Assembly: GCA_021784815.1 (NCBI GenBank)
Contig: JAJYHK010000005.1
Coordinates: forward strand, 25,917 to 89,916
DNA from: a bacterium
GTDB taxonomy: Bacteria > Patescibacteriota > Minisyncoccia > Phycocordibacterales > Phycocordibacteraceae
Direction: 5' to 3'
Length of the DNA: 64,000 nucleotides
In this document: positions 1-64,000 of the stretch, one piece after another
Position numbering within the stretch: position 1 is the first letter of the stretch
Layout: each line of letters begins with the position of its first letter
Made by a program: the position numbers and the translations under genes
The notes under the pieces: model-generated
The model's input: the letters and a program-made list of their open reading frames with translations, nothing else
Database searches by the model: none
What the model was told of the DNA's origin: nothing

Positions 1-345
1 CGCTTTACGTTGACGCATCCTCACGATTTTACCGCATCAAAAAGAAGACCGGTACTACACCAAGACCGCCCAGAGCATTTCGGACAGCTTTTTATCATCC
101 GTATTGCCTGCACCATCGAAGCTGCGGCTTAAATACGCTTATGTGAGAATGAACGCGCTAATTTTTGGGAGGCACCATTTTGTGAGAATCATGTTCTTGG
201 ACTTCTCCATCGTCTTTGCGGTTGTGGTACTCTTAGGTCATTTGCACTACTCAATTGACGTTGCCTCAGCCTATTTTATTACATTCAGCATTTTTAGCCT
301 AGCCAAAGAACGCTTAAGAAATCACTGGGAATTCGCTAATCTAGC

Positions 346-1068
346 ATGAACAAACGTTCGCTTAGTCTTATAGTCCCTGCGTACAATGAAGAAAAATACA
401 TTGGTGCATGCCTGGAAAGCATAATTCGCAATGGTAACGGCCAATTCCTTGAGATCCTCGTCATCGATAACGCGAGCACCGATGCCACCGCGAAATGTGC
501 ATCCGCGTTCTCCGGCGTCCGCGTGATCAGAGAGGAAAGAAGGGGAGTAACTCGCGCACGTGAGCGCGGATTCCGAGAAGCACGTGGAGATCTCCTCGCA
601 TTCATAGATGCCGATACCCGGATTCCGAAAGGATGGTTTGAACTACTGCATAAAGAGTATAGCGCCGAGCCACGACTCGCCTGCCTGAGTGGTCCGTATG
701 TGTATTATGATTTTTCTCCATGGATGCGTTTTCTCTCTTCGCTCTATTGGAACGCACTCGCCGTTCCTTTATCACTGATGGTTGGGTATATGGCCATAGC
801 TGGTAATATGGTTCTTCCTCGCATCGTTCTTGAAAAGATGGGCGGTTTTGACACTTCAATTGAGTTCTACGGCGATGATACCGACACGGCACGACGCGCA
901 CGGGCATTTGGGAAAGTGCGTTTTACTCCCCGCTTCTTCGTATGTAGCTCTGGCCGCCGATTCCTCCAGCAAGGCCTCCTAAATACAACGAATAAGTACA
1001 TCTCGGCTTTCTTCGCAGGAGTGATCTTCCACCGGCCGCTTCGGAGCACTCACGAGAACTTCCGATAA
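346..1068 (+). CDS. Glycosyltransferase family 2
   Basis: N-terminal LIVPAYNEE...VIDNASTD motif typical of GT2 (GT-A fold); DxD-like region FIDADT. Confidence 0.8.
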   Translation: MNKRSLSLIVPAYNEEKYIGACLESIIRNGNGQFLEILVIDNASTDATAKCASAFSGVRVIREERRGVTRARERGFREARGDLLAFIDADTRIPKGWFELLHKEYSAEPRLACLSGPYVYYDFSPWMRFLSSLYWNALAVPLSLMVGYMAIAGNMVLPRIVLEKMGGFDTSIEFYGDDTDTARRARAFGKVRFTPRFFVCSSGRRFLQQGLLNTTNKYISAFFAGVIFHRPLRSTHENFR

Positions 1069-1083
1069 AATCGTTACCCGCGT

Positions 1084-1686
1084 ATGGCTTTCACGCACGC
1101 CGTTACATTGTTCATCGAATACCGGTATTGGGCGCTCATCCCGCTTGCCATCATCGAAGGTCCCGTCATTGCTTTTGTTGCGGGAGCGCTCGCGGCCGCA
1201 GGTTATTTCAATATTTTCTTCCTTGGCGTGCTCTTTTTTACACGAGATATGCTTATGGATTCGATGTACTATGCCATAGGGTACTATGGGGCCGACACGC
1301 ATGTGGCAAAACGCATTCTTCGAAAACTCCGGATCCAAAACGAACATTTGCAAGCTGTCCGCGTGCTCTGGGAAAAATATCCGGCTCGTACGATGTTTAT
1401 CGGAAAGATTTCGTATGGGGTAGCATCTTCGTTTATTGTGGTGGCCGGGATTATCAAGATGCGGCTGAGAAAATTTTATGGCTACGGTAGTCTAGTTGCA
1501 ATTCTTCAGTTCTGGACGCTTCTTGCGCTGGGATACTTCTACGGAGCGGCACTTGGAGGCACAATCGTATCCGCACTAAACAATTTTGAGTATGCAATTG
1601 CGGGATTCGGAATTATCCTCGTTGGATACTACTACGTAAGTCTTCGGGCTCGAAAAATAGTTCTTCAAGAGGATGCCGAGCTTTGA
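1084..1686 (+). CDS. DedA/VTT-domain (SNARE-associated) membrane protein
   Basis: Polytopic membrane protein with DedA-like core (ALIPLAIIEGPVIAFVAGALAAAG...). Confidence 0.65.
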   Translation: MAFTHAVTLFIEYRYWALIPLAIIEGPVIAFVAGALAAAGYFNIFFLGVLFFTRDMLMDSMYYAIGYYGADTHVAKRILRKLRIQNEHLQAVRVLWEKYPARTMFIGKISYGVASSFIVVAGIIKMRLRKFYGYGSLVAILQFWTLLALGYFYGAALGGTIVSALNNFEYAIAGFGIILVGYYYVSLRARKIVLQEDAEL

Positions 1687-2173
1687 ATTGAACACCGCTT
1701 TCTCTATTGGACACCCAGGCCGACATGGTACTGGCTTTCGGGCCTTTCGGTGCTGTAACACTTCAGGAGAGCTAGACACCACCCACAGAACCAAACGTAA
1801 ACGATATTCTTGTCTGCAACGTTTTGCTGACAAAGTCACAAGGCCAGCCTATGCTTCTCATCTTAAACCGGACAAATGGAGCGCGTACGACGGCCTCGTT
1901 TTCGACGGATACAAGCATACCCGCATCAATCACTCAAAGCAGTATTCAGACCGCAGAGGCGGGCACGTGAACGGTATCGAGAACTTCTGGAGCTTCGCGA
2001 AAAGGAGGCTCGCGAAATTCAACGGCGTCTCCCGGGAGACGTTCCTTCTGCACCTCAAGGAGTGCGAATTCAGATACAACCACAAAGGCAACGTGCTTGA
2101 AACCCTCTTAGGGTTTGTGCGGCTTAGCGGATATACGTTGAAAATGCTACATAACAGAAAAGGCCAGCAATAG
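1673..2173 (+). mobile_element. IS1595-family transposase, C-terminal fragment only (remnant)
   Basis: C-terminal ~100 aa (YDGLVFDGYKHTRINHSKQY...HVNGIENFWSFAKRRLAKFNGV...FLLHLKECEFRYNH) matches the ISXO2/IS1595 DDE transposase C-terminus; N-terminal two thirds absent; upstream part of ORF is non-homologous junk containing a partial copy of the local repeat family. Confidence 0.6.
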
Positions 2174-2185
2174 ATTTGCTGGCCT
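2161..2185 (+). terminator. Hairpin (AGGCCAGCAA-TAGA-TTTGCTGGCCT) followed by TTTTCT
   Basis: Perfect 10-bp stem immediately after the stop of the transposase fragment, followed by a T-run. Confidence 0.45.
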
Positions 2186-2197
2186 TTTCTGGTGAAC

Positions 2198-2347
2198 ACC
2201 CGGGCCGGTACGGTACTGGTTTTTAGGCCTGTCGGTACTGGTTCCTGGCGTCACAACCGTGTTTGGGAGGACTGGACTATGACCGGCTTTCGTCACCTTG
2301 TATTTCCTCACTATTTTCTTTCTGAACCTTATTCGATTCCTGCGTCC
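2198..2347. repeat. Local repeat family, copy A (core GGCGTCACAACCGTGTT at 2247-2263; T-arm-like ATTCGATTCC at 2331-2340)
   Basis: Shares about 36 nt (gcctgtcggtactggttcctggcgtcacaaccgtgtt) with the tRNA-Met flank at 11915-11966 and the tattttct and ttcgattcc motifs with copies B and D. Confidence 0.5.
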
Positions 2348-2448
2348 ATCACTTTCTTGTCAGAATCCGCGGGACGACACTAGACTGCGTATGCAAGATG
2401 AAACTTATTTCTCCATGCATAGGTAGTAAGTAGTAATAAGTACCGTCT

Positions 2449-4272
2449 ATGTGTGGAATCGTTGGCTATATTGGTAAGAAGGACGCAACCCCGTTTTTGA
2501 TTGAAGGATTGCGCGCACTTGAGTATCGTGGCTACGATTCTGCTGGTATATATGTCGCCGGACAAGGCGTCCTGAAACGCGTAGGGAAAGTAGATATGCT
2601 TACCAAGGCAATACCGAAGACGTTTTCTGGAAACGCCGGCATCGCGCACACTCGCTGGGCCACCCACGGCTCCCCAACCGAGGCGAACGCCCATCCTCAC
2701 ACCGACACCGCCGAAGAAGTCCTGCTGGTACACAATGGCATCATCGAAAATTACCACGAGCTACGCAATGAACTCGAGTCCGAAGGGATCATTTTTTACT
2801 CTGACACCGACACCGAAGTTCTCGCCAAGATTATTGGCCAAACGTATACCGCCGACACGTTGCTTGAAGATGCCGTGACGCGCGCACTCGCGCGCGTGCG
2901 CGGAACGTATGGCATCGCGGTCATGTCGAGACGCGAACCGGAAAAGATCGTCGCGACCAGGCTCGGAAGCTCGCTTTTAATCGGCATCGGCACCGACGGG
3001 TACTATATTGCCTCCGATGCGACACCTGTCCTCCCTCACGCGCGCGAAGTGATCTATCTCGACGACGGTGAGATGGCGATCCTCACACTCGAGACTTACG
3101 CCGTCCGGAATGCAATCAAAACACTTGTAGAAAAATCTCCAGAGACTCTCGAGTGGGACGCTGAGTCAGTAAAGAAACAGGGCTACGAGCACTTCATGTT
3201 GAAAGAGATCATGGAAATGCCCGAGGTCATAAAAAATACCCTGCGCGGACGACTTGACCCAGACGAAGGTACATCGATTCTCGGTGGACTACGTGACGTC
3301 ATGCCGAGACTCGCACACATACGCCGCCTCATCATCACCGGCTGTGGCAGCGCGTATTACGCCGGCCTCGTCGGCCAGGAGCTCATCGAAGAATTCTCCG
3401 GTATCCCGGTCGAAGTCGAGATTGCTTCGGAACTACGCTACCGCCGTTTTACTGGAGACCCGGAGCATACCGTCTTGCTCGCGGTCTCGCAGTCGGGCGA
3501 AACCGCTGATACGCTTGAAGCGATTCGTATCGCAAAGCGGCACGGCATGCTTACGCTCGGAATAGTAAACGCAGTCGGTTCTTCAATCGCACGTGAGACC
3601 GACGCCGGAGTATACAACCACGCTGGACCGGAAATCGGAGTCGCGTCGACCAAAGGATTCGTCTCGCAAGTCGCTGTCCTCGCGCTCATCGCGCTTATGT
3701 TCGGACGCCAGCGCAGTCTCTCCGAAAAAGAGGGTCGTGAGCTCGTCGAGGCACTTACGATCCTTCCCGAAAAAGCCGCTGAGATCCTTACCCGGACCGA
3801 CTCCATCGCAGAAGCCGCGCGAAGCTTCACCAGCACGCAAAACGCACTTTACATTGGACGTAAATATCAATGCCCAGTCGCCTACGAAGGCGCGCTGAAA
3901 CTCAAAGAGATTTCGTACATACACGCCGAGGGATATAGCGCAGGTGAAATGAAACATGGGCCAATCGCACTCATTGAACCATCCTTCCCCACAATTGCGA
4001 TCGCCCCGAGAGATTCTCTCTACGAAAAGATCTGCTCAAATATTGAGGAGATTCGTGCTCGAAGTGGCAGAGTCATCGCAATAACCACAGACGGCAATAC
4101 CGGCCTGACCCGCCTCGCCGACCACATTTTCTACGTACCAGAAACTCACGAGGCACTCCTCCCGATTCTTACCACCATCCCGTTGCAACTCTTTGCCTAC
4201 CATGTTGCAAGAGAGCGAGGCCTGCCTATCGACAAACCTCGCAATCTCGCAAAATCAGTGACGGTTGAGTAG
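2449..4272 (+). CDS. glmS: Glutamine--fructose-6-phosphate aminotransferase (isomerising)
   Basis: N-terminal MCGIVGY catalytic Cys2 (Ntn amidotransferase) and two SIS domains; typical 607 aa length. Confidence 0.95.
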   Translation: MCGIVGYIGKKDATPFLIEGLRALEYRGYDSAGIYVAGQGVLKRVGKVDMLTKAIPKTFSGNAGIAHTRWATHGSPTEANAHPHTDTAEEVLLVHNGIIENYHELRNELESEGIIFYSDTDTEVLAKIIGQTYTADTLLEDAVTRALARVRGTYGIAVMSRREPEKIVATRLGSSLLIGIGTDGYYIASDATPVLPHAREVIYLDDGEMAILTLETYAVRNAIKTLVEKSPETLEWDAESVKKQGYEHFMLKEIMEMPEVIKNTLRGRLDPDEGTSILGGLRDVMPRLAHIRRLIITGCGSAYYAGLVGQELIEEFSGIPVEVEIASELRYRRFTGDPEHTVLLAVSQSGETADTLEAIRIAKRHGMLTLGIVNAVGSSIARETDAGVYNHAGPEIGVASTKGFVSQVAVLALIALMFGRQRSLSEKEGRELVEALTILPEKAAEILTRTDSIAEAARSFTSTQNALYIGRKYQCPVAYEGALKLKEISYIHAEGYSAGEMKHGPIALIEPSFPTIAIAPRDSLYEKICSNIEEIRARSGRVIAITTDGNTGLTRLADHIFYVPETHEALLPILTTIPLQLFAYHVARERGLPIDKPRNLAKSVTVE

Positions 4273-4311
4273 TGCCTATAACTATAACTCCGCGGCAATG
4301 GTAATGGAGAC

Positions 4312-4349
4312 GCGAGCAAAGCCGCAACATGTGTCGCGGCTTTGCTCGC
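4312..4349. terminator. Strong stem-loop (GCGAGCAAAGCCGC...GCGGCTTTGCTCGC) between glmS and the convergent TraB-like gene
   Basis: 14-bp perfect stem 40 nt after glmS stop; no clear U-tract on either strand, so may act as a bidirectional terminator. Confidence 0.4.
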
Positions 4350-4367
4350 GTGATTCCTATCGGTACC

Positions 4368-4496
4368 GTACTTATTTTTGACGAGCGCCAGTACTTGATA
4401 CAGCGTCACAACCGTGTTGAATTTATTGGACACGAATCAGATTCTGTAGCATTGTATTTTCTTGGTATTTTAGCGAGATTCAGTTCGATTCCTGCA
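4368..4496. repeat. Local repeat family, copy D (core GCGTCACAACCGTGTT at 4403-4418; GTTCGATTCC at 4483-4492)
   Basis: Same core 16-mer, internal tattttct and T-arm-like decamer at the same spacing as copies A and B. Confidence 0.45.
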
Positions 4497-4506
4497 GACG
4501 TATCCA

Positions 4507-5346
4507 CTACTCAGGCAAATTCGCTTGCTCGACCAAAAACCGGAGCGGCAGCTCTTGCTTCACAGCGTGCGCCGAACCGTACACCGCGAACAAACGGTCA
4601 TATTTCTTTAATCCTTCTGCGATCCGCTCAAAAATGTGTTCGTTGCGAAAGGCACTTGAGCTTCGAGAAATTTTGTTAGTAACGCTCTGCGGTTTACCCT
4701 CCCACGGAATCGGATCCACCTTATCGCTATAGAACTGCTCGTCATCGAGCTGGAGACTCTCGATCACTTCCTTACCAAAAGCTGCGAGTTCTGCAGCATC
4801 CCATCCCGCACGTTGAACTAGCCGTTCTGATTCTTGCTCTACGATCCGCTCGCACGCTTTGGGGTCCCGATTCTCGTTATTTCGCTGGTACTGAAGTATG
4901 TCTCGAAACACGTAATAGTCGAAAATATCCCTCTTCGAGAAACCGCTCTCCATAAGGTGCTGGACCTCCATGGCAAATCGCGGTTCAGGCGACTCGAAAT
5001 CAGCTCCTGCGTCTACGGCAAGCTTCAGGGTATAGAAATTCTCGCCCTCCGTTCGCGCGTCCTCGATACTCATATTCTTGAGGCGTTCTCGCCAGCCTTC
5101 TTTGTCCTCGTTAGCCGATTCAATTCCTTCGACGTACACCATCTGCGGATTCGCTTTTTTGAGAGCGGCGGCGATGTCGTCGAGAACTGGGTCGGAGGGA
5201 TTGCCCGTGTGATACGTCCCGAAGTACGCCAGTTCCTTGGGGCCATTCTTTACCTCGAACTCGTAAACTCGCTTTCCCTCCTGACGCGCAAACGGGTGAT
5301 CCTGGTACTGCTCACTCGACAGGATCGCTCCTTTCAGCTCATCCAT
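4507..5346 (-). CDS. TraB/GumN (Tiki-like) family protein
   Basis: GxxH ... E ... GxxH arrangement (FGTYHTG ... VYVEGIES ... YGSAHAV) characteristic of the TraB/PrgY/GumN fold; function unknown. Confidence 0.45.
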   Translation of the reverse strand: MDELKGAILSSEQYQDHPFARQEGKRVYEFEVKNGPKELAYFGTYHTGNPSDPVLDDIAAALKKANPQMVYVEGIESANEDKEGWRERLKNMSIEDARTEGENFYTLKLAVDAGADFESPEPRFAMEVQHLMESGFSKRDIFDYYVFRDILQYQRNNENRDPKACERIVEQESERLVQRAGWDAAELAAFGKEVIESLQLDDEQFYSDKVDPIPWEGKPQSVTNKISRSSSAFRNEHIFERIAEGLKKYDRLFAVYGSAHAVKQELPLRFLVEQANLPE

Positions 5347-5388
5347 GCTGTACCGACGGTCTGGCGAGAAGCCACCGTCTTTATATTG

Positions 5389-5560
5389 CCGCGTATGGAA
5401 ATACGCGGGTTTCTGGATTTTAGGGGCGTCGGAACAGTACCAATTTTGGTGCAGTTCCTGGCGTCACAACCGTGTTGCGGGGGCGGGAATTGACTTCACC
5501 CATCTCCGTCGCGTACTCCCTCAGTATTTTCTGTGGGCATCTGGTTCGATTCCCGCGCCC
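5389..5560. repeat. Local repeat family, copy B: hairpin (5389-5408) + ~70-nt flank repeat + degenerate copy of tRNA-Met 3' end (5461-5495) + inverted T-arm-like GGTTCGATTCCCGCGCC (5543-5560)
   Basis: About 85-90% identical to 11864-11975 (flank and last ~20 nt of the tRNA-Met gene) with one 12-13 nt indel; the tRNA part diverges (GTCAATT instead of the TTCGATT loop), so it is not a functional tRNA. Confidence 0.55.
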
Positions 5561-5853
5561 TCTCCTCAAAATCTAATTAACTAGAAACGTGACGCCCATT
5601 TCTTTTCTATTGGCCTTGCGGTATCAGCAAGTGGCTGGTATATTCATATAAAGGCATGGACGCTGCTGACACAGCCGAGCCGAGGAAAGAAATCCCTGAC
5701 TTGGGAAAGTAGAATCCTCCGGAGAAAGCCCGTAATAGCTTTAATGAGGTCAAGTGCGAGCTTGACGAAGTAAGGTGGCACCGCGACGACATTCGCCCTT
5801 ACAAATCCATCCGAAGTCTTAATTGGTGGATTTGTAAGGGATATTTTATTTAT

Positions 5854-7173
5854 ATGGAAAAAAGATTGCATATTAACGAAATACGGAATCATGTCGGCAA
5901 GGCGGTGACAATCGCAGGTTTTGTTCATATAGTCCGCGACCAAGGGAGCATAAAGTTCCTCATGATTCGAGATATCACCGGGATTATCCAGGTGGTGGTT
6001 ACCAAGCACAAGCCGGAAGCGCTTGAGATAGCAAAGACACTTACCCACGAATCGGTTGTGGAGATTATCGGACTCGCTAAAGAAGAGAAACAAGCTCCTG
6101 GCGGTTTTGAGATTGAAGCAGATCAAATTACAATCCTCTCCCTCGCTGATCCGGAGCTTCCGATACCTATTGTCGAGAAGGGTCAGCAGGAAGAAACTGA
6201 TCAGTCGACCCGGTTGGATTGGAGGTGGCTTGATCTTCGCAAGCCCGAGAAGGCACTTATTTTCAAAGTCTGGACGACGATGGAACAGGCATTCCGCTCG
6301 TACTGCATCAACAGCGGATTTATCGAGATCCATTCCCCTAAGCTAACCGCTACCGCGACCGAGTCCGGCGCTGAACTGTTCGCCGTGAAGTATTTTGACC
6401 AGGAGGCGCGCTTGGCGCAGAGTCCTCAACTGTATAAGCAGATGGCGATGGCAGCTGGCTTCGAGAAGGTCTTTGAGGTGGGTCCAGTATTCCGAGCAAA
6501 CCCGTCTTTCACCTCGAGGCACGATACCGAATTCACCATGTACGACGTTGAGGTGTCTTTCATCAAATCCCATCACGATTTGATGGATGAGGAGGAACGC
6601 ATGGTAGTCGCTATGCTTCAAGCAGTGAAGGAGAAGCACGGAGAGGAGATTGAGAAGCTCTACGGCCGTACCGTAGAAATCCCTAAACTTCCCTTCCCGC
6701 GACTGACGGTAAAAGAGGTTAAGGAAATAACCAGCCGCATGGGCATTCCCGACGAGCGCGATGGCGACATGAGTCCCGAAGAGGAGCGCGCGGTTTCCGA
6801 GCACATTCTGAAAGAAACCGGATCAGAGTTCCTGTTCATTCACGAATTCCCGACTAAGGTGCGCGCGTTCTATAGCATGCGCAAAGAGGACGACCTGGAG
6901 GTGACCAATAGCTTCGACCTTCTCTGGAACGGTCTCGAGATTACGAGTGGCGCTCAGCGCGAGCATCGGTACGAACAACTCAAGAAGCAAATCGAGGAGC
7001 AAGGTCTGGATGTTTCCGGATTCGAATCCTATCTTAATTTCTTCCGTTACGGCTGCCCTCCTCACGGAGGATTTGCTCCGGGACCGACGCGCATGCTCAT
7101 GAAGCTCCTGAATGTTGCGAACGTGCGCGAGGTGACGTATCTCTACCGCGGCGTGAAGCGTCTTACTCCGTAA
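5854..7173 (+). CDS. aspS: Aspartyl-tRNA synthetase, archaeal/eukaryal type (class IIb), paralog 1
   Basis: N-terminal OB fold; class II motifs (FRANPSFTSRHDTEFT, GGFAPGPTRMLM); C-terminus REVTYLYRGVKRLTP like archaeal-type AspRS (...RDRRRLTP); about 439 aa. Confidence 0.75.
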   Translation: MEKRLHINEIRNHVGKAVTIAGFVHIVRDQGSIKFLMIRDITGIIQVVVTKHKPEALEIAKTLTHESVVEIIGLAKEEKQAPGGFEIEADQITILSLADPELPIPIVEKGQQEETDQSTRLDWRWLDLRKPEKALIFKVWTTMEQAFRSYCINSGFIEIHSPKLTATATESGAELFAVKYFDQEARLAQSPQLYKQMAMAAGFEKVFEVGPVFRANPSFTSRHDTEFTMYDVEVSFIKSHHDLMDEEERMVVAMLQAVKEKHGEEIEKLYGRTVEIPKLPFPRLTVKEVKEITSRMGIPDERDGDMSPEEERAVSEHILKETGSEFLFIHEFPTKVRAFYSMRKEDDLEVTNSFDLLWNGLEITSGAQREHRYEQLKKQIEEQGLDVSGFESYLNFFRYGCPPHGGFAPGPTRMLMKLLNVANVREVTYLYRGVKRLTP

Positions 7174-7244
7174 GGTTTGCGTCATTCCTATTCCTATTGT
7201 CTAATAGGCGCTAAAGGGCTATAACTTCAGCAGGTCCCTTACCC

Positions 7245-8285
7245 TTGGAGGCGAGAATGAATACTGTGCCAGTGGCTGACCATTTGCGTCATGCCCTTAA
7301 CCTCAAGCCCCAGGAAGTTGCTCTTCGAAAAGAACTCGATGAATGGCTCCCCGAGGTAATCATCGACTGTCATGCTCATTGCAACCTGGAGGCACATGTA
7401 AAGAATGTGAGCGACTACGCTTACAAGCACATGATGTCGTCTTTCACCTACCTGAGCCTGGAGGACTCGGCGAGGTTGAAGGATCTGTTCTATCCGTTCA
7501 GGAAGGTCAGGTCGCTCCGATTTCCGAAGACATTCCGGGGAATTGATCATCGTGCGGCAAACGAATATTTGCTGAACGAAAGCCCGGAAGACGATCGCAT
7601 CGCCGTGTTCGGCCTGCCGGAAGATTTCGACTACACCGTCGGCATCATGCGGCATCCCCGAGCTTCGGCACTTAAGATGTATTGGTCGTATGTCGATCCT
7701 CCGGCCAAGAAGATATACGATTTCTTCACGCCGGAGATTCTGGAGGAGGCGCAAGCCCTCGACCTGCCAATCATTCTGCATCTTCCGCGAATGATCGTTC
7801 ATACCTGCGACGATCTCATGGCTGTGCTTTCGGACTTTCCTCACCTGAGGGTAGTGCTGGCGCACCTGGGGCTGTCGAAACTCTTGGTCCCGGGTTTGGA
7901 AGAGGCGTACCGGCGAGCCGCGCGTTCTCCGAACGTGTGGCTCGATACGGCGCTGAATCCCTCTCCAGAGGTCGTCTCGCTGGCGCTCGAATGCTTCGGA
8001 CGCGATCGCATCATGTTCGGCTCGGATGAGCCGTTGAACCTGCTGCGATCAGTCGCGTATAAACATCCCGAGAAAGGCGAACGGATCGTCACCGACTATC
8101 AGTACCACTGGGTTGATCCGGTTGAATATGCCGAGTACGGCCACCTTGCGAAGGATGCCGTGCACGCTCAGTGGCAGTGTACGTTGGCTATAAAGAAAGC
8201 GGTCGAGGGCTATCCGCTCGAGGAACAAGAAGGGCTGAAAGCGCTCATCTTCCAGAAGACGGCTGAGCATGTCTTCAGGTTCTGA
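7245..8285 (+). CDS. Amidohydrolase-2 family (TIM-barrel metal-dependent hydrolase)
   Basis: IIDCHAHCN metal-binding HxH start, later HLPR and AHLG...GSDEP motifs typical of PF04909-like amidohydrolases/decarboxylases. Confidence 0.55.
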   Translation: MEARMNTVPVADHLRHALNLKPQEVALRKELDEWLPEVIIDCHAHCNLEAHVKNVSDYAYKHMMSSFTYLSLEDSARLKDLFYPFRKVRSLRFPKTFRGIDHRAANEYLLNESPEDDRIAVFGLPEDFDYTVGIMRHPRASALKMYWSYVDPPAKKIYDFFTPEILEEAQALDLPIILHLPRMIVHTCDDLMAVLSDFPHLRVVLAHLGLSKLLVPGLEEAYRRAARSPNVWLDTALNPSPEVVSLALECFGRDRIMFGSDEPLNLLRSVAYKHPEKGERIVTDYQYHWVDPVEYAEYGHLAKDAVHAQWQCTLAIKKAVEGYPLEEQEGLKALIFQKTAEHVFRF

Positions 8286-8322
8286 ATTGCACGGCGAGCT
8301 GAAACCAGCTCGCCGTGATTTT

Positions 8323-8805
8323 TTATTCTTCCTTTATAAGTTTCGCAAGTGCTGCAAGTTCTTCATCGCTCTCTCGCTTGTAGTCGTGGGAAGAAATATA
8401 CCCCTCGTAAACATCAAAGTATTTTTCGACATCGACTTTCCTTTCTTTCCACTCATCGGCCTTAGTACCATGCATCGGGAACATTTTTGCGTGGAGATGG
8501 TTCACTCCGAACCCTTCAAAAATCACTCCGGTACGCCCCACGTCCTCCAGCTTCGCGTCTAGTAATTTTGCGACCTTACCGGCTGCTAGTACCAGATCGG
8601 TCACGACTTGGTCAGGCAAATCAAAGAGGTAGCTGGGGTGATGGTCTTTCGGAATAACTACGGAAAAACCTTTAGTGTTAGGAAAGATGGAAAGAAACGC
8701 CACATGCTTGTCGTCCTCCCATATTCTGTGTGCAGGTTCTTCGCCCGCCGCAATTTTGCAAAATACGCAATCGTCTTTCCATACCATATCGATTGATTTT
8801 ATCAC
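8323..8805 (-). CDS. HIT-family (histidine triad-like) hydrolase with non-canonical motif
   Basis: N-terminal CVFCKIAAGEEPAH...VIPKDHH matches HIT fold; catalytic region reads NHLHAK (H-x-H-x-K rather than H-x-H-x-H). Confidence 0.65.
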   Translation of the reverse strand: MIKSIDMVWKDDCVFCKIAAGEEPAHRIWEDDKHVAFLSIFPNTKGFSVVIPKDHHPSYLFDLPDQVVTDLVLAAGKVAKLLDAKLEDVGRTGVIFEGFGVNHLHAKMFPMHGTKADEWKERKVDVEKYFDVYEGYISSHDYKRESDEELAALAKLIKEE

Positions 8806-8866
8806 GAGGCTTTTTATATAAAAGAATGGCCCGGAGCATTGCTGCTCCGGGCCACGCCGTATCCCC

Positions 8867-10168
8867 TTACGGGGTCAGGCGATTCGGACCTCGATAGAGG
8901 TACGTGACTTCACGAACCGTACTGCGGTTCAGCAGAATCATGAGCAGCCGGGTGAGACCGACGCCCATACCACCGTGAGGCGGACATCCGTAACGGAAGA
9001 AGCCGAGGTAGTCCTGGATCGTCTCCAAGTCCACACCCTTCTCCTCTGCCTGCTGCTTCAGCCGCTCGTAGCGATGCTCGCGTTGCGCCCCGGTCGTCAC
9101 TTCGAGCCCCTTCCAGAGAAGGTCGAAGCTCTTGGTGATTTCCGGGTTGTCCTCCTGCCGCATGTGGTAGAAGGCACGCACGCTGACCGGGTAGTCCGTG
9201 ACGAACACGAACTCATGCCCGTGCTGCCCGAAGATGTGTCGAGCAAGCATCCGTTCGCCTTCGGGGTCCAGATCCTCCTTGTGGGAGATGATATGGCCCT
9301 GCTGGGCGAGAATCTCGCGCGCTTCCTCGAGGGAAATACGCGGGAACGGAAGTGTCGGCACCGCCACCTTCACGCCGAACGTCTCCTCTATTTCAGAGCC
9401 GTATTCGGTCGAGATGCGAGACAGGACATAGGCCAGCCACGCCTCCTCGATTTTCATGACGTCCTCGTGCGATTCGATCCACGAGACCTCCATATCCACG
9501 GACGTGAATTCCGTGTCGTGGCGGCTCGTGAACGAGGGGTTGGCCCGGAACACCGGACCAATCTCGAAGATCCGATCGAATCCTGCCGCCATCGCCATCT
9601 GCTTGTAGAATTGTGGCGATTGAGCGAGACAGGCCTCCGTATCGAAGTACGGGAGCTTGAACAGCTCCGACCCCGATTCGGTCGCGGCCGGTGTCAGCTT
9701 TGGAGAGTGAATCTCCAGGAAGCCGCGCTCGGCCCAGAATTCCCGCATCGCTTGCTCCATCAAGGTTTGCACCTTGAAAATGAGCAGGTTTTCTGGTCGC
9801 CTGAGCGAGATGTAACGCCAGTCCAGCTGCTTGTCGAGCGCAGAATCGGCCGCGATTGGCAGAGGGGACTCCGCCACGGACGCGATTTGGATATCGGTTG
9901 CCCGAATCTCCAAGCCGCCCAGTTTCACTTTAGGGTCGAGAATGACCTGCCCGGTGACCTGGAGGGCAGAGCCCGACGTGATGCCGGTGAGGAGGCTTGT
10001 GATGGAAGCCGCCCCGTCCGTCTTGTCGTGTGCCACCTGGACGAGTCCAGTGTGGTCCCGGATCGTGAGAAACAGCATGCGCTTTTGATCGCGCACCGTT
10101 TCCACGAATCCCTTTACCGTCACCTCGCCGGTAGCGAGGCTAAGGGCCTTGATGAATGTGCGTTGCAT
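8867..10168 (-). CDS. aspS: Aspartyl-tRNA synthetase, archaeal/eukaryal type (class IIb), paralog 2
   Basis: About 65% identical to the 5854-7173 product over the catalytic core (FLEIHSPKLTPAATESGSELF, FRANPSFTSRHDTEFT, REVTYLYRGPNRLTP); start placed at the internal Met (MQRTFIKA) preceded by GGAGA; ORF track starts 12 codons earlier. Confidence 0.75.
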   Translation of the reverse strand: MQRTFIKALSLATGEVTVKGFVETVRDQKRMLFLTIRDHTGLVQVAHDKTDGAASITSLLTGITSGSALQVTGQVILDPKVKLGGLEIRATDIQIASVAESPLPIAADSALDKQLDWRYISLRRPENLLIFKVQTLMEQAMREFWAERGFLEIHSPKLTPAATESGSELFKLPYFDTEACLAQSPQFYKQMAMAAGFDRIFEIGPVFRANPSFTSRHDTEFTSVDMEVSWIESHEDVMKIEEAWLAYVLSRISTEYGSEIEETFGVKVAVPTLPFPRISLEEAREILAQQGHIISHKEDLDPEGERMLARHIFGQHGHEFVFVTDYPVSVRAFYHMRQEDNPEITKSFDLLWKGLEVTTGAQREHRYERLKQQAEEKGVDLETIQDYLGFFRYGCPPHGGMGVGLTRLLMILLNRSTVREVTYLYRGPNRLTP

Positions 10169-10213
10169 AGTCTTTCTCCGCTTTGACAATTGACGATAGG
10201 ACACATCTGCCGC

Positions 10214-11533
10214 TTAGGGGTAGACCCGGCGACGGAAGATGCGCGGGAACGGGATTGCGTCCCGTACATGTGGAATGTTGAGCATCCAGCGGATCATCCG
10301 CTCGACACCCATTCCGAACGCAGCATGCGGCACACACCCGAGCTGATGGACCTCGCGGACCCATTCATACCGGGGATCGTTACGCTTGTCTTTCTCAGTG
10401 AGACGCTCATCGAGCATCTCGATGTCGTAGATCTTCTCGGCGACGCCGAGAAGCTCGCCCATCCCGTTGCTCGCGATCAGGTCGGCGACGCGCGTGATGC
10501 GCGTGTCGGACGGATCGATGCAATATGGGAAAGGCTCTACGACTCGCGGAATCCCGATGACCCAGAACGGGGTCGAGGGGAAAAGCTCGGAGAGCCTTCT
10601 TTCTTCCGCGCCACCGAGCCCCTTGCCGAACTCGATGTCGAAGCCGTCTTTCTTCAGAAGTTTGACGGCATCTTCATACGAGATACGAGGGAATGGCGTT
10701 CTCATACCATCCAGGCACATTGACGTGTCGAGGACTTGCGCCACGTCGGGGCTTTTCTGCCAGCACGTCTTCGTAACGTGGGAGATGAGCCCCTCGACGA
10801 TCCGAATGATGTCTTCGAGATCAGCGAAAGCGATTTCCGCTTTGATGTGGTGGTACTCCATGAGGTGCCGAGGACTCCGCGACTCCTCGCCGCGGAAACT
10901 CGGTCCCATGTTGTACACGCGCTCGAACGCGTGAACCGCTGCTTCGAGATAGTACCCGACGCATTGGGTCATGAAGATGTGTTCGCCGTTGATTTCGACG
11001 CCCACAGCTGACCCGTCATCGTAGAGCGGGATCGGCGTGAGAATCGGGGCATCGATTTCGAGGAAATGGTTATCCTCGAACCAGCGCCGGACTTCCGACA
11101 TCATGAGGCTCCGGAACTTCAAGATCTCCATGATCTTTGGGTTCCGAAGATACAAATGCCGGTTGGACAGCAGCTGATCGGTCAGCTTGGTATCGAACAC
11201 GTCCACATCGCCCCGCGGCTGCGGGGAGACGGGAATGCTCGCTCTGCTGATGATGCGGATTTCATCGACCGCGATTTCGCGCGGCCGATTGACATGAGAC
11301 ACCACCTTGCCAGAGACTTCGATAGCGGATTCGAGCGGGATATGCCCGATCGCATCGAATTTGTTTTCTCCGACGCGATTTCGCTCGATAACGACCTGGA
11401 TGACGCCGGTCGAGTCCATCACGTCGAGAAAGCAAATGCCGCCGCTGTGCCTTCTTGACCGAAGCCAACAAGGCAGGACGATGTCGACCCCGGCTCGCCG
11501 TTCGAGCAGGTCGGAAACGTACACACTTTTCAT
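10214..11533 (-). CDS. asnS: Asparaginyl-tRNA synthetase-like class IIb aaRS (divergent)
   Basis: OB-fold N-terminus; motif 2 SFRGEESRSPRHLMEYHHIKAE; motif 3/C-terminus GFGMGVERMIRWMLNIPHVRDAIPFPR typical of AsnRS; start placed at Met of MKSVYVSD preceded by GGAGA (track ORF extends 38 codons further). Confidence 0.65.
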   Translation of the reverse strand: MKSVYVSDLLERRAGVDIVLPCWLRSRRHSGGICFLDVMDSTGVIQVVIERNRVGENKFDAIGHIPLESAIEVSGKVVSHVNRPREIAVDEIRIISRASIPVSPQPRGDVDVFDTKLTDQLLSNRHLYLRNPKIMEILKFRSLMMSEVRRWFEDNHFLEIDAPILTPIPLYDDGSAVGVEINGEHIFMTQCVGYYLEAAVHAFERVYNMGPSFRGEESRSPRHLMEYHHIKAEIAFADLEDIIRIVEGLISHVTKTCWQKSPDVAQVLDTSMCLDGMRTPFPRISYEDAVKLLKKDGFDIEFGKGLGGAEERRLSELFPSTPFWVIGIPRVVEPFPYCIDPSDTRITRVADLIASNGMGELLGVAEKIYDIEMLDERLTEKDKRNDPRYEWVREVHQLGCVPHAAFGMGVERMIRWMLNIPHVRDAIPFPRIFRRRVYP

Positions 11534-11859
11534 CACTAATCTCCTTCCACGAGACAGTAGGACGTTGGTTGACAGTGGAGAGGCTTTCGCAGTCGTTCGT
11601 GAGTTGTCAAAGAACTCGTACGAAATACCAAATTTATAATATAACAAATCACCTTATTTGTACAGTGCATGTTCAGTGCTGGGTATTCTTACGCCCATAC
11701 GAGGGCAGGAATACAGAACCGGCGTATTTGCTTGGCTGTACAGTTCGATTCCTACGCCCGTGCTCAAAATCGGGGGAATTCGAGTGTGACTGCGACACAA
11801 AACCGCACCGAGTACGAGAATAGGAATCGAACTAGCTATTTATTGTATTTGCTACATAG

Positions 11860-11966
11860 CCCAAAAACCCGCGCATGGAAATACGCGGGTTTTTGGGCTT
11901 TTAGGGGCGCCGGAACAGTACCAATTTTGATGCCTGTCGGTACTGGTTCCTGGCGTCACAACCGTG
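11860..11966. repeat. Local repeat family, copy C (3' trailer of tRNA-Met): hairpin CCCAAAAACCCGCG/CGCGGGTTTTTGGG (11860-11897) + flank repeat + core GCGTCACAACCGTGTT (11954-11969)
   Basis: Direct-repeat partner of 5389-5485; the hairpin is flanked by T-runs on plus and A-runs read as U on minus, so it can act as a bidirectional intrinsic terminator. Confidence 0.55.
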
Positions 11967-12037
11967 TTGCGGGGGTGGGAATCGAACCCACGCCTGGAGG
12001 TTATGGGCCTCCCGAGCTACCTCTGCTCTACCCCGCT
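11967..12037 (-). tRNA. tRNA-Met (anticodon CAU), probably initiator-type; CCA not encoded
   Basis: Cloverleaf: acceptor AGCGGGG/CCCCGCA with A1.A72 mismatch, D-stem GAGC/GCTC (A11:U24), anticodon stem GGAGG/CCTCC, loop CCCAUAA, T-arm GTGGG-TTCGATT-CCCAC, discriminator A; followed by CAC not CCA. Confidence 0.85.
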
Positions 12038-12109
12038 ACCTCTAGCTTACCAAATGCACACCCCGATGCAAGGCTTGATGAAGCCGCTTTTCTCATGGAT
12101 GGCTTCGCG

Positions 12110-12715
12110 TTACGCGATATCGAACTCTCGAAAGACACGCTCGTACTGCGCAATGGTGCGGCGGGTAAGCGTTTCTGAGAGATCGAAGGCGGAACCTTCG
12201 TGAGCGATCTGATTGCGCACTTTGTGCGCTTCCCATGCGTCTGAGACCGTATCAAAATCGGCCGGGTCGACCTCGCGCAGCTTCTCGCCCACGCTGTCAC
12301 CCGGATATCCTTGGCGGGTAAGCATGTCGTTCAACATGATGTCGGCCTCGATGATCGCCTCGCGCCACTCGCTCGGACTCATGCCGCTCGCGAGTTCCTG
12401 AATACGCCTCCAGCGCGGGTTCTCGGGGCCGGCTGCCCCAGACGTGACAATCATAGATCCGTAAAAGGCGCGCTCACGCTCGCGCAAGGCAAACAGCCGT
12501 ACGGTCGCGTAAATGATGGCGAACATCGCTGCGGCCGCAATGATGTATCCGAGAAATACGATAATCATCCAGATCTGGACGACGACAGATTGGAGGTGCG
12601 CGGCATTTGTCGCCAGGCTCCCACGACCCTGAAACAGGAAGTCATAGATGACGCGAAAAAAATACTCGATGTTTAATTGTTCAGGAACACCCATCGCTCT
12701 TAGTATACCGAGCAC
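12110..12715 (-). CDS. Hypothetical membrane-anchored protein
   Basis: One or two predicted TM helices followed by a soluble domain; no recognisable family. Confidence 0.35.
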   Translation of the reverse strand: MLGILRAMGVPEQLNIEYFFRVIYDFLFQGRGSLATNAAHLQSVVVQIWMIIVFLGYIIAAAAMFAIIYATVRLFALRERERAFYGSMIVTSGAAGPENPRWRRIQELASGMSPSEWREAIIEADIMLNDMLTRQGYPGDSVGEKLREVDPADFDTVSDAWEAHKVRNQIAHEGSAFDLSETLTRRTIAQYERVFREFDIA

Positions 12716-12801
12716 TAGCCGGCTTTTCTTACATAAAATCGAACACCTGTGTATGTAACCGTTTCGAGAGACCGGTTCGTACTGAATTTAGGAGAGAGCA
12801 G

Positions 12802-14235
12802 CTACGCACGATGCAGTTTCTCCACCGCTGCGCCGACCGCAAAGAGCGCGTCTTCTGCGGTATGCGGCGCGAGGAACTGCATGCCGGCCGGCAACTGCGC
12901 CCCCTCGTATGAGACGGTCTTCATAGGCACCGATATTGCCGGAATGCCCGCGAGGTTTGCGGTCACCGTAAAAAGATCTTCGAGATACATCGAAAGCGGG
13001 TCTCCCTTCTCGCCTATCGCAAACGCGGGAGCCGGCATAGTCGGGGTCGCAATCACATCCACCGATTCGAATGCCCGGGCGAAATCCTGTGCGAGAAGCG
13101 AGCGTGCCGCAACGGCCTTGCGGTAGTATGCGTCGATATAGCCCGAAGAGAGCACAAAGGTACCGAGCAAGATACGCCGCTGCGTCTCCGGCCCGAACCC
13201 TTCGGAGCGCGAGAGGAGGTAGTCGTCGAGAAGCGTGTCGCCGCGCTTGGCAAGCCCGTAGCGGATACCGTCGAAGCGCGCGAGATTCGTCGAAACTTCG
13301 GCAAAGTTGATGATGTAATAGGCCGCGAGCGCGGGCGCTGCCGATGGCAACGCGATGTCGACGAGTTCGTAGCCTGCACGCTTGAGCGCGGTGAGTTCCG
13401 TCTCAAATGCCTCTTTTACCTCGGCCGCGATGCCCTCGCCCCTGAGGGCATCATGCAGCACGCCGATGCGCCTGGGAGCGATTGTCTTCTCGCGGCGCGG
13501 TGCGGCAAGCGTTGTCGAATCGAGCGGATCCGGTCCGGTAATCGCGTCGAGTACAGTGCGCGCGTCCGCAACCGTTTTCGCGAGCACGCCGACCTGGTCG
13601 AAGGACGAGGCGGCGGCAATGATGCCGGAGCGCGAGACGCCGCCGTAGGTCGGCTTCACACCGACGACGCCGCAGTAGCTCGCCGGATTGCGTACCGAAC
13701 CGCCGGTGTCGGTACCGAGTGCGGCAATGCACAGGTGCGCGGCGACGGCGGCCGCCGAGCCGCCCGAGGTACCGCCCGCGACGCGCGTCGGATCGTGTGG
13801 GTTCCTCGTCACGCCGAAGGCCGAGTGCTCGGTCGAGCCGCCGAGTGCGAATTCGTCCATGTTAGTGCGTCCGAGAAAGAGCGCGTTATGCGCGCGCAGC
13901 TTCTTCACCACGGTCGCGTCATAAGTCGCGCGATAGCACTCAAGCATCTTGCTTGCGGCGCTCGCGACTTTGTCCTCGACGAGAATATTGTCTTTGAGCG
14001 CGAGCGGAATGCCGCAAAGGAGCGGCGCCTTCTCGCCTTCCTCGTCGATACGCTTCTGTGCTGCTTCAATAGCAGCGTCGTCCGCATCAAAAATCTCCAG
14101 ATACGCGTTGAGCGAAGGGTTTTTTTCTTCCGCCGCCGTCGCGCATGCCCCCCACAATGTGCGGACGGTGAGCGCGCCCGCGCGCAGCGCGCGCGCCGCC
14201 TCCTCGAGCGTCAGTTCATTTGCCGGCTTAGTCAT
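12802..14235 (-). CDS. gatA: Asp-tRNA(Asn)/Glu-tRNA(Gln) amidotransferase subunit A
   Basis: Amidase signature family (GGSSGGSAAAVAA, catalytic Ser-cisSer-Lys region), 477 aa, immediately downstream of gatC. Confidence 0.9.
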   Translation of the reverse strand: MTKPANELTLEEAARALRAGALTVRTLWGACATAAEEKNPSLNAYLEIFDADDAAIEAAQKRIDEEGEKAPLLCGIPLALKDNILVEDKVASAASKMLECYRATYDATVVKKLRAHNALFLGRTNMDEFALGGSTEHSAFGVTRNPHDPTRVAGGTSGGSAAAVAAHLCIAALGTDTGGSVRNPASYCGVVGVKPTYGGVSRSGIIAAASSFDQVGVLAKTVADARTVLDAITGPDPLDSTTLAAPRREKTIAPRRIGVLHDALRGEGIAAEVKEAFETELTALKRAGYELVDIALPSAAPALAAYYIINFAEVSTNLARFDGIRYGLAKRGDTLLDDYLLSRSEGFGPETQRRILLGTFVLSSGYIDAYYRKAVAARSLLAQDFARAFESVDVIATPTMPAPAFAIGEKGDPLSMYLEDLFTVTANLAGIPAISVPMKTVSYEGAQLPAGMQFLAPHTAEDALFAVGAAVEKLHRA

Positions 14236-14515
14236 GCTGGATGATCTGCTTTACGGAAAGGTAGTCGCCGTCGCGCGCCGGAAACTGCGCGGTTATCTGT
14301 TCCGTATAGCGGCCGGCTTCGTGCGGGGTTCTATCGGCGCGCATGACGTTGCGGTGCTCCGGCACCTGCGCGAGCGACGACAGGTCGAGCTTCTCGAGTT
14401 GCCCGACATATCCGATGATCGCGTCAAATTCTTTTGCAAACGCTTCCACCTGCGCCTCCGAAAGCGAGAGCCGCGCGAGCGCGGCGAGCTTACGAACGTC
14501 CCCCGGAGTAGCCAT
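14228..14515 (-). CDS. gatC: Asp-tRNA(Asn)/Glu-tRNA(Gln) amidotransferase subunit C
   Basis: About 95-aa protein, LARLSLSEAQVEAFAKEFDAIIGYV typical GatC; overlaps gatA start by 8 nt. Confidence 0.8.
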   Translation of the reverse strand: MATPGDVRKLAALARLSLSEAQVEAFAKEFDAIIGYVGQLEKLDLSSLAQVPEHRNVMRADRTPHEAGRYTEQITAQFPARDGDYLSVKQIIQHD

Positions 14516-14550
14516 GGCGCTACTGTACCACACCCCATTTCGATCGGCCG

Positions 14551-17216
<2,666 letters not shown>

Positions 17217-17826
17217 CTCACCATGGCGATGACCTGCTCGACGGGCACTTGCGTGGTACCCACACTGTCCACGGTAATGACGCGGGTAAAGAGCGTTGCC
17301 GAACCTTGCGTGCGGTTGTAGATGCCTTCAGTGCCGCTCATTCTCAGCTTGAGTGGGCTTGCGCAGGACGCGCCGCCCTGGGAACACGGGAGGAGCGGCT
17401 GGCCGGTCGAGCTTGGATACGGGTTGTCCCAGTCACCAAGATTCATTTCGCAACCGCCTTTGGCGGTCGTGCAGTATTGTACATCCTGCAAGAAATGGTT
17501 CCACGCGTCGGCCGAGGTGTTTCCCGTGGTGATGTCCGCTTTATAGGCGGCAAGGTATTCGTTATCGCGGACGGCTCGGACGTACTCAACGCCCTCTTGC
17601 GCGAGACTCGACGCGACGAGCTGGTCCTGTGCAATCTCCGCAGCGCGCATGCTCTGCCCGGCTGCCCAGAGTGGCCCCGCGATGGAAATGGTAATGATAG
17701 CGATTGCGATAAGCGACTCAATAAGCGTAAACCCTTTGCGCGCTTTCCGCTCCGAGTGCGGGGCTTTCAAGTGGCATAGCGAAGCCGCGCTGCACCCTCG
17801 AAGCTGGAAACTGAAAACTGCTTTTT

Positions 17827-18372
17827 TCATAGGTCGGTACCACGCATGACGGCTGAGGTCTGCACCGTGAACGGTACGGTTTTGCCAGGCCCTGCTAAGG
17901 TCGTACCGCTCACCGTTATGAAGATGTAGGGCTGTGTCGTATCGCCCCCCGCACTATAGGGTGCCGTGCCTACTACCGAGAAGGTGAGGTTGGTAATCTG
18001 CACCGAAGGGTCGGTGAGCGGCGTAGCCACGCCAGGACTGCCCACCGTTTTATCAATGGCGCCGCCCGAGAGACTGAACTCGACGGTGGCGCCATCCTGA
18101 TCGGTGAGGTAGAGCACGCTGCCCGACCCGCAATCTCCGCCTGTCGGCGAACCGCAATTGTAGTGCGTACCGGTACGAATGGTGCGCGTCATACTCTCAA
18201 GCGCGAAGGACAGGTTATCGACTCCGGTCGTCGTCGCTTGAGCGCGTTGATCTATATCAAGCATAATGAGGTATGCGCCCGAAGCGAGCATTGCAACGAT
18301 AGCAAAGATGGCTACTGCTACCATGAGTTCGATGAGCGTGAATCCTCGGGACGTGTTCAAGTGTGTTCTCAT
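17827..18372 (-). CDS. Type IV minor pilin
   Basis: RGFTLIELMVAVAIFAIV prepilin motif. Confidence 0.75.
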   Translation of the reverse strand: MRTHLNTSRGFTLIELMVAVAIFAIVAMLASGAYLIMLDIDQRAQATTTGVDNLSFALESMTRTIRTGTHYNCGSPTGGDCGSGSVLYLTDQDGATVEFSLSGGAIDKTVGSPGVATPLTDPSVQITNLTFSVVGTAPYSAGGDTTQPYIFITVSGTTLAGPGKTVPFTVQTSAVMRGTDL

Positions 18373-18376
18373 ACGA

Positions 18377-19141
18377 TTACGAGCAGGTATCGCCGTTCGC
18401 GGTTATTTCTCCCGCCGCATTGACCTCGACCACCTTGAGCCCTCCGTTTGCCGAAGTAAGCTTAATGCACGCCTTCGTGATCGTTTCGCTTAGCGTGCAG
18501 TACGGTACATAAGAATTATCATAATTGCCTGCCGAGCAGAGCCAGCCGATGTTCGTCCCGCCCGATCCCGCGCTCAGATAAGGAACGGCGTTCGGGCGCG
18601 CGAAAACGATGTCCAGCTGGGAAAACGCGTTGTTCGACGCACACTCCCACGCATTGGGCCCTGCAACATAGACGCAGAGATCCTCAATAGAAATGCCGTT
18701 CCCGATCGTATACGACGCCACTTGTGTATCCTGACCTGCCGTGTACCGGCAATCGCCAGGCTGCGACCCCGGCTGACTTTGAAGAGGCGTTTCGTGGCAC
18801 AGCGGCCATCCCGAGAGTCCTGGGTAGGAGTCGGCAAATAAGAGAAAGGAAGTTGGCGACGATTTCTGGAAATCAAGACCGTACCCGACGGTACCGGATC
18901 CGATCGTGCGGCCGCCCACGCCGTAATTCTGCGCTCCTCGCATCGTAAGCGCTATGTCGTAGGCCGTGTTTGAGAGCAAAAAGCTCCGATTAAACGAGGA
19001 TTGGCTCGTGAGCGCAATGACCACGAGTACCATGATGATCGCGAGCACAATGAGCATTTCAATGAGCGTGAACCCGGCGGTGCGCGGGCGCGCTTCCCCA
19101 GGGGCCGTGCTTAGGCGAGAAAGACGAGAAAGGGATTCCAT
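18377..19141 (-). CDS. Type IV minor pilin
   Basis: AGFTLIEMLIVLAIIMVLV prepilin motif. Confidence 0.75.
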   Translation of the reverse strand: MESLSRLSRLSTAPGEARPRTAGFTLIEMLIVLAIIMVLVVIALTSQSSFNRSFLLSNTAYDIALTMRGAQNYGVGGRTIGSGTVGYGLDFQKSSPTSFLLFADSYPGLSGWPLCHETPLQSQPGSQPGDCRYTAGQDTQVASYTIGNGISIEDLCVYVAGPNAWECASNNAFSQLDIVFARPNAVPYLSAGSGGTNIGWLCSAGNYDNSYVPYCTLSETITKACIKLTSANGGLKVVEVNAAGEITANGDTCS

Positions 19142-19875
19142 GAGATGAAGAAGTAAGCAAGCAGGAAACCGGCCGCAAGAAAGGGCGCAAACGGAACCTC
19201 AATACCCATTCTAGAACCAGCAGGCCGACGCGCCAATATGATTATCCCAATAACCGCGCCGATCCAGAACGAGAAAAGGAAGCCCGGGAGCGCCGATGGC
19301 CCCACAAGGAGCGCGAGACCGAGTGCGAGCGGCGCATCGGCAAGCCCCACCGCGCGCCCGCGCGAAGCGGCGTAGAGCGCAAAGAGCGCAAGCGCAATGC
19401 TCCCAGCGACGACAAGCGAAGTGCCGAGCGCCTGCCGACTCGGCGCCTCAAGGAGCGCTGCCGCGAGCGTCGCGCCGATAAACACCCCAAGGAAGACTTG
19501 CGGAAGAATTTGGTGCGCGAGGTCGTAAAGCACGAGCGCGAGGAGCGCCGAAAGCGCAAGGAGCGCGAACGGAAGCGCCGGCATAAGTCCGAGCTTCAGC
19601 GCCGTGCACACGAAAAGCCCGCCAAGCACTATCTCAGAAACCGGAGCAATGAAAGAAATGCGCGCGCCGCAGCAGTGCGCCCTCCCTCGCACAATGAGGT
19701 AGGACACGACCGGCACGAGCGCCCACCACGGGAGCGGCGTTCCGCACGCATCGCAGCGCGAGCGCCCCCAGAGAATGCTCTGCTCGGTGCCATAGCGGCC
19801 AACAATGACGCCCACGAAGCTCGCAATGATTGCACCGAGCACGAAAAAGAGCGACGACAGCCAGAGCGAATACAT
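19111..19875 (-). CDS. pilD: Prepilin peptidase (A24 family leader peptidase/N-methyltransferase)
   Basis: CDACGTPL...CCGARISF tetracysteine Zn motif followed by polytopic membrane peptidase domain; start placed at internal Met to avoid overlap with upstream pilin gene. Confidence 0.8.
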   Translation of the reverse strand: MYSLWLSSLFFVLGAIIASFVGVIVGRYGTEQSILWGRSRCDACGTPLPWWALVPVVSYLIVRGRAHCCGARISFIAPVSEIVLGGLFVCTALKLGLMPALPFALLALSALLALVLYDLAHQILPQVFLGVFIGATLAAALLEAPSRQALGTSLVVAGSIALALFALYAASRGRAVGLADAPLALGLALLVGPSALPGFLFSFWIGAVIGIIILARRPAGSRMGIEVPFAPFLAAGFLLAYFFISWNPFLVFLA

Positions 19876-19979
19876 TATGAGTAAGTATACCTGCCCGACC
19901 TTGCATTCGGGCGCGCCACTGGGTATAGCAAAACACCGGCCGCTTGGCCGGTGTTTTGCGTAACTGCAGTACCCAGAAG

Positions 19980-20435
19980 CTATGGGCAAGCCGTTGCCGC
20001 CGTAGGAGCGGTGCCAGCAGTACCTGTTTCTATCTTTGAGACGCCGGTGCTATCAACGCAGAAGTACTTACCGCTTTGAGCTTGCGACGGCGCCATAACT
20101 GCGTACGCCGAACCATTCGAATCGCATACGGGCGTCGAGCCATTACCCTGGATACCGGCGATGGCATTGGTGATGGTGGGGTCCGCAAACATAGTGGCCG
20201 TGGTATTACACGCCGATGCGGTGCCATACGAGCTGCCGTTGCTGTCGTAATAAATCTCCGCCTGAGTCTGGATCGTATTGAGGTCCGACTGGATGGCGGC
20301 GTCGTTGCCCTTCGAGCGAGCCGTCGTGAGCGATGCGAGCACCACGGCGGAGAGGATGCCGATGATGGCGATCACGACGAGCAATTCAATGAGGGTGAAG
20401 CCTCGGAAACGATTTTTATGCATAGGTAATTTCAT
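19980..20435 (-). CDS. pilA: Type IV major pilin
   Basis: Leader + GFTLIELLVVIAIIGILSAVVL, about 150 aa, C-terminal Cys pair (CVDSTG...ACP). Confidence 0.85.
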   Translation of the reverse strand: MKLPMHKNRFRGFTLIELLVVIAIIGILSAVVLASLTTARSKGNDAAIQSDLNTIQTQAEIYYDSNGSSYGTASACNTTATMFADPTITNAIAGIQGNGSTPVCDSNGSAYAVMAPSQAQSGKYFCVDSTGVSKIETGTAGTAPTAATACP

Positions 20436-20523
20436 TCCACTAATATCGCTAGTATACGGGGCTTTGGGCGCATTCCATGAGTTCCGAGGAGCGCCCTGTG
20501 GATATCTCCCCGCTCCGTTTCCG

Positions 20524-21765
20524 CTACATCGCGCCTGCGAGGTTGTAGATCGGGAGAAGGACGGCTGCCACGAGAATGCCGACCCCGAGACCGAGAAAGA
20601 CGATCATGGCCGGCTCAATGAGGCCGACGAGCGTATCGACGGCATTCACAACCTCGCGGGAGTAGAACTTGGCAAGCGTCGTGAGGATCTTCCCCAGTTC
20701 GCCCGTCTCTTCGCCGACGCGCACCATGGCGGACATGATGCCTGGAATTTCCGGGTGCCTGCTTAAGGCCGCAGAAATGGATGATCCGCCCTTCACCTGA
20801 CTCGCAACATCTTCGAGAATCTCTTGGTAGACCGCGTTGCCAACGACCGATGCGGTGATATCGAGCGCCTCGAGCACGGACACGCCCGAAATAAGCATGG
20901 TCGAAAAGTTGTCGGCAATGCGCGAAAGATAGAGCTTCTGGTAGAGGTCGCCCACGTAGGGCACGGTGAGCCGGAAGCTGTCCAGATAGAGCTTACCGCT
21001 CGAGGTCTTGCTCAACCGCCAGATATAAAAGCCAAGCGCGATGAGCCCGATGAGAATGAAGATTCCGTAGCTAGTGAGGAAGTTCGAGAAATCAATGATG
21101 ATTCTCGTGTAGACCGGCACCTTGGCTCCGCCCTGAATGAGCACCGCGCTAATCTTCGGGATCACGAGCGTGAGCATGAGCGTCATAACCGCGAAGAACA
21201 CGAACACGACGAATATCGGATAAATGAGCGCATTCCCCGCCTTACTCATGACCTCGTAGGACCGGTCGAGGTAGTCGGCGAGATAGCCGAAGGTCTCGGA
21301 GAGCTTTCCGGACTCTTCGCCGGCGCGCACCATGTTCACGTAAAAGGTTGAAAAGATGCGCGGGTGCTTCGCGAGCGCCTTGCTGATCGAGCTGCCGCCT
21401 TGAAGGTCATCAGCAACGGCCGTAAGCGCTTGCGCAAGCGGCTTGCTGTCAACCTCCGCCGCGAGCAAACGGAAAACTCGCAACGCCGAGACCTGCGCTT
21501 CAAACAGGGTCGCGATCTGCCGCGAGAGCATGACGATATCCTTGTTCGCAACCCGGTTGAAAAACGGAATGTCCATTTCGAGGAGCGACTTTTTCTCCGT
21601 TGATTCGATGGACGAGATGATGAGGCTGCGCTGCTGGAGCGCCGCGATAGCCGAATCGCGTGAGAGCGCGTCAATGGATCCGTCACGCTCGTGCCCGTCT
21701 TGATCGATGGCGTGGTAGTTAAACAGCATAGGTGAGCTTCGTGCTTCGTGCTTCGCGCGCGGCAT
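20524..21765 (-). CDS. pilC: Type IV pilus inner-membrane platform protein (GspF/PilC family)
   Basis: Two GspF repeats, 3 TM segments, about 400 aa. Confidence 0.85.
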   Translation of the reverse strand: MPRAKHEARSSPMLFNYHAIDQDGHERDGSIDALSRDSAIAALQQRSLIISSIESTEKKSLLEMDIPFFNRVANKDIVMLSRQIATLFEAQVSALRVFRLLAAEVDSKPLAQALTAVADDLQGGSSISKALAKHPRIFSTFYVNMVRAGEESGKLSETFGYLADYLDRSYEVMSKAGNALIYPIFVVFVFFAVMTLMLTLVIPKISAVLIQGGAKVPVYTRIIIDFSNFLTSYGIFILIGLIALGFYIWRLSKTSSGKLYLDSFRLTVPYVGDLYQKLYLSRIADNFSTMLISGVSVLEALDITASVVGNAVYQEILEDVASQVKGGSSISAALSRHPEIPGIMSAMVRVGEETGELGKILTTLAKFYSREVVNAVDTLVGLIEPAMIVFLGLGVGILVAAVLLPIYNLAGAM

Positions 21766-21806
21766 AATGCGGCATGCCGTATGGACGCCCTCCGCGCTCG
21801 GGACCG

Positions 21807-22868
21807 TTACACATAGTGTTCGAAGGTCTTCGGATCCATAGCATGCGCGTAGGCGTGTTCGACCGTGATCTCGCCCTTGCGCACAAGGTTCGCGAGCATG
21901 CGATCCATATCGATCATGCCCTCTCCGGAAGAGGTCTGGATCACCGCGCCGATCTCGTGCGTTTGTCCTTCGCGAATGAGGTTGGCGACAGCGTTGTTGT
22001 TAATGAGGAGCTCGTACGCCGGAATAAGGCCGCCCGACACGCGCGGAATGAGCCGCTGCGAAAAGACGCCCGCAAGACTACCCGCAAGCTGGACGCGCAC
22101 TTGGTCTTGCTGTTCGGCCGGGAACATGTCGATGATGCGGTCGATCGTCTGCGATGCGTTATTGGTGTGGAGCGTCGAGAGTACGAGGTGGCCGGTCTCG
22201 GCAGCCGTTACCGCGGAGGAAATGGTCTCGTGGTCGCGCATCTCGCCCACCATAATGACGTTCACGTCTTCGCGGAACGTAGCCTCGAGCGCGCTATGAA
22301 AATCGAGCGCATCAATGTGGATCTCGCGCTGCTGAATGAGCGATTTGCCCGGCGGGAAGAGGTACTCGACCGGATCTTCGATAGTAACGATGTGCTCGGC
22401 GCGGGTCTCGTTGATGCGGTTGACCATCGCAGCGAGCGTCGTGGACTTGCCCTGCCCGACGGGTCCCACGACGAGGAAAAATCCTTGCGGGCGGTTAAGG
22501 AACGTTTCAAGCACAAGCGGCAGGTTGAGCTCGGTAAAAGAAAATACCTTGTTTGGAATGAGGCGCAGCGCCACGGCGACAGTGCCCTGTGCATAGTAGC
22601 CGTTGATGCGGAAACGCGATCGAGCCGTATGCGCGTAGGAAAGGTCGACCGACTTGTTCTCAAGGAATTTGTTCCAGCGTTCGGGCGGGACGATCGCTTT
22701 AAGGAGGGACTCGGTCTCGGCTGGTGTAAAAGGCGGCCGATTCGTCACGGGCACGAGCTCGCCGGAAAGCCGGATGACCGGGGGGCTGCCGGCAAAAATG
22801 TGCAGGTCGGACGCGTTCTGGGAAACAACCAGATCGAGAAGTTCCGTGAGTCGAGCGGGTGCAGCCAT
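21807..22868 (-). CDS. pilT: Type IV pilus retraction ATPase
   Basis: Walker A VVGPVGQGKSTTLAAM, Asp box, His box, PilT-specific AIRNLIREGQTHEI region; 353 aa. Confidence 0.9.
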   Translation of the reverse strand: MAAPARLTELLDLVVSQNASDLHIFAGSPPVIRLSGELVPVTNRPPFTPAETESLLKAIVPPERWNKFLENKSVDLSYAHTARSRFRINGYYAQGTVAVALRLIPNKVFSFTELNLPLVLETFLNRPQGFFLVVGPVGQGKSTTLAAMVNRINETRAEHIVTIEDPVEYLFPPGKSLIQQREIHIDALDFHSALEATFREDVNVIMVGEMRDHETISSAVTAAETGHLVLSTLHTNNASQTIDRIIDMFPAEQQDQVRVQLAGSLAGVFSQRLIPRVSGGLIPAYELLINNNAVANLIREGQTHEIGAVIQTSSGEGMIDMDRMLANLVRKGEITVEHAYAHAMDPKTFEHYV

Positions 22869-22876
22869 AGTCGAGG

Positions 22877-23278
22877 TTATGGAGCGAGTGCGCCCTGAGT
22901 GCCCGTACTCAGAATACGCCCGACCTCCGCGAGTACTTCCGACGGAATAGCAGATGCCTTGATTATGTACCCGTCAGCGTGCAATTCGCGCGCTTTTTCA
23001 AGATCGGTCTCCTGCCCCTGGTTCGAGAGGAAGATGATTTTCGCGCCCGGCACGAGCCGCTCTTTGCGCAGTGCTGCAACCGTCTCGAATCCATCGAGGC
23101 CCGGCATGATGATGTCGAGGAGAATGGCATCGAGCGGATGCGGATCCTGCCGGAGCGCGCTCAAGAGCGCCTCTCCGCCCTGCGCCGTTTCAACCTCATA
23201 TCCGGCATTGCGGAACTTCGTCGCATAGAGCCCGAGCAGAAACTTGTCGTCATCTACGAGGTAAATGCGTTGCGCCAT
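22877..23278 (-). CDS. Stand-alone response regulator receiver domain (CheY-like)
   Basis: YLVDDD...D57-equivalent in LLDIIMPGLDG...K in IIFLSNQ; 133 aa, no output domain. Confidence 0.8.
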   Translation of the reverse strand: MAQRIYLVDDDKFLLGLYATKFRNAGYEVETAQGGEALLSALRQDPHPLDAILLDIIMPGLDGFETVAALRKERLVPGAKIIFLSNQGQETDLEKARELHADGYIIKASAIPSEVLAEVGRILSTGTQGALAP

Positions 23279-23293
23279 AACGACTCCAGTATA

Positions 23294-25081
23294 CTACGCG
23301 GCCGGCTCTACCGGCACATCACCGTCGGGGACAAGTTCCCCGCCGAGCGAATTGATTTCCTCGAACGGAACCTGCTCGTTGAGCGCTTTTACAATCGCAT
23401 CCTCGCGCATGGTGAGCATGCCCGCGCGGCGCGCGGCCGCATAAACGCGTTCTTCGACCGGCTCCTTGAGCACTACCTGTTCAAGGTCTTTAGACATGTG
23501 TAGCAACTCGAAAATGCCCGTACGGCCGCGCGTGCCGTCGGGACAGTCTGCAGTCTGGCTTGCCCGATAAAATTGGACAAACGGCGGCAGCGCGGCGCGA
23601 TATTGATCCGGAAGATCGGCGAACTCCCGCTCGAGAAACTCCTGCATGCTCGGCGTCACGAGGAACGGCTTACCCGCGCCCTCGCAGAGCTTGCGTACGA
23701 GGCGCTGACCGATTACCCCCACCAAAGTCGGCGCGATGAGAAATGGATCCACGCCCATATCGATGAGGCGCGGAATCGCGCCCGCTGCCGTGTTGGTGTG
23801 GATGGTTGAAAATACGAGATGGCCGGTGAGCGCCGCCTGTACGGCGAGTCCTGCCGTCTCTTTATCGCGGATCTCGCCGACCATGATCACGTCTGGGTCC
23901 TGGCGCAGGATGGAGCGCAGCCCGCTCGCGAACGTGTACCCGATTTCCGGGCGAACCTGGCTCTGGGCGACGCCGGGTACCTCGTACTCGACGGGATCCT
24001 CGAGCGAAACGACGTTTTGTGTTTCGCGATCGAGCTCGGAGAGCATCGCAAAGAGCGTCGTTGACTTTCCGGAACCGGTCGGTCCCGCGATGAGGATGAT
24101 GCCGTACGGAGCCTGCATCATGTCGCGCACTGCTTTGAGCTGCTCGGTATTGAACCCGATCGATTCGAGTGTTGCCGTCGCGTTCGACTGGTCGAGGATA
24201 CGCATCACGACCTTCTCGCCGAATTCGGTGGGGAAGGTCGACACACGGAAATCGACGCGCCGCTGTTCAACATTCGCGGAAAAACGACCGTCCTGGGGCT
24301 TGCGCCGCTCGTCGAGCCGAAGTTTCGCGAGAATCTTGATACGCGCAACAATGGCGTCGTGCATGCGGATGGGCAGCTCGAGCGACGTGTGGAGCTTGCC
24401 ATCGACGCGGAATCGGATACGCGTCTTCCGAGGCGAGGGCTCAATGTGTACGTCAGAGGCGCGTCCCTCGATCGCGTACCGCAGCACGGTAGAGACAATC
24501 TTGGTGACCGGGGCGTCTTCCTTGAGTGTCCCGGAAGGTCCGGAGAGGTCGAGCGGACCCGCTTCAGCCGCCGTTTCGGCGGGGGCCGCGTTTTTTGGCG
24601 CGTTTTCCGGCGCAACGGTCGTTGTCTCGTATTCAGAAACGGCTTTACCGACCTCGCCGGTCAAGTTCTGGTACGCCGAGAGTACGCGCTCAAAGTCCTC
24701 TCGAGAAATGAGCACGAGTTTAAAGGGTTTCCCAATCCGCCCCGAAATGAACTGGAGCGCGTCAATCGCTTCGATATTGTCTGGATCAATGGTGCCTACG
24801 ACGAGCGCGCCATCTTCGATCGCGAGCGGCGCGATGCCGTAGTGGCGCGCCGAATCGAGAGGAATGTATCCGAGTACGTCGTCCGACACCGCTGGCTCGC
24901 CGAGGACTCGAGCGGGCAGCTCATACGCCTCTCCTGCCGCTTCAAGCGCCGCCTGTACACTCAGTCCGTGCTCCCCGAGTACCTCTGAGAGCGGACGCTT
25001 TTGAGCGAGTTCATTCGCGATTGCGGCACGATCCGTGTCCGTAATGAGTCCTTTCTCGAGCAGGATATCCGTGAGATTCAT
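23294..25081 (-). CDS. pilB: Type IV pilus assembly ATPase (GspE/PilB family)
   Basis: N-terminal T2SSE_N domain, Walker A GPTGSGKSTTLFAM, tetracysteine-less CPR-like variant, 595 aa. Confidence 0.9.
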   Translation of the reverse strand: MNLTDILLEKGLITDTDRAAIANELAQKRPLSEVLGEHGLSVQAALEAAGEAYELPARVLGEPAVSDDVLGYIPLDSARHYGIAPLAIEDGALVVGTIDPDNIEAIDALQFISGRIGKPFKLVLISREDFERVLSAYQNLTGEVGKAVSEYETTTVAPENAPKNAAPAETAAEAGPLDLSGPSGTLKEDAPVTKIVSTVLRYAIEGRASDVHIEPSPRKTRIRFRVDGKLHTSLELPIRMHDAIVARIKILAKLRLDERRKPQDGRFSANVEQRRVDFRVSTFPTEFGEKVVMRILDQSNATATLESIGFNTEQLKAVRDMMQAPYGIILIAGPTGSGKSTTLFAMLSELDRETQNVVSLEDPVEYEVPGVAQSQVRPEIGYTFASGLRSILRQDPDVIMVGEIRDKETAGLAVQAALTGHLVFSTIHTNTAAGAIPRLIDMGVDPFLIAPTLVGVIGQRLVRKLCEGAGKPFLVTPSMQEFLEREFADLPDQYRAALPPFVQFYRASQTADCPDGTRGRTGIFELLHMSKDLEQVVLKEPVEERVYAAARRAGMLTMREDAIVKALNEQVPFEEINSLGGELVPDGDVPVEPAA

Positions 25082-25087
25082 GCGGCT

Positions 25088-25405
25088 TTAGCCCCCGCTG
25101 TTTGGAAGGCTTGAGATAGGCGCAAAAGGATCATTGCGGCCGGCTTGTTCAGGAGTAATCGATGCCGTGAAGCTCACAAGCGCTCTAAACCGCGGGTCGG
25201 AGAAAATAGAGGTATCAAACGTAATGGGTCCGAGCTCGTTTGCGAGCGCCTGGAATTGCGCCTGCGCCGCCGTACTCGTCGCGGTATTCGTAAGGGCTGG
25301 CTGATTGCCCGTACCCGTGAAGAAAAACCAGTACGCCGCGCCAGCAGCCACGAGCGCGCCAAGGATGATAAGCGTATTGGTCGAATTCGCTTTGTTCGTT
25401 TGCAT
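25088..25405 (-). CDS. Small pilus-cluster protein (PilP-like?), N-terminal TM
   Basis: Position between pilB and pilO; single TM then low-complexity Thr/Ala-rich linker; no family assignment possible. Confidence 0.3.
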   Translation of the reverse strand: MQTNKANSTNTLIILGALVAAGAAYWFFFTGTGNQPALTNTATSTAAQAQFQALANELGPITFDTSIFSDPRFRALVSFTASITPEQAGRNDPFAPISSLPNSGG

Positions 25406-25408
25406 AGG

Positions 25409-25996
25409 TCAGCGTAGCCAGTAGAGGCGCACGTGCATCTGGTAAGCGTACACGCCCGTGTTCGAGCCGCTCACCGAGAGGCTCTCGACGTCAAGGAGGC
25501 GCTGATTTAGTTCGAGCCCTGCAAGAAATTTCTGGAGTGCTGCGTACGTCCCCGAAGCCTCAAGAGTGAGGTCGACCGACTCCACGGCATTCGCGACGCC
25601 GGAGCCGAGGGCACCCGCCGCGGGTCCTGAAGAAGCTCCCGCATTCCCTGCGATATTTGAACCCCCTGCACCTTGTGCCACGTTCGCACTCGTAAGTGAG
25701 AGCCCTGAGCGCGCGGCGATCGCATTGAGATCGAGGATGGTTTGCACGTTATTCACCGAGTTGGGAAGGAGGTTCCCGATCGCCTGGAGGTCAGCCGGCG
25801 ATATCGCGTTGCGTTCGGACGCGAGCTGGCTTTGCTCCGCCACGTACTGCTTCGCTGATGCAAGCACCGAGCCATCGCCCGCAATAGCGGCTTTCGTTGC
25901 GGCAATACTTCCGTTCCAGGTCGGGCTTATGTAACCGAAAAACAGAGCCGCCGAGAGCAGGAGCGCGACCGTGGGCATCAAGTGGTGCTGGGTCAT
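25409..25996 (-). CDS. pilO: PilO-like pilus assembly protein
   Basis: Single N-terminal TM + coiled-coil + periplasmic domain; synteny pilM-pilN-pilO. Confidence 0.5.
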   Translation of the reverse strand: MTQHHLMPTVALLLSAALFFGYISPTWNGSIAATKAAIAGDGSVLASAKQYVAEQSQLASERNAISPADLQAIGNLLPNSVNNVQTILDLNAIAARSGLSLTSANVAQGAGGSNIAGNAGASSGPAAGALGSGVANAVESVDLTLEASGTYAALQKFLAGLELNQRLLDVESLSVSGSNTGVYAYQMHVRLYWLR

Positions 25997-26646
25997 GGCC
26001 GTGTTGAGGTGGCGCTCAGGATGCCAGCCGACGCCGCTGCGTTTTGATTCCCGCTTGCCTCTGCCGCTGAGAATGCAACCAGACTTGGGTCGATGAGCGC
26101 ATTGAGCGAGAATGTCACCGAATTATCCTTCTGATTTACCTTGATGTTCGAGACGATGACATTCTTGAACTTACCGCCGGCACCGAGGTCATTCGAGAAC
26201 TGTGCAAGAGCGTTAAGGCTCGCCGCAACGCCAGCCGATTGCATGGCAAAAGCCGTGTCCTGGGTATCCGCAGTGAGCGACACCGAAGTAAGCTGCACGG
26301 TCGAAGGGATGACCGTACTGAGCGCCGAGAGCACGTTTGAGAGCGCGACATGGTTATTGAGTAGCTCTCCGCCGAGCTTAAGGCGGTTCTCAAGACGTAC
26401 AAAACTGTTCACGGTCTGCGGGTCAAGCTGCGCTTCTGCTTTTGCAAGCGCGGCATCATCCGCGTTTTTCTGCGCTACCAAGATGCGTCCATAAATGAAG
26501 ACGCCGATCACCAAGATGACCATGATAGAGAAAATGCCGTACGCGAGGAAACCGAACGCCCCGCCAAGATCGGCGCGCCGATACTTGCGCGTGCTCGAAC
26601 CGGGATACGGTACAAAGGATGAAGGAACGGTGGGCGGCATTGCCAT
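25993..26646 (-). CDS. pilN: PilN-like pilus assembly protein
   Basis: Short cytoplasmic N-terminus, one TM, coiled-coil; directly downstream of pilM. Confidence 0.5.
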   Translation of the reverse strand: MAMPPTVPSSFVPYPGSSTRKYRRADLGGAFGFLAYGIFSIMVILVIGVFIYGRILVAQKNADDAALAKAEAQLDPQTVNSFVRLENRLKLGGELLNNHVALSNVLSALSTVIPSTVQLTSVSLTADTQDTAFAMQSAGVAASLNALAQFSNDLGAGGKFKNVIVSNIKVNQKDNSVTFSLNALIDPSLVAFSAAEASGNQNAAASAGILSATSTRP

Positions 26647-26712
26647 CGTGTCTAAGTATACGATGGAGGCCCGCCAAATGAAGAGTGGCCCTGTGTAAAA
26701 CCACCGCCGCGC

Positions 26713-27783
26713 CTACTGCTCGTTGAGCTGGCGCAGCGCAAGACCGACTGCAACGGCGAATTCCGGACCAATGCGTTCGAGCACAGGACGCATAAAGGCA
26801 GGCGCCTCAGTCTTCACAAACGGATCTGCCACCCGTACGCCGATGGAGAAAAAGCTCTTCGCATAAGTGCCGAGATCTTTCGTGACCCCGCCGCCGCCGG
26901 TAAGGACGATGGAATCGATTGTTTTCTTGTGCATCGTCTCGAATTGCTCGAGCACGCGGCGCGCCTCGGAGAACACTCGTGAGAAGACGGTCTCGGGCGC
27001 ATCATACGTATCCTGGGCGACGCCGATTTCCTTTTTGAGCGCTTCAGCGCGGCTCAAGGTCAGGTTGTTCCCCACAGCGAGCGCCCGCGTTACATTCTGG
27101 CTGCCCGTGCTAATCGCGTGCGAGAATGCGATCGCGCCTCGTTCGACGACGTAGGCCTTGGTCGATGCGGCGCCAATATCGAGCACCATAACCGGCTTTA
27201 CCGGTTCGTCAACGACCGCGCGAATAGTGCTGAAGATCTCGATCTCATAAAAACCGACATCGAGGTTCGCGCCTTGTGCCGTCTCCTGAAGAAGCGTGAG
27301 CTCATCGTTATGCACCGCGACGAGGAGGACCTGCACGGTTGTCGGTTTTTCGTTATGAGACTGCAATTTCGATCCCGGGACGATGAACCAATCGAGTCGC
27401 ACTTCGTTAATCGGCACCGGAACATACTTGCGCGCCTCAAGCTCAATGACCGTCTTTTGTTCGGCGGCCGACTCGCGGTAGGGCAACTCGACCATCGTGA
27501 GCAGCGAGCGTGCGAAGGGTATCGAGACGCCGCAACGATTCGTCGTGACCTTCGTTTCGCGCAAAAGATCACGCAAGGTCTCCGAGATTTTATCCGCTGG
27601 CAAATCGGTCGCCTGCCCCACCTCCGCGCCCGCATAGGGTCCGAGCGAAAGCTCGCCGTACGTTTCGAGCACTGCGGCGCCGCGCTCGCGCTTCAGCTGC
27701 ACGACCTTGAGCGAAGACGAGCCGATATCGACGCCGAGCACACTTCTTTCCGCAGGCGCGAAGAGTTTGCTCAGGAATGACAT
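26713..27783 (-). CDS. pilM: Type IV pilus assembly protein PilM (actin-like ATPase fold)
   Basis: VLGVDIGSSSLKVVQL N-terminal ASKHA phosphate-1 motif, about 350 aa. Confidence 0.8.
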   Translation of the reverse strand: MSFLSKLFAPAERSVLGVDIGSSSLKVVQLKRERGAAVLETYGELSLGPYAGAEVGQATDLPADKISETLRDLLRETKVTTNRCGVSIPFARSLLTMVELPYRESAAEQKTVIELEARKYVPVPINEVRLDWFIVPGSKLQSHNEKPTTVQVLLVAVHNDELTLLQETAQGANLDVGFYEIEIFSTIRAVVDEPVKPVMVLDIGAASTKAYVVERGAIAFSHAISTGSQNVTRALAVGNNLTLSRAEALKKEIGVAQDTYDAPETVFSRVFSEARRVLEQFETMHKKTIDSIVLTGGGGVTKDLGTYAKSFFSIGVRVADPFVKTEAPAFMRPVLERIGPEFAVAVGLALRQLNEQ

Positions 27784-28415
27784 GGCATGATGATACCACG
27801 ATGCGCCTGCTCGACTTCCTTTTTCCGCCTCGAGAGGACGAACGCTTGCTGCGCGACACGGACGAACCGACCTTTTGCGCTCTCGTCGAACCTCATGCGG
27901 CGTGCCAAACGGACCCGGCGGCGATCATACTCCTCCCCTTCCATGAGCGGATGGTTCGCGCCGCGATACACGAGGCAAAGTACCATGGCTCGCGACACGC
28001 ATTCGCCCTGCTCGCTGCCGCGCTATGCGACTATCTCCGCACGAGCGCGGTACCCGGAAAAACTACGGTCATTATTCCGGTCCCGCTCGGCCGGAAGCGG
28101 CTACGAGACCGCGGGTTTAACCAAGCAGAGCGCGTCGCCCGCCTCGCCGCGACAAGCGCGACCATCCGCGTACACACAACGCTGCTCGTGCGCGTGCGCG
28201 AGACCACGTCGCAGGTTTCACTTCCCCGGCACGAGCGGCACGAGAACATGCGCGGCGCCTTCGGCGCCGCGCATGTTCTCTCTCCCGAGGAACAACGCCT
28301 CCATTACATTGTGCTCGACGACGTCCTCACGACGGGCGCTACCCTCCAAGCCGCGATTGACGCGCTCAAAGATGCCGGCGCCCAGCATGTTTGCGCTCTC
28401 GCGCTGGCTCACTAA
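27777..28415 (+). CDS. comFC: ComF family protein (phosphoribosyltransferase-like competence protein)
   Basis: C-terminal PRTase motif IVLDDVLTTGATL and upstream GFNQAE; about 210 aa. Confidence 0.8.
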   Translation: MTWHDDTTMRLLDFLFPPREDERLLRDTDEPTFCALVEPHAACQTDPAAIILLPFHERMVRAAIHEAKYHGSRHAFALLAAALCDYLRTSAVPGKTTVIIPVPLGRKRLRDRGFNQAERVARLAATSATIRVHTTLLVRVRETTSQVSLPRHERHENMRGAFGAAHVLSPEEQRLHYIVLDDVLTTGATLQAAIDALKDAGAQHVCALALAH

Positions 28416-28442
28416 ATTTGATACAGTCGGTACATAAACGAA

Positions 28443-28531
28443 GGAGGGGTCGCATAGTGGCCTAGTGCGGCGGTTTGCTAAATCGCTATACGGGTAAAAC
28501 CGTATCGAGGGTTCGAATCCCTCCCCCTCCG
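28443..28531 (+). tRNA. tRNA-Ser (anticodon GCU); CCA not encoded
   Basis: Acceptor GGAGGGG/CCCCTCC, anticodon stem GCGGT/ATCGC with loop UUGCUAA, long variable arm hairpin ATACGG-GTAAAA-CCGTAT, T-arm GAGGG-TTCGAAT-CCCTC, discriminator G; followed by CCC. Confidence 0.9.
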
Positions 28532-28556
28532 CCCGAATTCCCCTTGTGTTTTCTTA

Positions 28557-28880
28557 TTATTTTTCGTACTGCGTTTGAACGGTTCCCCACGGGTTCTCCA
28601 AAACCACTGAACCACCATTACTCGGAGCTAGAGTGTTCACCGCCGCCCGGAGATTCCCAGGCGCTACGTGCGAGTACCGCATCGTCATGGTGATGGTCGA
28701 GTGCCCGAGTAATTCCTGTACAACGCGGATCGGAATGCCATTGACCGCGAGATGCGAAGCAAACGTATGTCGCAGTGTATGCCATCCGAAACGCCTCAGC
28801 CCTGCCTTTTTCTGAGCGCGGTGGAGGCGCTGAAGCAGTAGATTCCCCGTAAAGGGACGCTGCTGTTCGTTTTTGAACAC
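28557..28880 (-). pseudogene. Tyrosine recombinase/phage integrase, C-terminal catalytic fragment only
   Basis: LRHTFASHLAVNGIPIRVVQELLGHSTITMTMRYSHV contains the conserved H-x-x-R and catalytic Tyr of the integrase box II; only about 107 aa; ends 26 nt from tRNA-Ser. Confidence 0.7.
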
Positions 28881-29135
28881 ATACCCCAGTTGGGAAATGA
28901 AGTCATCGGCTCGCCCGCTATGCGGGCTCGCCAGCCGTTTTTCGCCGAAAATTCAAGCCGTTTTGAATTCAGAATAAACCTTCCACACCATCGATCCACT
29001 AAGCGGTGCGCGTCAACTTTCCGGGGTAGTGCTACTGAACGACATGAGCATAGAGTTTGGTAAGTGGTACATCGAGATACGACGGCCCTAAACCAAGCTC
29101 AAGTGACTTGAGGCGTGACCCTTAGGGGTTGCGCC

Positions 29136-30053
29136 TCACTGCTTTATATAGGAAATACTTTTAGAAAAAAGAATCTCGCCCTCTTGCGTTGTCTTTGGCG
29201 AATGCCCCATACCCATAACCCGCTCAAGCTCAGCGTATTTGAGAGATGCCTGGAGCATTTGCATATTCTCAAAAGGAATGGCCGCGTCTTCCGTCCCATG
29301 AATGAGTAGCACATGCGAGTCAAGTTCAGCCAGCGCTGCGGTGCTGATTGAAAGATCCCCAAGTGAGTCGATCTTAGAAAAGGGCGTCTCCCAAAGCGCG
29401 TCGACAGTGCCTCCAGCCGCTACGTTTGCTGCAGGTGCCCAAAGCACCATCCGGTTGAAATCCTTGAAGCCGCCGTACAGCAGTAGCGCACCACCCAAGC
29501 TTTTGCCAATCGCTGAGAGATCGGTGTAGCCCTCGGTACGAAGAAATGCAACGCAAGCGAGAAGGTCGTCGTGAATGCCTTTGAGCGATTTCGTGAGCAG
29601 ATCTTGCGAATCCTTCCAACCCTGGCTACGCATGAGAGCAAATCCTTCGGCCGTCGCTAACTCGGCTAGCCGTATGTATCGTTCTCCCAACGCCTCTCCG
29701 CTCATGCCGGGTACAAACAGGATCGCCCGGTTAGTCTTCGATTCCGGTAGATCGAGCACGTATTCGGTCTGGGTTCCAGGTATCTGCACGACGTTATGGT
29801 CAGTATAGCTGATCATAACGTCGCTTAGTTTTGTGCCTCTCTGTTTCGCGAGCACAAGCGACATGCAAACAAGTGCCGTGGCGGCAGGCCGCTTACTGTC
29901 CGACAAACCCAAACCCCAAAGATCGTCGCTTCTCCAATACGAAAGCCGCCGCAACACGGCGTCTCTCGAACACCTGTCACTTTCCCTGTACTGCTCTCCT
30001 CTCCTAGAGTCGAGAGAGAAATGGCGTACTCGCTGATCCCTCCACCTCCGCAC
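29136..30053 (-). CDS. Alpha/beta hydrolase (dienelactone-hydrolase-like)
   Basis: Nucleophile elbow GKSLGG, C-terminal LIHGTEDAAIP (His/Asp region); true start probably downstream of the annotated Met (N-terminal 60 aa Arg-rich and atypical). Confidence 0.55.
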   Translation of the reverse strand: MRRWRDQRVRHFSLDSRRGEQYRESDRCSRDAVLRRLSYWRSDDLWGLGLSDSKRPAATALVCMSLVLAKQRGTKLSDVMISYTDHNVVQIPGTQTEYVLDLPESKTNRAILFVPGMSGEALGERYIRLAELATAEGFALMRSQGWKDSQDLLTKSLKGIHDDLLACVAFLRTEGYTDLSAIGKSLGGALLLYGGFKDFNRMVLWAPAANVAAGGTVDALWETPFSKIDSLGDLSISTAALAELDSHVLLIHGTEDAAIPFENMQMLQASLKYAELERVMGMGHSPKTTQEGEILFSKSISYIKQ

Positions 30054-30204
30054 TGCGACTGCAAAAAGAAAAGCTGATACTTGGGCGGTAGGTTGCCCAA
30101 GTATCAGCCAAAGTGGAAGTCGGCAGCAAGCGCCTCAGCAAGCACACACGAGTCGATCCGAACGTTGACGGCCGCGAGCGGAGTACGTGTCACAGACGTC
30201 TCCC

Positions 30205-30570
30205 TCAACCCTTGGTGAACGACAGGTGCATCCCGGCATCGCGTACCGCTTTTGCGAGCGCGAGCTTTGCCTCCTGATGATCAGAAGCATAGACCCGTAC
30301 CTCTTGGTGCGAGGTATTGTCTCTGATGGCGAGAAGAATCGCGGCGCCATCACTCGTGATTTTGACCCGCCGCTGCCCGCTTGCCGGCGGAAGCCCCGCC
30401 TTGATATATCCCGGCGAGATCTTTGTCACATGAGGGCAGCGAGCGGCCGCATCGCAAATGGTCAAGGCGGCAGGAATGAGGGTCGTGTGGCTACCGCCAT
30501 ACTTACCACCCGACCTTGCGTGTTTGTTGGACATGATCCATTCCTCCTTCCAGAAAGGAAGGTGCCACAC
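30205..30570 (-). CDS. Hypothetical protein
   Basis: ORF only; no recognisable motifs. Confidence 0.3.
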   Translation of the reverse strand: MWHLPFWKEEWIMSNKHARSGGKYGGSHTTLIPAALTICDAAARCPHVTKISPGYIKAGLPPASGQRRVKITSDGAAILLAIRDNTSHQEVRVYASDHQEAKLALAKAVRDAGMHLSFTKG

Positions 30571-30580
30571 CTTATAATTT

Positions 30581-31225
30581 ATGTCAAATTTCTCCCTCCG
30601 CAGCGGCAGTTGCCACGGCGACCCGCTATCTGCAGGTATGTGGGATCAGGCATTATCGACATTGCAAATTGACCATGGATTCCCTACAGTCTCAAAGGAC
30701 TGCACCGGCAATCTGAAAGGAGACCTCGCCGTCATGACAACGGACTACACGCCGCAACCAGGAGACCGCGTCACCACGCGTCTGATTGGAACCGACAAAC
30801 TAGTCGGACTCGGCACCTGCGCCGGCATCTTGCCGACGGGAGATTACCTGACCGCTATTCTCCTCGACTCAGGGCTCATAGCCCTCGTCGACACCCAAAT
30901 CTCGGTGGAACCTGCTCCGCCGGACAGCACGAAAGTTCAACCTCGGTTACTGCTGATCGAGAGATTCGTTCGTCGGTTCAGCTTGAATGGAGACCAGCTT
31001 TCGTACCACGGCGTAACCCTCAAGCCCGGCATAGTTGCTATCTCAGGTCTCCGCTCCATGATGTTCGGCCACGAAATGAAGCTGGCAGCCGAGTTGCCTT
31101 ACGGCGGCTATTTCCTCGTGATTGAAGCGGGCCTTCCGCTTCTCGATATCGCCGAAGACATCCGTGCACGGCCAGACGACAACCTGCTTGCCGGAAACGA
31201 TCCCGGACCGCGCCTGTTAGCCTGA
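30581..31225 (+). CDS. Hypothetical protein
   Basis: ORF only; no recognisable motifs. Confidence 0.3.
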   Translation: MSNFSLRSGSCHGDPLSAGMWDQALSTLQIDHGFPTVSKDCTGNLKGDLAVMTTDYTPQPGDRVTTRLIGTDKLVGLGTCAGILPTGDYLTAILLDSGLIALVDTQISVEPAPPDSTKVQPRLLLIERFVRRFSLNGDQLSYHGVTLKPGIVAISGLRSMMFGHEMKLAAELPYGGYFLVIEAGLPLLDIAEDIRARPDDNLLAGNDPGPRLLA

Positions 31226-31328
31226 TCGCCGTTTCAGCGCGCCGAGAGCATTCTGCTCTCGTCGCGCTGGGCGGCGGTTTTTCATGCCGAAATATCCAAG
31301 GCACGCGCGGGGTATATACTCGTAATCG

Positions 31329-31889
31329 ATGGCAGCCGAGCCGTACGACCCCTCCGATGAAGCGCTCGCCGCCCTCGTGCAAAAAAACGATCATGCCGCG
31401 TTCGCGCTTCTCATGGACCGCTACCAGCCGAAGCTCCTGCGCTACGGACGGCGCTTTCTCGCACAGCAAGAACCGATCGACGATGCGGTGCAAGACGTCT
31501 TTCTCAAGGTATATCAAAATATCCAGAGCTACGACGCGCAGCGCCCGTTCGCGCCCTGGATCTACCGCATCGCCCATAACGTCTTCACAAACGAGCTCCG
31601 GCGGAAGAGCCGCAAACCGCTTGTTACGCTCGATCTCGATATGCTCTCGGCGCACACCGCATACGAGATCGACCCGGCCGGTGAAGAGGAGCAGCGCCAG
31701 GTGGAAACGCTTATCAACCGAGGACTCGATGCACTACCTTCGCGATACCGCGAAGTCACGGTCCTACACTATATCGAAAACCTCAGCTATCAGGAGATCG
31801 CTGACGTGCTCCATGTCCCGGTCGGCACGGTGGGCATCCGCCTCTACCGGGCACGCCAAGTCCTGAAAAAATATGTCGAACAATCCTGA
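31329..31889 (+). CDS. RNA polymerase sigma factor, ECF (sigma-24) subfamily
   Basis: Region 2 (DAVQDVFLKVYQNI...FAPWIYRIAHNVFTNELRRK) and region 4 HTH (SYQEIADVLHVPVGTVGIRLYRARQ). Confidence 0.85.
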   Translation: MAAEPYDPSDEALAALVQKNDHAAFALLMDRYQPKLLRYGRRFLAQQEPIDDAVQDVFLKVYQNIQSYDAQRPFAPWIYRIAHNVFTNELRRKSRKPLVTLDLDMLSAHTAYEIDPAGEEEQRQVETLINRGLDALPSRYREVTVLHYIENLSYQEIADVLHVPVGTVGIRLYRARQVLKKYVEQS

Positions 31890-32592
31890 CATCAAAGCCA
31901 GAGTGTTCGAAAAGATCCGCAGCGGCGAAGTGTCCATGCGTCCGCGCTTCCTCTTCACCCTGCGCGTCATCGGCACTGCTACGCTCGCGCTCCTTGCGCT
32001 CCTCGTGGCGATCTTTACGCTCAGCTTCGTCGTCTTCAGCGTGCATGAGAGCGGCGAACAGTTCCTCCTCGGGTTCGGCGCGCGCGGCCTCGCCACCTTC
32101 GCTGCGATCTTCCCCTGGCTACCGCTCATCGTGGCTGTCGCACTTCTCTTCGTGCTCGAAGCGCTTCTCCACACGTTCACCTTTGGCTACCGCGTGCCAC
32201 TCTTGCGCATTTTCCTCTGGGTACTCCTTGCCGCGGCGGCCGGTACCTTTCTTGTTGGCCTCACTTCGGTACACTCGTACCTCCTCGATCGCGCTGACCA
32301 CGATGAGCTTCCGGTTCTCGGACCACTCTACGAGCGTATCCACGACGTCCACACGCAGCAAGGTGTCTACCGCGGCATGATCACGGCGTTTACCAACACC
32401 GGATTCATCCTTGCACACGACGACGTTGATCGTGATGCCGATGAGAGCTCGTGGCAAATCATTCCGCCGCACAGATTCGCAACGAGCACGCTTTCGATCG
32501 GCGAGCGCGTGTATGTGGCCGGGAGATTTGCGAATGGTTTCGTATACGCGTACGGCATCCAGTCGCTTGCACAGCGCTCCGTTTCGCAATAG
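31873..32592 (+). CDS. Putative membrane anti-sigma factor
   Basis: Overlaps the ECF sigma stop, short cytoplasmic N-terminus then multiple TM helices; assignment by position. Confidence 0.4.
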   Translation: MSNNPDIKARVFEKIRSGEVSMRPRFLFTLRVIGTATLALLALLVAIFTLSFVVFSVHESGEQFLLGFGARGLATFAAIFPWLPLIVAVALLFVLEALLHTFTFGYRVPLLRIFLWVLLAAAAGTFLVGLTSVHSYLLDRADHDELPVLGPLYERIHDVHTQQGVYRGMITAFTNTGFILAHDDVDRDADESSWQIIPPHRFATSTLSIGERVYVAGRFANGFVYAYGIQSLAQRSVSQ

Positions 32593-32628
32593 TTCCGCAC
32601 CGGTAGGTGAAATAAACAGCCCCGTTTA

Positions 32629-33444
32629 GTGTATCTAGAGATGATGGTACTCGCTGGGATCGAAAAAAGAGCACTCAAATCGGCACAGTCTTTGCGCGAG
32701 ACGCAGCTCATCATGGGCATGCCGATAACCGTGGAATTAGTCGGTCACCGACCTGATCGCGAGGCGATGCTCGCCGACACGTTCGCGCACTTCACTGCGA
32801 TCGACGAGCAGTTCAGCACCTATAAAGGGACGAGCGAGATCTCGCGCTTTAATCGCGGCGAATGCACTGAAGCCGAACTTTCGCCTGATCTGCGGAAAAT
32901 CTTTGCCCTGGGCGAGACGACAAGGCTCGAGACGAGGGGATTTTTCGATATGCGCCGCCCCGATGGCTTGATCGACCCTTCCGGCATCGTGAAGGGCTGG
33001 GCAATCCGGAATGCCGCCGAAGCGCTCCGCGCGCGCGGCTTCGATAACTTTTATGTGGAAGCGGGCGGCGACATCCAGACCGCCGGTATCGATGCCCGCG
33101 GTCTTCCGTGGGCGATTGGCATCCGCAGCCCCTTTGCCGTCCATGAAATCGTGAAAGTGCTCTTCCCCCGCGGCAAGGGCGTAGCGACCTCGGGCACGTC
33201 GATTCGCGGCCAGCACATCTACGATCCACACGCGCCGAGCATGCCGCTTACTGAGGTTGTAAGCCTCACGGTCATCGGTCCCGATATACTTGAGGCTGAC
33301 CGCTTCGCAACTGCCGCTTTCGCAATGGGCAGCGCGGGCATCGGCTTCATCGAGCGGCTCGACGGGTTCGAGGGTTACGAGATTCAAGCGAACGGCATGG
33401 CGCGCGCCACGACAGGATTCGCGCAGTTAACCGCGACCGAGTAG
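32629..33444 (+). CDS. apbE: FAD:protein FMN transferase (ApbE family)
   Basis: ApbE fold motifs (GIVKGWA, ATSGTSIRG, DRFATAAFAMG), about 270 aa. Confidence 0.75.
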   Translation: MYLEMMVLAGIEKRALKSAQSLRETQLIMGMPITVELVGHRPDREAMLADTFAHFTAIDEQFSTYKGTSEISRFNRGECTEAELSPDLRKIFALGETTRLETRGFFDMRRPDGLIDPSGIVKGWAIRNAAEALRARGFDNFYVEAGGDIQTAGIDARGLPWAIGIRSPFAVHEIVKVLFPRGKGVATSGTSIRGQHIYDPHAPSMPLTEVVSLTVIGPDILEADRFATAAFAMGSAGIGFIERLDGFEGYEIQANGMARATTGFAQLTATE

Positions 33445-33470
33445 CAATTATTACGCGTAAAACCGCAGCT

Positions 33471-34193
33471 ATGAATAATGCAAATCTTACCAACTACGTA
33501 CAGCAGCGGCGCGCCGCCGGAATAAACGACGATGCCATTCGCCGAAGCCTTCTCGCGAAGGGCTGGCACCCGGACGAAATCGATGAGGCGCTCGGGCTAC
33601 GCCTTGCCGCACTTTCCGTCGGCCCTTCAGCTCGTCCGCAGCGCATGAGGTCGAAGATCGCGCTCATGCTCGCCCTCGCCGGTATCACAGGCGTGTACGC
33701 GCTCTGGCAGGTATTTGGCACGAACACCTCCGCCGCCGCAGTCCTTCCGCTATCGGCAGCGACGCAACAGCCCGCACAAACACAATCGCAGCCGCAACAG
33801 TCAACAACGGTTCACAACGCCACTGAACCCTCCTCCGCGCCGTCAAGCAATACCGCTCCGTCCCAAACGGCAACTGCGCCTGCCGCTCCGCCTAAACCAA
33901 AAGGCCAATACGCCGATGGCATTTACACCGGATCGGTCGCAAACGCCTACTACGGCAACGTGCAGGTACAGGCAATCATCCAGGGCGGCAAGATCGCGAA
34001 CGTGAAGTTCCTTCAGTACCCGTACACGCACTCGGCCTCGATGTACATCAACCAACAGGCGATGCCCTACCTCACCCAGGAAGCGATCCAGGCGCAGAGT
34101 GCTAACGTAAGCGGCGTCTCGGGCGCTACCTTCACGAGCGAGGCGTTCGCGCAGTCGCTTTCTTCGGCGCTCAATAAGGCTAAGAACGCCTAA
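33471..34193 (+). CDS. FMN-binding domain protein (RnfG/NqrC-like) with N-terminal TM and Gln/Ser/Pro-rich linker
   Basis: C-terminal FMN_bind domain with flavinylation motif SGATFTS (target Thr for ApbE). Confidence 0.7.
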   Translation: MNNANLTNYVQQRRAAGINDDAIRRSLLAKGWHPDEIDEALGLRLAALSVGPSARPQRMRSKIALMLALAGITGVYALWQVFGTNTSAAAVLPLSAATQQPAQTQSQPQQSTTVHNATEPSSAPSSNTAPSQTATAPAAPPKPKGQYADGIYTGSVANAYYGNVQVQAIIQGGKIANVKFLQYPYTHSASMYINQQAMPYLTQEAIQAQSANVSGVSGATFTSEAFAQSLSSALNKAKNA

Positions 34194-34213
34194 CGATTCC
34201 CCTCGCTCCGTCC

Positions 34214-35728
34214 ATGCTCACCGCCATTGACGACCTTCTTAACAAGGTCACGATGTACCGCCTTGTGCTGTATGTGCTTTCGGCGCTCCTCATCGTGGCC
34301 GCGCTGTTCGGATTCGTCGGCATCCTGCCGACGAATCCGGGCGATCTCGCCTTCTCAACCGCGATTCTCATTGGAGCAAGTTGGGTCACGAACACACTGT
34401 TTGCCAAAATCTTCCACGCCGCTACAAACGTCGAGTCGGTGTACATTACCGCGCTCATCCTCGCGCTCATCATGGCGCCGATCGCTCCGACGAGCTACCT
34501 CGGCGTCGCGGCGCTCGTCATTGCGGCAGCGTGGGCGATGGCATCGAAGTACCTCTTTGCCATCAACAAGAAGCACCTCTTCAATCCGGCGGCATTCGGC
34601 GTGGTCTTTTCCGCTTTTGTGCTTGGCGTGCCGGCGACGTGGTGGGTCGGCGGGACAGTCGCGCTCCTTCCTTTCGTCGCGATTGGCGGGTTCCTCATCG
34701 TGCGCAAGATCCGCCGCTTTGATCTCGTAATTGCCTTCGGCGTTGTCGCGCTTGTTACCGCGGTGCTCACTGGGGGCGCGAGTGCGGGCACGTCTATTCT
34801 CCAGACCCTCCTCCACTCCCCGATCTTCTTCTTCGCGGGCGTCATGCTCATCGAGCCGCTCACCATTCCGAGCGATCGGCGGCATCGGATCATCTACGGC
34901 GCCCTGGTCGGCTTCCTCTTCGCGCCGAACATCCACATTGGCTCCCTCTATACCACCCCGGAACTCGCGCTCCTCATCGGTAACCTCTACGCCTACCTCG
35001 CGAGCCCGAAAGGTCGCTTCATGCTCGAGCTCGTCGGACGCTCGCACCTGAGTGACAACACCTACGAGTTTCATTTCGCGAGCGACGGTCCTGTGCCGTT
35101 TATGCCGGGCCAGTACATCGAGTGGACCCTGCCGCACGACAACCCCGACAACCGCGGCAACCGCCGCTACTTTACTATCTCTTCTGCCCCGAACGACCCG
35201 GTCGTCAGCCTCGGCGTAAAGTTCTACAACCCCGCGAGCACCTTCAAGCGCGCACTCGCGCAGATGCAGCCGCACGATACGCTTTCGGTCTCGCATATCG
35301 CAGGCGACTTCACGCTCCCGCGCAACAAAAAGCGCAAGCTCGTTTTCATTGCCGGCGGCATCGGCGTCACACCCTTCGCAAGCATGGTGCGCCACATGCT
35401 TGTCCAAAAGGACGCGCGCACGGCCGTACTCTTCTACGCGAACCGCACCAAAAACGACATCGCGTACAAAGAGGTGTTCGACCAGGCGGCCCGCGAGCTC
35501 GGCTTGAAAACGATTTATGCGCTCTCGAATGAGCCCGCGCCGCCGCACGGCATGTACCGGGGCGTCATTGATGCCGACCTCATCCGCCGCGAAGTGCCGG
35601 ATTTTGCCGAGCGCACGTTTTACCTCTCAGGGCCGCACGGTATGGTCGATAGTTTCAAGCACGCTTTGCGCGAGATGGGCGTCCCGCGCCATCGCATTAA
35701 GATCGACTATTTCCCCGGATACGCGTAG
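34214..35728 (+). CDS. RnfD/NqrB-like polytopic membrane domain fused to FNR-like FAD/NAD(P)-binding oxidoreductase domain
   Basis: N-terminal about 230 aa with 6+ TM helices (KHLFNPAAFG region like RnfD/NqrB); C-terminal RYFTISSAP (FAD RxYS motif) and FIAGGIGVTPF (NAD(P) GxGxxP motif). Confidence 0.65.
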   Translation: MLTAIDDLLNKVTMYRLVLYVLSALLIVAALFGFVGILPTNPGDLAFSTAILIGASWVTNTLFAKIFHAATNVESVYITALILALIMAPIAPTSYLGVAALVIAAAWAMASKYLFAINKKHLFNPAAFGVVFSAFVLGVPATWWVGGTVALLPFVAIGGFLIVRKIRRFDLVIAFGVVALVTAVLTGGASAGTSILQTLLHSPIFFFAGVMLIEPLTIPSDRRHRIIYGALVGFLFAPNIHIGSLYTTPELALLIGNLYAYLASPKGRFMLELVGRSHLSDNTYEFHFASDGPVPFMPGQYIEWTLPHDNPDNRGNRRYFTISSAPNDPVVSLGVKFYNPASTFKRALAQMQPHDTLSVSHIAGDFTLPRNKKRKLVFIAGGIGVTPFASMVRHMLVQKDARTAVLFYANRTKNDIAYKEVFDQAARELGLKTIYALSNEPAPPHGMYRGVIDADLIRREVPDFAERTFYLSGPHGMVDSFKHALREMGVPRHRIKIDYFPGYA

Positions 35729-35760
35729 AAACCCGCGGCCCCCTTCAGGGCCGCGGGTTT

Positions 35761-35976
35761 CTAAAACGCGCCCGTCGCCTTCGCGAGCTTGAAGGCGAGC
35801 CAGATGCCAGCGATGCCGCCGATGCCGCCCCAGACGAGATAGCTCACTATGCCGCCGCCCCAGAGATACGGAAGCGCGCCGCCCACGGTCGAGCCGATCA
35901 TCATTCCCCACCACACCATTTTCTTACCATCCATATTGCTAGTATAAGGGTACCGCGCCCCTCGCCATGTCCGCAA
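35761..35976 (-). CDS. Small Gly/Trp-rich membrane protein
   Basis: Two predicted TM helices; ORF only. Confidence 0.3.
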   Translation of the reverse strand: MRTWRGARYPYTSNMDGKKMVWWGMMIGSTVGGALPYLWGGGIVSYLVWGGIGGIAGIWLAFKLAKATGAF

Positions 35977-36767
35977 CGCTCATCACGCTCGCGCAGTACG
36001 GAGCCCTCGCGTTCGGGCTCTCGTGCCTTGTTGCGGGCGTTCTTCTTCGCCTCTTGCACCCAAAGCGCTTTTACTTCGTACGGCACGGGCAGTCGATCCT
36101 CAACGCCGAGCGCGTCCGCCAGGGCGCTGATGGTGCCCTTTCCCCCAAGGGACGCGAACAGGCGGGAGAGGCGGGCCGCTTTCTTGCGCAGTTCCCGATC
36201 GAAGCGATCATCGCGAGCCCGTTCGAGCGCACCCGCGAGACGGCCGCCATCATCGAGACGTTCATCAGGGTGCCCGTAAGCTACTCGCCGCTCCTTGTCG
36301 AGCGGCGCAGCCCGAGCGAGGTGATCGGACGCTCATACGATGAGCCTGCTGTTGCGCGCATTTCCGATATCGTCGACCACGCATACCATGACGATATCTT
36401 CCGCTATTCCGACGAAGAAAACTTTCTTGATATGCGCGCTCGCGCGCGCGATTGCCTCGAGATGCTCCGGCGCGAGCGCGCGCACGAGGTCTGTGTCGTC
36501 ACGCACAGTTTCTTTCTCAAGATGCTCATCGCGTACCTGCTCTACCGCGAGCGGCTCCACGCCCGCGACTACGTGAAGCTCGCCTTCTTCAACACAGCCG
36601 ACAATGCGAGCGTGACGATCTGCGACTATCGGCCCTGGGAGCGGTTTTCAGCCACGCACGGCTGGCGCGTGATCGCCTTCAACCTCCATGCCGAAGCGCC
36701 GCCGGAACAAATGGCACCGGCTCCGCAAGTGGAGCCGGTGCCATTTGCGCCAAACGGGCGCCCTTAG
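35967..36767 (+). CDS. Histidine phosphatase family protein (phosphoglycerate mutase-like)
   Basis: Catalytic RHGQS motif after an N-terminal TM helix; C-terminal His in VVTHS. Confidence 0.7.
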   Translation: MSATLITLAQYGALAFGLSCLVAGVLLRLLHPKRFYFVRHGQSILNAERVRQGADGALSPKGREQAGEAGRFLAQFPIEAIIASPFERTRETAAIIETFIRVPVSYSPLLVERRSPSEVIGRSYDEPAVARISDIVDHAYHDDIFRYSDEENFLDMRARARDCLEMLRRERAHEVCVVTHSFFLKMLIAYLLYRERLHARDYVKLAFFNTADNASVTICDYRPWERFSATHGWRVIAFNLHAEAPPEQMAPAPQVEPVPFAPNGRP

Positions 36768-38398
36768 AAGTCCATCCCCCCGCCCATCCCGCCCTGGACA
36801 GCCTCCTTCTTGGGCTCGGGAATATCCGTAATGGCTGCCTCGGTGGTGAGCAGGATCGCCGCGGCCGAGACCGCGTTCTCGAGCGCCATGCGCGACATTT
36901 TGGCCGGGTCGACAATACCCGCACTGAGCATGTCGTCGACAAGCTTGTCCGCCATCGCATCGTAGCCGGAATTGGCCTTGCCTGCTTGCACGCGCGAAAC
37001 GATCTCGGCCGCGTCATCCTTGCCGGCATTCATCGCGATCTGCGCGAGCGGCATTTCAAGCGCGCGCACGACGATCTCGTATCCGGTCTTTTCGTCGGCG
37101 GTCATCTTCTTGCCCGGGCTCGCGATCTTTTTCGATACCTTCGCGAACGCGGTACCGCCGCCCGGCACGATGCCCTCTTCGATCGAGGCCTTGGTCGCTT
37201 TGACCGCATCATCGATCTTGTCCTTGAGGTACTTCATCTCGGTCTCGGTCGCGGCACCAACCGAAATCACTGCCACGCCGCCCGACAGCTTCGCCGCGCG
37301 CTCCTCGTACTTCTCGCGGTCGTATTTCGACTCGGTCATTTCCGCCTGCGCCTTGAGCTGCTGCACGCGGGCAGACACGTCGGCCTTCTTGCCCTTGCCG
37401 CCGACGATGGTCGTCGCGTCTTTCGTTGCCACGACGCGCGCCGCCTTGCCAAGCATCGAGAGCGTCACGTTTTCAAAGGTGATGCCGAGATCGCTCGAGA
37501 CCACCTGGCCGCCCGTGAGCACCGCGATGTCCGCGAGCATTTCCTTCTTGCGATCGCCGTAGCCGGGCGCCTTGACCGCAAGCACACTGAAGGCGCCGCG
37601 GAGCTTATTGAGCACAAAGGTCGGGAGTGCATCGCCGTCGACGTCATCGGCGATGATGACCAACTCCTTTTTGCCGCTCTGCGCAACCTTCTCGAGAAGC
37701 GGGAGGATTTCCTGCACGCTCGAAATTTTCTTGTCGGTGATGAGGATCGATGCATCGCGCATCTCCGCCTCCATGCGCTCCGGACTCGTGACCATGTAGG
37801 CGCTCACGTATCCCTTGTCGAACTGCATGCCCTCGACGATCTCGTACGAGAGATCCATGCCCTGCGATTCCTCCACGGTCACAACACCGCTGCTGCCGAC
37901 CTTTTCAACCGCCTCGGCGATGATGCTGCCAAGCTCATCCGACTCGGCGGAAATCGAGGCGACCTGGCGTACCTCGGCCTTGCCAGAAACCGGCTTCGCC
38001 ATTTTCTTAAGTTCAGTAACCGCGGCCTCTTTGGCTTGCTCCATGCCGGAACGGATGCCCATGGCACCCGCACCCTTCATGACGTGGGAAAGGCCTTCGT
38101 TGACGAGCGCTTCGAAGAGCACGACGGTAGTGGTCGTGCCGTCGCCGGCGTTGTCGTTGGTCTTGCTCGCCACCTCCTTCACGATCTCGGCGCCGAGGTT
38201 TTCGAACTTATCGGGGAGCGAAATCTCCTTTGCGATCGAGACGCCATCGTTCGTGATACGCGGGCCACCGTACGAACGCTCAATAATCGCATTGCGGCCT
38301 TTCGGACCGAGCGTTACCTTCACGGCGCGTGCCGCCTGGGCGACGCCCTTCGCGACCGCGCTGCGCGCGTCTTCAGAAAACAGGATCTGTTTTGCCAT
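36764..38398 (-). CDS. groEL: Chaperonin GroEL (Hsp60)
   Basis: MAKQILFSEDAR...AGDGTTTTVVL...GGGMGGGMDF C-terminal GGM tail; 544 aa. Confidence 0.97.
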   Translation of the reverse strand: MAKQILFSEDARSAVAKGVAQAARAVKVTLGPKGRNAIIERSYGGPRITNDGVSIAKEISLPDKFENLGAEIVKEVASKTNDNAGDGTTTTVVLFEALVNEGLSHVMKGAGAMGIRSGMEQAKEAAVTELKKMAKPVSGKAEVRQVASISAESDELGSIIAEAVEKVGSSGVVTVEESQGMDLSYEIVEGMQFDKGYVSAYMVTSPERMEAEMRDASILITDKKISSVQEILPLLEKVAQSGKKELVIIADDVDGDALPTFVLNKLRGAFSVLAVKAPGYGDRKKEMLADIAVLTGGQVVSSDLGITFENVTLSMLGKAARVVATKDATTIVGGKGKKADVSARVQQLKAQAEMTESKYDREKYEERAAKLSGGVAVISVGAATETEMKYLKDKIDDAVKATKASIEEGIVPGGGTAFAKVSKKIASPGKKMTADEKTGYEIVVRALEMPLAQIAMNAGKDDAAEIVSRVQAGKANSGYDAMADKLVDDMLSAGIVDPAKMSRMALENAVSAAAILLTTEAAITDIPEPKKEAVQGGMGGGMDF

Positions 38399-38410
38399 TC
38401 TTTTCGTGGG

Positions 38411-38722
38411 TTAGCCGGTAATAACCGCGAGAACACTCGATTCGGATAGCACGTAGTACTCTTCGTCATCGATCTTTATCTCGTCGTAGCCGTACTTGCT
38501 AAAGAGTACTTTCTCTCCGACCTTGACCTGCATCGGAACGAGCGTGCCTTGTTCGTATTTACCCGGCCCGACCGCTACGATCGTGCCCTGGGCCGGCCGT
38601 TCCTTGCCGGAGGTATCCGCCGGAATGATGATGCCCGACGCAAGCTTCTTCTCGCCCTCTTTCTCCGCGGGCTTGACAATTACCCTATCGCCCAGCGGAG
38701 TCAATGCTGGTTTCTTCGCCAT
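38411..38722 (-). CDS. groES: Co-chaperonin GroES (Hsp10)
   Basis: LTPLGDRVIVKP...GIIIP...GTIVAVGPG; 103 aa, directly upstream of groEL. Confidence 0.95.
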   Translation of the reverse strand: MAKKPALTPLGDRVIVKPAEKEGEKKLASGIIIPADTSGKERPAQGTIVAVGPGKYEQGTLVPMQVKVGEKVLFSKYGYDEIKIDDEEYYVLSESSVLAVITG

Positions 38723-38881
38723 AGCCGTATGTAAACAGAATTAGCTTGTAAAAGCGCGGGTGCGCCTGTCGAGTATATGAAGCAGCGAAGATTGTTGTCA
38801 ACAGAGCGCGAATTTCTGCGAAAACGGCTTCTTTGGAACGACACCTCCATAGAGCACCGACGCGCGCATCAAAAGACGTAA

Positions 38882-38909
38882 GGGCGACCGAGCTATGGCT
38901 CGATCGCCC
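38882..38909 (-). terminator. Intrinsic terminator candidate downstream of recQ-like gene
   Basis: GGGCGACCGAGC-TATG-GCTCGATCGCCC stem-loop (one bulge) followed on the minus strand by UUACGUCUUUUG. Confidence 0.5.
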
Positions 38910-38920
38910 TTGTGTTGCTC

Positions 38921-40513
38921 TCACTCCCGCAGGAGGGCGGTCTCCTCCTTTTCCGGATCGAGATCCTCATCCCGACGCAGGATCTCCCAAAGCCGAGATT
39001 GATCCTGGTCCGGATTTCCGAAGAACACTCTGAGGCGTTCTTGCTCGCGCACGAGCATGCGCCAACGCATGTGAGTCAGACCAATGAGCCGATCGTGCTT
39101 CTTGGAGCCGGGAGAAATCCCGGACACCGAGAGCCCATTACCATCTTCGCTAATGACCCCCGCACGCTGCAGAATCGCCACGGCCGTATTCACGCGGTCC
39201 AAGTACGAGGCCTTGAACTTGACCTGGCTATTCTCGATCCTGAGGCGCATGTAATCGAGGAAGGAACGAATGTTGTACTTCCGACCTTCCGAGCGAGTCC
39301 GATTCGCCAAAACACGTACCAGATTCCTATGCACCACCTCCACAAAGTCGTAGGTCGGCGCACCCCACTTAGCCCTTTCTGCTTGACGTCCGAAGCCGTC
39401 TCCCTCGAGACAAAACGTCGTGCACAGGGCTGGCAGACCGTCGCGGCCCGCGCGCCCGATCTGCTGGGCGTAGTCGATTAAAGTGGGCGGTACCTGGTAG
39501 TGAATGACTTGCCGGACATCCGGACGACTCACGCCCATTCCAAATGCCGTAGTGGCAAACACGATGGGACGCTTGTCGTTCAAGAAGCCTCTCAGTACGG
39601 ACTGTTTATCCTCGTACGGGAGCCCGGCGTGGTACAGGTACGTTGAGTATCCGCGCGTCCGCGCGACCCAGCGCCCCGCTTCCTGCTGCATGCGCGCAAA
39701 GGCCTGATACGCTCCGTCGCGAGAAGCACAGTAGACGATGACCGGGCCCACATACCCCTCTTGAAGGAGCTGGAGGAGTCGGCTGAATCGCTTCCGTCCA
39801 AGGATGACCGGGTGATCCTCGACCGATGCAGGAAACTCGACCTTAAGTGTCAGGTTCGGCCGCATTGGATCCGCCTCTACCGTGAGGAAACCCGGACGGA
39901 GCGGAATGCGCCGCCGGATGTCCTGCTTAATTTTCGGATCCACCGTAGCAGTGAAGGCCGAGCAGTGCGGAATCCGCAACCTCCTGACCGCTACCCGAAT
40001 ACGCTGGTAATCAGGACGGAAAGCATCTCCCCACGTGCTTACGCAGTGGGCTTCATCAACCGCAATCCGGTCAAAGCCGACCCCGTCGAATCGACTATGG
40101 AACGCTTCGGTAAGAAGTTGCTCCGGTGACAGGTACAGGAAGCTCGCCTCGCCTTTCGGCGCGGTGGCGTAGTAGTAGTGAACTGCTTGTCTGCGCGGAC
40201 CCGGCAAGTCCGAGTGCAAGGCAAACGCTTTCACTCCACGAGTGCGGAGCGACTGCACCTGATCGTCCTGGAGAGCAATCAGGGGCGATACAACGAGCGT
40301 TTTTGCTCCGGTTACGATGCCGGGGACATGGAAACAGGCAGACTTGCCGCCGCCCGTTGGCAGAACCCCGAGGACATCTCGGCCGAAAATGCTCGCGCGA
40401 ATGAGTTGTTCTTGCTTTCTGGAGAACTGCTTGAATCCGAACAGCTGGAGGGCACCCCGCAGCTGCTCGTCGACAGGACCTTCGTTGAAGGGTTCGGCAA
40501 GTGTTGCTTGCAT
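38921..40513 (-). CDS. recQ: RecQ-family ATP-dependent DNA helicase
   Basis: Motif I VLPTGGGKSACF, DEAH box (VDEAHCVS), helicase C domain and RecQ-C (RQC-like) region; start placed at internal Met MQATLAEP (track ORF is 42 codons longer). Confidence 0.8.
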   Translation of the reverse strand: MQATLAEPFNEGPVDEQLRGALQLFGFKQFSRKQEQLIRASIFGRDVLGVLPTGGGKSACFHVPGIVTGAKTLVVSPLIALQDDQVQSLRTRGVKAFALHSDLPGPRRQAVHYYYATAPKGEASFLYLSPEQLLTEAFHSRFDGVGFDRIAVDEAHCVSTWGDAFRPDYQRIRVAVRRLRIPHCSAFTATVDPKIKQDIRRRIPLRPGFLTVEADPMRPNLTLKVEFPASVEDHPVILGRKRFSRLLQLLQEGYVGPVIVYCASRDGAYQAFARMQQEAGRWVARTRGYSTYLYHAGLPYEDKQSVLRGFLNDKRPIVFATTAFGMGVSRPDVRQVIHYQVPPTLIDYAQQIGRAGRDGLPALCTTFCLEGDGFGRQAERAKWGAPTYDFVEVVHRNLVRVLANRTRSEGRKYNIRSFLDYMRLRIENSQVKFKASYLDRVNTAVAILQRAGVISEDGNGLSVSGISPGSKKHDRLIGLTHMRWRMLVREQERLRVFFGNPDQDQSRLWEILRRDEDLDPEKEETALLRE

Positions 40514-40736
40514 GGGGCTGTTCCTTCCAGCTCGGTTTCGTCTCAGTTTATTATGCAGGAGAAATATGCCGCCCGTCAAGTTTTGGGCTGGTAGTAAGCG
40601 AAGCAACCGATTCTGAAGGCCGATTGTTACAGGTGCCATACTGGCGACTCTCGTTTTGCCGATTAGACTCCGATTCGCTTCGGTTTCCTGTCCTATATCG
40701 CGGAATCCGCTGCTTCTTGCGTGCGTGGCGTAGCCC

Positions 40737-40997
40737 GTGCTATCCTGTGTCTCACAGATGGAGGCATTCGTATTGGCATTGCCCTACGCGGAAATTGTCC
40801 TCTCTATCCTCCTTATCGTCGGCATCGTGCTCCAGCAGCGCGGCGCGACCCTAGGCGGGGCCTTTGGAGGCGACAATTTCGCATCAACATTCTACAAGCG
40901 CCGTGGCGCCGAGAAGTTTTTGTTCAATGCGACGATAGGCGTCGCCGTACTGCTCGTCCTTGCGGCAATCGCCAACTTCCTTCTGGTAGGGTCATGA
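40737..40997 (+). CDS. secG: Preprotein translocase subunit SecG
   Basis: About 85 aa, two TM helices with conserved LLQQRGATLGGAFGG loop. Confidence 0.6.
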   Translation: MLSCVSQMEAFVLALPYAEIVLSILLIVGIVLQQRGATLGGAFGGDNFASTFYKRRGAEKFLFNATIGVAVLLVLAAIANFLLVGS

Positions 40998-42727
40998 CGC
41001 GCAACGGCGCCCGAGAGCGTCTTGCGGCGTATTTAGAACCCCTTACGCGGCAACGCCGTGTTCGGCTGTTTGAAGCTGTTTCCGTGCGTCTGCGCACGCT
41101 CCCGGCGAGTGATCGGCTTTTCTTAGGGATGCTCGGAGCACTGATCGCCATTACCGCCGTTGCGAGCGTCTTTGCGCTCGAGCACAAGCTCCTCGTCATC
41201 GTTCCTGCGTACGGCGGCACGCTCGTCGAGGGGGGTGTCGGTAGTCCGCGCTTTATAAATCCGCTCCTTGCTATTAGCGATGCAGATAACGACCTCACGA
41301 CGCTTACCTACGCCGGCCTCATGGGCATCTCGGGCGGCGGTTCGCTCGTGCCGGTTCTTGCCCAGAGCTATACCGTGTCGCCTGACGGTAAGACGTACAC
41401 CTTTACCCTGCGGCCGAATGCGCAATTCAGCAATGGTATGCCGGTTACTGCGCAAGACGTGGTATACACGGTGGAGAAAGCGCAGGATCCGGCGCTCAAG
41501 AGCCCGGAGTACGCTGACTGGGCGGGTATCGGGGTGACTGCCGTAGACCCGCACACGGTGCGCTTCACCCTCCCCCGGCCCTACGCGCCATTCCTTGAGC
41601 TCACGACCCTCGGCATCCTGCCCTCAGAGCTCTGGAAGGGCGCTTCGGTCGAAGACTTCCCGTTCTCACAACTTGAGACGCACCCTGTAGGCGCCGGGCC
41701 GTTCATGGTGACGAGCGTGTCGCGCAATTCGTCAGGCCTCATTACGAACGTGACGCTCGCGGAGAATCCCCACTACCCGCTCGGCCGGCCCTACTTGGGC
41801 GGCTTACAATTCAAGTTCTACTCCCGCATCGAAGACCTCGCCTCAGCACTCAAGAATGGCGCCATTGAGAGCGCGTACGGTATTTCTACGCCCGGTGCCC
41901 TACTCGCGCCCTATTCGCGCATCTTCGGGGTCTTCCTGAACCCGAGCGAAAACCAAGCTTATTCGCAGCCGGCAGTGCGCGAGGCGCTCTCGCTCGCGAT
42001 TGACCGGCAAGCGCTCGTGCAGAACGTGCTTGGGGGCTACGCCACGGCAATCATGGGTCCGGTTCCTCCGGGAAGCGGCATCACCCAGGCAGCGATCCCG
42101 AGCGCGGCGAACTACACCGCGGCGGCAGCCCAGGTACTCGAGCGCGCAGGCTGGTCCTACGACAGCAACGCGCGCGAGTGGAAGAACGGAAAACTCACGT
42201 TGCAAAACATCACCCTGCGCACGAGTAACGCCTCGGAGCTCAAGAATGTGGCGCTGGCCGTGCAGCGCGACTGGCAACAGCTAGGCGTCACCGTATCGGT
42301 CGAGCTGTATGAGCCGGGCGACCTCTCGCAAAACGTGATCCAGCCGCGCGCCTATGACGCGCTGCTCTACGGCGAGGTCATCGGCCGGAGTCAGGATCTG
42401 TACGCATTCTGGAATTCCCAGGAACAGAACAACCCCGGCCTCAATGTCGCGCTCTACGCGAACAAAAGCGTCGATGCGCTCCTTGAGGACGCGCGTACCA
42501 ATCCCAACCCGAAAGCCCGCCTCTCCGACCTGCAGCAAATCGAGATAACAATCGCTTCTGACTACGGCGCCGTTTTCCTCTACGCACCGGACTTCGTGTA
42601 CTCGGTCCCCGCAGGACTCCGCGGGGTGAAGTTACCCCAGATTGCCGCGCCCGCAGACCGGTTCGCGAATGTGTCGAAGTGGTACCTCGATACCGCGCGG
42701 GTTTGGCCGTTTTTTGCTAAGCAGTGA
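40994..42727 (+). CDS. ABC transporter substrate-binding protein, family 5 (peptide/nickel-type)
   Basis: N-terminal signal-anchor, SBP_bac_5 core (TYTFTLRPNAQFSNGMPVTAQDVVYT ... QNNPGLN), about 575 aa; start at ATG overlapping secG stop. Confidence 0.75.
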   Translation: MTRNGARERLAAYLEPLTRQRRVRLFEAVSVRLRTLPASDRLFLGMLGALIAITAVASVFALEHKLLVIVPAYGGTLVEGGVGSPRFINPLLAISDADNDLTTLTYAGLMGISGGGSLVPVLAQSYTVSPDGKTYTFTLRPNAQFSNGMPVTAQDVVYTVEKAQDPALKSPEYADWAGIGVTAVDPHTVRFTLPRPYAPFLELTTLGILPSELWKGASVEDFPFSQLETHPVGAGPFMVTSVSRNSSGLITNVTLAENPHYPLGRPYLGGLQFKFYSRIEDLASALKNGAIESAYGISTPGALLAPYSRIFGVFLNPSENQAYSQPAVREALSLAIDRQALVQNVLGGYATAIMGPVPPGSGITQAAIPSAANYTAAAAQVLERAGWSYDSNAREWKNGKLTLQNITLRTSNASELKNVALAVQRDWQQLGVTVSVELYEPGDLSQNVIQPRAYDALLYGEVIGRSQDLYAFWNSQEQNNPGLNVALYANKSVDALLEDARTNPNPKARLSDLQQIEITIASDYGAVFLYAPDFVYSVPAGLRGVKLPQIAAPADRFANVSKWYLDTARVWPFFAKQ

Positions 42728-42798
42728 CCTTTTTCGTACGGGTTTGGCGTTCGTACTTTGTTAATTGCAAGCCCTTTATTCAACTATTGACTTGATCT

Positions 42799-44706
42799 AT
42801 GAATTCATCACCTGCTCCGGCGCCTGCTCCCGAACGGAGCGCCCCTCGCGGACAAACTTCCCACCCTTCGGCGCGTCCTGAGCGCGCAAACGGTGACCGA
42901 CCGCAACGACGGCGCGGCGGCGGCTCGCGCGGCAACAGCGCCCGGCGCATCCAGCGCATGCGCGGTCGCGCGCCCTCCGCACCCACTAAACCGCGCGGCG
43001 CAGACTACTACCCCGACCCGGTCGGGGGAAACGCGGTACGCATCATTCCGCTGGGCGGCGCCGAAGAGGTCGGCCGCAACTGTTTCGCGGTCGAGGTGGG
43101 CGCAACCGGCGACATTATCGTCCTCGACGCGGGCTTCCAGTTCGTCTCTGAAGACGGCAGCGGCCCAGGCGTCGACTACCTCCTCCCCAACACCCGCTAT
43201 CTCGAGCACAACCAGGATCGCGTCCGCGGCGTCATCATCACCCACGGCCATCTCGACCACATCGGCGGTATCCCTTTCCTCCTGCCGCGCTTTGGCACCC
43301 CGCCGATCTACACCCAGCGTCTTACCTCGGTCATGATCCAGCGCCGTCAGGAAGAATTCCCGGACGTGCCTAGGCCCGAGATGGTCGAGGTTGAGGTCGG
43401 TCAAACGGTCACTATCGGCTCGACCAAGGTGAAGTTCTTCCCGGTGACCCACTCAATCCCCGACTCCATGGGCGTCTCGATCATGACCCCGCAGGGCAAC
43501 GTCGTCGTCACCGGTGATCTCAAGCTCGAGCATGACGGCACGACGCCGAGCGAACACGAACAGAAGACCTGGGGCGATATCGGTAAGGACAAGAACATCT
43601 TCTTCATTGCCGACTCGACGAATGCCGAGCGCGACGGCTTTTCGATCCCGGAAAAACGCGTCAACGACACGCTCGAAAACATCGTGAAGACGGTGAACGG
43701 CCGGCTCATCATCGGCACCTTCGCCTCGCAGTTCGAGCGCATGGTGCGCATTATCCAGATTGCCGAGAAGCTCGGCAAAAAGATCGTCACCGAGGGCCGT
43801 TCGATCAAGAACAACATCGAGATCGCGCAGATGACCGGCCTCCTCAAGATGGATAAGGATACGATCATTCCGGCCCAGGATATCGGCGACTACCCGCCGG
43901 ACAAGATTCTCATTCTCTGCACCGGCGCCCAGGGCGAGCAGTTCGCCGCCTTGATGCGCATCGCGACCAACCAGCACAAGTACATCACGCTCAACAGCCG
44001 CGACACGATCGTGCTCTCTTCTTCGGTTATTCCGGGCAACGAAATCTCCGTGCAGACGCTCAAGGACAATCTCTACCGCCATGATATAACCCTGATCCAC
44101 TACCGCTCGAGTGACGTGCACTCGACCGGCCACGGTAACGCCGGCGAGCTCGTGTGGATCAACCAGCAGGTCGGTGCGAAGTTCTTCATGCCCTACTACG
44201 GCTACCACTCGATGCTCCGCTGCCATGCCCGCGCAGTCGAGCAAGCAGGCCGTCCCAAGGACACGATCGTGATCCCGGACAACGGCATGGTCATCGATGT
44301 AGAGGACGGCGAACGGCTTAACATCCATAAACAGAAGGTGCCGGCGTCCGCGATGGTCGTCGATGGCTTCACGATCGGCGACATCCAGGAAGTCGTTATC
44401 CGCGACCGCCAAGCGCTCTCCAAAGACGGCATGTTCGTCATCGTCGTGAGCGTGAACATGAAGACCGGCAAACTGCGCAAGTCGCCTGACATCATGAGCC
44501 GCGGCTTCGTGTACCTGCGCGAGTCGCAAGCGCTCCTGAACGAAGCGCGGCTGCTCATTAAAAAGACCGTCGAGGACTCGACGCGCGGCATGAACCCGAT
44601 CGACCTCGACTACGTCAAGAACAATCTGGCAGACGTCATGAGCGGGTTTCTCTTTGCGCGCACGAACAAGGCGCCGCTGGTGCTGCCGATGGTCATCGGC
44701 ATGTAG
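42799..44706 (+). CDS. rnj: Ribonuclease J (MBL/beta-CASP) with Arg/Pro-rich N-terminal extension
   Basis: HxHxDH motif (ITHGHLDHIGG), beta-CASP and C-terminal RNase J domain; first about 70 aa low-complexity. Confidence 0.85.
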   Translation: MNSSPAPAPAPERSAPRGQTSHPSARPERANGDRPQRRRGGGSRGNSARRIQRMRGRAPSAPTKPRGADYYPDPVGGNAVRIIPLGGAEEVGRNCFAVEVGATGDIIVLDAGFQFVSEDGSGPGVDYLLPNTRYLEHNQDRVRGVIITHGHLDHIGGIPFLLPRFGTPPIYTQRLTSVMIQRRQEEFPDVPRPEMVEVEVGQTVTIGSTKVKFFPVTHSIPDSMGVSIMTPQGNVVVTGDLKLEHDGTTPSEHEQKTWGDIGKDKNIFFIADSTNAERDGFSIPEKRVNDTLENIVKTVNGRLIIGTFASQFERMVRIIQIAEKLGKKIVTEGRSIKNNIEIAQMTGLLKMDKDTIIPAQDIGDYPPDKILILCTGAQGEQFAALMRIATNQHKYITLNSRDTIVLSSSVIPGNEISVQTLKDNLYRHDITLIHYRSSDVHSTGHGNAGELVWINQQVGAKFFMPYYGYHSMLRCHARAVEQAGRPKDTIVIPDNGMVIDVEDGERLNIHKQKVPASAMVVDGFTIGDIQEVVIRDRQALSKDGMFVIVVSVNMKTGKLRKSPDIMSRGFVYLRESQALLNEARLLIKKTVEDSTRGMNPIDLDYVKNNLADVMSGFLFARTNKAPLVLPMVIGM

Positions 44707-44762
44707 GCAAAAACAGTCACGAAACAACCACGGCCTCCCTTCGGGAGGCCGTGGTTGTTTGC

Positions 44763-45560
44763 TTAGGCGAGCCGCCAATTCCTTTGTACTTTCACAATGA
44801 ACCCCTCCTCCTTTAGCTTGCTGAGCGCCACGGCGAGCTGGTCGCGGCGGTCGTCGCCCAGGAGCCCGAGGAGACGTGCTTCGGTCTGCGAGCCCTTTGC
44901 GAGTTCTTTGAGAATGGCGCCCCGCGCCTCGCGGTTACTCCCGCTAAATTTCGACTGCTTGGTGTAGTGCGAGCTCCTCGCATTTATCCGCACGCCCGAG
45001 CGCTTGAGAAACGAGCCGTAGTCCATGAGCGCGTAGTACCACTCGCGCACGTTCCCCTTCGGCATCACTTTATGCAAAATCTCCGCTATTTCTTTGTCAC
45101 TGACTTTCTCCTGTCCGGGAAAGAAGTGGTGCGTGATGGCGGTGCGGACGTTCGTCTCAAGCACGAGCCCGGGTTCGTCCCACGCAAACGCCGCGACAGC
45201 GGTGGCTGTGTACGGTCCCACGCCGGACAGCTTCTCTAACTCGGCCACGCTCTCGGGCATGCCTTCTTTTGCAATCTGCTTGGCGGCTTCGTGGAGCATC
45301 TTCGCGCGGCGGTTGTAACCAAGCCCCTGCCAGGTCTTGAGCACTTCGCTGAGCGGCGCTGCGGCAAGCCGCCGCGCCGTCGGAAACCGTCTCAAAAACT
45401 CCCGATAGTACGGCTCGACCCGCTCCACCTGCGTCTGCTGGAGCATGACCTCGCTCACCAAAATCTTGTACAGGTCACGCGTCTTTCTCCACGACAGCTC
45501 GTGCCGCCCGTGCTTTTTATAGTGCGTCCACACTAACCGCCTAAACTTTTGAACTTTCAT
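44763..45560 (-). CDS. HhH-GPD family DNA glycosylase (MutY/EndoIII-like, apparently without Fe-S Cys cluster)
   Basis: HhH motif LSGVGPYTATAVAAFAW with catalytic Asp region; lacks the C-terminal CX6CX2CX5C cluster. Confidence 0.65.
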   Translation of the reverse strand: MKVQKFRRLVWTHYKKHGRHELSWRKTRDLYKILVSEVMLQQTQVERVEPYYREFLRRFPTARRLAAAPLSEVLKTWQGLGYNRRAKMLHEAAKQIAKEGMPESVAELEKLSGVGPYTATAVAAFAWDEPGLVLETNVRTAITHHFFPGQEKVSDKEIAEILHKVMPKGNVREWYYALMDYGSFLKRSGVRINARSSHYTKQSKFSGSNREARGAILKELAKGSQTEARLLGLLGDDRRDQLAVALSKLKEEGFIVKVQRNWRLA

Positions 45561-45566
45561 TCCGTC

Positions 45567-46163
45567 TTAAACAAGCAGCACCTCAATTCTGTCCGCGAGC
45601 GTTTCAACCGGTGAGGCACAGAGTGTATGGAACCCATGCTGCTGCGCCTGCTTTCGTACGACTTCGCTGTAGGAAAAAGAAAACGCAACGTTAGTGTCGA
45701 TCGTTTCAGCCGCTTTTCCATGCCGATTTCGCTCCAGCTGCTTTGTTTTTATTGCGCCTGGTTCATCGTACAAAAATACCGCAGCAACGCCTTCCTGAGA
45801 ACGCTGTGCAAGCATTTCAGGAATAAGGGCATCCCCTTCCATGATTATTTTCTCACCTAGGCGCACGTGCTTTGAGATTATGGAATCGACTCCCGGCCAG
45901 AGCGCGCGGCCGACATTGAGCAGATTCTCAACGAACTCCTCATTACTAAACCGCTCATGGTAATCGGGCGTATCAACAAATGTGTACAGAGCCGGTTGCG
46001 CCTCTCTCGGAACCATAGACCGCACGGCGATCCGCAAATCATCGAGTTCCAAAAAGGGCGCGCTGTAGCGTTGCGCAAGTTCTCGGGCAGCACTCGACTT
46101 TCCTATACCCGAGGTACCGCCAATCAACAGAACCTTCCACTTCGCCTCCGTGTCAGATCTCAT
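45567..46163 (-). CDS. P-loop NTPase/kinase-like protein
   Basis: Walker A LLIGGTSGIGKSSAA; about 198 aa; family not resolvable from sequence alone. Confidence 0.45.
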   Translation of the reverse strand: MRSDTEAKWKVLLIGGTSGIGKSSAARELAQRYSAPFLELDDLRIAVRSMVPREAQPALYTFVDTPDYHERFSNEEFVENLLNVGRALWPGVDSIISKHVRLGEKIIMEGDALIPEMLAQRSQEGVAAVFLYDEPGAIKTKQLERNRHGKAAETIDTNVAFSFSYSEVVRKQAQQHGFHTLCASPVETLADRIEVLLV

Positions 46164-46842
46164 AAATCACGTCCTTGCGCTCGACGACAATCGGCCAGCC
46201 GCGGCGTTTCGCATGAGCATAGAGCTTTTGGTTCGGATTGAAAGCGACCGGTTGCTCGACCGCCTCGAGCATCGGGATATCGCTCTCGGTGTCGCCCACC
46301 GCAATCGACCCTTCGAGTGCGAGGCCCTCTTTGCGCACCGCCCGCTGAAGCACCGCGGCTTTATTGAGAATGAGCTCTTTGTCATCCACCTCGCCGGTGA
46401 ACTGGTTCGACGGGCCGGTCGCATAGAACGTACCGTACACCTTGTCGAATCCGTGCTCGTATCCGAAGCCGTCTATAATGAACTTCGGCGAGAGCGAAAT
46501 GCCGAGTATGAAATAGCCCCTCTGCTTGAGCGCTTTAATTCGATCGCGCGTGTAGCGGTACACGCGGTCGCGCTTTTCTTCTAGTACCTCGCCTGCGAGG
46601 TTCGCAACCTCCTCGTACGGCAGCCCCTTTATCTGCGCGCCAAAGGTGGCGACCACTTTCTCGATGTACGCCTCGTAGTCGCCCTTTCGATCGAGCCACT
46701 GCTTCTGCTCGCGCTCGTAGGTCTCCCGCGCCGCGCGCGGGAAGAGCCCCGCTTCGATAAGCCGCTCGGCGAGCTCGATGAAGAGCGACGACCGAAACAC
46801 CGTTCCGTCTATGTCGAATGCTGCGACCGGGCGTTTCCCCAT
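46153..46842 (-). CDS. HAD-superfamily hydrolase, subfamily IB (SerB-like)
   Basis: Motif I DIDGT, motif III K, motif IV GDTESD. Confidence 0.7.
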   Translation of the reverse strand: MGKRPVAAFDIDGTVFRSSLFIELAERLIEAGLFPRAARETYEREQKQWLDRKGDYEAYIEKVVATFGAQIKGLPYEEVANLAGEVLEEKRDRVYRYTRDRIKALKQRGYFILGISLSPKFIIDGFGYEHGFDKVYGTFYATGPSNQFTGEVDDKELILNKAAVLQRAVRKEGLALEGSIAVGDTESDIPMLEAVEQPVAFNPNQKLYAHAKRRGWPIVVERKDVIYEI

Positions 46843-46857
46843 CGCTCGTATCCTACC

Positions 46858-47625
46858 CTATTTCGCCTTGGGCCAGCGAGTCGCCGATTCTTTCCAAAGC
46901 TTCGTGAGCGGGTGGCGAACGCAGTCGTGCGGACGCGCGGGACACATGTAACGCCCGTAGAGCACAAGGCCGTTGTTCACGTACTTCCAGTCCCTTTTCG
47001 GCACAAGCTGCTCGAGATCTTTGGAAATCTTCTTAAGATCGTTAGCGTCGGTAAGGTCAAAACGCTTCGCAAAGCGCTTCACGTGCGTATCGGTCGCGAT
47101 ACCCTCCCATACGTCGAAAAGCTCGCCCAAAATCACATGCGCGGTTTTGTAGCCGATACCCGGCAGTGCAACAAGCTCCGCCTCGGTGCGCGGTACCCTG
47201 CCCTTATGCTTTTCTTCAATCACCTTCGCCGCTCCCAAAATCGCCTTGGCTTTATTGCGAAAAAGCGGGATCGAGGAAATCTCTTTTGTGAACGTCCCCA
47301 AAGACGCTTGCGCGAAGTCGCGCGGCATTTTGTACTTCTTCCAGAGTGTCCCGGTGGCCTTGTTTACTGCCTTGTCCGTGCACTGGGCTGAAAGCATCAC
47401 CGCCGCGACGAACTGGAAATTGGTCTTATACTTGAGCTCGCTCTTCGGCTTTGGATATGCTTTTTTAAGATAATCGACGATTTTCCTCGCGCGCGCAGCG
47501 CGGATGCGGGAACGCATAGCTCCACGGTAGCACAAAAGCAAAGCGGCCCCATCACGGAGCCGCCAATGCCGGATATGCGTCACAAGCGTCCGGCTACTTC
47601 GGCGAGTAGCCAGATGAAAAACCAC
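46858..47625 (-). CDS. nth: Endonuclease III (DNA-(apurinic/apyrimidinic site) lyase)
   Basis: HhH-GPD with LPGIGYKTAHVIL, catalytic Lys, and C-terminal 4Fe-4S Cys ligands (C-x6-C-x2-C-x5-C region MCPARPHDC). Confidence 0.85.
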   Translation of the reverse strand: MVFHLATRRSSRTLVTHIRHWRLRDGAALLLCYRGAMRSRIRAARARKIVDYLKKAYPKPKSELKYKTNFQFVAAVMLSAQCTDKAVNKATGTLWKKYKMPRDFAQASLGTFTKEISSIPLFRNKAKAILGAAKVIEEKHKGRVPRTEAELVALPGIGYKTAHVILGELFDVWEGIATDTHVKRFAKRFDLTDANDLKKISKDLEQLVPKRDWKYVNNGLVLYGRYMCPARPHDCVRHPLTKLWKESATRWPKAK

Positions 47626-47995
47626 CGCGTTTGCTCCTTTCGTTGTTTTTTGTCGCCGGTTGCGATGCGGTCCAGTCGATCGTTAATGTCCAAGAAGCAT
47701 TTGCGTGCCGCCGCGCACGCAGCCCGGTCAGCCAAGGCGGGTTGCCCTGTGGAATCGTACTCGATCCTGCTTACGCCAACGACCCGTCCGGTTCGTTTGT
47801 ACATCAGCCCGATAATAAGCACCCACAGCAGGAATCGTTTCTGGTCCTTCTGTGGGAACTTCGCTGCCCTGCGCATCACGACGGCTTCAAGCTCGCGCAG
47901 AGGACAAATTGTTTCGAAACCGATCTCAACCACGTCGATACTCCCCGCATTCTTGGGCCCGATCTCACCCTACGTCCTGCGCTCCTTGAGCGCAA

Positions 47996-48526
47996 CTATC
48001 GCGCACGTTCATGCAAATCGGCTATGACCTCGGCCGCATGATTTTCCGGCTTCACCTTCTCGTATATCTTGGCAACCTTCCCTTCCGGGTCGATGAGGAA
48101 CGACGTGCGGCTCGTACCCATATAGGCCTTCCCCCTCATCTTCTTCTCGCCGAAGACGCCGTACTGGTTCACCACCTCTTTGTGCTCATCAGCAAGGAGC
48201 GTAAAGGGCAACTCGTAGGCGGTCGCGAACTTCTTGTGGCTCGCGACGCTGTCGGTCGAGATGCCGAGCACTATCGCACCGATCTTTCCGAAATCGGCGA
48301 ACTGATCGCGAATCGTGCACGCCTCAAGCGTACAGCCAGGCGTATCATCTTTCGGGTAAAAATACAGCAGTACCCATTTGCCGCGATACTCAGAAAAGGC
48401 GTGGCTGTTGCCGTCTTGGTCTTGGAGCGTGAATTCAGGAGCGATACTTCCGACCGCAGGAATCTGTGCCATGCATGCTCCAGTATACTCGCAATAAACC
48501 CGAATACATAATGGCAATGCCGTCAC
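47996..48526 (-). CDS. bcp: Peroxiredoxin, Bcp-type thiol peroxidase
   Basis: FYPKDDTPGCTLEAC with peroxidatic and resolving Cys; probable true start at MAQIPAVG. Confidence 0.85.
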   Translation of the reverse strand: MTALPLCIRVYCEYTGACMAQIPAVGSIAPEFTLQDQDGNSHAFSEYRGKWVLLYFYPKDDTPGCTLEACTIRDQFADFGKIGAIVLGISTDSVASHKKFATAYELPFTLLADEHKEVVNQYGVFGEKKMRGKAYMGTSRTSFLIDPEGKVAKIYEKVKPENHAAEVIADLHERAR

Positions 48527-48533
48527 GTGAGTA

Positions 48534-49121
48534 TCACCGCGACGCTATGGGCAGCCCCTCACGCTCCCGCGACTCGGGGAGTCCTCGCCTGCGGACCGGT
48601 TCGATGCGCGTCGCGAATATAAAAATGAGGAACGCAATAATCGCCGAGCCGAGGCAATACTCACAGAGCGCCTGGATCACGAATACCTGTAGCAACGTGA
48701 AGGCAACAGAGACCAGCAAACCGGCTGCGGCAAAGACTTGGAGCACGCGCCGCAGGAGCCGATCAAAAATGGCGAGCTCAAGCGCCGAAAGTGCGAAGAC
48801 TACGCCGTAAAACAGGAGCCCATATTCGGCAACGGGAACGCCGAAGATATGCGAATACGGACTCTGCGCCACGATATTGCATCCCGAGAGGTGCGTAAGG
48901 TCGCATTGAAGGGGCGTCCCGCTAATCTCGTGCTGCGCGAGATAGGCCGAGTCGGCAAGGCCGCAAAACGCAAGCACAAGTATGAAGATGACGCCCAGCC
49001 GCTTCATAATGATGTCTTCACCATACGCGCCGAAAGTCCCCTCTGCAAGCCCCGAAGCGCAGCGACACGTTGGGTGCCGCGCTTGCCTTCCTGTGCGGGA
49101 AGGAGCCGCGCAGCGCATCAC
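48534..49121 (-). CDS. Vitamin K epoxide reductase (VKOR) family membrane protein
   Basis: 4 TM helices with loop Cys pair (LQCDLTHLSGC) and active-site CxxC (ALCEYC). Confidence 0.65.
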   Translation of the reverse strand: MMRCAAPSRTGRQARHPTCRCASGLAEGTFGAYGEDIIMKRLGVIFILVLAFCGLADSAYLAQHEISGTPLQCDLTHLSGCNIVAQSPYSHIFGVPVAEYGLLFYGVVFALSALELAIFDRLLRRVLQVFAAAGLLVSVAFTLLQVFVIQALCEYCLGSAIIAFLIFIFATRIEPVRRRGLPESREREGLPIASR

Positions 49122-49493
49122 GAGGTCGCCCTATGGGGAAGAAACCGGCCTCGCATTTGCATCGTTATGACTCACAGAGGCTCGTTCACAAGGGCCAGCC
49201 CGAGGCACCCCCTTGTCTCGCCGTTTCGCTCCAGCGAAACGGCTTACCCATAAACCGCATGGTGTATGCGCATGTTCTGCGCGCTCGGGTTTGGCGTCTT
49301 TCTCATCATTTTGGCAACGCTCATGCCAGAGGTGTTTGCACAGCTCTCGAGGACCCTCGTCGTAATTCCTCCCGAGCTCCCAGCAAGCATTCGCCGCTGC
49401 CGGGATTGTCGCTTCGCACGCCCCCGGCATCGTTGCTGCCACTCACTAAAAACATCGCGCCGCTCATTCGAGCGGCGTCGTGCTAGCGCTTCC

Positions 49494-49990
49494 TCAACAA
49501 CACTCCTGATCGCCAGACTCGCTTTCCTGCGACTCGGGCTCACCCATAAACCGATTGGTCCCGGCCTCCTCCCGCTCATGTACCGCTGGCTCCGAAAGCC
49601 CGAAGTAGTGCCCCACCTCGTGCCAGAGCGTTTCTCGTATCGCAAGCCGCACCGCTTCTTCGAAGGTGGGCGCGCGGCGCTCGTCGAGGAGCGCCCGCGC
49701 CTCGTCGAGGAGCGGCAGCCGATAAAGCGTAATGGTGTCGGGGAGCACACCGCTATAGAACTCGCCTCGGTCATTTGCAGGCACGCCCCGATAGAGTCCG
49801 AGCAAGGTCTCGTCGGACCCAAGTCCCTCCTCGCGCAACACCCCGGCGCTCGGTTCGTCCTCAATCAGGAGGGCGACATTTTCGATTCGGCGCGCGAAGC
49901 GCGCCGGAATCTTCCGAGATTCTTCCGCTCGAGGCGTTCGAATGTTTTTGCGTCCATACCCATGCGAAGGGTTGCTGTTCGCGATTCCCA
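49494..49990 (-). CDS. Zincin-like metallopeptidase family protein (DUF1025-like), start uncertain
   Basis: HEVGHYFGL HExxH motif at C-terminus; the first ATG would overlap the upstream gene by 175 nt, so a TTG/GTG start near 49990 is assumed. Confidence 0.45.
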
Positions 49991-50097
49991 ACAGGCTATC
50001 AGGTAGACGACACCACCGCCCAGAGGCGGTGGTGTCGAACGCAGCCCCGCGCCAAGGCGAGTGAACGCTACTACGCTCGCTAGCAGCAGCGTTCCGG

Positions 50098-50967
50098 CTA
50101 GAAGCCGTTCTCGTCAAGAGTGCGGAGCTGCTTGTAAGGGCGAATGCCCCTACACTCACTGTTACGCGCAATGGACAATATTCTTTCAGTGCTCGAAGAG
50201 AAGATAGCGATGGGTGGCGTGAGCGCCGGCGCGCCGAGGCCGAACACGCGCCACGGGAACACGAAACACGCATGGAAAATCGTGCTTGAGGCGGACGCGC
50301 CCGCTATCGGCACACCAACAATGCGCACCATTCCGCCGCGCGCGAGCACGGTAAGGTCGATGCCCCGTAGATCCGATGCGTCTATCTTCCATAGATGCCC
50401 GGAGAAGTCCTTGAGCACGAAGCCCAGTGGAGAAGAGGACGCGGCCGACACTACGACGCCGCCGAGCAATCCTTTAGTCGGATTCAGCCACCAGTTGCGC
50501 TCCTGCTCCAAAATGGGCCGATAGAAAGGCGGAAAACTGCCGATGGATTCTTCGATTTGGCCGCCATATCCGCCGGCATAGAGCGCACCCCCGAGCGTTA
50601 CCGAGGTGAGCACCGCCCCTATTGCGATGAGCGAAAGCGGATAACGATAGCCGCGCTTGGTGTGGCGGATGTTGAAGTAGCCAATGAGCACAAAAACCGC
50701 AAGCGCCAGGATCCACAGAAACGGCACGACCGAGAGCATGAAGGAAAAGAGGTCCGAGTGCGTTACCAGGTACAGGCGCCAGGTCGTATTTTCGATCTCG
50801 AAGAGGGCCGCGGAAAAAGCGACGGCGCCCAGCGCGACTGCAAGCGCGCCCACCGCCCAGAACAGGTAGTTCTTGAGCAAAAACTCCCAACGCGGACGCG
50901 GATGCACACCCTCGATTTTGATTCGATTAAGAACGCGCTCGACAAACTGGTCGGAGGTGTCGGTCAT
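50098..50967 (-). CDS. Membrane protein, putative anti-sigma factor partner
   Basis: Immediately downstream of ECF sigma gene; cytoplasmic N-terminus then several TM helices. Confidence 0.4.
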   Translation of the reverse strand: MTDTSDQFVERVLNRIKIEGVHPRPRWEFLLKNYLFWAVGALAVALGAVAFSAALFEIENTTWRLYLVTHSDLFSFMLSVVPFLWILALAVFVLIGYFNIRHTKRGYRYPLSLIAIGAVLTSVTLGGALYAGGYGGQIEESIGSFPPFYRPILEQERNWWLNPTKGLLGGVVVSAASSSPLGFVLKDFSGHLWKIDASDLRGIDLTVLARGGMVRIVGVPIAGASASSTIFHACFVFPWRVFGLGAPALTPPIAIFSSSTERILSIARNSECRGIRPYKQLRTLDENGF

Positions 50968-50976
50968 GGGAAGGCG

Positions 50977-51546
50977 TTAGAGCGAGAATGTTTTTGGGAG
51001 GGCGGCGCGCAAAGCGCGCTTTGCCCGATAAATAAGCGTAGAAACGGTTCCGAGCGGTACCTGGAGAATATCAGAAATTTCGGTATAGGAACGATCATCG
51101 AAGAAGCGCAGAATGAGCACCTCCCGGTAGTGCGAATCGATAACCGCAAGCGCGCGGGAGAGCTCCTCCCGCGAGAGCCGCCGCTCAGCAGCCCCGGCGG
51201 AGTCCGCGTGCTCGTCGCGTAGTTCAGACATGAGGAATTCGCTGTCCTCACTTAGGACCACCTGTGGCCGGGCGCGGCGAGCGCGGAAAAAGCTCATGGC
51301 TTCATTGTGCGCAATGCGGTAGATCCACGACGAAAACGACAGTGCCGGGTCGAAACTGTTGAGGTTTCGATATGCCTTGATAAATACGTTCTGCAGAATG
51401 TCTTCACGATCTTCGCGCACACCCACGCCGAGCCGCTCCAGGTAACGGCCAAGCTTCGCCTCATAGCGGCTAATGAGTTGCGCGAAGGCGTCTTTCTCGG
51501 CGATTGTCCTGCGGACAATTTCTTCATCGGTCGGTTCTCCCGGCAT
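50977..51546 (-). CDS. RNA polymerase sigma factor, ECF subfamily
   Basis: Region 2 (ILQNVFIKAYRNL...WIYRIAHNEAMSFFRAR) and region 4 (SYTEISDILQVPLGTVSTLIYRAK). Confidence 0.85.
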   Translation of the reverse strand: MPGEPTDEEIVRRTIAEKDAFAQLISRYEAKLGRYLERLGVGVREDREDILQNVFIKAYRNLNSFDPALSFSSWIYRIAHNEAMSFFRARRARPQVVLSEDSEFLMSELRDEHADSAGAAERRLSREELSRALAVIDSHYREVLILRFFDDRSYTEISDILQVPLGTVSTLIYRAKRALRAALPKTFSL

Positions 51547-51623
51547 CTGCCCATTCTACTATGCTGATACGCATTGGATCCACGGCCTATTTCGACCAGC
51601 TGCACAGAAGCCGGCGTGGTAAG

Positions 51624-52247
51624 ATGACGGCCACGTTCATGTCCATTTCGGCCATTTTTGTGCACTTCATTCATAGTGCCGTCGGCAGTACCACCCTTAC
51701 TGGGATCGCCATCGTGACCGCCACCTTCGTTCTCGAGGACCCGACGACCGTTCTCGTCGGCGTGCTTTCGGCAGGGAATGTTGTCTCGGTGCCCACCGCG
51801 CTCATTTCCCTCTACCTCGGCATCGTGCTTCGGGTCCTCGCACTCCATGGCCTCGGCTCGCTCGCCCGCACCCACCCGCGACTCGCCCAATACGTCGAAC
51901 ACGAACGGGTGATTCCCGTTAAAAGCTGGTTTGAGAAACGCTACGCACTCACGATCTTTTCCGTGCGCTTTATTCCCGGCCTCCGGCTCCCAACCTATAC
52001 CGCAAGCGGTTTTTTTCGTATGCCGTTCGGAACCTTCCTTGCGACGGCGATCGGGGCTACGCTCGTCTGGGCCACGGTGCTCTTCTCCGCCTCCTTCTGG
52101 TTCGGCAATCTTACGAGCGAGTGGGTGGGGTGGACGCGCTGGGCAATCGCGGGCGTTTTCTTGCTCATCCTGTTTTTCGTCGGTCGCCACAACATGCTAT
52201 CCTTCCGTACTCACGAGGAAGAAGCGCCGGATGATGCCGAACACTGA
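51624..52247 (+). CDS. DedA/VTT-domain membrane protein (second copy in window)
   Basis: TFVLEDPTTVLVG and FSVRFIPGLRLPTYTASG DedA motifs; start placed at internal Met. Confidence 0.6.
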   Translation: MTATFMSISAIFVHFIHSAVGSTTLTGIAIVTATFVLEDPTTVLVGVLSAGNVVSVPTALISLYLGIVLRVLALHGLGSLARTHPRLAQYVEHERVIPVKSWFEKRYALTIFSVRFIPGLRLPTYTASGFFRMPFGTFLATAIGATLVWATVLFSASFWFGNLTSEWVGWTRWAIAGVFLLILFFVGRHNMLSFRTHEEEAPDDAEH

Positions 52248-53310
52248 CATGGGCGCACCGCACCAGAACGAGCGGCTGTTTTCGCTCCTCGAATATGCAT
52301 CGGAGTGGCTCGTCCGCATCCCTTACATTCCCTATGCCGCGTGGCTCTTCCTGCGCTACCGCGGAATCACCTTGCCGGCAATCGCTAACCCCAGCTTCTT
52401 CATGGGCGATCTTGTCGGCGCATCGAAGACCGACATGCACGCATGCATGGGCGCACGCGCGCGAGAGCATTTCGCGCCCTTCATTACCATACACGCTTCG
52501 GCGGCAATGCCAGATATCCGTGCACAACTCACGCGTGCAAAACTTGCCTTCCCGCTCGTCGCGAAGCCGGATCTCGGCCGCAACGGCCGGGGAGTAAAGA
52601 TGGTTGCTGATGAAGCGGCGCTTGCGGCGCATCTGGCGAAATTCCCGAGAGATGTCCGCATGATCATCCAGCGGTATGTTCCAGCGCGCCGGGAAGCGGG
52701 GGTGTTTTATGTGCGCCGGCCCTCGGAACACGCCGGCCGCATCACCTCTCTTACGCTCAAGAGTTTTCCCTACGTGGTCGGCGACGATCGCTCGACCTTG
52801 CGCGAGCTCATTCTCGCCGACGAGCGCGCTTCAAAGATTGCGCACATCTATTTCCGCCGCAACAAACGCGCGCTCGACGAAGTCATTCCTGAAGGGGTCG
52901 AGTACCCGCTCGTATCGGTTGGTAACCATGTGCGCGGAGCGATCTTTACCAACGGCGCAGCCGCCATCACCCCCGAGCTTACCGCGGTATTTGATCGTAT
53001 CTCAAAAGATATCGACGGCTTTTACTTTGGCCGCTATGACGTACGCTACGATGACTTCGATGCGTTTAAGCGCGGCGCGGGCTTCACGATTATCGAGTTC
53101 AACGGCGCCTCGAGCGAGCCGACCCACGTCTGGGACCGCCGCACGAGCGTGCGCGATACCTACCGCACCCTGCTCGGCCACTGGCGCATGGCGTTTGAGA
53201 TCGGCGCCGAAAATCGTGCCCGCGGCACCCGCGCACCAAGCATTCGCGCCGTGCTTCGCGCTTATGCCGCCGAAGATCATCTCATCGGACGATACCCCGA
53301 TGAAGAGTAG
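52231..53310 (+). CDS. ATP-grasp domain protein (carboxylate-amine ligase-like)
   Basis: FPLVAKPDLGRNGRGVKMV ... IIQRYVP ATP-grasp B-loop/large-loop pattern; start at ATGATG 52231. Confidence 0.55.
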   Translation: MMPNTDMGAPHQNERLFSLLEYASEWLVRIPYIPYAAWLFLRYRGITLPAIANPSFFMGDLVGASKTDMHACMGARAREHFAPFITIHASAAMPDIRAQLTRAKLAFPLVAKPDLGRNGRGVKMVADEAALAAHLAKFPRDVRMIIQRYVPARREAGVFYVRRPSEHAGRITSLTLKSFPYVVGDDRSTLRELILADERASKIAHIYFRRNKRALDEVIPEGVEYPLVSVGNHVRGAIFTNGAAAITPELTAVFDRISKDIDGFYFGRYDVRYDDFDAFKRGAGFTIIEFNGASSEPTHVWDRRTSVRDTYRTLLGHWRMAFEIGAENRARGTRAPSIRAVLRAYAAEDHLIGRYPDEE

Positions 53311-53383
53311 AACTCATTTCAATAATGGCGAGCGAAAACGGCAAGTTCTTTCATAAAAAAGTGGTTATTATTGAAACGAGTTC
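53309..53383. repeat. MITE-like element, short form (terminal IRs GAACTCATTTCAATAAT / ATTATTGAAACGAGTTC)
   Basis: 17-nt terminal inverted repeats; same ends as the longer element at 54637-54826; begins at the stop codon of the ATP-grasp gene. Confidence 0.55.
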
Positions 53384-53386
53384 CAG

Positions 53387-53914
53387 TCAGTGGAATAGCT
53401 TGAGAATCGACTCTCCGTAACGGACGCGGTACTCATGTACGGTAAGGACGAGAATGACGAAATCGAGTGCCGCAAGCGCCTCAAGGAATACCTCATGCCG
53501 GCCGACCCCGCGATAGATCTCGTACATGCCAAAGATGACGAGCGCCGCTATAAAGAGCGGGTACGCGATGCGTTTGCCCGAAAAGATGCCGATGACGAGC
53601 AGCACCTTGATAAGCCCGTGGAGCACAAGGTAGAGCGCCACGAGCCAATGGCCGCTCGCGGCAAGCGTGTGGGCGAGAAGGTGCACAGTCCGAGCTGTGA
53701 GACCACTGGGTTCGCGCGCGAGCTCGTCGCCTGCAAGCCGTGCCGCCCAGCCGGTAATGAGAGCTGGACGTACTGCGGCAACGAATACCCCAGCAAGCAC
53801 TTCAACGACGCCATCGAACGCCTTTACGGCGAGCGCTGCGTCAAAAATCCAGCGCAAATCCCGTTCGCGCGGCAATTGTAGTTCCTTCCGAGGCCCAGTC
53901 GGCGGCTCGGCCAT
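53387..53914 (-). CDS. DUF2127-like membrane protein
   Basis: 4 TM helix protein; family call tentative. Confidence 0.45.
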   Translation of the reverse strand: MAEPPTGPRKELQLPRERDLRWIFDAALAVKAFDGVVEVLAGVFVAAVRPALITGWAARLAGDELAREPSGLTARTVHLLAHTLAASGHWLVALYLVLHGLIKVLLVIGIFSGKRIAYPLFIAALVIFGMYEIYRGVGRHEVFLEALAALDFVILVLTVHEYRVRYGESILKLFH

Positions 53915-53980
53915 GCAGCGCAGGATACAACAACAGCTACGCGCTCGCTTGGGAAAGCGAACGCGTAGCTGTTGTTGTGG

Positions 53981-54535
53981 TTAGCCGATACGATCCGCGA
54001 GCACCGCAAGCGCTTTCGCAATGAGCGTCTTGGTGTCCTCGCTCTTCACCGGCCCGGGCATCCCGGCCTGTCCCGTCGATTCCGCAAATATATCGCTCGC
54101 TGGACCGAGATACAGTTCCGGTTGGCCGATAATGCGCGCGTCGAGATAGAGGAGCGTGTGCTTCAACTGGCTCTGCGCGATGGCCGTGCCGATCTTGCCG
54201 ATCGAGACACCCGCGACGAGCACCGGTTTTCCGGCAAACGAATTCTTTCCGTAGGGGCGGGAGAGCCAGTCGATCGCGTTACTGAGCGCTCCCGGAATCA
54301 TGCGGTTAAACTCCGGCGTCACCACAATGACCCCGTCAGCTGCCTCGACTTTTTGTTTAAGCGCTCTCGCCTCAGCCGGGAATTCGGCCTCGAGGTCGCT
54401 ATTATAGAGCGGCAACGAGCCGATACCGACAATGTCTATCTTCATTCCGGCAGGGGCAAGCTCCTGCATCGCGTGCAAAAGAGCAATATTGTACGAGCCT
54501 TTGCGCAAACTGCCTGAAATACCAACGATGTTCAT
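53981..54535 (-). CDS. NADPH-dependent FMN reductase (flavodoxin-like fold)
   Basis: MNIVGISGSLRKGSYN N-terminal FMN-binding loop, about 184 aa. Confidence 0.75.
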   Translation of the reverse strand: MNIVGISGSLRKGSYNIALLHAMQELAPAGMKIDIVGIGSLPLYNSDLEAEFPAEARALKQKVEAADGVIVVTPEFNRMIPGALSNAIDWLSRPYGKNSFAGKPVLVAGVSIGKIGTAIAQSQLKHTLLYLDARIIGQPELYLGPASDIFAESTGQAGMPGPVKSEDTKTLIAKALAVLADRIG

Positions 54536-54636
54536 GTCTCAAAACTATTTAGGGATACGTCCCCAGCGTACTCCGCCGCAAAAACCGTCCGGCTGTGGAT
54601 AATCGCAAAACGCGCCATGGCATTCGCGCTTTTCAG

Positions 54637-54826
54637 TAGAACTCATTTCAATGATAATGGCGAGCGAAAACGGCAAAAATCCGTCGGGAGGCTCAATGAG
54701 GCCGTTTTAGCGTACCTGAGGTACGGGGAAACGGACGAAGCCGAGCCGCAGCAGGATTTTTGCCGTTTTCACTCGCCAAACTACGAGTTCTTTCATAAAA
54801 AGTGATTATTATTGAAATGAGTTCTA
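54637..54826. repeat. MITE-like element, long form (about 190 nt) with nested inverted repeats
   Basis: Terminal IRs TAGAACTCATTTCAATGATAAT / ATTATTGAAATGAGTTCTA plus internal IR GGCGAGCGAAAACGGCAAAAATCC / GGATTTTTGCCGTTTTCACTCGCC; predicted to fold into a single long hairpin. Confidence 0.6.
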
Positions 54827-54833
54827 GGATCCG

Positions 54834-55535
54834 CTATCGCAAGGCTGCCTTCCAGCGCCGGTAGAGCGCGGCAGTCGCGAAGAGGTCCCCGGCATTGTAG
54901 CGGGCGATCGTCATACCCTCTCCGGCTCGATAGAGCCCCGCGACGTCATCGCCCTTCGTGCCGCCGGCCTTCGGGCTCTCAATGCCGAGCGCGCGACAGA
55001 AAAGATGCAGGCTTTTCTTGAAACGAGCCGCGCCGTAAAACGTGAGCTGGTCGAGCAGGTCGACGTGCACGCACCCGCGCTGAAGCGAGGTGTAGCGGTT
55101 GCTTAAAAGGTCGCGCATCGGCTTGAGTCCGTGCACCATTGATCGGATCGCGAGAAACGGCGCATCGAAACACCGACCATTGAATGAAACGAATTCTTTG
55201 TACTGCTGCGCGCCTTCCCAGAAGAGGGCGAGCATGTCGCGCTCCGTGACCGGCTTATAGGTAATCTGGCCTTCAGTCGTTTCTTCAGCGCGTGCGCCCG
55301 CCGGGTCGTAGTACACGACGCCCCTTTCTTTCTCCGTATCATAGACGCCAATCGCGACGATGAAGCCGGTCAAGGGCGAGAGTCCGAGCCCTTCGCGCAG
55401 CTGCTTGAGCTCAAATTCGGCTTCGTCCTCATCGTGCGAGGACTGCTCAATGTACCAGGTGAGGTTATGCTGCGTCGTTTCATCAAGCGCATCCCAGTCT
55501 TCGCCGACCGTCTCGACATCAAAGACAAGCGCCAT
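54834..55535 (-). CDS. Predicted 3'-5' exonuclease, RNase H-like fold (PolB-exonuclease-related)
   Basis: Exo I VFDVET, Exo II SFNGRCFDAPFL, Exo III YNAGDL; about 233 aa. Confidence 0.6.
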   Translation of the reverse strand: MALVFDVETVGEDWDALDETTQHNLTWYIEQSSHDEDEAEFELKQLREGLGLSPLTGFIVAIGVYDTEKERGVVYYDPAGARAEETTEGQITYKPVTERDMLALFWEGAQQYKEFVSFNGRCFDAPFLAIRSMVHGLKPMRDLLSNRYTSLQRGCVHVDLLDQLTFYGAARFKKSLHLFCRALGIESPKAGGTKGDDVAGLYRAGEGMTIARYNAGDLFATAALYRRWKAALR

Positions 55536-55583
55536 GCGTGCATTAAACCACAGCTGTGCGCCGCCTCGTGATTTAATCAGAGT

Positions 55584-56510
55584 ATGAACTCGCAGGCACG
55601 ACGCACAGGCGCCGCTCTCGTTCTAGCCGCTGTTACCGGACTAGGCGGCTACCTCGTTGGCGAAGGGAGCGCCAGCACTGCCGCACCCCTGAGCCTCGAT
55701 AGCCCGGCACTGCCCTCACCCGCACCAGGCACCACCCGCCTTTTCTACTCGCTCGACCAAAAGCAGAACGACCAGGAGCTGATCTCGCTTTTAAACGCGA
55801 CGCGGAAACGCGCCTATTTCGCCATATACGAGTTCACGCTCAAAGACGTTGCCGACGCGCTCGTGGCGGCCAAGCGCCGCGGCGTCGATGTGCGCGGACT
55901 CGTCGACGCAACAGAAAGCGCGAAAAGCTACGACGCGCCGATCATTGCCGAGCTGCGCGCCGCCGGCATTCCGGTGGAAACTGAGCGCCATCCGGACGGC
56001 CAGGGCATCATGCACATCAAGGCGCTCGTGACCGACGGGACCTATGCGATCGGCAGCTACAACTGGACCGAGTCAGCAACGAACGAAAACGATGAGATCC
56101 TCGAGGTCGGTATCGACCCTGTGCTCGTGGGCGCTTACGCAAACCTGCTTGAACGCTTATTCCGGAAATACGCGGGTACCGGAACGGCGGCGCAGAGCGT
56201 CGCCGTTCCATCTTCCATCGGCACCATCCACTTCACCGAGGCGCCGCAACACATCGGCGCCTATGCCTCGATACGCGGCACCCTCATCGAAGCCTATACC
56301 TCCTCGAGTGGCACGGTCTTCCTCGATTTCTGCAAAAGCTACCAATCCTGCCCGTTCTCGGGCGTCATTTTCGCGAGCGATGCCAAAGCCTTCGGAGATC
56401 TTTCAGTAGACGCGGATAAAACGGTCACCCTCACCGGCACCCTCACCGCCTACAACGGCAGGGCAGAAATGAAACTCACGAACCCTAGCCAGCTCTCGCT
56501 CGCTCCCTAA
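55584..56510 (+). CDS. Secreted phospholipase D-family nuclease (Nuc-like) with C-terminal OB-like domain
   Basis: N-terminal signal peptide; HKD motif HIKALVTDGTYAIGSYNWTESA; C-terminal about 100 aa beta-rich. Confidence 0.7.
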   Translation: MNSQARRTGAALVLAAVTGLGGYLVGEGSASTAAPLSLDSPALPSPAPGTTRLFYSLDQKQNDQELISLLNATRKRAYFAIYEFTLKDVADALVAAKRRGVDVRGLVDATESAKSYDAPIIAELRAAGIPVETERHPDGQGIMHIKALVTDGTYAIGSYNWTESATNENDEILEVGIDPVLVGAYANLLERLFRKYAGTGTAAQSVAVPSSIGTIHFTEAPQHIGAYASIRGTLIEAYTSSSGTVFLDFCKSYQSCPFSGVIFASDAKAFGDLSVDADKTVTLTGTLTAYNGRAEMKLTNPSQLSLAP

Positions 56511-56550
56511 AGCTTGGCGATAAGCCACAATATGTTATAATCAGCCTCAA

Positions 56551-57105
56551 GTGGCAGCGGAACGACTCAACATCAACCGGGAAATTTCGGCGCGCGAGCT
56601 GCGCGTTATCGGCACCGAGGGTGAAAACCTCGGCGTGCTTAGTCTTGCTCAGGCGCTTGCTGCGGCCGAACGTGCTGAGCTCGACCTCATTGAGATTTCG
56701 CCTAGGGCGGTACCGCCCGTTGCGAGAATCGCGGATTATGGTAAATTCGAGTACGAGCGAAGCAAGAAGGAAAAGGCGGTAAAAGCCAAGGCCAAGGTAT
56801 CCGAAACCAAGGAAATCCAGATTAAGGTCGGCACCGGTGAGCACGATATGCTCCTCAAGGCGAAAAAGGCCGCGGAGTGGCTCGAGGAAGGCCATCGCGT
56901 ACGCGCCGAGCTTTTCCTGAAAGGCCGCTACAAAGGCATGAGCGAAGAGTTCCTCAAGGAACGCCTCGTGAAATTCCTGGAGCGCATCCCGTATGCGTAC
57001 CGGATGGCCGAACCGATCATCCGCAGCCCGAAGGGCTTTGCCGGCGTCATCGAGCGCGACCCGAAGGCTGCACGAAAAGCCGAGGAAACCCAACCAAACC
57101 CATGA
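56551..57105 (+). CDS. infC: Translation initiation factor IF-3
   Basis: INREISARELRVIGTEGENLGV...ELDLIEISP, followed by rpmI-rplT; true start may be a non-ATG codon upstream. Confidence 0.85.
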   Translation: MAAERLNINREISARELRVIGTEGENLGVLSLAQALAAAERAELDLIEISPRAVPPVARIADYGKFEYERSKKEKAVKAKAKVSETKEIQIKVGTGEHDMLLKAKKAAEWLEEGHRVRAELFLKGRYKGMSEEFLKERLVKFLERIPYAYRMAEPIIRSPKGFAGVIERDPKAARKAEETQPNP

Positions 57106-57287
57106 AAACCAACAAATCGTACACCAAGCGGATCCGCGTCACGCGTAACGGTAAGCTCGTTGCCCGCGTGAAGGGCCAGAACCATTTCAACGCAAAGGCG
57201 AGCGGCTCTAAGCGGCAAGCGAAACGGCGTGCGGTCAGCCTCGTGCTCTCGACGCGTGCACGCCGCCGATTCCTCCCCGGCGCATAG
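57102..57287 (+). CDS. rpmI: 50S ribosomal protein L35
   Basis: 61 aa, MKTNKSYTKRIRVTRNGKL; ATG overlaps infC stop. Confidence 0.85.
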   Translation: MKTNKSYTKRIRVTRNGKLVARVKGQNHFNAKASGSKRQAKRRAVSLVLSTRARRRFLPGA

Positions 57288-57316
57288 GGATTTAAAAACT
57301 TCGTAACTTTTTTCGT

Positions 57317-57664
57317 ATGGCACGAGTCAAAGGCGGTGTGGTAGCGCAGAGGCGGCGCAGGAATCTCCTCTCCCGCGCGAAGGGCTACCGCTATGGCCGT
57401 TCCACCAAGCGCCGCCAGGCGCACGAGGCGATCCTCCACGCGGGCAAGTACGCTTTTAACGACCGCAAGGACAAGAAGACTGTTTTCCGCCAGCTCTGGA
57501 TCGTCCGCCTTAACGCCGCGGTCCGCGAGAACGGCCTCAAGTCGTACTCGACGTTCATGAGCAGCCTCAAGAAGCAGGACATCCTGCTTGATCGCAAAGT
57601 GCTCGCTCAGTTTGCGGCGAAACAGCCCGAGGTGTTCGCCCGCATCGCGGCAAAAGCGAAGTAG
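57317..57664 (+). CDS. rplT: 50S ribosomal protein L20
   Basis: MARVKGGVVAQRRRRNLLSRAKGYRYGRS; 115 aa. Confidence 0.9.
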   Translation: MARVKGGVVAQRRRRNLLSRAKGYRYGRSTKRRQAHEAILHAGKYAFNDRKDKKTVFRQLWIVRLNAAVRENGLKSYSTFMSSLKKQDILLDRKVLAQFAAKQPEVFARIAAKAK

Positions 57665-57710
57665 ATCCGGGAGGCAGCCAACGAAAAACGGCCCCGCGAC
57701 GCGGGGCCGT

Positions 57711-58106
57711 TTACTTTTGTAAGTAGTAAGATTCGCGGCCGCCCTCAGGTTCTTCTAGAGTATTGTAGTCAATCGTGATTTCTTCCCCCGCGTTGATGTT
57801 CCTTGACGCGTACCACGAATAACCGCGGTGTTCCGCACTCGGGTCTGCAGAATGATTCAAGTACCACCCGACTGCCATTTCGCCAAAATCCCTCGGAGCT
57901 ACCACTTGGTCTCCTCGATCCATGCAATACGATCGGAAAAACTCAGGAACTGAACTCTTCTCGCGCAGGACGCTTCGATCCTGCAACTCATCTCCCTTCC
58001 CGAAAAGCCGAAGAAGAGTTCCTTTTTGGATGTCGTGCTCAGCGAAAACCCCTACACCATGCTCAGACGGCTTGAGTATGAACGAAAACTCGTTAGTGAA
58101 GTTCAT
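57711..58106 (-). CDS. SET-domain protein (putative protein-lysine methyltransferase)
   Basis: GVFAEHDIQKGTLL, NHS-x-DPS (NHSCDPN-like) and GEEITIDYN (GEELTIDY-like) SET motifs; about 131 aa. Confidence 0.65.
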   Translation of the reverse strand: MNFTNEFSFILKPSEHGVGVFAEHDIQKGTLLRLFGKGDELQDRSVLREKSSVPEFFRSYCMDRGDQVVAPRDFGEMAVGWYLNHSADPSAEHRGYSWYASRNINAGEEITIDYNTLEEPEGGRESYYLQK

Positions 58107-59494
58107 ACTTTAGAAATGCCTTCTTTCGTGATCTTCCATGCCGCGCCGGCTTCCGGCACAATCGCGCGGCCGCCAAGGTAGTCGCGGATTCGCTGAGCCA
58201 AAAAGCGTTCGCTTGAGGGTTCGCCGAGACCTACGAAAATCGTACCGAGCCGCTTCCCTTCGAGCGACTGCTGCGCAAACTCAAGCAGTTCATCGCGGTC
58301 GGCATGGCCTGACCAGCCCTCGAGAACCTCGACCCTGCCGCGCACGCGCACGTCCTCACCGCCTAGGCGCACCTGCGTTGTGCCTTCCGCCATGCGCCGG
58401 CCCGGCGAGCCGGGAGCCTGGTAGCCGACCATGATGAGCGTCGTCGAAGAGTTCGGGAGGTACTGCCGCTCCCACCGACCGATGCGGCCGCCGTGGCTCA
58501 TGCCGGCACCGGCGATAATGATTTTCTGGCCGTGCGCTTTGATGATGTCATCTGATTCGTCGCGCGAGAGCGTTTTGGTAAGGAAAGGGAAGTCGAAGAG
58601 GCTGCCCTCGCGCTTCATTTCTTCCTCGGCTGTCGGTTTGAAGTAGGTTGCGCCCCATTTATCGTAGACGTCGGTCACGCGTATCGCGAGCGGCGAGTCG
58701 AGGTAGACCGGCACGTGCGGCAGCTCGCCGGCTGCGTAAAGATTGGAGAGCTCGTAGAGCATGAGCTGGGTGCGTTCAATCGAAAACGCGGGAATGAGGA
58801 TGGTACCCCCGCGCTCGATCGCCCTCTTGAGCGTGTCGCGCAGGCGGGTAACCCGGTCCTCGTGCGGCGGGTGGAGTCGATCACCGTACACGCTCTCCAT
58901 AACGAGCGCATCGGCGTCCGGTACCGGCTCCCAGTCCGGCAAGAGTGGCGAGGGCGCGTTGCCAAGGTCGCCCGTGAGCGCGACGCGTACGCCCTCTTCG
59001 TCCGTAAGCCGCACGCTTGCGGAGCCGAGGATGTGGCCCGTGTTGCGCAGGTAGGCCGTAAGGCCCGGCGCGATCTCCCTTTCGGTGTGGTACTCAAGCG
59101 TTTCTATGAGCTGGAACGTCTCGGCAACATCCTTCTCCTCGTAGAGCGGCGGCAGACCTCGGCGTTCGGCGTCTTCGGCGAGAATGTGTACCGAGTCGGC
59201 AAGGATGAGCTTCGCCAAGTCCGCGGTCGGGGGCGTCATGAAAAGTTTCCCGCGGAAGCCGTCCTTCACAAGCTTCGGGATGCGGCCGACGTGGTCGAGA
59301 TGAGCGTGTGTGAGCACGAGCGCATCGACGCTCTTCGGGTCATAGGGGAACGGGCCGTAGACGTCTTTGGTCGCCACATCGGCACCCTGCTCGATGCCGC
59401 AATCGACCAGTACCTTTGCTTTGCTGCCATCGATTAAAAAATTCGATCCGGTAACCTTCCCGGCGCCGCCGTAAAACCCAAGCCGTAGTGCCAT
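58103..59494 (-). CDS. MBL-fold beta-CASP RNA-metabolising nuclease (CPSF73/RNase J-like)
   Basis: LTHAHLDHVGRIP (HxHxDH), beta-CASP and C-terminal RMMBL region; 463 aa. Confidence 0.75.
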   Translation of the reverse strand: MALRLGFYGGAGKVTGSNFLIDGSKAKVLVDCGIEQGADVATKDVYGPFPYDPKSVDALVLTHAHLDHVGRIPKLVKDGFRGKLFMTPPTADLAKLILADSVHILAEDAERRGLPPLYEEKDVAETFQLIETLEYHTEREIAPGLTAYLRNTGHILGSASVRLTDEEGVRVALTGDLGNAPSPLLPDWEPVPDADALVMESVYGDRLHPPHEDRVTRLRDTLKRAIERGGTILIPAFSIERTQLMLYELSNLYAAGELPHVPVYLDSPLAIRVTDVYDKWGATYFKPTAEEEMKREGSLFDFPFLTKTLSRDESDDIIKAHGQKIIIAGAGMSHGGRIGRWERQYLPNSSTTLIMVGYQAPGSPGRRMAEGTTQVRLGGEDVRVRGRVEVLEGWSGHADRDELLEFAQQSLEGKRLGTIFVGLGEPSSERFLAQRIRDYLGGRAIVPEAGAAWKITKEGISKV

Positions 59495-59531
59495 GCAAAA
59501 ACTCTAGCACGCGCGACGCGCGCTCCTGCAA

Positions 59532-59565
59532 CGCAACACACCATGCGCGTGCATGGTGTGTTGCG
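59532..59565. other. Perfect 15-bp hairpin (CGCAACACACCATGC-GCGT-GCATGGTGTGTTGCG) in the ndk-downstream intergenic region
   Basis: No U-tract on either strand; adjacent palindrome GCGCGACGCGCGC at 59511-59523. Confidence 0.4.
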
Positions 59566-59759
59566 AGGAACCGTCCCGGGGTGGCAACTTTGAGTGCCAC
59601 GTGGGGCGTGCAATGCACTACATGGGATGCTTTCGAGAGCTTCCGCCGATCGTGCTCAATACACGTATGCCCCGAATTGAGAGCAAGTTGCGTTTATACG
59701 GAACGGCCCCCGCTTCAAGTATACGCGCCTATGCGCGTGCGTGAAGACGAAGCGCAGAT

Positions 59760-60368
59760 TTATCGCTCGAGGTAGTCGTCGAGCTCCGGACTGTACACGA
59801 TCGCGTCCTGCATGCGGCGGTACTCGATAATCTCCTCCGGCTTGAACCAATGCTTTATTTCCGCCTCCGCTTCGCTCGGCGAACCGGAAGCATGTATAAG
59901 GTTGCGGATGGCTCGGCCGTCGGCGTCCGACATCGGGTAGGAATCGAGCACATAATCGCCGCGAATGGTTCCCGGCGCGCTCGAAAGCGGCTCGGTACCG
60001 CCGACGATCTTGCGTACGATCTTCACCGCATGAGCGCCTTCCCAGATCATGGGGACGATCGGCCCGGCGACCATGTACTTCTTGAGGTTATCAAGAATGA
60101 CCGCGGTGACCTCGTACGGATCCTCGGACGGCGGGGTCGCGCCCTTCTCCTTATAGCTATTGATGGTCTTCTCGCCGGTCACCCGACGCCACTCGGGATC
60201 AAGCGTGTAGTGTTTCTCGACGTGCTCGGCGTTCGTCGTCATCATTTTGATCGCGAGGAGCTTGAGGCCGACGTTTTCAAAACGCTTAATGATCTCGCCG
60301 ATCAAGGCGCGCTGGACGCCATCGGGCTTTATGATAACGAGTGTTCGTTCCGTTTTAGGATGTGCCAT
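59760..60368 (-). CDS. ndk: Nucleoside diphosphate kinase (with insertion)
   Basis: ERTLVIIKPDGVQRALIGEIIKRFE...HASGSPSEAEAEIKHWF with catalytic His; start placed at MAHPKTERT. Confidence 0.8.
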   Translation of the reverse strand: MAHPKTERTLVIIKPDGVQRALIGEIIKRFENVGLKLLAIKMMTTNAEHVEKHYTLDPEWRRVTGEKTINSYKEKGATPPSEDPYEVTAVILDNLKKYMVAGPIVPMIWEGAHAVKIVRKIVGGTEPLSSAPGTIRGDYVLDSYPMSDADGRAIRNLIHASGSPSEAEAEIKHWFKPEEIIEYRRMQDAIVYSPELDDYLER

Positions 60369-60442
60369 ATCGTTTAAAAATAAAATCGCCAAAGGCGACG
60401 GGTACGGAGACACTATACACCGTTTTTAGGCAGCCGGCCAAC

Positions 60443-60971
60443 TCAGCGCGCCGGCGCAGCCGGCGCGCTCATCGTATCAAACCCAAGTTCGATGGCACGG
60501 GCGACAGCCGTATCGAGGAAGTAGAGCCCGCGATCGAGGTCGTGGCTTGCGTTGCGTTCGTTCCAGTTTGCGCGGATTTCCTCGGGCATCACCCATCGCA
60601 ATGCATACTGTTCGTGCGCTTCGAGCTGCATCGGCAGCGTGTCGGCGCTTTTTAGGATGCCAAGCAGGCAGGTTGCGTGTGCAACGCGGTTCACGTTCTT
60701 GGCGGTATTGCGACAATGCGTAAGCGCTTCGGCGTTCTTTTCCACGTGCGAAGTCGTGCAAACCGCTTTCCTCGCGCACTTCGCGCAAAATGCCCTCCCG
60801 CACCGCCTCGCCGGACTCAAGTCCGCCCGCGAAGAAATGAAAGCGTCCGTCTTTTCTTTGCTCACCGACGGAAAATCGTCGTGTTGAAGGGTCAAAAATC
60901 ACCGCACAGCCGCCGTCGCGGCGCTCCTCATTTTCGCGCTTTATGCCAAACCCAGGAATCGCCGCTTTCAT
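60443..60971 (-). pseudogene. Nudix hydrolase split between two reading frames (frameshift or assembly error)
   Basis: Nudix box GGLESGEAVREGILREVREESG in the 60477-60971 frame; C-terminal Nudix-fold half (ALRWVMPEEI...) continues in the 60443-60895 frame; switch near 60690-60750. Confidence 0.5.
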
Positions 60972-61073
60972 TACGACACGTTACTACACGGTTACGCTAA
61001 CACTCTTCGTTATTACTTTCTAAGCCCCAACCTTGCACCTCAAGATAGCGTTTCAAGATGACATCTTGAAACG

Positions 61074-61841
61074 CTATCTTGAGGATACGGTAACTGGCGT
61101 CGCGCCGCCGTTTTCGAGGATGATCGTGTGCTCGAAGCAGGCGACGCGCGAGCCGTCCTTCGTGACAAAAGAAAACCCGTCAGAGGCGAGCGTGATGGCT
61201 GCTTTCCCGATACCGACGATCGGCTCGATCGCGAGCACCATACCCTCCTCGAGCAGAGGCCCCGTCCCTGCCTTACCGAAATTGGGAATGAACGGTTCCT
61301 CGTGCACGAGTTCACCGAGACCGTGCCCGCCGAGCGCTTTGATAATAGTGAAGCCTGCCTTCTCGACCACGCGCTGCACCGCGTGGGATATGTCGCCTAC
61401 GCGGCCGTCGGGGACAGCGGCCGCAACCCCCGCCGAAAGAGCGGCCTTCGTCACGTCAAGCAGCTTCTGCGAGCGTTCGTCTACCTGCCCTACCGGCACG
61501 GTTATAGCAGAATCGACCACCATGCCGTCATGAACGAGACCAAGGTCGAGAATGACGATATCGCCCTCTTTGATGACCTTGGCAGCCTGCGGCAGGCCGT
61601 GGGCTGCCTCCTCATTTACCGATACACAAAGGCTCGCCGGATAGGGATGCATGCCGTCGGGCGCGTAGCCCAGAAACGCGGGTGTGTCGCCGCCATCGCG
61701 GATAAGCTTCTCAGCAAGGTCATCGAGACTCTGTGCCGAGACGCCCGGCGCAACCTGCTTGCCAAGCTCCTCCAATACGCGCGCAAGGCGCCTGCCGCCC
61801 TCAATGAGCGCCGTCCGCTGCCGATCGGTTGCAATAGTCAT
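61074..61841 (-). CDS. map: Methionine aminopeptidase type I
   Basis: Pita-bread fold metal ligands (D..D..H..E..E pattern in DIVILDLG, HGLGEL, EPIV, FEHT); 255 aa; follows adk as in the spc/alpha operon tail. Confidence 0.9.
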   Translation of the reverse strand: MTIATDRQRTALIEGGRRLARVLEELGKQVAPGVSAQSLDDLAEKLIRDGGDTPAFLGYAPDGMHPYPASLCVSVNEEAAHGLPQAAKVIKEGDIVILDLGLVHDGMVVDSAITVPVGQVDERSQKLLDVTKAALSAGVAAAVPDGRVGDISHAVQRVVEKAGFTIIKALGGHGLGELVHEEPFIPNFGKAGTGPLLEEGMVLAIEPIVGIGKAAITLASDGFSFVTKDGSRVACFEHTIILENGGATPVTVSSR

Positions 61842-62440
61842 GAAAGACCAAACCCAAGGGCATTACGAATATCCGCAGCAATAGCGTCCGGTCCCTGCTC
61901 GCCCCGTATATCAATGAGAACTCCCTTCTCGCGAAAGAAGTCAATGGCCTCAAGCGTATGCTCTTTGAACTCTTTGAAACGTATACGGATTTTCTCTTCC
62001 GAGTTGCTGTCAGGCCGACCGCCGAACTGAGCGCGGCTGAGCTGGCGGCGCATCGCTTCCTCCTCGCCCACTTCAAGGTTAAGGACGTTATACGGGCGAC
62101 CGAGCCAGGTCGCCACCTCGTCAAACAGCTCCGCTTCGGGGCGCCAGCGGCCCGTACCCTCGAATATCACGCCTGTGCCGTGCGGCAAGCGCAGAAGTGC
62201 GTCCTCGAAGAGATACTCCGCAAACCAGCTCGGCATGAGCCTCCCGGTGTCGTACACCTCTTTCACGCGCTCACCGAGCGCATCGCGATGCTCGCGCAAC
62301 TCGCGGAACCGCTCACCCGTGGAAAAAATGTGAAAGCCAGTATCATCGGCAAGCCGGCGTGCCTGGGTCTCCTTGCCGGAACCGGGTCGTCCGATAAAAA
62401 GGACGGTGCGCACCTGCATTTGGCTATGGGGCTGGGGCAT
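61838..62440 (-). CDS. adk: Adenylate kinase (short, no long LID)
   Basis: P-loop GRPGSGKETQA; position secY-adk-map. Confidence 0.75.
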   Translation of the reverse strand: MPQPHSQMQVRTVLFIGRPGSGKETQARRLADDTGFHIFSTGERFRELREHRDALGERVKEVYDTGRLMPSWFAEYLFEDALLRLPHGTGVIFEGTGRWRPEAELFDEVATWLGRPYNVLNLEVGEEEAMRRQLSRAQFGGRPDSNSEEKIRIRFKEFKEHTLEAIDFFREKGVLIDIRGEQGPDAIAADIRNALGFGLS

Positions 62441-62465
62441 TATAGTGAAAGTCTAGCAAAGGCGG

Positions 62466-63056
62466 ATGAAAGCCGCTATACTGAACGCACACGTGAAGAA
62501 GAGCATTATCACGATAGCCGGCTCGATCGGAAGCGGTAAGTCGTCAACTGCAAGGGCACTCGCGAACGCGCTTGGGTACCAGCATTTTTCCTCAGGCGAC
62601 CTCATGCGCGCGATCGCTATGGAGCGTAACCTGTCGATCGAGGCAATCAACGCTTTCCCAGTCGATGAGCGTCGGGACATTGATGAGCACATCGACAACA
62701 TGCTGCGCGACCTTGGTGAAGGCGAGCATCTGGTCATCGACTCGCGAATGGCGTTCCGCTGGATCCCCGACTCCTTCAAACTCTTCCTCCATGTCGACCC
62801 GGAAACGGCGGCTGAGCGTATCTTCGCGCAGATTACGAACGACGGCCGTGTGGGCCAAAGCGGTTCCTCGATTGAAGAGATTCGAGCGGCGACCGAGACG
62901 CGCACTGAACAAGAGACGGCGCGCTACCGGACGCTCTACGGCGTCGACATCTACAACGAGTCGCAGTTCGATCTTGTCATCGATACAGTGGGGGATGACC
63001 TCTCAACGGTCGCTGCGACCGCCCTCGCCGCCTACCAGACTTGGCACGAAGGGTAA
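62466..63056 (+). CDS. cmk: Cytidylate kinase-like (archaeal-type CMP kinase) P-loop kinase
   Basis: IITIAGSIGSGKSSTARALA P-loop; about 196 aa. Confidence 0.6.
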   Translation: MKAAILNAHVKKSIITIAGSIGSGKSSTARALANALGYQHFSSGDLMRAIAMERNLSIEAINAFPVDERRDIDEHIDNMLRDLGEGEHLVIDSRMAFRWIPDSFKLFLHVDPETAAERIFAQITNDGRVGQSGSSIEEIRAATETRTEQETARYRTLYGVDIYNESQFDLVIDTVGDDLSTVAATALAAYQTWHEG

Positions 63057-63132
63057 GCTGAAGAAGCAAGTAAAACGAACAAAATCCACGAACAGAGCCC
63101 GCGGGTTTTGTTCGTTTTGCGCTAGTTTTTCC

Positions 63133-64000
63133 CTAGTATTCCCGGAGCGACACCTGGGCGTCGATTTTTTGTGCGAGGTCGAGCGTCACCTGCACCGCAA
63201 TGAGAAGCGCCGTGCCACCGAGGACGAGCGTCGTGACGCCGGTAAGTCCCTGAATGATACTCGGCGCAACGGCAATGAGGCCAAGGAAGGCTGCTCCCGG
63301 GAGCGTCACGCGGTTCACCACCTGTGAGATGTACGTCTCGGTCTCGTGGCCCGGACGCACGCCCGGCACGAAGGCGCCGGTCTTTTGGAGGTTCTCCGCG
63401 ACACGGTGCGGCTCAAAAGTGACCGCCGTGTAGAAGTAGGTAAAGAGTACGACGAGGAAGAAGTAGGCGACGCCGTACTCCCAGGGATTAGCAAGGAAGG
63501 TCGCATACCACAGCGAAGCGCCTGAAGCAAAAGAAACGTGTGCTGCAGAAAGCATAGTGAGTGCCATTTGCGGGAGTAAGAGGAGTGAGAGCGCGAAGAT
63601 AATAGGAATCACGCCCGCCTGAAGGAGGCGAATCGGCAGGTAGGTATCGGCGCCCTGCGCCATAGCCGCACCGCGTACCGCACGGGCGTACGCAATCGGG
63701 ATTGAACGCTCGGCATCGGATACGACGACCACCGCATAGATCATGACGAGCGCAAGCGCGAGGAACGCGATGTATGCCGGAATGTTCGCTGCTGTAGAAG
63801 CATAGACCGCTTGGGAGATACCGGAGGGCACGCGCGCCATGATGCCCGCGAGGATGATGAGCGAGACGCCATTGCCGATGCCGAACTCGGTCACGAGCTC
63901 GCCGATCCACATGAGCAGCAGCGAGCCGCCTACGACGAGCGCGATATTCGCAATGAACGCGACCGCGCCCAGACGCGCAATGACTCCCTGGCTCTCAAGC
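63133..64000 (-). CDS. secY: Preprotein translocase subunit SecY (C-terminal part; gene continues beyond window end)
   Basis: TM7-TM10 region (GIGNGVSLIILAGI...FVPGVRPG...GGTALLIAVQV); upstream of adk. Confidence 0.85.
   Translation of the reverse strand, partial: LESQGVIARLGAVAFIANIALVVGGSLLLMWIGELVTEFGIGNGVSLIILAGIMARVPSGISQAVYASTAANIPAYIAFLALALVMIYAVVVVSDAERSIPIAYARAVRGAAMAQGADTYLPIRLLQAGVIPIIFALSLLLLPQMALTMLSAAHVSFASGASLWYATFLANPWEYGVAYFFLVVLFTYFYTAVTFEPHRVAENLQKTGAFVPGVRPGHETETYISQVVNRVTLPGAAFLGLIAVAPSIIQGLTGVTTLVLGGTALLIAVQVTLDLAQKIDAQVSLREY

Follow-up and report, generated by a model that had tools for sequence, protein, structure and literature searches.

Short repeats beside an initiator tRNA-Met gene of Patescibacteria as probable attachment-type junctions of a genomic island

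Little has been described of the mobile elements and gene-exchange routes of Patescibacteria, bacteria of the candidate phyla radiation (CPR) with tiny genomes. The 64-kb stretch of patescibacterial DNA analysed here, called the window, contains in its first 12 kb several copies of a short repeat that accumulate close to an initiator tRNA-Met gene. What these repeats are is the question raised by this locus. An earlier note on this DNA offered three explanations without choosing one of them: scars of att sites from serial integrations at tRNA-Met, a tRNA-derived SINE/MITE-like family, or a small RNA or protein-binding module ending in a tRNA-like T-arm. Comparative evidence in relatives, together with the lack of any Rfam family and of RNA covariation, supports the first explanation and leaves the other two unsupported. 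Thus, the first 12 kb of the window are probably a genomic island located at the 3' end of the initiator tRNA-Met gene, the repeats being att-type junctions of serially inserted units. The explanation had to be refined in two respects, since the enzyme linked to these junctions is a large serine recombinase (LSR) and not a classical tyrosine integrase, and the repeated 16-mer belongs mostly to an element arm outside the tRNA.

The repeat family in the window

The exact 16-mer GCGTCACAACCGTGTT is present four times in the 64-kb window, always on the + strand (positions 2248, 4403, 5461 and 11953; the same four copies had been noted before, the last one at 11954), against an expectation of 0.02, and none of 100 shuffled sequences reached four. 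Each copy constitutes the end of a conserved module of about 75 nt, and a multiple alignment extends well past the 16-mer. A profile built from 62 related modules (nhmmer) matches exactly four places of the window, all on the + strand: 2185-2263 (module A, E=1e-18), 4346-4419 (B, E=3.5e-9), 5411-5478 (C, E=2.7e-11) and 11897-11970 (D, E=2.6e-19). Copy D adjoins the 3' end of the initiator tRNA-Met gene, which is on the minus strand. Since the window has only these four copies, all of them beside the tRNA and none elsewhere in the 64 kb, the motif does not belong to the generic REP-like repeats. Another motif, GGTACTGGTT, is found at 2212, 2234 and 11939.

The T-arm-like decamer GTTCGATTCC occurs exactly five times in the window, at 4483, 5544 and 11743 (+) and at 11823 and 11978 (-), with 0.17 expected. 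Of these, the one at 11978 belongs to the tRNA-fMet gene itself, as its true T-arm. The enrichment described in the earlier note is real: outside the tRNA there are four exact copies and a version with one mismatch, ATTCGATTCC, at 2331, after copy A. The two further decamers that it had placed near 11745 and, inverted, near 11827 are present (11743 and 11823). The T-arm-like motif, reported about 68 nt downstream, lies 65-68 nt past the 16-mers at 2248, 4403 and 5461, but is absent after the tRNA-adjacent copy; TATTTTCT is found at 2312, 4455 and 5525.

The leftmost member of the family is copy E, a truncated type i module (1697-1755, +), 58 nt of which align to 2183-2240 with about 77% identity (score 49; at most 24 in shuffles). 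A partial copy had been seen near 1700-1760 and assigned to the interior of a dead IS1595 fragment. The copy is genuine but lies outside the transposase and is cut where the fragment starts, its final ~30 nt (GTTCCTG and the 16-mer) being missing. The IS1595-family fragment (1793-2173, +) retains only the C-terminal part of the DDE domain (positions 59-153 of 153 of the Pfam profile PF12762, and 108-215 of 215 of NCBIfam transpos_IS1595); it inserted secondarily into the island and does not belong to the repeat family.

Module A (16-mer at 2248-2263) is preceded by a bidirectional terminator-like hairpin (2155-2191; I20, a 16-nt perfect inverted repeat), and all related copies have a terminator hairpin in the equivalent position. 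To the left of the 16-mer, copies A and D are identical at 33 of 40 nt. The module is followed by X_A (2264-2347, +), a decayed, "C-like" partner arm that contains TATTTTCT and ATTCGATTCCTGCG, is 75% identical to 5513-5560 (D6) and has lost its folding (z +1.4). The whole stretch 2129-2351 shows 77.7% identity to the module and C-like arm of the related locus L089. Cargo unit 1, located between modules A and B, is glmS (2449-4272, +; NCBIfam TIGR01135, 767 bits). In module B (16-mer at 4403-4418; terminator hairpin at 4310-4351 in front) all 16 positions of the 16-mer are conserved with respect to copy D, whereas the ungapped flanks are identical at only 13/40 and 16/40. Its partner arm X_B (4419-4500, +), also decayed, contains TATTTTCT and GTTCGATTCCTGCAG, and its fold is not significant (z -0.2). 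Cargo unit 2 is ORF279 (4507-5346, -), which has no assigned function (a sub-threshold TraB/GumN match only, and no NCBIfam match) and for which no relatives were found in JGI metagenome contigs; the glmS-ORF279 arrangement recurs on a second assembly (L001).

Module C (16-mer at 5461-5476; hairpin at 5389-5408 in front) resembles the tRNA-adjacent copy, 5407-5452 being 87% identical to 11888-11933 (D5). It is followed by the best-preserved partner arm, X_C (5477-5562, +), which over 40 nt (D1) shares 95% identity with the junction at the tRNA. X_C is composed of a remnant of the tRNA-fMet 3' end, GCGGGGGCGGGAATTGA, a spacer, and an inverted copy, GGTTCGATTCCCGCGCCC, that corresponds to the T-arm-like motif; the whole forms a long hairpin (-33.8 kcal/mol, z -2.6). 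Homologous arms are present in L073, L029 and L089. Cargo unit 3 (5648-11647), delimited from Pfam, NCBIfam and Rfam matches, contains a T-box leader (5648-5803, a sub-threshold Rfam match), a nondiscriminating AspRS (5854-7173), an amidohydrolase (7245-8285) and, on the minus strand, a HIT protein (8323-8805), a second nondiscriminating AspRS (8867-10204) and an AsnRS-like gene (10214-~11535). The junctions of the window thus bound three cargo units: glmS, ORF279, and the AspRS/AsnRS cluster.

Between unit 3 and module D lies the F block (11686-11856, +), a conserved non-coding region that adjoins modules of types i and ii (77% mean column identity in a 20-sequence alignment). Its inverted repeat (11742-11765 and 11810-11833; hairpin z -4.9) holds the two further GTTCGATTCC decamers, and the block also contains a degenerate att-like pseudo-site. 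A bidirectional terminator hairpin (11858-11899; I12, with 19-nt arms that are 95% complementary) marks the boundary with module D (16-mer at 11953-11968), which forms the live junction to the tRNA. In this module the common core TGTTGC, defined from the locus pairs L010/L090 and L083/L085, occupies 11965-11970 (+). Read with the next A, the last bases of the initiator tRNA-Met (CAT) gene (11967-12037, -; ARAGORN, and 58.1 bits with the Rfam tRNA model), GCAAC, give the reverse complement of this core. The only dyad symmetry centred on the core is a single outer pair, GGTTC...GAACC, roughly ±21 nt away, a weak, post hoc observation that is not relied on. Most of the conserved 16-mer falls within the arm carried by the element, immediately outside the tRNA, and not in a duplicated tRNA segment. 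Beyond the tRNA, the conserved chromosomal anchor (12110-14235, -) comprises orf201 (12110-12715) and gatA (12802-14235), gatC and ligA being next.

Modules, recombinases and junctions in related Patescibacteria

A repeat 18-mer matches at least about 60 Patescibacteria contigs among the 80 related loci listed, and the module profile detects at least 97 copies on at least 54 Patescibacteria contigs, copy numbers per genome being lower bounds. The copies are co-oriented on all 24 multi-copy contigs (43 adjacent pairs), and the spacing of adjacent modules is mostly 0.8-3.4 kb, typically 1-3 kb. The modules sit on the variable side of a conserved gatA-orf201-tRNA-fMet anchor. Homologues of orf201 adjoin the tRNA in at least about 40 loci (tblastn), and the order gatA-gatC-ligA is repeated in L086, L088, L089 and L090. 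On the island side genes are diverse (123 Pfam families among 142 ORFs), and related cargo genes are seen again in different islands. In L010, L013 and L004 an intact tRNA-fMet has no module, just ACGATT and a terminator. A phage origin was also considered and rejected, the 18-mer being absent from IMG/VR.

The commonest Pfam families among the 142 island-side ORFs are Recombinase (6 ORFs), Zn_ribbon_recom (6) and Resolvase (3). LSR homologues are found 2-8 kb from orf201/gatA in four of the five cases on long contigs, and the LSR gene is always upstream of the module and on the same strand. The order LSR, none or one ORF, terminator, module and tRNA is shared by L038, L044, L083, L085, L090 and L091. 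In L091, a 75%-identical LSR, a terminator and a module-like arm adjoin tRNA-Arg(CCT), with a diverged core. The LSRs are 84-95% identical across genomes whose orf201 homologues are only 50-60% identical to that of the window. The elements with an LSR are about 12-13 kb long in relatives, carry restriction-modification or metal-resistance cargo and have the module as their recombinase-proximal end. Contigs of about 11 kb with an LSR showed no terminal overlaps, and a circular state was therefore rejected for them. In related loci the LSR is at the element end beside the attachment site; no LSR gene or fragment was found in the 64-kb window (tblastn, E<=1e-3), so that catalysis at this locus is inferred from the relatives. 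Integration is apparently due to a serine recombinase, an unusual pairing of enzyme and target in an island of a kind already known.

Comparisons between loci locate the breakpoints. For instance, L083 and L085 share identical LSR, ORF373, terminator, module and 16-mer up to GTTGC, past which L083 continues into tRNA-fMet and L085 into a class-5 arm. L010 and L090, an unoccupied and an occupied site, are homologous up to TGTTGC; L010 then enters the tRNA, while L090 continues with a class-4 arm, a 12.4-kb LSR element, a type iii module, TGTTGC and the tRNA. TGTTGC is common to the attB-like site of L010, to both L090 junctions and to the module/class-4 junctions. Breakpoints coincide with this short core, and most junctions also share the whole module arm. 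With respect to mobility, a unit of L089 (13006-16275) bounded by F/module blocks shares 97.9% identity with JAKAKH07 over 3277 nt, whereas the adjacent core genes are 68.5% identical; likewise, the F block and module D of the window are 86.8% identical to those of JAKAKH07, with core genes at 68.8%. Neither an excised circle nor a strain-level presence/absence polymorphism was seen directly. These comparisons show that the module and its 16-mer are element-borne, that the units move horizontally, that breakpoints fall at TGTTGC and that the copies are co-oriented and restricted to the 3' side of the tRNA.

A proposed mechanism for the junctions and its alternatives

Read on the + strand, a junction is formed by the terminator hairpin, a module of ~60 nt, the 16-mer overlapping the 6-bp core TGTTGC, and a partner arm. 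Copy D has the tRNA itself as its partner. In copies A, B and C this role falls to an arm (X) from the far end of the adjacent unit, which mimics the tRNA 3' end and carries an inverted copy of it, seen as the T-arm-like GTTCGATTCC. In related genomes, units of 1-3 genes with the same ends and without a recombinase build up between the LSR element and the tRNA. The LSR would catalyse the exchange, in trans in the case of recombinase-less units; the near-invariant stretch of ~33 nt CGGTACTGGTTCCTGGCGTCACAACCGTGTTGC is its putative half-site, and the terminator of the element may now terminate the tRNA transcript. Because there is no LSR in these 64 kb, copies A-C of the window would be relics or dormant sites.

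Some features argue against reading the copies as att junctions. Canonical serine integrases recombine attP with attB only and leave just 2 bp of identity. Here every junction shares an arm of ~75 nt and the internal junctions are P-arm/P-arm hybrids, so that either a non-canonical site choice, as in SCC arrays or with TnpX/TndX, or homologous recombination between modules would be needed. In addition, the cargo is housekeeping-like (glmS, AspRS) and not typically accessory, and the intact 16-mer of copy B between nearly random flanks is not predicted by pure scar decay. The lack of an LSR in the window, the absence of the 18-mer from IMG/VR and the fact that no excised circle or strain-level polymorphism was seen directly also count against this reading.

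The long direct repeats, neither needed nor made by canonical serine integrases, could instead be homology arms through which units are exchanged or duplicated by homologous recombination involving modules, F blocks and the tRNA, for instance after DNA uptake, the serine recombinase being mere cargo. The 97.9% block of L089 and JAKAKH07, which takes in the F/module copies on either side together with 35 nt of the tRNA, points in this direction, as do two L086 modules (14053-14159 and 15579-15685) that are 97% identical over 107 nt. However, breakpoints recur sharply at TGTTGC in independent comparisons, the equivalent of the F-block pseudo-site bears an insertion at L077:6309 with little flanking homology, the position and orientation of the LSR relative to the module are constant, and the same architecture exists at tRNA-Arg despite the diverged core; homologous recombination is therefore considered an unlikely explanation of the repeats.

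The view that the module works as an RNA, be it a conserved 3' trailer or processing element belonging to the initiator tRNA or an independent small RNA, with the X arms as tRNA-like small RNA genes sharing its 3' processing signal, is less probable still. It would be in agreement with the position of the module, which in tRNA orientation directly follows the tRNA and ends at an intrinsic terminator, with its hairpin (z -3.5 and -1.9 for the minus and plus strands), with its conservation, far above that of neighbouring proteins, and with the tRNA-fMet-like 3' ends of the X arms. However, RNAalifold found no compensatory pairs in 39 modules (covariation term -0.16; a 300-nt block gave a weak -0.97), and the module was rejected as a structured RNA on this basis. 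The stem mismatches, read by eye in aligned arms, appear as U·G on the + strand, which in the tRNA-sense RNA would correspond to A·C. Next to another tRNA, tRNA-Arg, an LSR is followed by a module-like arm, and the intact tRNA-fMet genes of L010, L013 and L004 lack the module. Rfam searches of the window and 18 loci, in gathering and E-value modes, gave nothing on the repeats; in the window they returned only real tRNAs and the sub-threshold T-box, with group I introns and LOOT RNA elsewhere. ARAGORN detected only the two tRNAs of the window and none on the X arms, whose hairpins are decayed in copies A and B. That the X arms are tRNA, tmRNA or split-tRNA genes was also discarded, since ARAGORN and the tRNA covariance model were negative and a hand-drawn cloverleaf failed.

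Inverted repeats of tRNA 3'-end-like sequence in the X arms and the F block (I5, I21, I22), the 17 nt of tRNA 3' end retained in copy C and the IS1595 fragment adjoining copy A could be taken as signs of a tRNA-derived MITE/SINE-like element or of decaying segmental duplicates (pseudogenes) of tRNA-fMet. This origin is highly improbable: the copies are not dispersed but strictly co-oriented on one side of one tRNA, the units bear different genes and are not duplicates, and pseudogene decay would not favour the part outside the tRNA over the tRNA itself. No target-site duplications or terminal inverted repeats were noted at the module in a non-systematic reading of the flanks. None of the 80 related loci listed links IS1595 with the module, tblastn finding no homologue of it there, and it was rejected as the driver although it adjoins copy A.

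Serial insertion at the tRNA-Met gene thus remains the preferred explanation. A further, rather doubtful proposal is that the initiator-tRNA locus could act as a serine-recombinase platform for cassette capture, functionally analogous to an integron, in which a resident LSR element of ~12 kb would supply the enzyme. Recombinase-less units of 1-3 genes, bounded by the ~75-nt module and the tRNA-mimicking arm, would be stacked and swapped between distant genomes at the last six bases of the tRNA, with glmS and T-box-controlled AspRS paralogues among the cargo. The conserved 16-mer would be a working half-site, so that old junctions might stay recombination-competent.

Significance and comparison with known systems

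If the island interpretation is correct, a single tRNA locus would be a major, recognisable hotspot for swapping defence, resistance and even housekeeping-type genes among Patescibacteria, linking genomes whose adjacent core genes share only ~68% DNA identity. The module and its 16-mer would provide a simple tag for such islands in fragmented metagenome bins, and the recombinase family with its short tRNA-end target would be a candidate genetic tool for organisms lacking any. Copies of glmS or aminoacyl-tRNA synthetases annotated at this locus may be horizontally acquired cargo.

The literature contains, as far as we found, nothing specific on CPR serine-recombinase or tRNA islands, and to our knowledge the pairing of an LSR with a tRNA-gene target is rare. 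The locus resembles integrons in that co-oriented sites with imperfect inverted repeats separate exchanged units of 1-2 genes without their own recombinase. However, cassette genes are here in both orientations and have their own terminators, and it is apparently at the tRNA end, a long way from the recombinase gene, that new units come in. The identification of the repeats as integron attC sites was rejected because, by eye, the 16-mer does not fit the R''/R' consensus (RYYYAAC / GTTRRRY) and no IntI-type tyrosine recombinase or Phage_integrase is among the top 25 Pfam families of the 142 island ORFs.

Classical tRNA islands and tycheposon-type tandem arrays, which include satellite units lacking an integrase, are similar in organisation: an intact tRNA, a conserved anchor, a variable island side located 3' of the tRNA, direct repeats delimiting units of variable cargo that are more similar than the core genes, and tRNA 3'-end remnants at the distal junctions. 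As regards the intact tRNA, it is a general principle that attP sites evolve so as to complete the gene into which they insert (PMC12884075). Tycheposons and tRNA islands differ from the present system in using a tyrosine integrase instead of an LSR, and the strongly conserved repeat is here mainly outside the tRNA.

In composite islands of the staphylococcal cassette chromosome (SCC), the large serine recombinases CcrAB/CcrC insert at the 3' end of rlmH (orfX) and leave the gene intact, a short integration-site sequence is directly repeated at every junction, and tandem arrays include recombinase-less pseudo-SCC units, with resistance or defence cargo. On the basis of sequence comparison, the patescibacterial locus shares with SCC the LSR, the 3' end of an intact conserved gene, direct junction repeats, recombinase-less units and resistance/defence cargo. 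The present system, known from sequence alone, differs from SCC in its target, a tRNA gene (initiator tRNA-Met, or tRNA-Arg in one relative) instead of a protein-coding gene, in its host, in a much longer repeated junction (the ~75-nt module, often with the ~170-nt F block) and in the much smaller size of its units, 1-3 kb.

Repeat copies and gene order beside tRNA-fMet

The 16-mer GCGTCACAACCGTGTT has four exact matches in the window (2248, 4403, 5461 and 11953), all on the + strand, against 0.02 expected from shuffles, and the T-arm-like decamer GTTCGATTCC occurs five times against 0.17 expected; the copy number of the 16-mer and the enrichment claimed in the earlier note are both borne out. 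One of these decamers (11978, -) forms the true T-arm of a tRNA-Met (CAT) of initiator type, tRNA-fMet, located at 11967-12037 (-). Because this tRNA, read in its own orientation, ends in ...CCCCCGCAAC and continues into ACGGTTGTGACGC, the 16-mer spans the last three tRNA bases and 13 nt of trailer.

The alignment of the four copies (A to D) extends over about 200 nt and shows in each a hairpin of terminator type, a module of some 60 nt rich in GGTAC, and the 16-mer. In copies A, B and C the 16-mer is followed by an arm of about 85 nt (X_A, X_B and X_C) that carries TATTTTCT and ends in (G/A)TTCGATTCCYGC; X_A and X_C belong to what is called below the C-like arm class. The partial copy that the earlier note placed inside the IS1595 fragment is also real: it is a fifth, truncated module (copy E, 1697-1755, +), cut at the start of this dead fragment. 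A profile built from 62 distinct modules finds only the four known copies in the 64-kb window, which speaks against a generic REP element. Of the DDE domain, the IS1595 fragment retains no more than the C-terminal half. Since the ORF called across it (1673-2173, +) has its start codon within copy E, its first 40 codons or so are read-through of the repeat and not transposase.

In + strand order, copy E and the IS1595 fragment are followed by three cargo units. The first consists of a terminator, module A with X_A, and glmS; the second of a terminator, module B with X_B, and ORF279 (-); and the third of a hairpin, module C with X_C, a T-box-AspRS, an amidohydrolase, HIT, AspRS and AsnRS-like genes. 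The tRNA-side end is formed by the F block (a conserved non-coding sequence, 11686-11856), a terminator, and module D abutting tRNA-fMet. The T-arm-like decamer of X_C contributes the 3' arm to a long hairpin whose 5' arm is the tRNA-end remnant beside the core (-33.8 kcal/mol, z -2.6); this X-arm hairpin is decayed in copies A and B. The decamers at 11743 and 11823 are the two arms of a hairpin in the F block (z -4.9). Such inverted tRNA-like pieces may be second half-sites, pseudo-attB sites, insulating terminators (class-5 arms, another type, have a T-run at their end) or fossils of older junctions.

The third unit contains two paralogous, nondiscriminating AspRS genes (5854-7173, +, and 8867-10204, -), which exceed the NCBIfam cut-off for aspartate-tRNA(Asn) ligase, are inverted relative to each other and share a 185-nt inverted repeat (73% complementary). 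Directly upstream of the gene at 5854 lies a T-box leader (5648-5803, +) with the T-box sequence GGUGGCACCGCG and a terminator; its 47.8 bits are under the Rfam gathering threshold of 93, yet E=3.6e-8, and most of stem I/II appears to be missing (4 nt in place of 74 positions of the model). A third synthetase-type gene, AsnRS-like (10214-~11535, -), scores below the cut-off, and a HIT-family (HinT-like) gene (8323-8805, -) and an amidohydrolase gene (7245-8285, +) complete the unit. Speculatively, this cluster might serve resistance or immunity to inhibitors of the aminoacyl-adenylate type.

Right of the tRNA lie orf201, gatA, gatC and ligA, and the gatA-gatC-ligA order is seen again in other loci. 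The orf201 product (12110-12715, -), a predicted membrane-anchored protein that matches neither Pfam nor NCBIfam, is encoded directly upstream of tRNA-fMet in some 40 loci of Patescibacteria, where its homologues are 50-60% identical to that of the window. Gene content on the island side is highly variable (123 Pfam families in 142 ORFs). Variable genes opposite a conserved anchor are typical of islands located 3' of a tRNA gene.

The module family and its arms in other genomes

The 18-mer GGCGTCACAACCGTGTTG matches at least 80 loci in contigs taken as one genome per species, where about 17 chance matches would be expected by our estimate. About 60 of the matches listed are Patescibacteria, comprising Kaiserbacteria, Paceibacterota, Parcubacteria, Nomurabacteria and bins labelled Saccharibacteria. 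Among these listed matches, the profile finds at least 97 module copies on 54 contigs. Two or more copies are present on 24 contigs and are co-oriented on every one of them (43 adjacent pairs), mostly at spacings of 0.8-3.4 kb. The copies are also anchored at the tRNA, and this arrangement does not agree with the MITE-like family that had been suggested.

The sequence left of the 16-mer is conserved throughout, in three module subtypes, and that on its right is of several distinct kinds: the reverse complement of tRNA-fMet, tRNA-fMet interrupted by a group I intron (Rfam RF00028), and several non-tRNA arms named class 4, 5, 6 and C-like, most of which open with a degenerate version of the 3' end of this tRNA. 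The class 4 arm (L015:206-370, L067:1613-1780 and 2921-3085, L077:3423-3590 and 4685-4850, L090:503-650; L-numbers denote related loci on other contigs) is a conserved non-coding element of about 165 nt with no Rfam match, and the near-palindrome CGGTACTGTACC found at both its start and its end is also present within the module. The class 6 arm (L010, L013, L004 and L090:318-455) measures about 130-175 nt and is located between the module and an intact tRNA-fMet with its own short trailer and terminator. Because it starts with GCGGGGGCCGGA and ends in ...CCCCGCAAC, it has acceptor-like ends on both strands. It resembles a miniature insertion with a duplication of about 20 nt of the tRNA end on its flanks.

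Many related genomes carry the group I intron in the anticodon loop of initiator tRNA-Met (L047:1027-1280, L017:1853-2083, L077:6544-6746, L090:~13030-13270 and L089:~16276-16577), apparently at two insertion positions, just before CAU (3' exon starting CATAACC) or just after it (AACC); the tRNA-fMet of the window has no intron. Two of the loci with islands also contain LOOT RNA (RF03000) above its gathering score, at L070:1311-1429 (-) and L067:6392-6510 (-), 0.8-3.5 kb from modules.

Junctions at TGTTGC and the large serine recombinase

The module and the 16-mer are element-borne, and the breakpoints at TGTTGC are sharp and recurrent. For instance, L083 and L085, from different assemblies, share an identical large serine recombinase (LSR) and, after it, ORF373, the terminator, the module and the 16-mer as far as ...GTGTTGC, past which L083 enters tRNA-fMet and L085 a class-5 arm. 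L010 and L090 are homologous over the module, class-6 arm and terminator up to TGTTGC; there L010 enters the tRNA, and L090 continues with a class-4 arm, a 12.4-kb element (ParB-methyltransferase, copper/metal resistance, LSR), a terminator, a type iii module, TGTTGC and finally the tRNA. TGTTGC, which reads on the opposite strand as the tRNA's GCAAC with the A that follows it, is the sole sequence common to the four site types of this comparison. At L077:6309 a module and its 16-mer run straight into the interior of an F block, where a degenerate sequence resembles the tRNA end. Some intact tRNA-fMet genes (L010, L013 and L004) lack a following module, so the tRNA trailer need not be one.

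Recombinase (n=6), Zn_ribbon_recom (n=6) and Resolvase (n=3) are the top families among the 142 island-side ORFs, and they are the domains that make up an LSR; Fic, PG_binding and toxin-antitoxin-type genes come next. This LSR family, very large in Patescibacteria, is strongly tied to the module, also in position. When LSR homologues on long contigs were fetched, four of five were at 2-8 kb from orf201/gatA, each on the strand of the module and inside elements of 12-13 kb with restriction-modification systems or metal-resistance genes as cargo, and LSR fragments are found close to modules in three further loci (L008, L054 and L035). A ParB_N-N6_N4 methyltransferase fusion recurs at the far (X-arm) end of recombinase-bearing elements of about this size (L086:1520-2851, L090:1479-2846, L082:3026-4357), and L082 has two serine recombinase genes in tandem, with no module.

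In L091 (10001-11523), a 75%-identical LSR is followed by a terminator and a module-like arm abutting tRNA-Arg(CCT). Its trailer is clearly homologous to those of the fMet type (...ACGGTTGTGACGCCAGGAACCAGTACCG against ...AGCGCTGTGGCGCAGGGAACCGATACCGG), yet differs beside the tRNA. With tRNA-Arg(CCT) in place of tRNA-fMet, L091 is a natural example of retargeting within the family. Its near-palindromic core is CACAGCGCTGTG.

Module-bounded units have been transferred horizontally in recent times. A block of 3277 nt is shared at 97.9% identity by L089 (13006-16275) and the related contig JAKAKH07, in the order F, terminator, module with C-like arm, MFS, PAP2, pyrophosphatase, F, terminator, module with tRNA, and it stops 35 nt into the tRNA, counted from the tRNA 3' end; over the adjacent orf201-gatA-gatC-ligA stretch (4322 nt) the identity is 68.5%. 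Likewise, the F block and module D of the window are 86.8% identical to a JAKAKH07 copy, against 68.8% for neighbouring core genes, and LSRs are 84-95% identical among genomes whose orf201 homologues are merely 50-60% identical to that of the window. In L086, L088 and L089 the interval from the LSR element to the tRNA holds recombinase-less units of one to three genes, such as NYN/NUDIX, Fic-HTH and MFS-PAP2-PPase, and every unit is bounded by a module.

Proposed mechanism and known systems

Exchange at TGTTGC would be catalysed by the LSR, with the nearly invariant stretch of about 33 nt CGGTACTGGTTCCTGGCGTCACAACCGTGTTGC as its probable element-side half-site, and such a half-site would explain why the 16-mer of copy B is intact (16/16) amid flanks that are near random in an ungapped comparison. 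Integration would keep the tRNA intact and replace only its trailer and terminator. As a general principle, attP sites complete the target gene (PMC12884075). Units without a recombinase would be mobilised in trans.

Two difficulties for exchange by the LSR are that no LSR gene was found in the 64-kb window and that canonical serine integrases are not known to reuse attL or attR. Its main rival is homologous recombination, which the long shared arms would permit, although we consider it improbable. A role of the module as a functional RNA is likewise improbable: it matches no Rfam family, and 39 aligned modules yielded no compensatory pairs. Covariation in the 300-nt block is no more than weak, although its hairpin H1 seems compensatory by eye. 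In the aligned arms, as we read them, the module stem has U·G mismatches on the + strand, which in a transcript of tRNA sense would become A·C. An integron identity for the repeat family was rejected, as were a MITE and a REP element.

No description of this LSR/tRNA-end island system was found in the literature searched. Its closest analogues are SCC composite islands and tandem tRNA-island arrays such as tycheposons. SCC composite islands involve a serine recombinase acting at the 3' end of a housekeeping gene, with repeated sequences of the integration site and pseudo-elements that lack a recombinase. New here are the combination of a serine recombinase and a tRNA-end target, the length of the conserved arms, the stacking of very small units, and the group of bacteria that hosts them.

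Follow-up and report, generated by a model that had tools for sequence, protein, structure and literature searches.

A proposed composite Asp/Asn-tRNA charging locus bounded by copies of a tRNA-Met 3' end in a Paceibacteria bacterium, with a candidate AspRS-protecting HIT protein

Examination of a 64,000-nt stretch of contig JAJYHK010000005.1 (the window) suggests that five genes, flanked on either side by a copy of the tRNA-Met 3' end with its trailer, constitute a composite Asp/Asn-tRNA charging locus. This locus would occupy a hot spot for insertions next to the tRNA-Met 3' end and encode an enzyme protecting AspRS. We give this reading a probability of roughly 0.55. The host is a tiny-genome Paceibacteria (CPR) bacterium, with homologues named Paceibacteria, Paceibacterota, Adlerbacteria or Patescibacteria. 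One strand of the block carries a T-box followed by AspRS-1 and an amidohydrolase, and the other carries AsnRS followed by AspRS-2 and a HIT protein. The repeats, convergent units and genes described in the original prediction are all found where it had placed them:

2138..2347, no strand: older copy of the repeat plus segment X
4310..4495, no strand: degraded copy of the repeat plus X, between glmS and a 279-aa gene
5389..5493, no strand: distal repeat copy (tRNA-Met trailer hairpin, terminator and the last ~20 nt of tRNA-Met)
5494..5575, plus: segment X, following the tRNA fragment
5648-5848, plus: T-box leader, its stem I ultrashort
5854-7173, plus: AspRS-1, archaeal-type, of a mainstream Paceibacteria family
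7257-8285, plus: metal-dependent hydrolase of the Amidohydro_2 profile family
8290..8317, plus: terminator-like hairpin where the two convergent units meet
8323-8787, minus: HIT protein of the MccH clade (ExxxxxHxHxKxx; C-terminal extension with a conserved Trp)
8826..8855, minus: 13-bp terminator-like hairpin separating AspRS-2 from the HIT gene
8867-10168, minus: AspRS-2, archaeal-type, of the family adjoining Paceibacteria AsnRS
10214-11533, minus: AsnRS of a Paceibacteria family
11636..11664, minus: promoter-like site ahead of AsnRS, by consensus match only
11742..11833, no strand: long hairpin Y with tRNA-T-arm-like arms (AGTTCGATTCC / GGAATCGAACT)
11869..11985, no strand: proximal repeat copy (tRNA-Met 3' end, trailer hairpin, bidirectional terminator)
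11966-12037, minus: tRNA-Met (CAU), its 3' end directed into the block
12802-14235, minus: gatA, amidotransferase subunit
14228-14533, minus: gatC, amidotransferase subunit

All three synthetases have complete anticodon-binding and catalytic domains. AspRS-1 is the ordinary archaeal-type AspRS of the lineage, with over 100 homologues sharing 66-94% identity; in the relative L017 it is, together with its T-box, the sole AspRS at the locus, between relA and dnaB. AspRS-2 comes after AsnRS in L002-L010, L014 and L016. In L011 an AspRS-1-like enzyme adjoins AsnRS. The AsnRS scores under the NCBIfam AsnRS cut-off, and the closest solved structure is the P. horikoshii AsnRS (E 1e-75; AspRS 1e-49). 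By its homologues and nearest structure it is an ordinary Paceibacteria AsnRS, and not the unusual 'AsnRS-like' gene it had been taken for. Likewise, the AspRS copies are not odd extras, as both fall in large Paceibacteria families and one relative has AspRS-1 with its T-box as the lone AspRS of a locus. The two paralogs share 53% protein identity; the value of ~65% initially assigned to them corresponds to the DNA figure (64% over 935 nt).

A rule attributed to Feng and colleagues (2003) reportedly links AspRS discrimination to the T. kodakarensis (Tk) changes W26H/K85P. AspRS-1 has the non-discriminating signature, with His at Tk-W26 and Pro at Tk-K85, and AspRS-2 has Lys at Tk-K85. Pro occupies this position in 102 of 120 AspRS-1-family sequences, matching the non-discriminating AspRS2 of T. 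thermophilus (KAPGG), and Lys or Arg is found there in all but two of 119 AspRS-2-family sequences (117), as in T. kodakarensis; position 26 varies in both families. Mainly from this one position, we infer that AspRS-1 is non-discriminating and AspRS-2 discriminating, which fits a pair of the kind seen in Thermus and Deinococcus. Such a pair, originally offered as a fallback, accounts best for the synthetases. T. thermophilus and D. radiodurans similarly combine two AspRS, AsnRS and GatCA in one genome, with a discriminating AspRS1, an archaeal-type non-discriminating AspRS2, AsnRS and GatCAB (PMC4206432), and AspRS-1 has the same GF(L/V)H...APGG signature as the T. thermophilus AspRS2 (1N9W). 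Unlike in those organisms, here both AspRS are archaeal-type without a GAD domain, three synthetases lie within 6 kb, the non-discriminating-type copy is under T-box control, and the AsnRS/AspRS-2 pair has been laterally exchanged. Given its anticodon-domain signature, AspRS-1 would feed GatCAB. GatA and GatC are required for the indirect Asn/Gln route, and their genes, which adjoin each other, are core genes just beyond the block edge (12802..14533, minus strand); a Pfam scan of 35 window ORFs, about half of those in the window, did not reveal gatB.

The T-box upstream of AspRS-1 was absent from the original prediction. Its terminal loop (CUGACA) displays the specifier GAC, for Asp, at 5668-5670. 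The T-box sequence of the leader is AAGGUGGCACCGCG, and 5796-5848 form an intrinsic terminator. This element precedes AspRS-1 in the window, L004, L014, L016 and L017, and all five loci share an unchanged GACA in the loop, with compensatory changes (covariation) in the stem. An ultrashort stem I whose terminal loop bears the specifier is known from actinobacterial ileS T-boxes. According to Saad and colleagues (2012), a T-box with an AAC specifier reportedly governs an extra AspRS in Clostridium acetobutylicum, where both routes are present. The present case resembles this regulation of tRNA-dependent Asn synthesis, as a T-box is placed over AspRS in an organism predicted to have both routes, but differs from it in the specifier, which is GAC (Asp) and not AAC (Asn), and in its ultrashort stem I, on whose terminal loop the specifier lies. 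No terminator-like site lies between AspRS-1 and the amidohydrolase on the same strand, and the two appear to be co-transcribed. The invariant residues of the amidohydrolase are HxH, His175, His203 and Asp257; speculatively, it might yield aspartate from isoasparagine or from a different Asp amide.

Att-like copies of the tRNA-Met 3' end mark both edges of the block. The direct repeats of about 100 nt are real (5389-5493 against 11869-11985: 82.9% identity, 117 columns, one 12-nt indel), and for both an 18-mer and a 30-mer sub-string 0 of 100 shuffles attained the observed match count. Their content is the tRNA-Met 3' end and trailer, and two more degraded copies exist. The distal repeat includes the tRNA-Met 3'-end copy at 5474-5493, with 2 mismatches, and the older copy, over 2138-2287, shares 85.5% identity with the native tRNA-Met trailer and terminator of the relative L002. 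Segment X, for which no conserved fold was detected, is common to the repeat copies (2263-2347 and 4440-4495) and terminates in a tRNA-3'-end-like TTCGATTCCyGC; hairpin Y has a counterpart at the equivalent place in L002. These features recall tRNA-gene genomic islands with att repeats: 1) the block abuts the tRNA-Met 3' end; 2) a copy of that 3' end marks its distal boundary; 3) additional, more degraded copies lie in tandem farther off; 4) an IS fragment and lower G+C characterize the distal part. In contrast to such islands, the window lacks an integrase, tRNA trailer makes up most of the repeat (about 100 nt) and tRNA itself just 20 nt, and L002 has the same genes at the same site without a second repeat. 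Flanking repeats are also missing around the same block in L004 and L016, as in L002. Mobile-element genes nearby comprise an IS1595 fragment in the window and large serine recombinases that adjoin the block in L006 and L016. The repeats may be scars of insertions beside tRNA-Met. The TraB-like identity given to 4507-5346 corresponds to no more than a sub-threshold match (E 0.0011).

In L002, AsnRS-AspRS-2(-HIT)-amidohydrolase is found at the same tRNA-Met/gatCA/ligA locus. Protein identity between the window and L002 is 94.8% for AsnRS and 96.5% for AspRS-2 against 60.7% for LigA, 62.8% for GatA and 46.5% for GatC in the flanks, and a sliding DNA profile gives 89-98% over AsnRS-AspRS-2 against 30-66% in the flanks. 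This gap, 95% in the block and about 60% outside it, is too wide for uniform vertical descent and is a clear signature of recent lateral exchange of the AsnRS-AspRS-2 segment between divergent Paceibacteria. Horizontal acquisition of the block, as first proposed, draws support from this discontinuity and the att-like repeats, but not from an integrase or from repeats around the same block in other genomes. Nor does composition contribute, as the G+C of AsnRS and AspRS-2 is typical of the genome.

The HIT protein belongs to the MccH clade by its defining motif. This clade is defined by ExxxxxHxHxKxx, with an essential Lys, and a His-to-Phe replacement; its members hydrolyse aspartamide-adenylate, an AspRS inhibitor of the processed microcin C (McC) type, and in assays the motif accompanied loss of activity on the HinT model substrate and gain of aspartamide-adenylate hydrolysis (PMC7157772). 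Two Parcubacteria homologues were assayed in that work, and one of them was inactive on E. coli McC. The non-canonical H-x-H-x-K motif noticed originally is borne out as NHLHAK on comparison with B. subtilis Hit (1Y23), and Phe replaces the N-terminal His. The MccH features are also seen in 5 orthologues, and among 80 metagenomic homologues every one has ExxxxxHxHxKxx and 71 have Trp at K+12. The protein resembles MccH of Hyalangium minutum and its stand-alone homologues (Yagmurov et al. 2020, mBio, PMC7157772) in the HIT fold, the catalytic Lys, the Phe and a C-terminal extension whose Trp lies 12 residues past the Lys. Like the stand-alone forms it lies outside any mcc cluster, with AspRS as the target enzyme; unlike them it adjoins an AspRS gene, and its activity is a predicted one. 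The motif favors the earlier view of a detoxifier-type protein, and the substrates would probably be Asp-AMP mimics of the aspartamide- or isoasparaginyl-adenylate type.

Linkage of HIT and AspRS genes is recurrent. Class IIb synthetases (AspRS and AsnRS) are the commonest HIT neighbour, in 18 of 80 metagenomic loci (7 of the 30 with at least 2 kb on each side), although about three quarters of the MccH-like HIT genes are not adjacent to AspRS and, in this block, the hairpin at 8826..8855 stands between AspRS-2 and the HIT gene. Many other Patescibacteria loci have a HIT gene next to or near AspRS, and the partners are of three types unrelated to one another; a text search of PMC7157772 found no AspRS-adjacent context of MccH genes. 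ProRS recurs beside the HIT gene in 6 metagenomic loci, and an ABC exporter near it in 7. In L005/L009 an S66 peptidase adjoins the amidohydrolase of the AspRS-2 cluster, at the usual place of the HIT gene. It best matches MccF-like proteins from B. anthracis (E 2.6e-43; a muramoyltetrapeptide carboxypeptidase gives 1.2e-14), and is a candidate MccF, the S66 peptidase giving immunity to processed McC, or else an LD-carboxypeptidase; the window itself has no such gene.

The locus might instead be purely housekeeping, with the HIT protein a general nucleotide hydrolase disposing of the aminoacyl-adenylate or Ap4A-type by-products that class IIb synthetases generate, the amidohydrolase part of unrelated metabolism, and the repeats and high identity a product of ordinary strain recombination without adaptive meaning. 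All three synthetases being in lineage-typical families, the shared locus in L002 and the ProRS neighbours agree with this, and the natural substrates of HinT proteins are not known (PMC8323819). We nevertheless regard it as doubtful, in view of the exchange of HinT for aspartamide-adenylate activity that accompanies the MccH motif and its essential Lys (PMC7157772), the linkage to three unrelated AspRS types and not to class II synthetases generally, and an identity gap exceeding uniform vertical descent.

A second alternative is a dedicated immunity island, in which one AspRS is drug-insensitive and was acquired horizontally with MccH (in some relatives also with an MccF-like peptidase) against Asp-adenylate-mimic antibiotics, the T-box inducing this spare copy upon inhibition of the sensitive AspRS. 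The MccH-clade signature, the linkage to three AspRS types, the replacement of HIT by the S66 peptidase, the recent exchange and the presence of the block, in several assemblies, on a contig of its own of 6.3-7.3 kb are consistent with it, and a tRNA-Asp-sensing T-box would react to AspRS inhibition. However, both AspRS types are large families, the T-box with AspRS-1 is standard even where AspRS-1 is the sole AspRS of the locus, and AsnRS has no role in the model. Furthermore, both paralogs keep QSPQ(L/F)YKQ, FRANPSFTSRHDTEF and the motif-3 arginine, with almost identical (T/S)GAQREH blocks, and nothing in the active-site motifs of either points to altered adenylate binding or to a drug-insensitive copy. 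We know of no McC-resistant AspRS. None is mentioned in PMC8323819. A dedicated island hence seems unlikely; of the antibiotic immunity module originally envisaged, the MccH-clade HIT protein, the AspRS linkage and the lateral exchange stand, and the drug-resistant AspRS lacks support.

The clustering of three synthetases and two hydrolases, and the ABC exporter near HIT genes, could also be read as a tRNA-dependent biosynthetic or amidation cassette, its extra synthetases supplying Asp- or Asn-tRNA to make a secondary metabolite or an altered constituent of the cell wall. This we consider very improbable: the five block genes leave no space for a further enzyme, all three synthetases keep their full domain complement, and none of the 35 scanned ORFs (about half of those in the window) matches a ThiF/MccB-type adenylyltransferase or another expected pathway family, so that genes for an aminoacyl-nucleotide or tRNA-dependent product, as the original prediction would have it, did not emerge. 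The ThiF/nitroreductase genes beside the block in L005 were considered as MccB and rejected, as they match the Rv1355c family.

Together these observations lead us to propose that, in this composite charging locus, uncharged tRNA-Asp is read by the transcription-attenuating T-box, which would switch on the non-discriminating AspRS-1 that feeds GatCAB, with the amidohydrolase transcribed alongside. AsnRS, charging tRNA-Asn, and the discriminating AspRS-2 would provide the alternative direct route, both routes operating in one cell in parallel to Thermus and Deinococcus. Each part comes from a known family, and their recurrent linkage is apparently undescribed. Peptide-scavenging CPR cells may import Asp-AMP mimics as Trojan-horse peptide-nucleotides, and the HIT phosphoramidase, by hydrolysing them, would protect AspRS, with the amidohydrolase perhaps recovering aspartate from the released isoasparagine.

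Five genes in two convergent units fill the block between its two bounding repeats, beside a tRNA-Met gene, in agreement with the original prediction of a repeat-bounded synthetase block, to which some corrections apply.

Genes of the block and the adjoining tRNA gene (window coordinates, strand)
5854-7173, plus strand: AspRS-1
7257-8285, plus strand: Amidohydro_2 protein
8323-8787, minus strand: HIT protein
8867-10168, minus strand: AspRS-2
10214-11533, minus strand: AsnRS
11966-12037, minus strand: tRNA-Met(CAU), its 3' end directed into the block

Beyond tRNA-Met lie a gene for a 201-aa protein and then gatA, gatC and ligA. Between the start of the window and the HIT gene the G+C content is 46-55%, lower than the overall 58%. 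The two archaeal-type AspRS paralogs, AspRS-1 and AspRS-2, had been described as about 65% identical; their protein identity is 53%, and 64% is the identity of their DNA.

Examination of the HIT protein (PF01230, E 3.7e-10; B. subtilis Hit 1Y23, E 7e-14) reveals the hallmarks of MccH, a HIT hydrolase acting on products of microcin C (McC). According to Yagmurov et al. 2020, the MccH clade is recognised by the motif ExxxxxHxHxKxx, in which the Lys is essential, by the replacement of the N-terminal catalytic His with Phe, and by a C-terminal extension; the AspRS inhibitor that microcin C-type compounds release, aspartamide-adenylate, is hydrolysed by its enzymes (PMC7157772). The window protein, with FEGFGVNHLHAKMF, has Lys for the third His of the triad and Glu five residues ahead of the triad, and so fits this motif. 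Its NHLHAK string aligns with HYHMH of B. subtilis Hit, and its KGFSVVIPK aligns with KGHTLVIPK of 1Y23, placing Phe at the N-terminal His (HinT H39). All three features are found in the window protein and in its orthologues from the relatives L002, L004, L006, L007 and L016, and ExxxxxHxHxKxx is invariant in 6 orthologues. Motif, Phe and C-terminal extension make HIT a genuine MccH-type candidate, and the proposed link to antibiotic detoxification gains corresponding weight. Two stand-alone MccH homologues from Parcubacteria have been assayed, one of which was inactive on E. coli McC, and the natural role of stand-alone MccH genes was left open in the original paper (PMC7157772).

A metagenome scan with the HIT alignment recovered 80 loci at 64-74% identity, which share ExxxxxHxHxK without exception (80/80) and mostly retain the Phe (76/80) and a Trp at K+12 (71/80). 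When every ORF lying up to 3.5 kb from HIT was clustered, its commonest neighbours proved to be class IIb synthetases, AspRS and AsnRS combined (18 loci); they occur in 7 of the 30 loci having at least 2 kb on both sides, and are followed by an ABC exporter, in 7 loci, and by the amidohydrolase and ProRS, in 6 loci each. Three kinds of AspRS partner occur: 1) the AspRS-2 type; 2) bacterial-type enzymes; 3) other archaeal types (L078, L100). The bacterial-type partners align to the bacterial AspRS model as two segments within no more than about 400-430 residues, which hints that they lack the GAD insertion; they lie immediately downstream of HIT in L033, L071 and L086, and in L072 the order is bacterial AspRS, HIT, GatA, GatB. 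Given 1-2 AspRS genes per genome of about 1 Mb, a size assumed for the lineage, chance adjacency would be about 1-2%. That HIT is associated independently with several types of AspRS points to a functional link between the two, and we found no paper describing this linkage. ProRS recurs near MccH-like HIT genes in L042, L058, L073, L078, L091 and L096, in four of them along with IspH/LytB; the seven loci with the ABC exporter are other than these. In two further relatives (L005 and L009) HIT is absent and the cluster contains instead an S66 peptidase whose nearest matches are the MccF-like proteins of B. anthracis, which is suggestive of an MccF-like replacement, though only suggestive.

The three synthetases are two lineage-typical systems that occur together rather than exotic extras. 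Both AspRS are archaeal-type enzymes without a GAD domain (NCBIfam NF003483: 509 bits for AspRS-1 and 469 for AspRS-2, cut-off 353). The AspRS-1 family (type 1) has more than 100 matches at 66-94% identity, including Lloydbacteria and Liptonbacteria, and AspRS-2 represents a second large family (type 2) which directly follows AsnRS in every relative examined. AspRS matches on viral contigs reach only 47-49% identity and differ from the block. The AsnRS itself scores below the NCBIfam equivalog cut-offs (284 bits vs 414 for NF003037; 259 vs 343 for TIGR00457); its anticodon-binding and catalytic Pfam domains are complete, it is closest to P. horikoshii AsnRS 1X54 (E 1e-75, vs 5e-49 for AspRS), and its homologues are named asparagine--tRNA ligase in their sources. 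It is the ordinary AsnRS of its lineage: homologues are numerous, and those named come from Paceibacteria, Paceibacterota, Adlerbacteria, Taylorbacteria and Patescibacteria, so that the window itself derives from a CPR bacterium.

We aligned the two AspRS with T. kodakarensis AspRS (3NEL/1B8A), on which the anticodon-domain positions 26 and 85 are numbered, and with T. thermophilus AspRS2 1N9W, which is named non-discriminating in the PDB. AspRS-1 has His at W26 and Pro at K85, and shares its GF.H and APGG strings with the Thermus enzyme; AspRS-2 has Glu at 26 and retains Lys-85. Among 120 sequences per family, position 85 largely separates the two, with Pro in 102/120 type-1 proteins and Lys or Arg in 117/119 type-2 proteins. 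Feng et al. reportedly observed in 2003 that W26H and K85P relax T. kodakarensis AspRS towards tRNA-Asn. Of the GatCAB partner, gatC and gatA adjoin the block, and a scan of 35 ORFs, roughly half of those in the window, turned up no gatB. The signatures at positions 26 and 85, the proximity of gatCA and the invariable occurrence of type 2 with AsnRS are best accounted for if AspRS-1 is non-discriminating and serves the indirect route to asparaginyl-tRNA, and AsnRS with a discriminating AspRS-2 serves the direct one. Thermus and Deinococcus likewise possess both Asn routes (PMC4206432). What had been offered as a fallback, a discriminating/non-discriminating AspRS pair, is, with AsnRS, the best explanation of the synthetases. 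No evidence emerged for the alternative that one AspRS is a resistant copy: with catalytic motifs that scarcely differ between the paralogs, there is no sign of a drug-insensitive enzyme. In L014 (5570-11320, GCA_964399075.1) AsnRS, AspRS-2 and the amidohydrolase form one unit, with the T-box and AspRS-1 divergent from it; the HIT gene is absent and the surroundings are the core genes lepA, murJ and tsaD. The three synthetases thus also form a cluster where HIT is missing.

Upstream of AspRS-1 we detected a T-box leader that had previously gone unnoticed. It scores 47.8 bits against Rfam RF00230 (gathering score 93; local E 2e-9), falling below the gathering score because its stem I is ultrashort, with 4 nt replacing 74 distal stem I positions of the model. 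Downstream of the T-box sequence AAGGUGGCACCGCG lies a terminator (5796-5848) made of a hairpin and a U tract, as befits an antiterminator-versus-terminator switch, and the terminal loop of stem I, CUGACA, presents a specifier codon followed by a purine. T-boxes also precede the AspRS-1 orthologues in L004, L014, L016 and L017; in the last of these AspRS-1 is the sole AspRS in the locus, between relA and dnaB, with the T-box still ahead of it. Across 5 aligned loci GACA is invariant while the stem compensates (GCUG/CAGC, ACCG/CGGU, ACUG/CAGU, GUUG/CAAC), which identifies GAC as the predicted specifier of a leader that would sense uncharged tRNA-Asp. A T-box ahead of AspRS-1 is the standard Paceibacteria arrangement, and we reject the notion that it marks AspRS-1 as a foreign "backup" copy. 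The region upstream of AsnRS has no Rfam match to a regulatory RNA.

The amidohydrolase retains the HxH, His, His and Asp metal ligands in 11/11 orthologues, and searches, including a profile search, returned no close characterised or solved relative. In the loci examined it adjoins an AspRS gene or lies close to the cluster: directly downstream of same-strand AspRS-1 in the window, L004 and L016, directly downstream of same-strand AspRS-2 in L014, and on the opposite strand in L002, L005, L006 and L007. MccH releases AMP and isoasparagine (PMC8323819). One might speculate that the amidohydrolase liberates Asp, for example from isoasparagine, an activity that would fit its placement under an Asp-sensing T-box.

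Comparison with L002, a syntenic relative, indicates how the block has moved. Both share the gene order ligA, gatC, gatA, hypothetical gene, tRNA-Met, AsnRS, AspRS-2, HIT, amidohydrolase, and their identity changes abruptly along it.

Protein identity between the window and L002
LigA: 60.7%
GatA: 62.8%
GatC: 46.5%
201-aa protein: 46.5%
AsnRS: 94.8%
AspRS-2: 96.5%
HIT: 71%
Amidohydrolase: 93.9%

At the DNA level the flanks are 30-66% identical, AsnRS-AspRS-2 89-98%, HIT 66-71% and the amidohydrolase 81-91%, and homology stops at 7280. From these discontinuities we read the block as a recombination mosaic in which the AsnRS-AspRS-2 pair was exchanged recently. The HIT protein is only 71-78% identical to those of L002, L004, L006 and L016, versus 86-96% for its block neighbours, which suggests allele replacement or fast evolution within the cassette. 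Furthermore, the same five genes occur in wholly different surroundings in L004 and L016. Among these loci recombinases are found only in two relatives, where a large serine recombinase (Resolvase and Recombinase domains) lies beside the block: L006 286-1614, with a zinc ribbon, and L016 4002-5342. The neighbours of the latter (L016 1-4000) are ParB, a weak terminase match, a DNA methylase and a LOOT RNA, so that these surroundings look like a prophage or mobile element. Of the proposed horizontally acquired antibiotic-immunity module, lateral movement stands, from the identity jump against L002 and the contexts in L004 and L016, as does the MccH-type HIT candidate; the resistant AspRS finds no support.

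The bounding repeats (5389-5493 and 11869-11985) are 82.9% identical over 117 columns, and for two of their sub-strings no shuffle attained the observed number of matches. Besides the final ~20 nt of tRNA-Met, each repeat contains a conserved 17-mer, the 14-bp hairpin of the trailer and a bidirectional terminator. A further two copies, increasingly degraded, lie at 4310-4495 and 2138-2347, and the remaining 52 kb of the window (12-64 kb) contain none. Generic genome-wide repeats are thereby ruled out, as all 4 copies lie in the first 12 kb beside tRNA-Met, and the other genomes examined have none except a single native copy in L002. That the repeats are a built-in part of a mobile cassette is unsupported, the genes occurring without flanking repeats in L004, L016, L006 and L002. 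The copy at 2138-2287 is 85.5% identical to the native tRNA-Met trailer of L002, terminator included, and on this resemblance the copies look like displaced att-like scars of successive insertions beside tRNA-Met. A simple genomic island would agree with the block abutting the 3' end of the tRNA and with the presence of that 3' end in the distal direct repeat. Against it, the five genes occupying the block include no integrase or recombinase, the repeats are absent around the block elsewhere, and the site is not empty in L002, where a single repeat copy is found and where most of the block, AsnRS-AspRS-2-HIT-amidohydrolase, already lies beside the same tRNA-Met. What L002 lacks is AspRS-1, the T-box ahead of it, and the distal repeats.

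Several other observations concern this end of the window. An ORF at 1673-2173 (166 aa) has an ISXO2-like DDE transposase domain of the IS1595 family (E 3e-15) and adjoins the oldest repeat copy; the overlapping ORF upstream of it (1084-1686) has no Pfam match, and 1084-2173 may be a frameshifted IS remnant. Short pieces resembling a tRNA T-arm and 3' end (TTCGATTCCyGC) occur on both strands beside the tRNA-Met trailer copies (window 2263-2347, 4440-4495, 5494-5575 and 11742-11833; L002 9760-9870), one of them folding into a long hairpin that separates AsnRS from the tRNA-Met terminator. Integration events aimed at the tRNA could have left such scars; neither a recombinase nor a conserved fold that would mark these pieces as structured RNAs was found. 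Block genes are also found on short contigs of 6.3-7.3 kb in at least 4 independent assemblies (L001, 6507 nt; others 6281, 7171 and 7318 nt). L001, the one inspected, breaks off at its ends precisely within the repeat's 30-nt identical core, and such contigs would fit repeats or strain-variable surroundings.

Elsewhere in the window, a type IV pilus/type II secretion cluster at 16.8-27.8 kb (T2SSF, T2SSE, PilM; pilin-like genes by synteny with L002) keeps its gene order in L002 at ~72% DNA identity. Self-comparison of the window yields further repeats (53306-53386 / 54635-54827, 53927-53978, 54658-54778, 61038-61084, and 31388-31579 vs 51305-51499). They include palindromes of 47-123 nt with 75-98% self-complementarity, direct repeats of ~45 nt paired near 53.3 and 54.7 kb, and an inverted match at 65% over 197 nt. 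An OppA/DppA-type extracellular peptide-binding protein is encoded at 40721-42727 (SBP_bac_5, E 2e-68); it is unlinked to the block, and is relevant to an immunity function because Trojan-horse peptide-nucleotides enter cells by way of peptide import.

No evidence emerged for a biosynthetic cassette, the other possibility raised by the original prediction: a scan of 35 ORFs, roughly half of the window, brought up no mcc-type genes (MccB/ThiF-like adenylyltransferase, precursor peptide, or exporter beside an immunity gene). In L005 (1701-9906, upstream of AsnRS) a one-strand run encodes a hisC-like aminotransferase, ThiF-like, nitroreductase-like, PaaK-like ligase and histidine kinase-like proteins and an ABC exporter. 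Its ThiF-like and nitroreductase-like proteins together resemble a split Rv1355c family protein, for which reason an mcc-like cluster beside the block in L005 is rejected; the run, with no clear MccB resemblance, could be a small-molecule or peptide-modification cluster.

Taken together, the original interpretation survives in part: lateral movement, an MccH-type HIT candidate tied to AspRS and a probable discriminating/non-discriminating pair are retained, and no evidence supports the resistant AspRS or, among the ORFs scanned, the biosynthetic cassette. We tentatively propose, at a probability of roughly 0.3, that Patescibacteria possess a mobile "AspRS protection cassette", in which an MccH-type phosphoramidase, or in some lineages an MccF-like peptidase, would be tied to whichever AspRS type is used, and the amidohydrolase would recycle isoasparagine to aspartate. 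The component families (archaeal-type AspRS, AsnRS, T-box, MccH-clade HIT and Amidohydro_2) are known already, and our findings overturn no current knowledge. What may be new is the repeated linkage of an anti-microcin C hydrolase family to its target AspRS, of three evolutionary types, in organisms without a biosynthetic cluster, and the swapping of two essential synthetase genes, AsnRS and AspRS-2, at ~95% identity, between divergent Paceibacteria at a tRNA-Met hot spot. The MccH-AspRS linkage provides a concrete, testable hint on the natural role of stand-alone MccH genes, and suggests that CPR bacteria dependent on imported peptides are exposed to aminoacyl-nucleotide antibiotics. If the proposal is true, such antibiotics and the genes for immunity to them could be tracked in genomes through linkage to the target gene, and Trojan-horse aspartyl-adenylate mimics would exert a major selection, so far unrecognised, on the CPR bacteria that scavenge peptides in communities of groundwater and sediment.

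Follow-up and report, generated by a model that had tools for sequence, protein, structure and literature searches.

Several described systems accumulate blocks of DNA at one fixed chromosomal site. Genomic islands at the 3' ends of tRNA genes include tandem, integrase-less remnants flanked by att sites, and the accretion/CIME concept has been drawn from streptococcal ICEs. In staphylococci, SCC islands lie at the 3' end of rlmH (orfX); they possess the large serine recombinase Ccr and occur in tandem, also as ccr-less pseudo-SCC elements, with direct repeats. Dif/pdif modules and IMEX arrays are moved by the host XerCD. Integron cassette arrays (attI/attC) extend in one direction from a fixed anchor, their variable gene blocks each being followed by a partly palindromic site with a short conserved core.

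The locus described here, in a 64-kb stretch of DNA (the window, meaning the whole stretch analysed), shares features with each of these. As in tRNA islands, an intact tRNA gene stands at one end and partial tRNA 3' ends recur as direct repeats at block boundaries; as in accretion/CIME islands, the blocks are in tandem and devoid of integrase. Unlike tRNA islands, however, the scanned arrays contain no tyrosine integrase, the repeat takes in 100-330 nt of conserved sequence outside the tRNA that is common to many species, housekeeping operons are found in the cargo, and the tRNA stretch retained per copy varies from 0 to ~25 nt. A tyrosine-integrase tRNA island agrees in part: the boundary tRNA and the repeat fit, but neither an integrase gene nor a remnant of one was found near the array, and the cargo is lineage-typical. 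The resemblance to SCC resides in the use of a single conserved gene, left intact, whose 3' end receives the insertions, in tandem elements separated by repeated ends of the target gene (four copies here, two to four in many relatives), and in the many elements lacking a recombinase, a large serine recombinase being present in some relatives. Conversely, the anchoring gene here encodes a tRNA, and the repeats, which harbor hairpins and a terminator, far exceed those of SCC in length; the serine recombinase is tied to the repeats by position only. The one-directional arrangement of blocks and sites is that of integrons, but an integron was rejected, as no IntI-type integrase lies beside the anchor tRNA and the blocks hold several genes each, encoded on either strand, and bring regulators of their own, a T-box leader for example; the site, furthermore, is 150-450 nt long and tRNA-derived. 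With dif/pdif and IMEX arrays the locus shares recombinase-less modules with conserved bounding sites, some inverted, accumulating at one chromosomal site; it departs from them in its tRNA anchor and in showing no evident 28-bp dif-like site for XerC/XerD.

The repeats at 5389-5493 and 11869-11985 match in 98 of 105 aligned columns (93%) upon global alignment, with gaps of 1 and 11 nt. Their local alignment score of 142, compared to 18.7 +/- 2.4 for shuffled sequences (maximum 33), is far above chance, and the repeat finder reports 87% identity for 5407-5452/11888-11933 and 95% for 5454-5493/11946-11985. A preliminary description, made from the sequence alone, had put the identity of 5389-5485 and 11864-11975 at 85-90% with one indel, an estimate that is right or slightly low. 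It had also placed the start of the identity ~20 nt inside tRNA-Met and let it run through the whole trailer with its terminator-like hairpin. Indeed, the common part comprises the last 20 nt of the tRNA gene (11966-11985, repeated at 5470-5493) and ~100 nt of trailer, with a 19-bp hairpin (11858-11899) scored as a terminator-like site, although in the distal copy nothing of the terminator is left beyond its stem. The tRNA gene does not encode CCA, and its A1/A72 mismatch indicates that it is probably of the initiator type. It is preceded by a conserved gene order, LigA-GatC-GatA followed by a protein of ~192 residues, in ~30 species.

We favor, with about even confidence, the explanation that these repeats are two of four copies of a conserved module marking the 3' end of this initiator-type tRNA-Met gene as a recombination hotspot. 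Four co-oriented copies, c1 (~2158-2345), c2 (~4314-4500), c3 (5389-5575) and c4 (11650-12037), are found on one strand in the first 12 kb; profile search returned no further copy in the remaining 52 kb. The 17-mer GCGTCACAACCGTGTTG occurs four times, against 0.19 expected, and alignment and profile search agree on c1 and c2, the copies beyond the pair first noticed. The att-like character attributed to that pair is hence retained in part: the repeats are direct, derive from tRNA-Met and bracket a gene block, but they belong to a four-copy array rather than to a single attL/attR pair.

Table 1. Features of the tRNA-Met locus, in window coordinates.
Feature	Position	Strand	Basis and details
IS1595-family transposase, C-terminal remnant	1673-2173	+	Pfam PF12762; NCBIfam NF033547 (72.2 bits, under its 75-bit cut-off)
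c1	2158-2345	-	Profile search; terminator hairpin 2158-2188; core 2187-2263; degenerate tRNA end; inverted tRNA-half-like piece ~2331-2345
glmS, between c1 and c2	2449-4272	+	Pfam; NCBIfam glmS 768 bits
c2	4314-4500	-	Profile search; terminator hairpin 4314-4347; core 4347-4419, without tRNA piece; inverted tRNA-half-like piece 4483-4500
TraB/GumN-like gene, 5'-truncated	4507-5388	-	ORF 5346->4507, 279 aa; 14 more recognisable codons up to 5388
c3, trailer copy and last ~20 nt of tRNA-Met	5389-5493	-	Profile match 5414-5476
c3 left arm	5494-5575	+	Inverted tRNA-Met 3'-half-like piece 5543-5566, then CTCAAAATC; repeats D11, I10
Block between repeats	5649-11646		Rfam, Pfam, NCBIfam
T-box leader	5648-5803	+	Rfam T-box, E = 2.8e-8
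AspRS(Asn), first	5854-7173	+	Pfam; NCBIfam
Amidohydrolase	7245-8285	+	Pfam
HIT gene	8323-8805	-	Pfam
AspRS(Asn), second	8867-10204	-	Pfam; NCBIfam
AsnRS-like gene, divergent	10214-11647	-	Pfam/NCBIfam
c4 distal conserved non-coding part	11650-11857	-	Inverted repeat I5; exact GTTCGATTCC sites; tail hairpin 11683-11714; tRNA-Met 3'-half-like pieces, inverted 11742-11765 and direct 11810-11834
c4 hairpin and terminator	11858-11937	-	Variable-sequence hairpin ~11901-11937, then bidirectional intrinsic terminator 11858-11899; inverted repeat I6 (19-nt arms, 95% complementary)
c4 core, invariant ~30 nt directly after tRNA	11938-11968	-	AACACGGTTGTGACGCCAGGAACCAGTACCG in tRNA sense
tRNA-Met(CAT)	11966-12037	-	72 nt; ARAGORN; Rfam tRNA 58.1 bits

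The copies differ in what they keep. The trailer of c3 is devoid of 11 nt of the hairpin region that c1 retains, while the c3 left arm is homologous to 11742-11771 and provides a second, inner direct repeat around the 6-kb block; the same arm type is observed in the secondary copy of WY4.bin53 (L060). Over the variable trailer part, copies from one genome are 50-77% identical to one another, compared to 80-97% with copies of other species. Since each copy is closer to those of other species than to those of its own genome, and since the blocks between copies are unrelated, a recent segmental duplication, the second origin offered by the preliminary description, is unlikely and was rejected.

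Gene remnants lie at two unit edges. The IS1595 remnant abuts c1 at the place where the direct tRNA-half-like piece is expected. The closest homologues of the TraB-like ORF are 454-461 residues long, and its match to P0002 starts at residue 180 by BLASTP and at residue 166 by tblastn; the latter corresponds to position 5388, which is the outer repeat edge. An empty site had been imagined as tRNA-Met followed directly by this gene; as the gene has lost its 5' part right at the edge of the repeat, this arrangement is not the ancestral one. In relatives, TraB-like genes are not adjacent to tRNA-Met.

The preliminary description had suggested that the block between c3 and c4 is a degraded island without integrase. 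The second half of this statement stands, Pfam identifying only aaRS, amidohydrolase and HIT genes, but the cargo is that of the lineage: an operon block with a non-discriminating AspRS and a T-box rather than a foreign or degraded island. Both AspRS copies exceed the NCBIfam equivalog cut-off, homologues of the first are 67-94% identical and, where an organism name is given, all belong to Paceibacterota/Patescibacteria, and the T-box is kept in relatives. In two sister genomes the block is collinear over ~6.0 kb, at 85% (L069) and 78% (L068) nucleotide identity, but it sits elsewhere, flanked by neither the tRNA nor a copy of the unit; the tRNA-Met locus of both genomes lies outside the recovered sequence. 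Because the block occurs there without these flanks, its position in the window is derived, and because att-like flanks are missing from the sister genomes, it is not a self-contained element.

The module is not confined to this genome. An exact 19-mer of the 30-nt core is shared by 172 Patescibacteria/Paceibacteria stretches (59 from GTDB and 113 from metagenomes); all labelled matches in both sets are Patescibacteria, and the 19-mer has no exact match in IMG/VR. Recurring in these stretches are the invariant 30-mer, a hairpin of variable sequence, the bidirectional terminator and the tRNA-half-like inverted repeats. Often two to four copies are present per stretch, often directly after tRNA-Met: in the metagenome set, at least two copies occur in 38 of 113 stretches, and 29 of 163 copies directly follow the tRNA. 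Each stretch displays a single polarity, for all ~80 profile hits in the GTDB set and all 163 metagenome copies. Copies lie downstream of tRNA-Met and in its orientation in those of the 172 stretches where ARAGORN detects this gene nearby; in many, no tRNA-Met is detected. Some relatives possess a group I intron in this tRNA-Met. To note, several relatives also have, next to the 3' part of the tRNA, an ORF that looks LAGLIDADG-like by eye. Downstream genes are unrelated between species, with 132 Pfam families among 147 array-side ORFs. The preliminary description had taken occurrence at many unrelated loci without relation to tRNA-Met as a sign against a tRNA origin; the neighbors do vary, but the copies lie downstream of tRNA-Met wherever one is detected close by. 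A dispersed MITE- or REP-like repeat was rejected, as no copy is found between 12 and 64 kb of the window, sampled large contigs (243-993 kb) hold at most one cluster of exact 19-mer matches each, and the orientation is single.

An old local tandem duplication of tRNA-Met and its trailer, comparable to initiator tRNA loci with several copies, after which the tRNA bodies decayed, genes were shuffled in and trailers were kept as terminators or processing signals, would also yield co-oriented copies confined to a single locus. The age of the within-genome copies, suggested by their 50-77% identity, the housekeeping genes in the modules, and a working-looking bidirectional terminator that serves neighboring convergent genes agree with this history, to which we give a low probability. 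It does not account well for the same trailer variant being tRNA-adjacent in one species and secondary in another, as observed for window c4 and the WY4.bin53 secondary copy (96% identical) and for L031_1271 and L062_2957 (97%), nor for flanking genes that are unrelated between species. Moreover, trailer identity is uncorrelated with GatA identity (rho = 0.02, 190 pairs): trailers reach 0.95 where GatA, at most 0.78 in any pair, is at ~72%. The WY4.bin53 copy joins a c3-type left arm to a c4-type trailer, which is the junction expected between tandem insertions. Contigs 99.96-100% identical upstream also split right after the 30-mer (L036/L077 versus L150, and among L143/L096/L171).

The conservation of the unit raises another question, namely whether it is a selected cis-element, either a structured RNA antisense to the tRNA or a protein-binding or insulator site with a bidirectional terminator, kept at the operon boundaries of this region and made uniform through gene conversion or transfer, while the tRNA piece hitch-hikes. 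The 30-mer is invariant, and ~300 nt of non-coding DNA, the distal c4 part included, are 86-92% identical between species, compared to 72-78% for neighboring genes. Hairpin sequences differ between species yet still pair, 62 of 71 copies fold more stably when read antisense to the tRNA (z = -1.74 vs -1.15), and GTAC-containing motifs recur. These z-scores are nevertheless weak, and no Rfam family matches the unit. Most pairs of a 13-bp inverted repeat (CCAGTTCGATTCC/GGAATCGAACTGG), which is near-invariant, are unchanged in 18 of 18 sequences; RNAalifold finds almost no covariation (2-5 compensatory pairs, covariation term ~-0.6 kcal/mol). A general boundary element should, in addition, be dispersed, whereas the unit is met at a single locus in the window and in the large contigs sampled, and the partial tRNA ends are left without explanation. 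We hence regard a cis-element as unlikely.

As for an enzyme, regex and tblastn scans and Pfam revealed no recombinase near the array in the window, and no Phage_integrase family reaches a count of two among the 147 array-side ORFs of relatives. A conserved large serine recombinase (Resolvase, Recombinase and Zn ribbon domains), absent from the window, is encoded in 7 GTDB and 14 of 113 metagenome loci (~12% of related loci), at a distance of 0.1-3.5 kb behind a unit copy where the locus was mapped and always antisense to the tRNA; between these loci, only the recombinase gene itself is common. Taken together, the 172 stretches, the co-oriented copies, the frequent adjacency to tRNA-Met and this recombinase form a wider pattern in keeping with recombination at a tRNA gene.

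Free-standing homing endonucleases offer a different route: GIY-YIG or intron-encoded LAGLIDADG enzymes would cut at or near the tRNA/30-mer boundary, and repair from foreign DNA, in which the tRNA and the copies of the unit serve as homology arms, would swap the blocks. In L123 and L177 a GIY-YIG gene, absent from the 99.9%-identical L176, occupies precisely the boundary of tRNA end and 30-mer; it is one of the smaller insertions at this place, each with a short duplication of the tRNA end, which we also count in favor of the hotspot. GIY-YIG ORFs closely precede a unit copy in L016, there after tRNA-Met, and in L179 as well; breakpoints coincide with the end of the identical core, and the tRNA intron and the nearby LAGLIDADG-like ORFs mentioned above are in line with this route. 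Such genes are rare, however (5 of 172 stretches, none in the window), and the mechanism alone yields no extra partial tRNA copies; we consider it quite improbable.

Mis-joining of strains or species at the shared k-mer might have produced the copies or their order. All Logan contigs retrieved from SRR13178631 end inside the shared 30-mer, one of them spanning ~5455-11961; this supports every segment but leaves the order of linkage unconfirmed, and the k = 31 graph also permits tRNA, c3 trailer and TraB-like gene in a row plus a circular block. The GC content, too, changes from ~0.53 left of the tRNA to ~0.59 right of it. Nevertheless, the exact repeat of 30 nt is under read length, the junction sequence of each copy is unique and lies within a contig, two trailer copies exist under either linkage, and multi-copy arrays are present in dozens of independent assemblies. 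An artefact is therefore very improbable for the window, while some of the "recombinant" metagenome contigs may be chimeras, as tRNA and 30-mer (~105 nt) are identical in co-occurring species.

From the repeats, the polarity of the array, its spread in the lineage and the differing context of the block in sister genomes, we infer how the hotspot may operate. The module consists of the tRNA-Met 3' end and 100-330 nt of conserved downstream DNA, with its 30-mer, hairpin, terminator and tRNA-half-like inverted repeats. Blocks would enter or be swapped by crossing-over inside the invariant core (tRNA 3' end and 30-mer) in Campbell fashion, so that the tRNA stays intact and each event deposits a partial copy of tRNA end and trailer beyond the inserted block. 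In the latest event, the 6-kb aaRS block would have come to lie between c3 and the tRNA-adjacent c4, with c3 and the TraB-like gene being trimmed afterwards by illegitimate deletions. The crossover may be performed by a trans-acting large serine recombinase, as encoded beside unit copies in related loci, or simply by homologous recombination across the identical core of 50-105 nt. Several observations speak against the hotspot. The array holds no recombinase, and neither an empty site nor a circular junction was found in the sequences searched. The cargo is of housekeeping type (glmS, the lineage's own AspRS with its T-box), which is not typical of islands. One fixed crossover point does not predict the spread in retained tRNA length, and the TraB-like and IS1595 truncations at unit edges point to illegitimate events. 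Serine integrases, moreover, are not known to require or generate long repeats.

A broader reading, which we put forward as speculative and rather doubtful, is that Paceibacteria possess a platform for gene capture that has the initiator tRNA gene as its anchor, with the ~30-nt core and the tRNA-half-like inverted repeats as a portable recombination site. Such a platform would be served by a trans-acting large serine recombinase or by an endonuclease-triggered repair pathway and would build arrays that run in one direction and are made up of gene blocks without a recombinase, among them housekeeping operons. We would then be dealing with an integron- or SCC-like system new for CPR bacteria.

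The claim of the preliminary description that the end of the tRNA-Met gene and its trailer are duplicated proves correct: positions 11869-11985, which hold the last 20 nt of the tRNA and ~100 nt of trailer, recur at 5389-5493, where 98 of 105 aligned positions match (93%) and two gaps, of 1 nt and 11 nt, interrupt the alignment. Aligned locally, the pair scores 142, versus 18.7 ± 2.4 for shuffles. The terminator-like hairpin that had been noticed at the end of the trailer is also found, as a 19-bp stem bordered by a run of A and a run of T. Four occurrences of the 17-mer GCGTCACAACCGTGTTG, where 0.19 would be expected, all lie on the same strand (2248 with one mismatch, 4403, 5461 and 11953). 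Alignment and a profile search delimit four co-oriented copies of the unit, c1 to c4, the last adjoining the real tRNA-Met, and the profile search finds no fifth copy in the other 52 kb of the window. The array begins with an IS1595 transposase remnant, whose last codons enter the distal part of c1, followed by c1, glmS, c2, a truncated TraB-like gene and c3; it continues with a ~6-kb block of aminoacyl-tRNA synthetase (aaRS) genes, c4 with tRNA-Met, and the genes of a 201-aa protein, GatA, GatC, LigA and the pilus.

Features of the tRNA-Met array and of a second tRNA-linked locus in the window
Feature	Position	Strand	Remark
IS1595-family transposase remnant	1673-2173	+	C-terminal part only
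Unit copy c1	about 2187-2345		
Unit copy c2	about 4330-4500		
Unit copy c3	5389-5575		
T-box leader, very short Stem I	5648-5803	+	upstream of non-discriminating AspRS; E = 2.8e-8; 47.8 bits, below the Rfam gathering score of 93
Conserved 6-kb aaRS cluster	5854-11647		three class II aaRS paralogues
Unit copy c4	real tRNA-Met + 11650-11965		
Trailer-end hairpin	11858-11899		19 bp
tRNA-Met(CAT)	12037->11966	-	
tRNA-Ser	28443-28533	+	
Tyrosine integrase fragment	28560-28952	-	C-terminal; Pfam Phage_integrase, E = 1.9e-20, profile positions 91-169 of 172

Smaller pieces of the tRNA accompany the array. The exact sequence GTTCGATTCC is present five times in the window, all within 4483-11987, and the sites other than the real T-arm are degenerate versions of the 3' half of tRNA-Met. 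One such piece is direct (11810-11834), three are inverted and exact (4483, 5544 and 11743), and one, inverted with a single mismatch, lies at 2331. Two of the pieces, 5544-5573 and 11742-11771, repeat each other directly and so enclose the aaRS block in a second direct repeat, inside the first. The plus-strand T-arm-like pieces were considered as overlooked tRNA genes and rejected: their acceptor and T stems do not form, and they are inverted tRNA-Met 3'-half copies.

The unit is conserved far beyond this genome. Used as an exact probe, a 19-mer at the beginning of the trailer hits 59 stretches among GTDB species representatives, those with a label all being Patescibacteria (Kaiserbacteria, Paceibacterota, Parcubacteria, Minisyncoccia), and 113 metagenome stretches; no IMG/VR contig contains it, which gives no hint of a phage attP. 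Read in the tRNA sense, the module comprises the tRNA 3' end, the invariant AACACGGTTGTGACGCCAGGAACCAGTACCG, a hairpin of copy-specific sequence whose pairing is kept, and a bidirectional terminator whose stem sequence also varies between copies. Many copies continue with TATGTAGCAAATACAACATATTTCC-AGTTCGATTCC...TCTCGTA, ~50 nt, GAGCAGGGGCGC-GGAATCGAACTGG and a tail hairpin. Profile hits have a single polarity within every stretch (all of the ~80 in GTDB stretches, and 163 copies in metagenome stretches); 38 of the 113 metagenome stretches hold at least two copies, and 29 copies directly follow a tRNA-Met called by ARAGORN. Before tRNA-Met, the gene order is constant in ~30 species (pilins-LigA-GatC-GatA-192-aa protein). 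On the downstream side this constancy is lost: the 147 array-side ORFs represent 132 Pfam families, among them glycolytic enzymes, aaRS, DpnI and NUDIX.

The ~300-nt non-coding stretch of the module is 86-92% identical across species, versus 72-78% for the neighbouring genes, a level that a selected cis-element could display. RNAalifold on both strands recovers, besides small hairpins, only a near-invariant inverted repeat of 12 pairs, and the covariation term is ~ -0.6 kcal/mol; Rfam finds no family on the unit at either E-value or gathering thresholds. In 62 of 71 copies, the hairpin after the invariant ~30-nt core (the 30-mer) folds more stably when read antisense to the tRNA, with modest z-scores (-1.74 vs -1.15). 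Selection on a cis-element is, in our estimate, a rather unlikely explanation of the array.

Several other elements occur at these loci. Some relatives in which ARAGORN misses tRNA-Met carry a group I intron in the gene, which accounts for the miss: Rfam group I introns adjoin a unit copy in two related stretches (L023, 1853-2083; L063, 6544-6746), the tRNA-Met match ends at the anticodon in L023 and ~10 others, and in four loci the 3' part of tRNA-Met has a LAGLIDADG-like ORF as its neighbour (cluster C18, classified by eye). Fragments of the tRNA-Met 5' end exist too, since a 17-nt duplicate of it (AGCGGGGTAGAGGAGAG) stands ~70 nt upstream of the gene in L171 (2200-2330) and L143 (5808-5938). 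A second conserved non-coding sequence (…CCATACCGGCCCCCAT…AAGGGGGAAGGAAGG…GGGTACAGTACCG), without Rfam match, precedes some secondary copies by ~170 nt, where a tRNA fragment would stand (L043, L056, L063, L021, L055 and others). LOOT RNA (RF03000) matches L038 (4011-4133) and L056 (6392-6510), in the latter not adjacent to the unit copies.

Kinship among copies was computed on the variable part of the trailer (116 nt). The best match of a copy is found in another species (80-97%), whereas copies of the same genome are 50-77% identical; they are not recent within-genome duplicates, which makes the segmental duplication that had been proposed as an alternative unlikely, at least as a recent event. 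Window c4 is 96% identical to the secondary copy of WY4.bin53 that bears a c3-type left arm, while the tRNA-adjacent trailer of WY4 is a different variant, 95% identical to tRNA-adjacent trailers of other species. Trailer identity and GatA identity are not correlated (rho = 0.02, 190 pairs). An old tandem duplication with functional trailers is an unlikely origin for the array: by sequence comparison, these patterns fit an insertion beside the tRNA that pushes the old trailer outward, and do not fit fixed paralogous positions. Among the GTDB species representatives no insertion polymorphism is found, because all differ in species and are ~72-78% identical.

The closest homologues of the TraB-like protein are 454-461 aa long and 59-89% identical, and the window ORF covers residues 180-455 of one of them (P0002). 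Recognisable codons extend upstream to residue 166, at window position 5388, the exact start of c3; the N-terminal 165 codons are absent from the whole window, and the c3 terminator ends abruptly just after its stem. This junction is therefore a breakpoint and not a native arrangement of a tRNA trailer followed by a gene. The empty site that had been envisaged, tRNA-Met directly before the TraB-like gene, loses its basis, as the window gene is truncated and its homologues do not lie beside tRNA-Met on their contigs.

The aaRS block had been suggested to be a degraded island. It encodes two non-discriminating AspRS, 53% identical to each other and each passing the equivalog cut-off of NCBIfam, an AsnRS-like paralogue below cut-offs, an amidohydrolase and a HIT protein. 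AspRS1 homologues are 67-94% identical, and all those with an organism name come from Paceibacterota/Patescibacteria. Positions 5649-11646, the whole block, are collinear with L069 (85%) and L068 (78%), where the T-box is kept with compensatory stem changes; the block is flanked there by neither a unit copy nor a tRNA, one end adjoining a methyltransferase gene and the other unrelated DNA. These homologues and this collinearity argue against the island reading, and indicate that the block is native to the lineage and that its place between two unit copies is derived. To note, the two AspRS(Asn) genes are inverted relative to each other, and the cluster adjoins gatCA in this genome. The T-box loop CUGACA suggests that GAC (Asp) is probably the specifier, and a T-box in a CPR bacterium may merit separate study. 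Exact-protein look-ups returned no record for the 201-aa and AsnRS-like proteins. A UBA6033 block (L032) was rejected as the same island; by eye, it holds a LysRS-like gene and ATP-grasp-like genes.

As previously noticed for the interval between the two repeats, the array of the window contains no integrase, nor any other recombinase. Among the 147 ORFs of the related arrays, no tyrosine integrase reaches a count of at least two, and none is found by regex. Cluster C8, a large serine recombinase whose domains are Resolvase, Recombinase and a Zn ribbon, is present in 7 loci of the GTDB set and in 14 of the 113 metagenome loci (68-100% identity; ten near-full-length hits at 79-100%); the L035/L116 protein has 445 aa. 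The gene always runs antisense to the tRNA and, in the loci mapped, stands 0.1-3.5 kb beyond a unit copy; the recombinase gene alone is shared between C8 loci. A literature search on CPR islands and serine recombinases yielded nothing relevant. Elsewhere in the window, a tyrosine integrase fragment directly follows tRNA-Ser, probably a second, degraded tRNA-linked island.

Endonuclease genes also occupy the site in a few relatives. An 82-aa GIY-YIG gene (Pfam E = 2e-16) lies exactly between the tRNA-Met 3' end and the 30-mer, in which its stop codon falls, in L123 (7699-7947) and L177; it is missing from L176, otherwise 99.9% identical, a clean small polymorphism. Distant GIY-YIG ORFs stand just upstream of a unit copy in L179 (1072-1308) and L016 (5576-5806), the latter between tRNA-Met and the copy. 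An exchange driven by such endonucleases is nevertheless a distinctly improbable explanation of the array.

The tRNA-Met and 30-mer (~105 nt) are identical across different co-occurring populations, and otherwise identical contigs change partners there. L036 and L077 are 100% identical to L150 for 2.6-2.7 kb upstream and diverge immediately after ...CCAGTACCG, and L171 matches L143 to the left and L096 to the right of this core. Such switches may reflect real recombination or assembly chimeras, for which this spot is likely in metagenomes because of the ~105 nt shared between co-occurring species. For the window, Logan contigs from run SRR13178631 reproduce each segment (L006 and L001 the left, L070 ~5455-11961, L066 the tRNA side), all terminating within the shared 30-mer. 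The k = 31 graph equally permits "tRNA + c3 trailer + TraB-like gene" plus a circular block; GatA and GT2 look-ups return only contigs breaking at the repeat, and the c3-type junction has no match in a metagenome collection without the window's own population. We nonetheless judge an assembly artefact a highly improbable source of the array.

A recombination hotspot at the 3' end of an initiator-type tRNA-Met is the most economical account, and one in which we place about half of our confidence. Insertions or exchanges would cross over inside the invariant core, leaving tRNA-Met intact each time and co-oriented partial copies of tRNA end and trailer at block boundaries; later illegitimate events would trim some copies and their neighbours. 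The event could be driven by a serine recombinase acting in trans, result from homologous recombination along the core, or arise in repair triggered by an endonuclease. The array would belong with tRNA-linked tandem islands and SCC-like composite islands, from which it differs by its long site conserved lineage-wide and its housekeeping cargo. CPR/Patescibacteria have tiny genomes in which gene gain and shuffling are little understood. If the hotspot is real, this conserved site, linked to the initiator tRNA in well over a hundred genomes and enclosing very diverse gene blocks, would be a concrete path, open to testing, by which genes flow and genomes rearrange in CPR bacteria.
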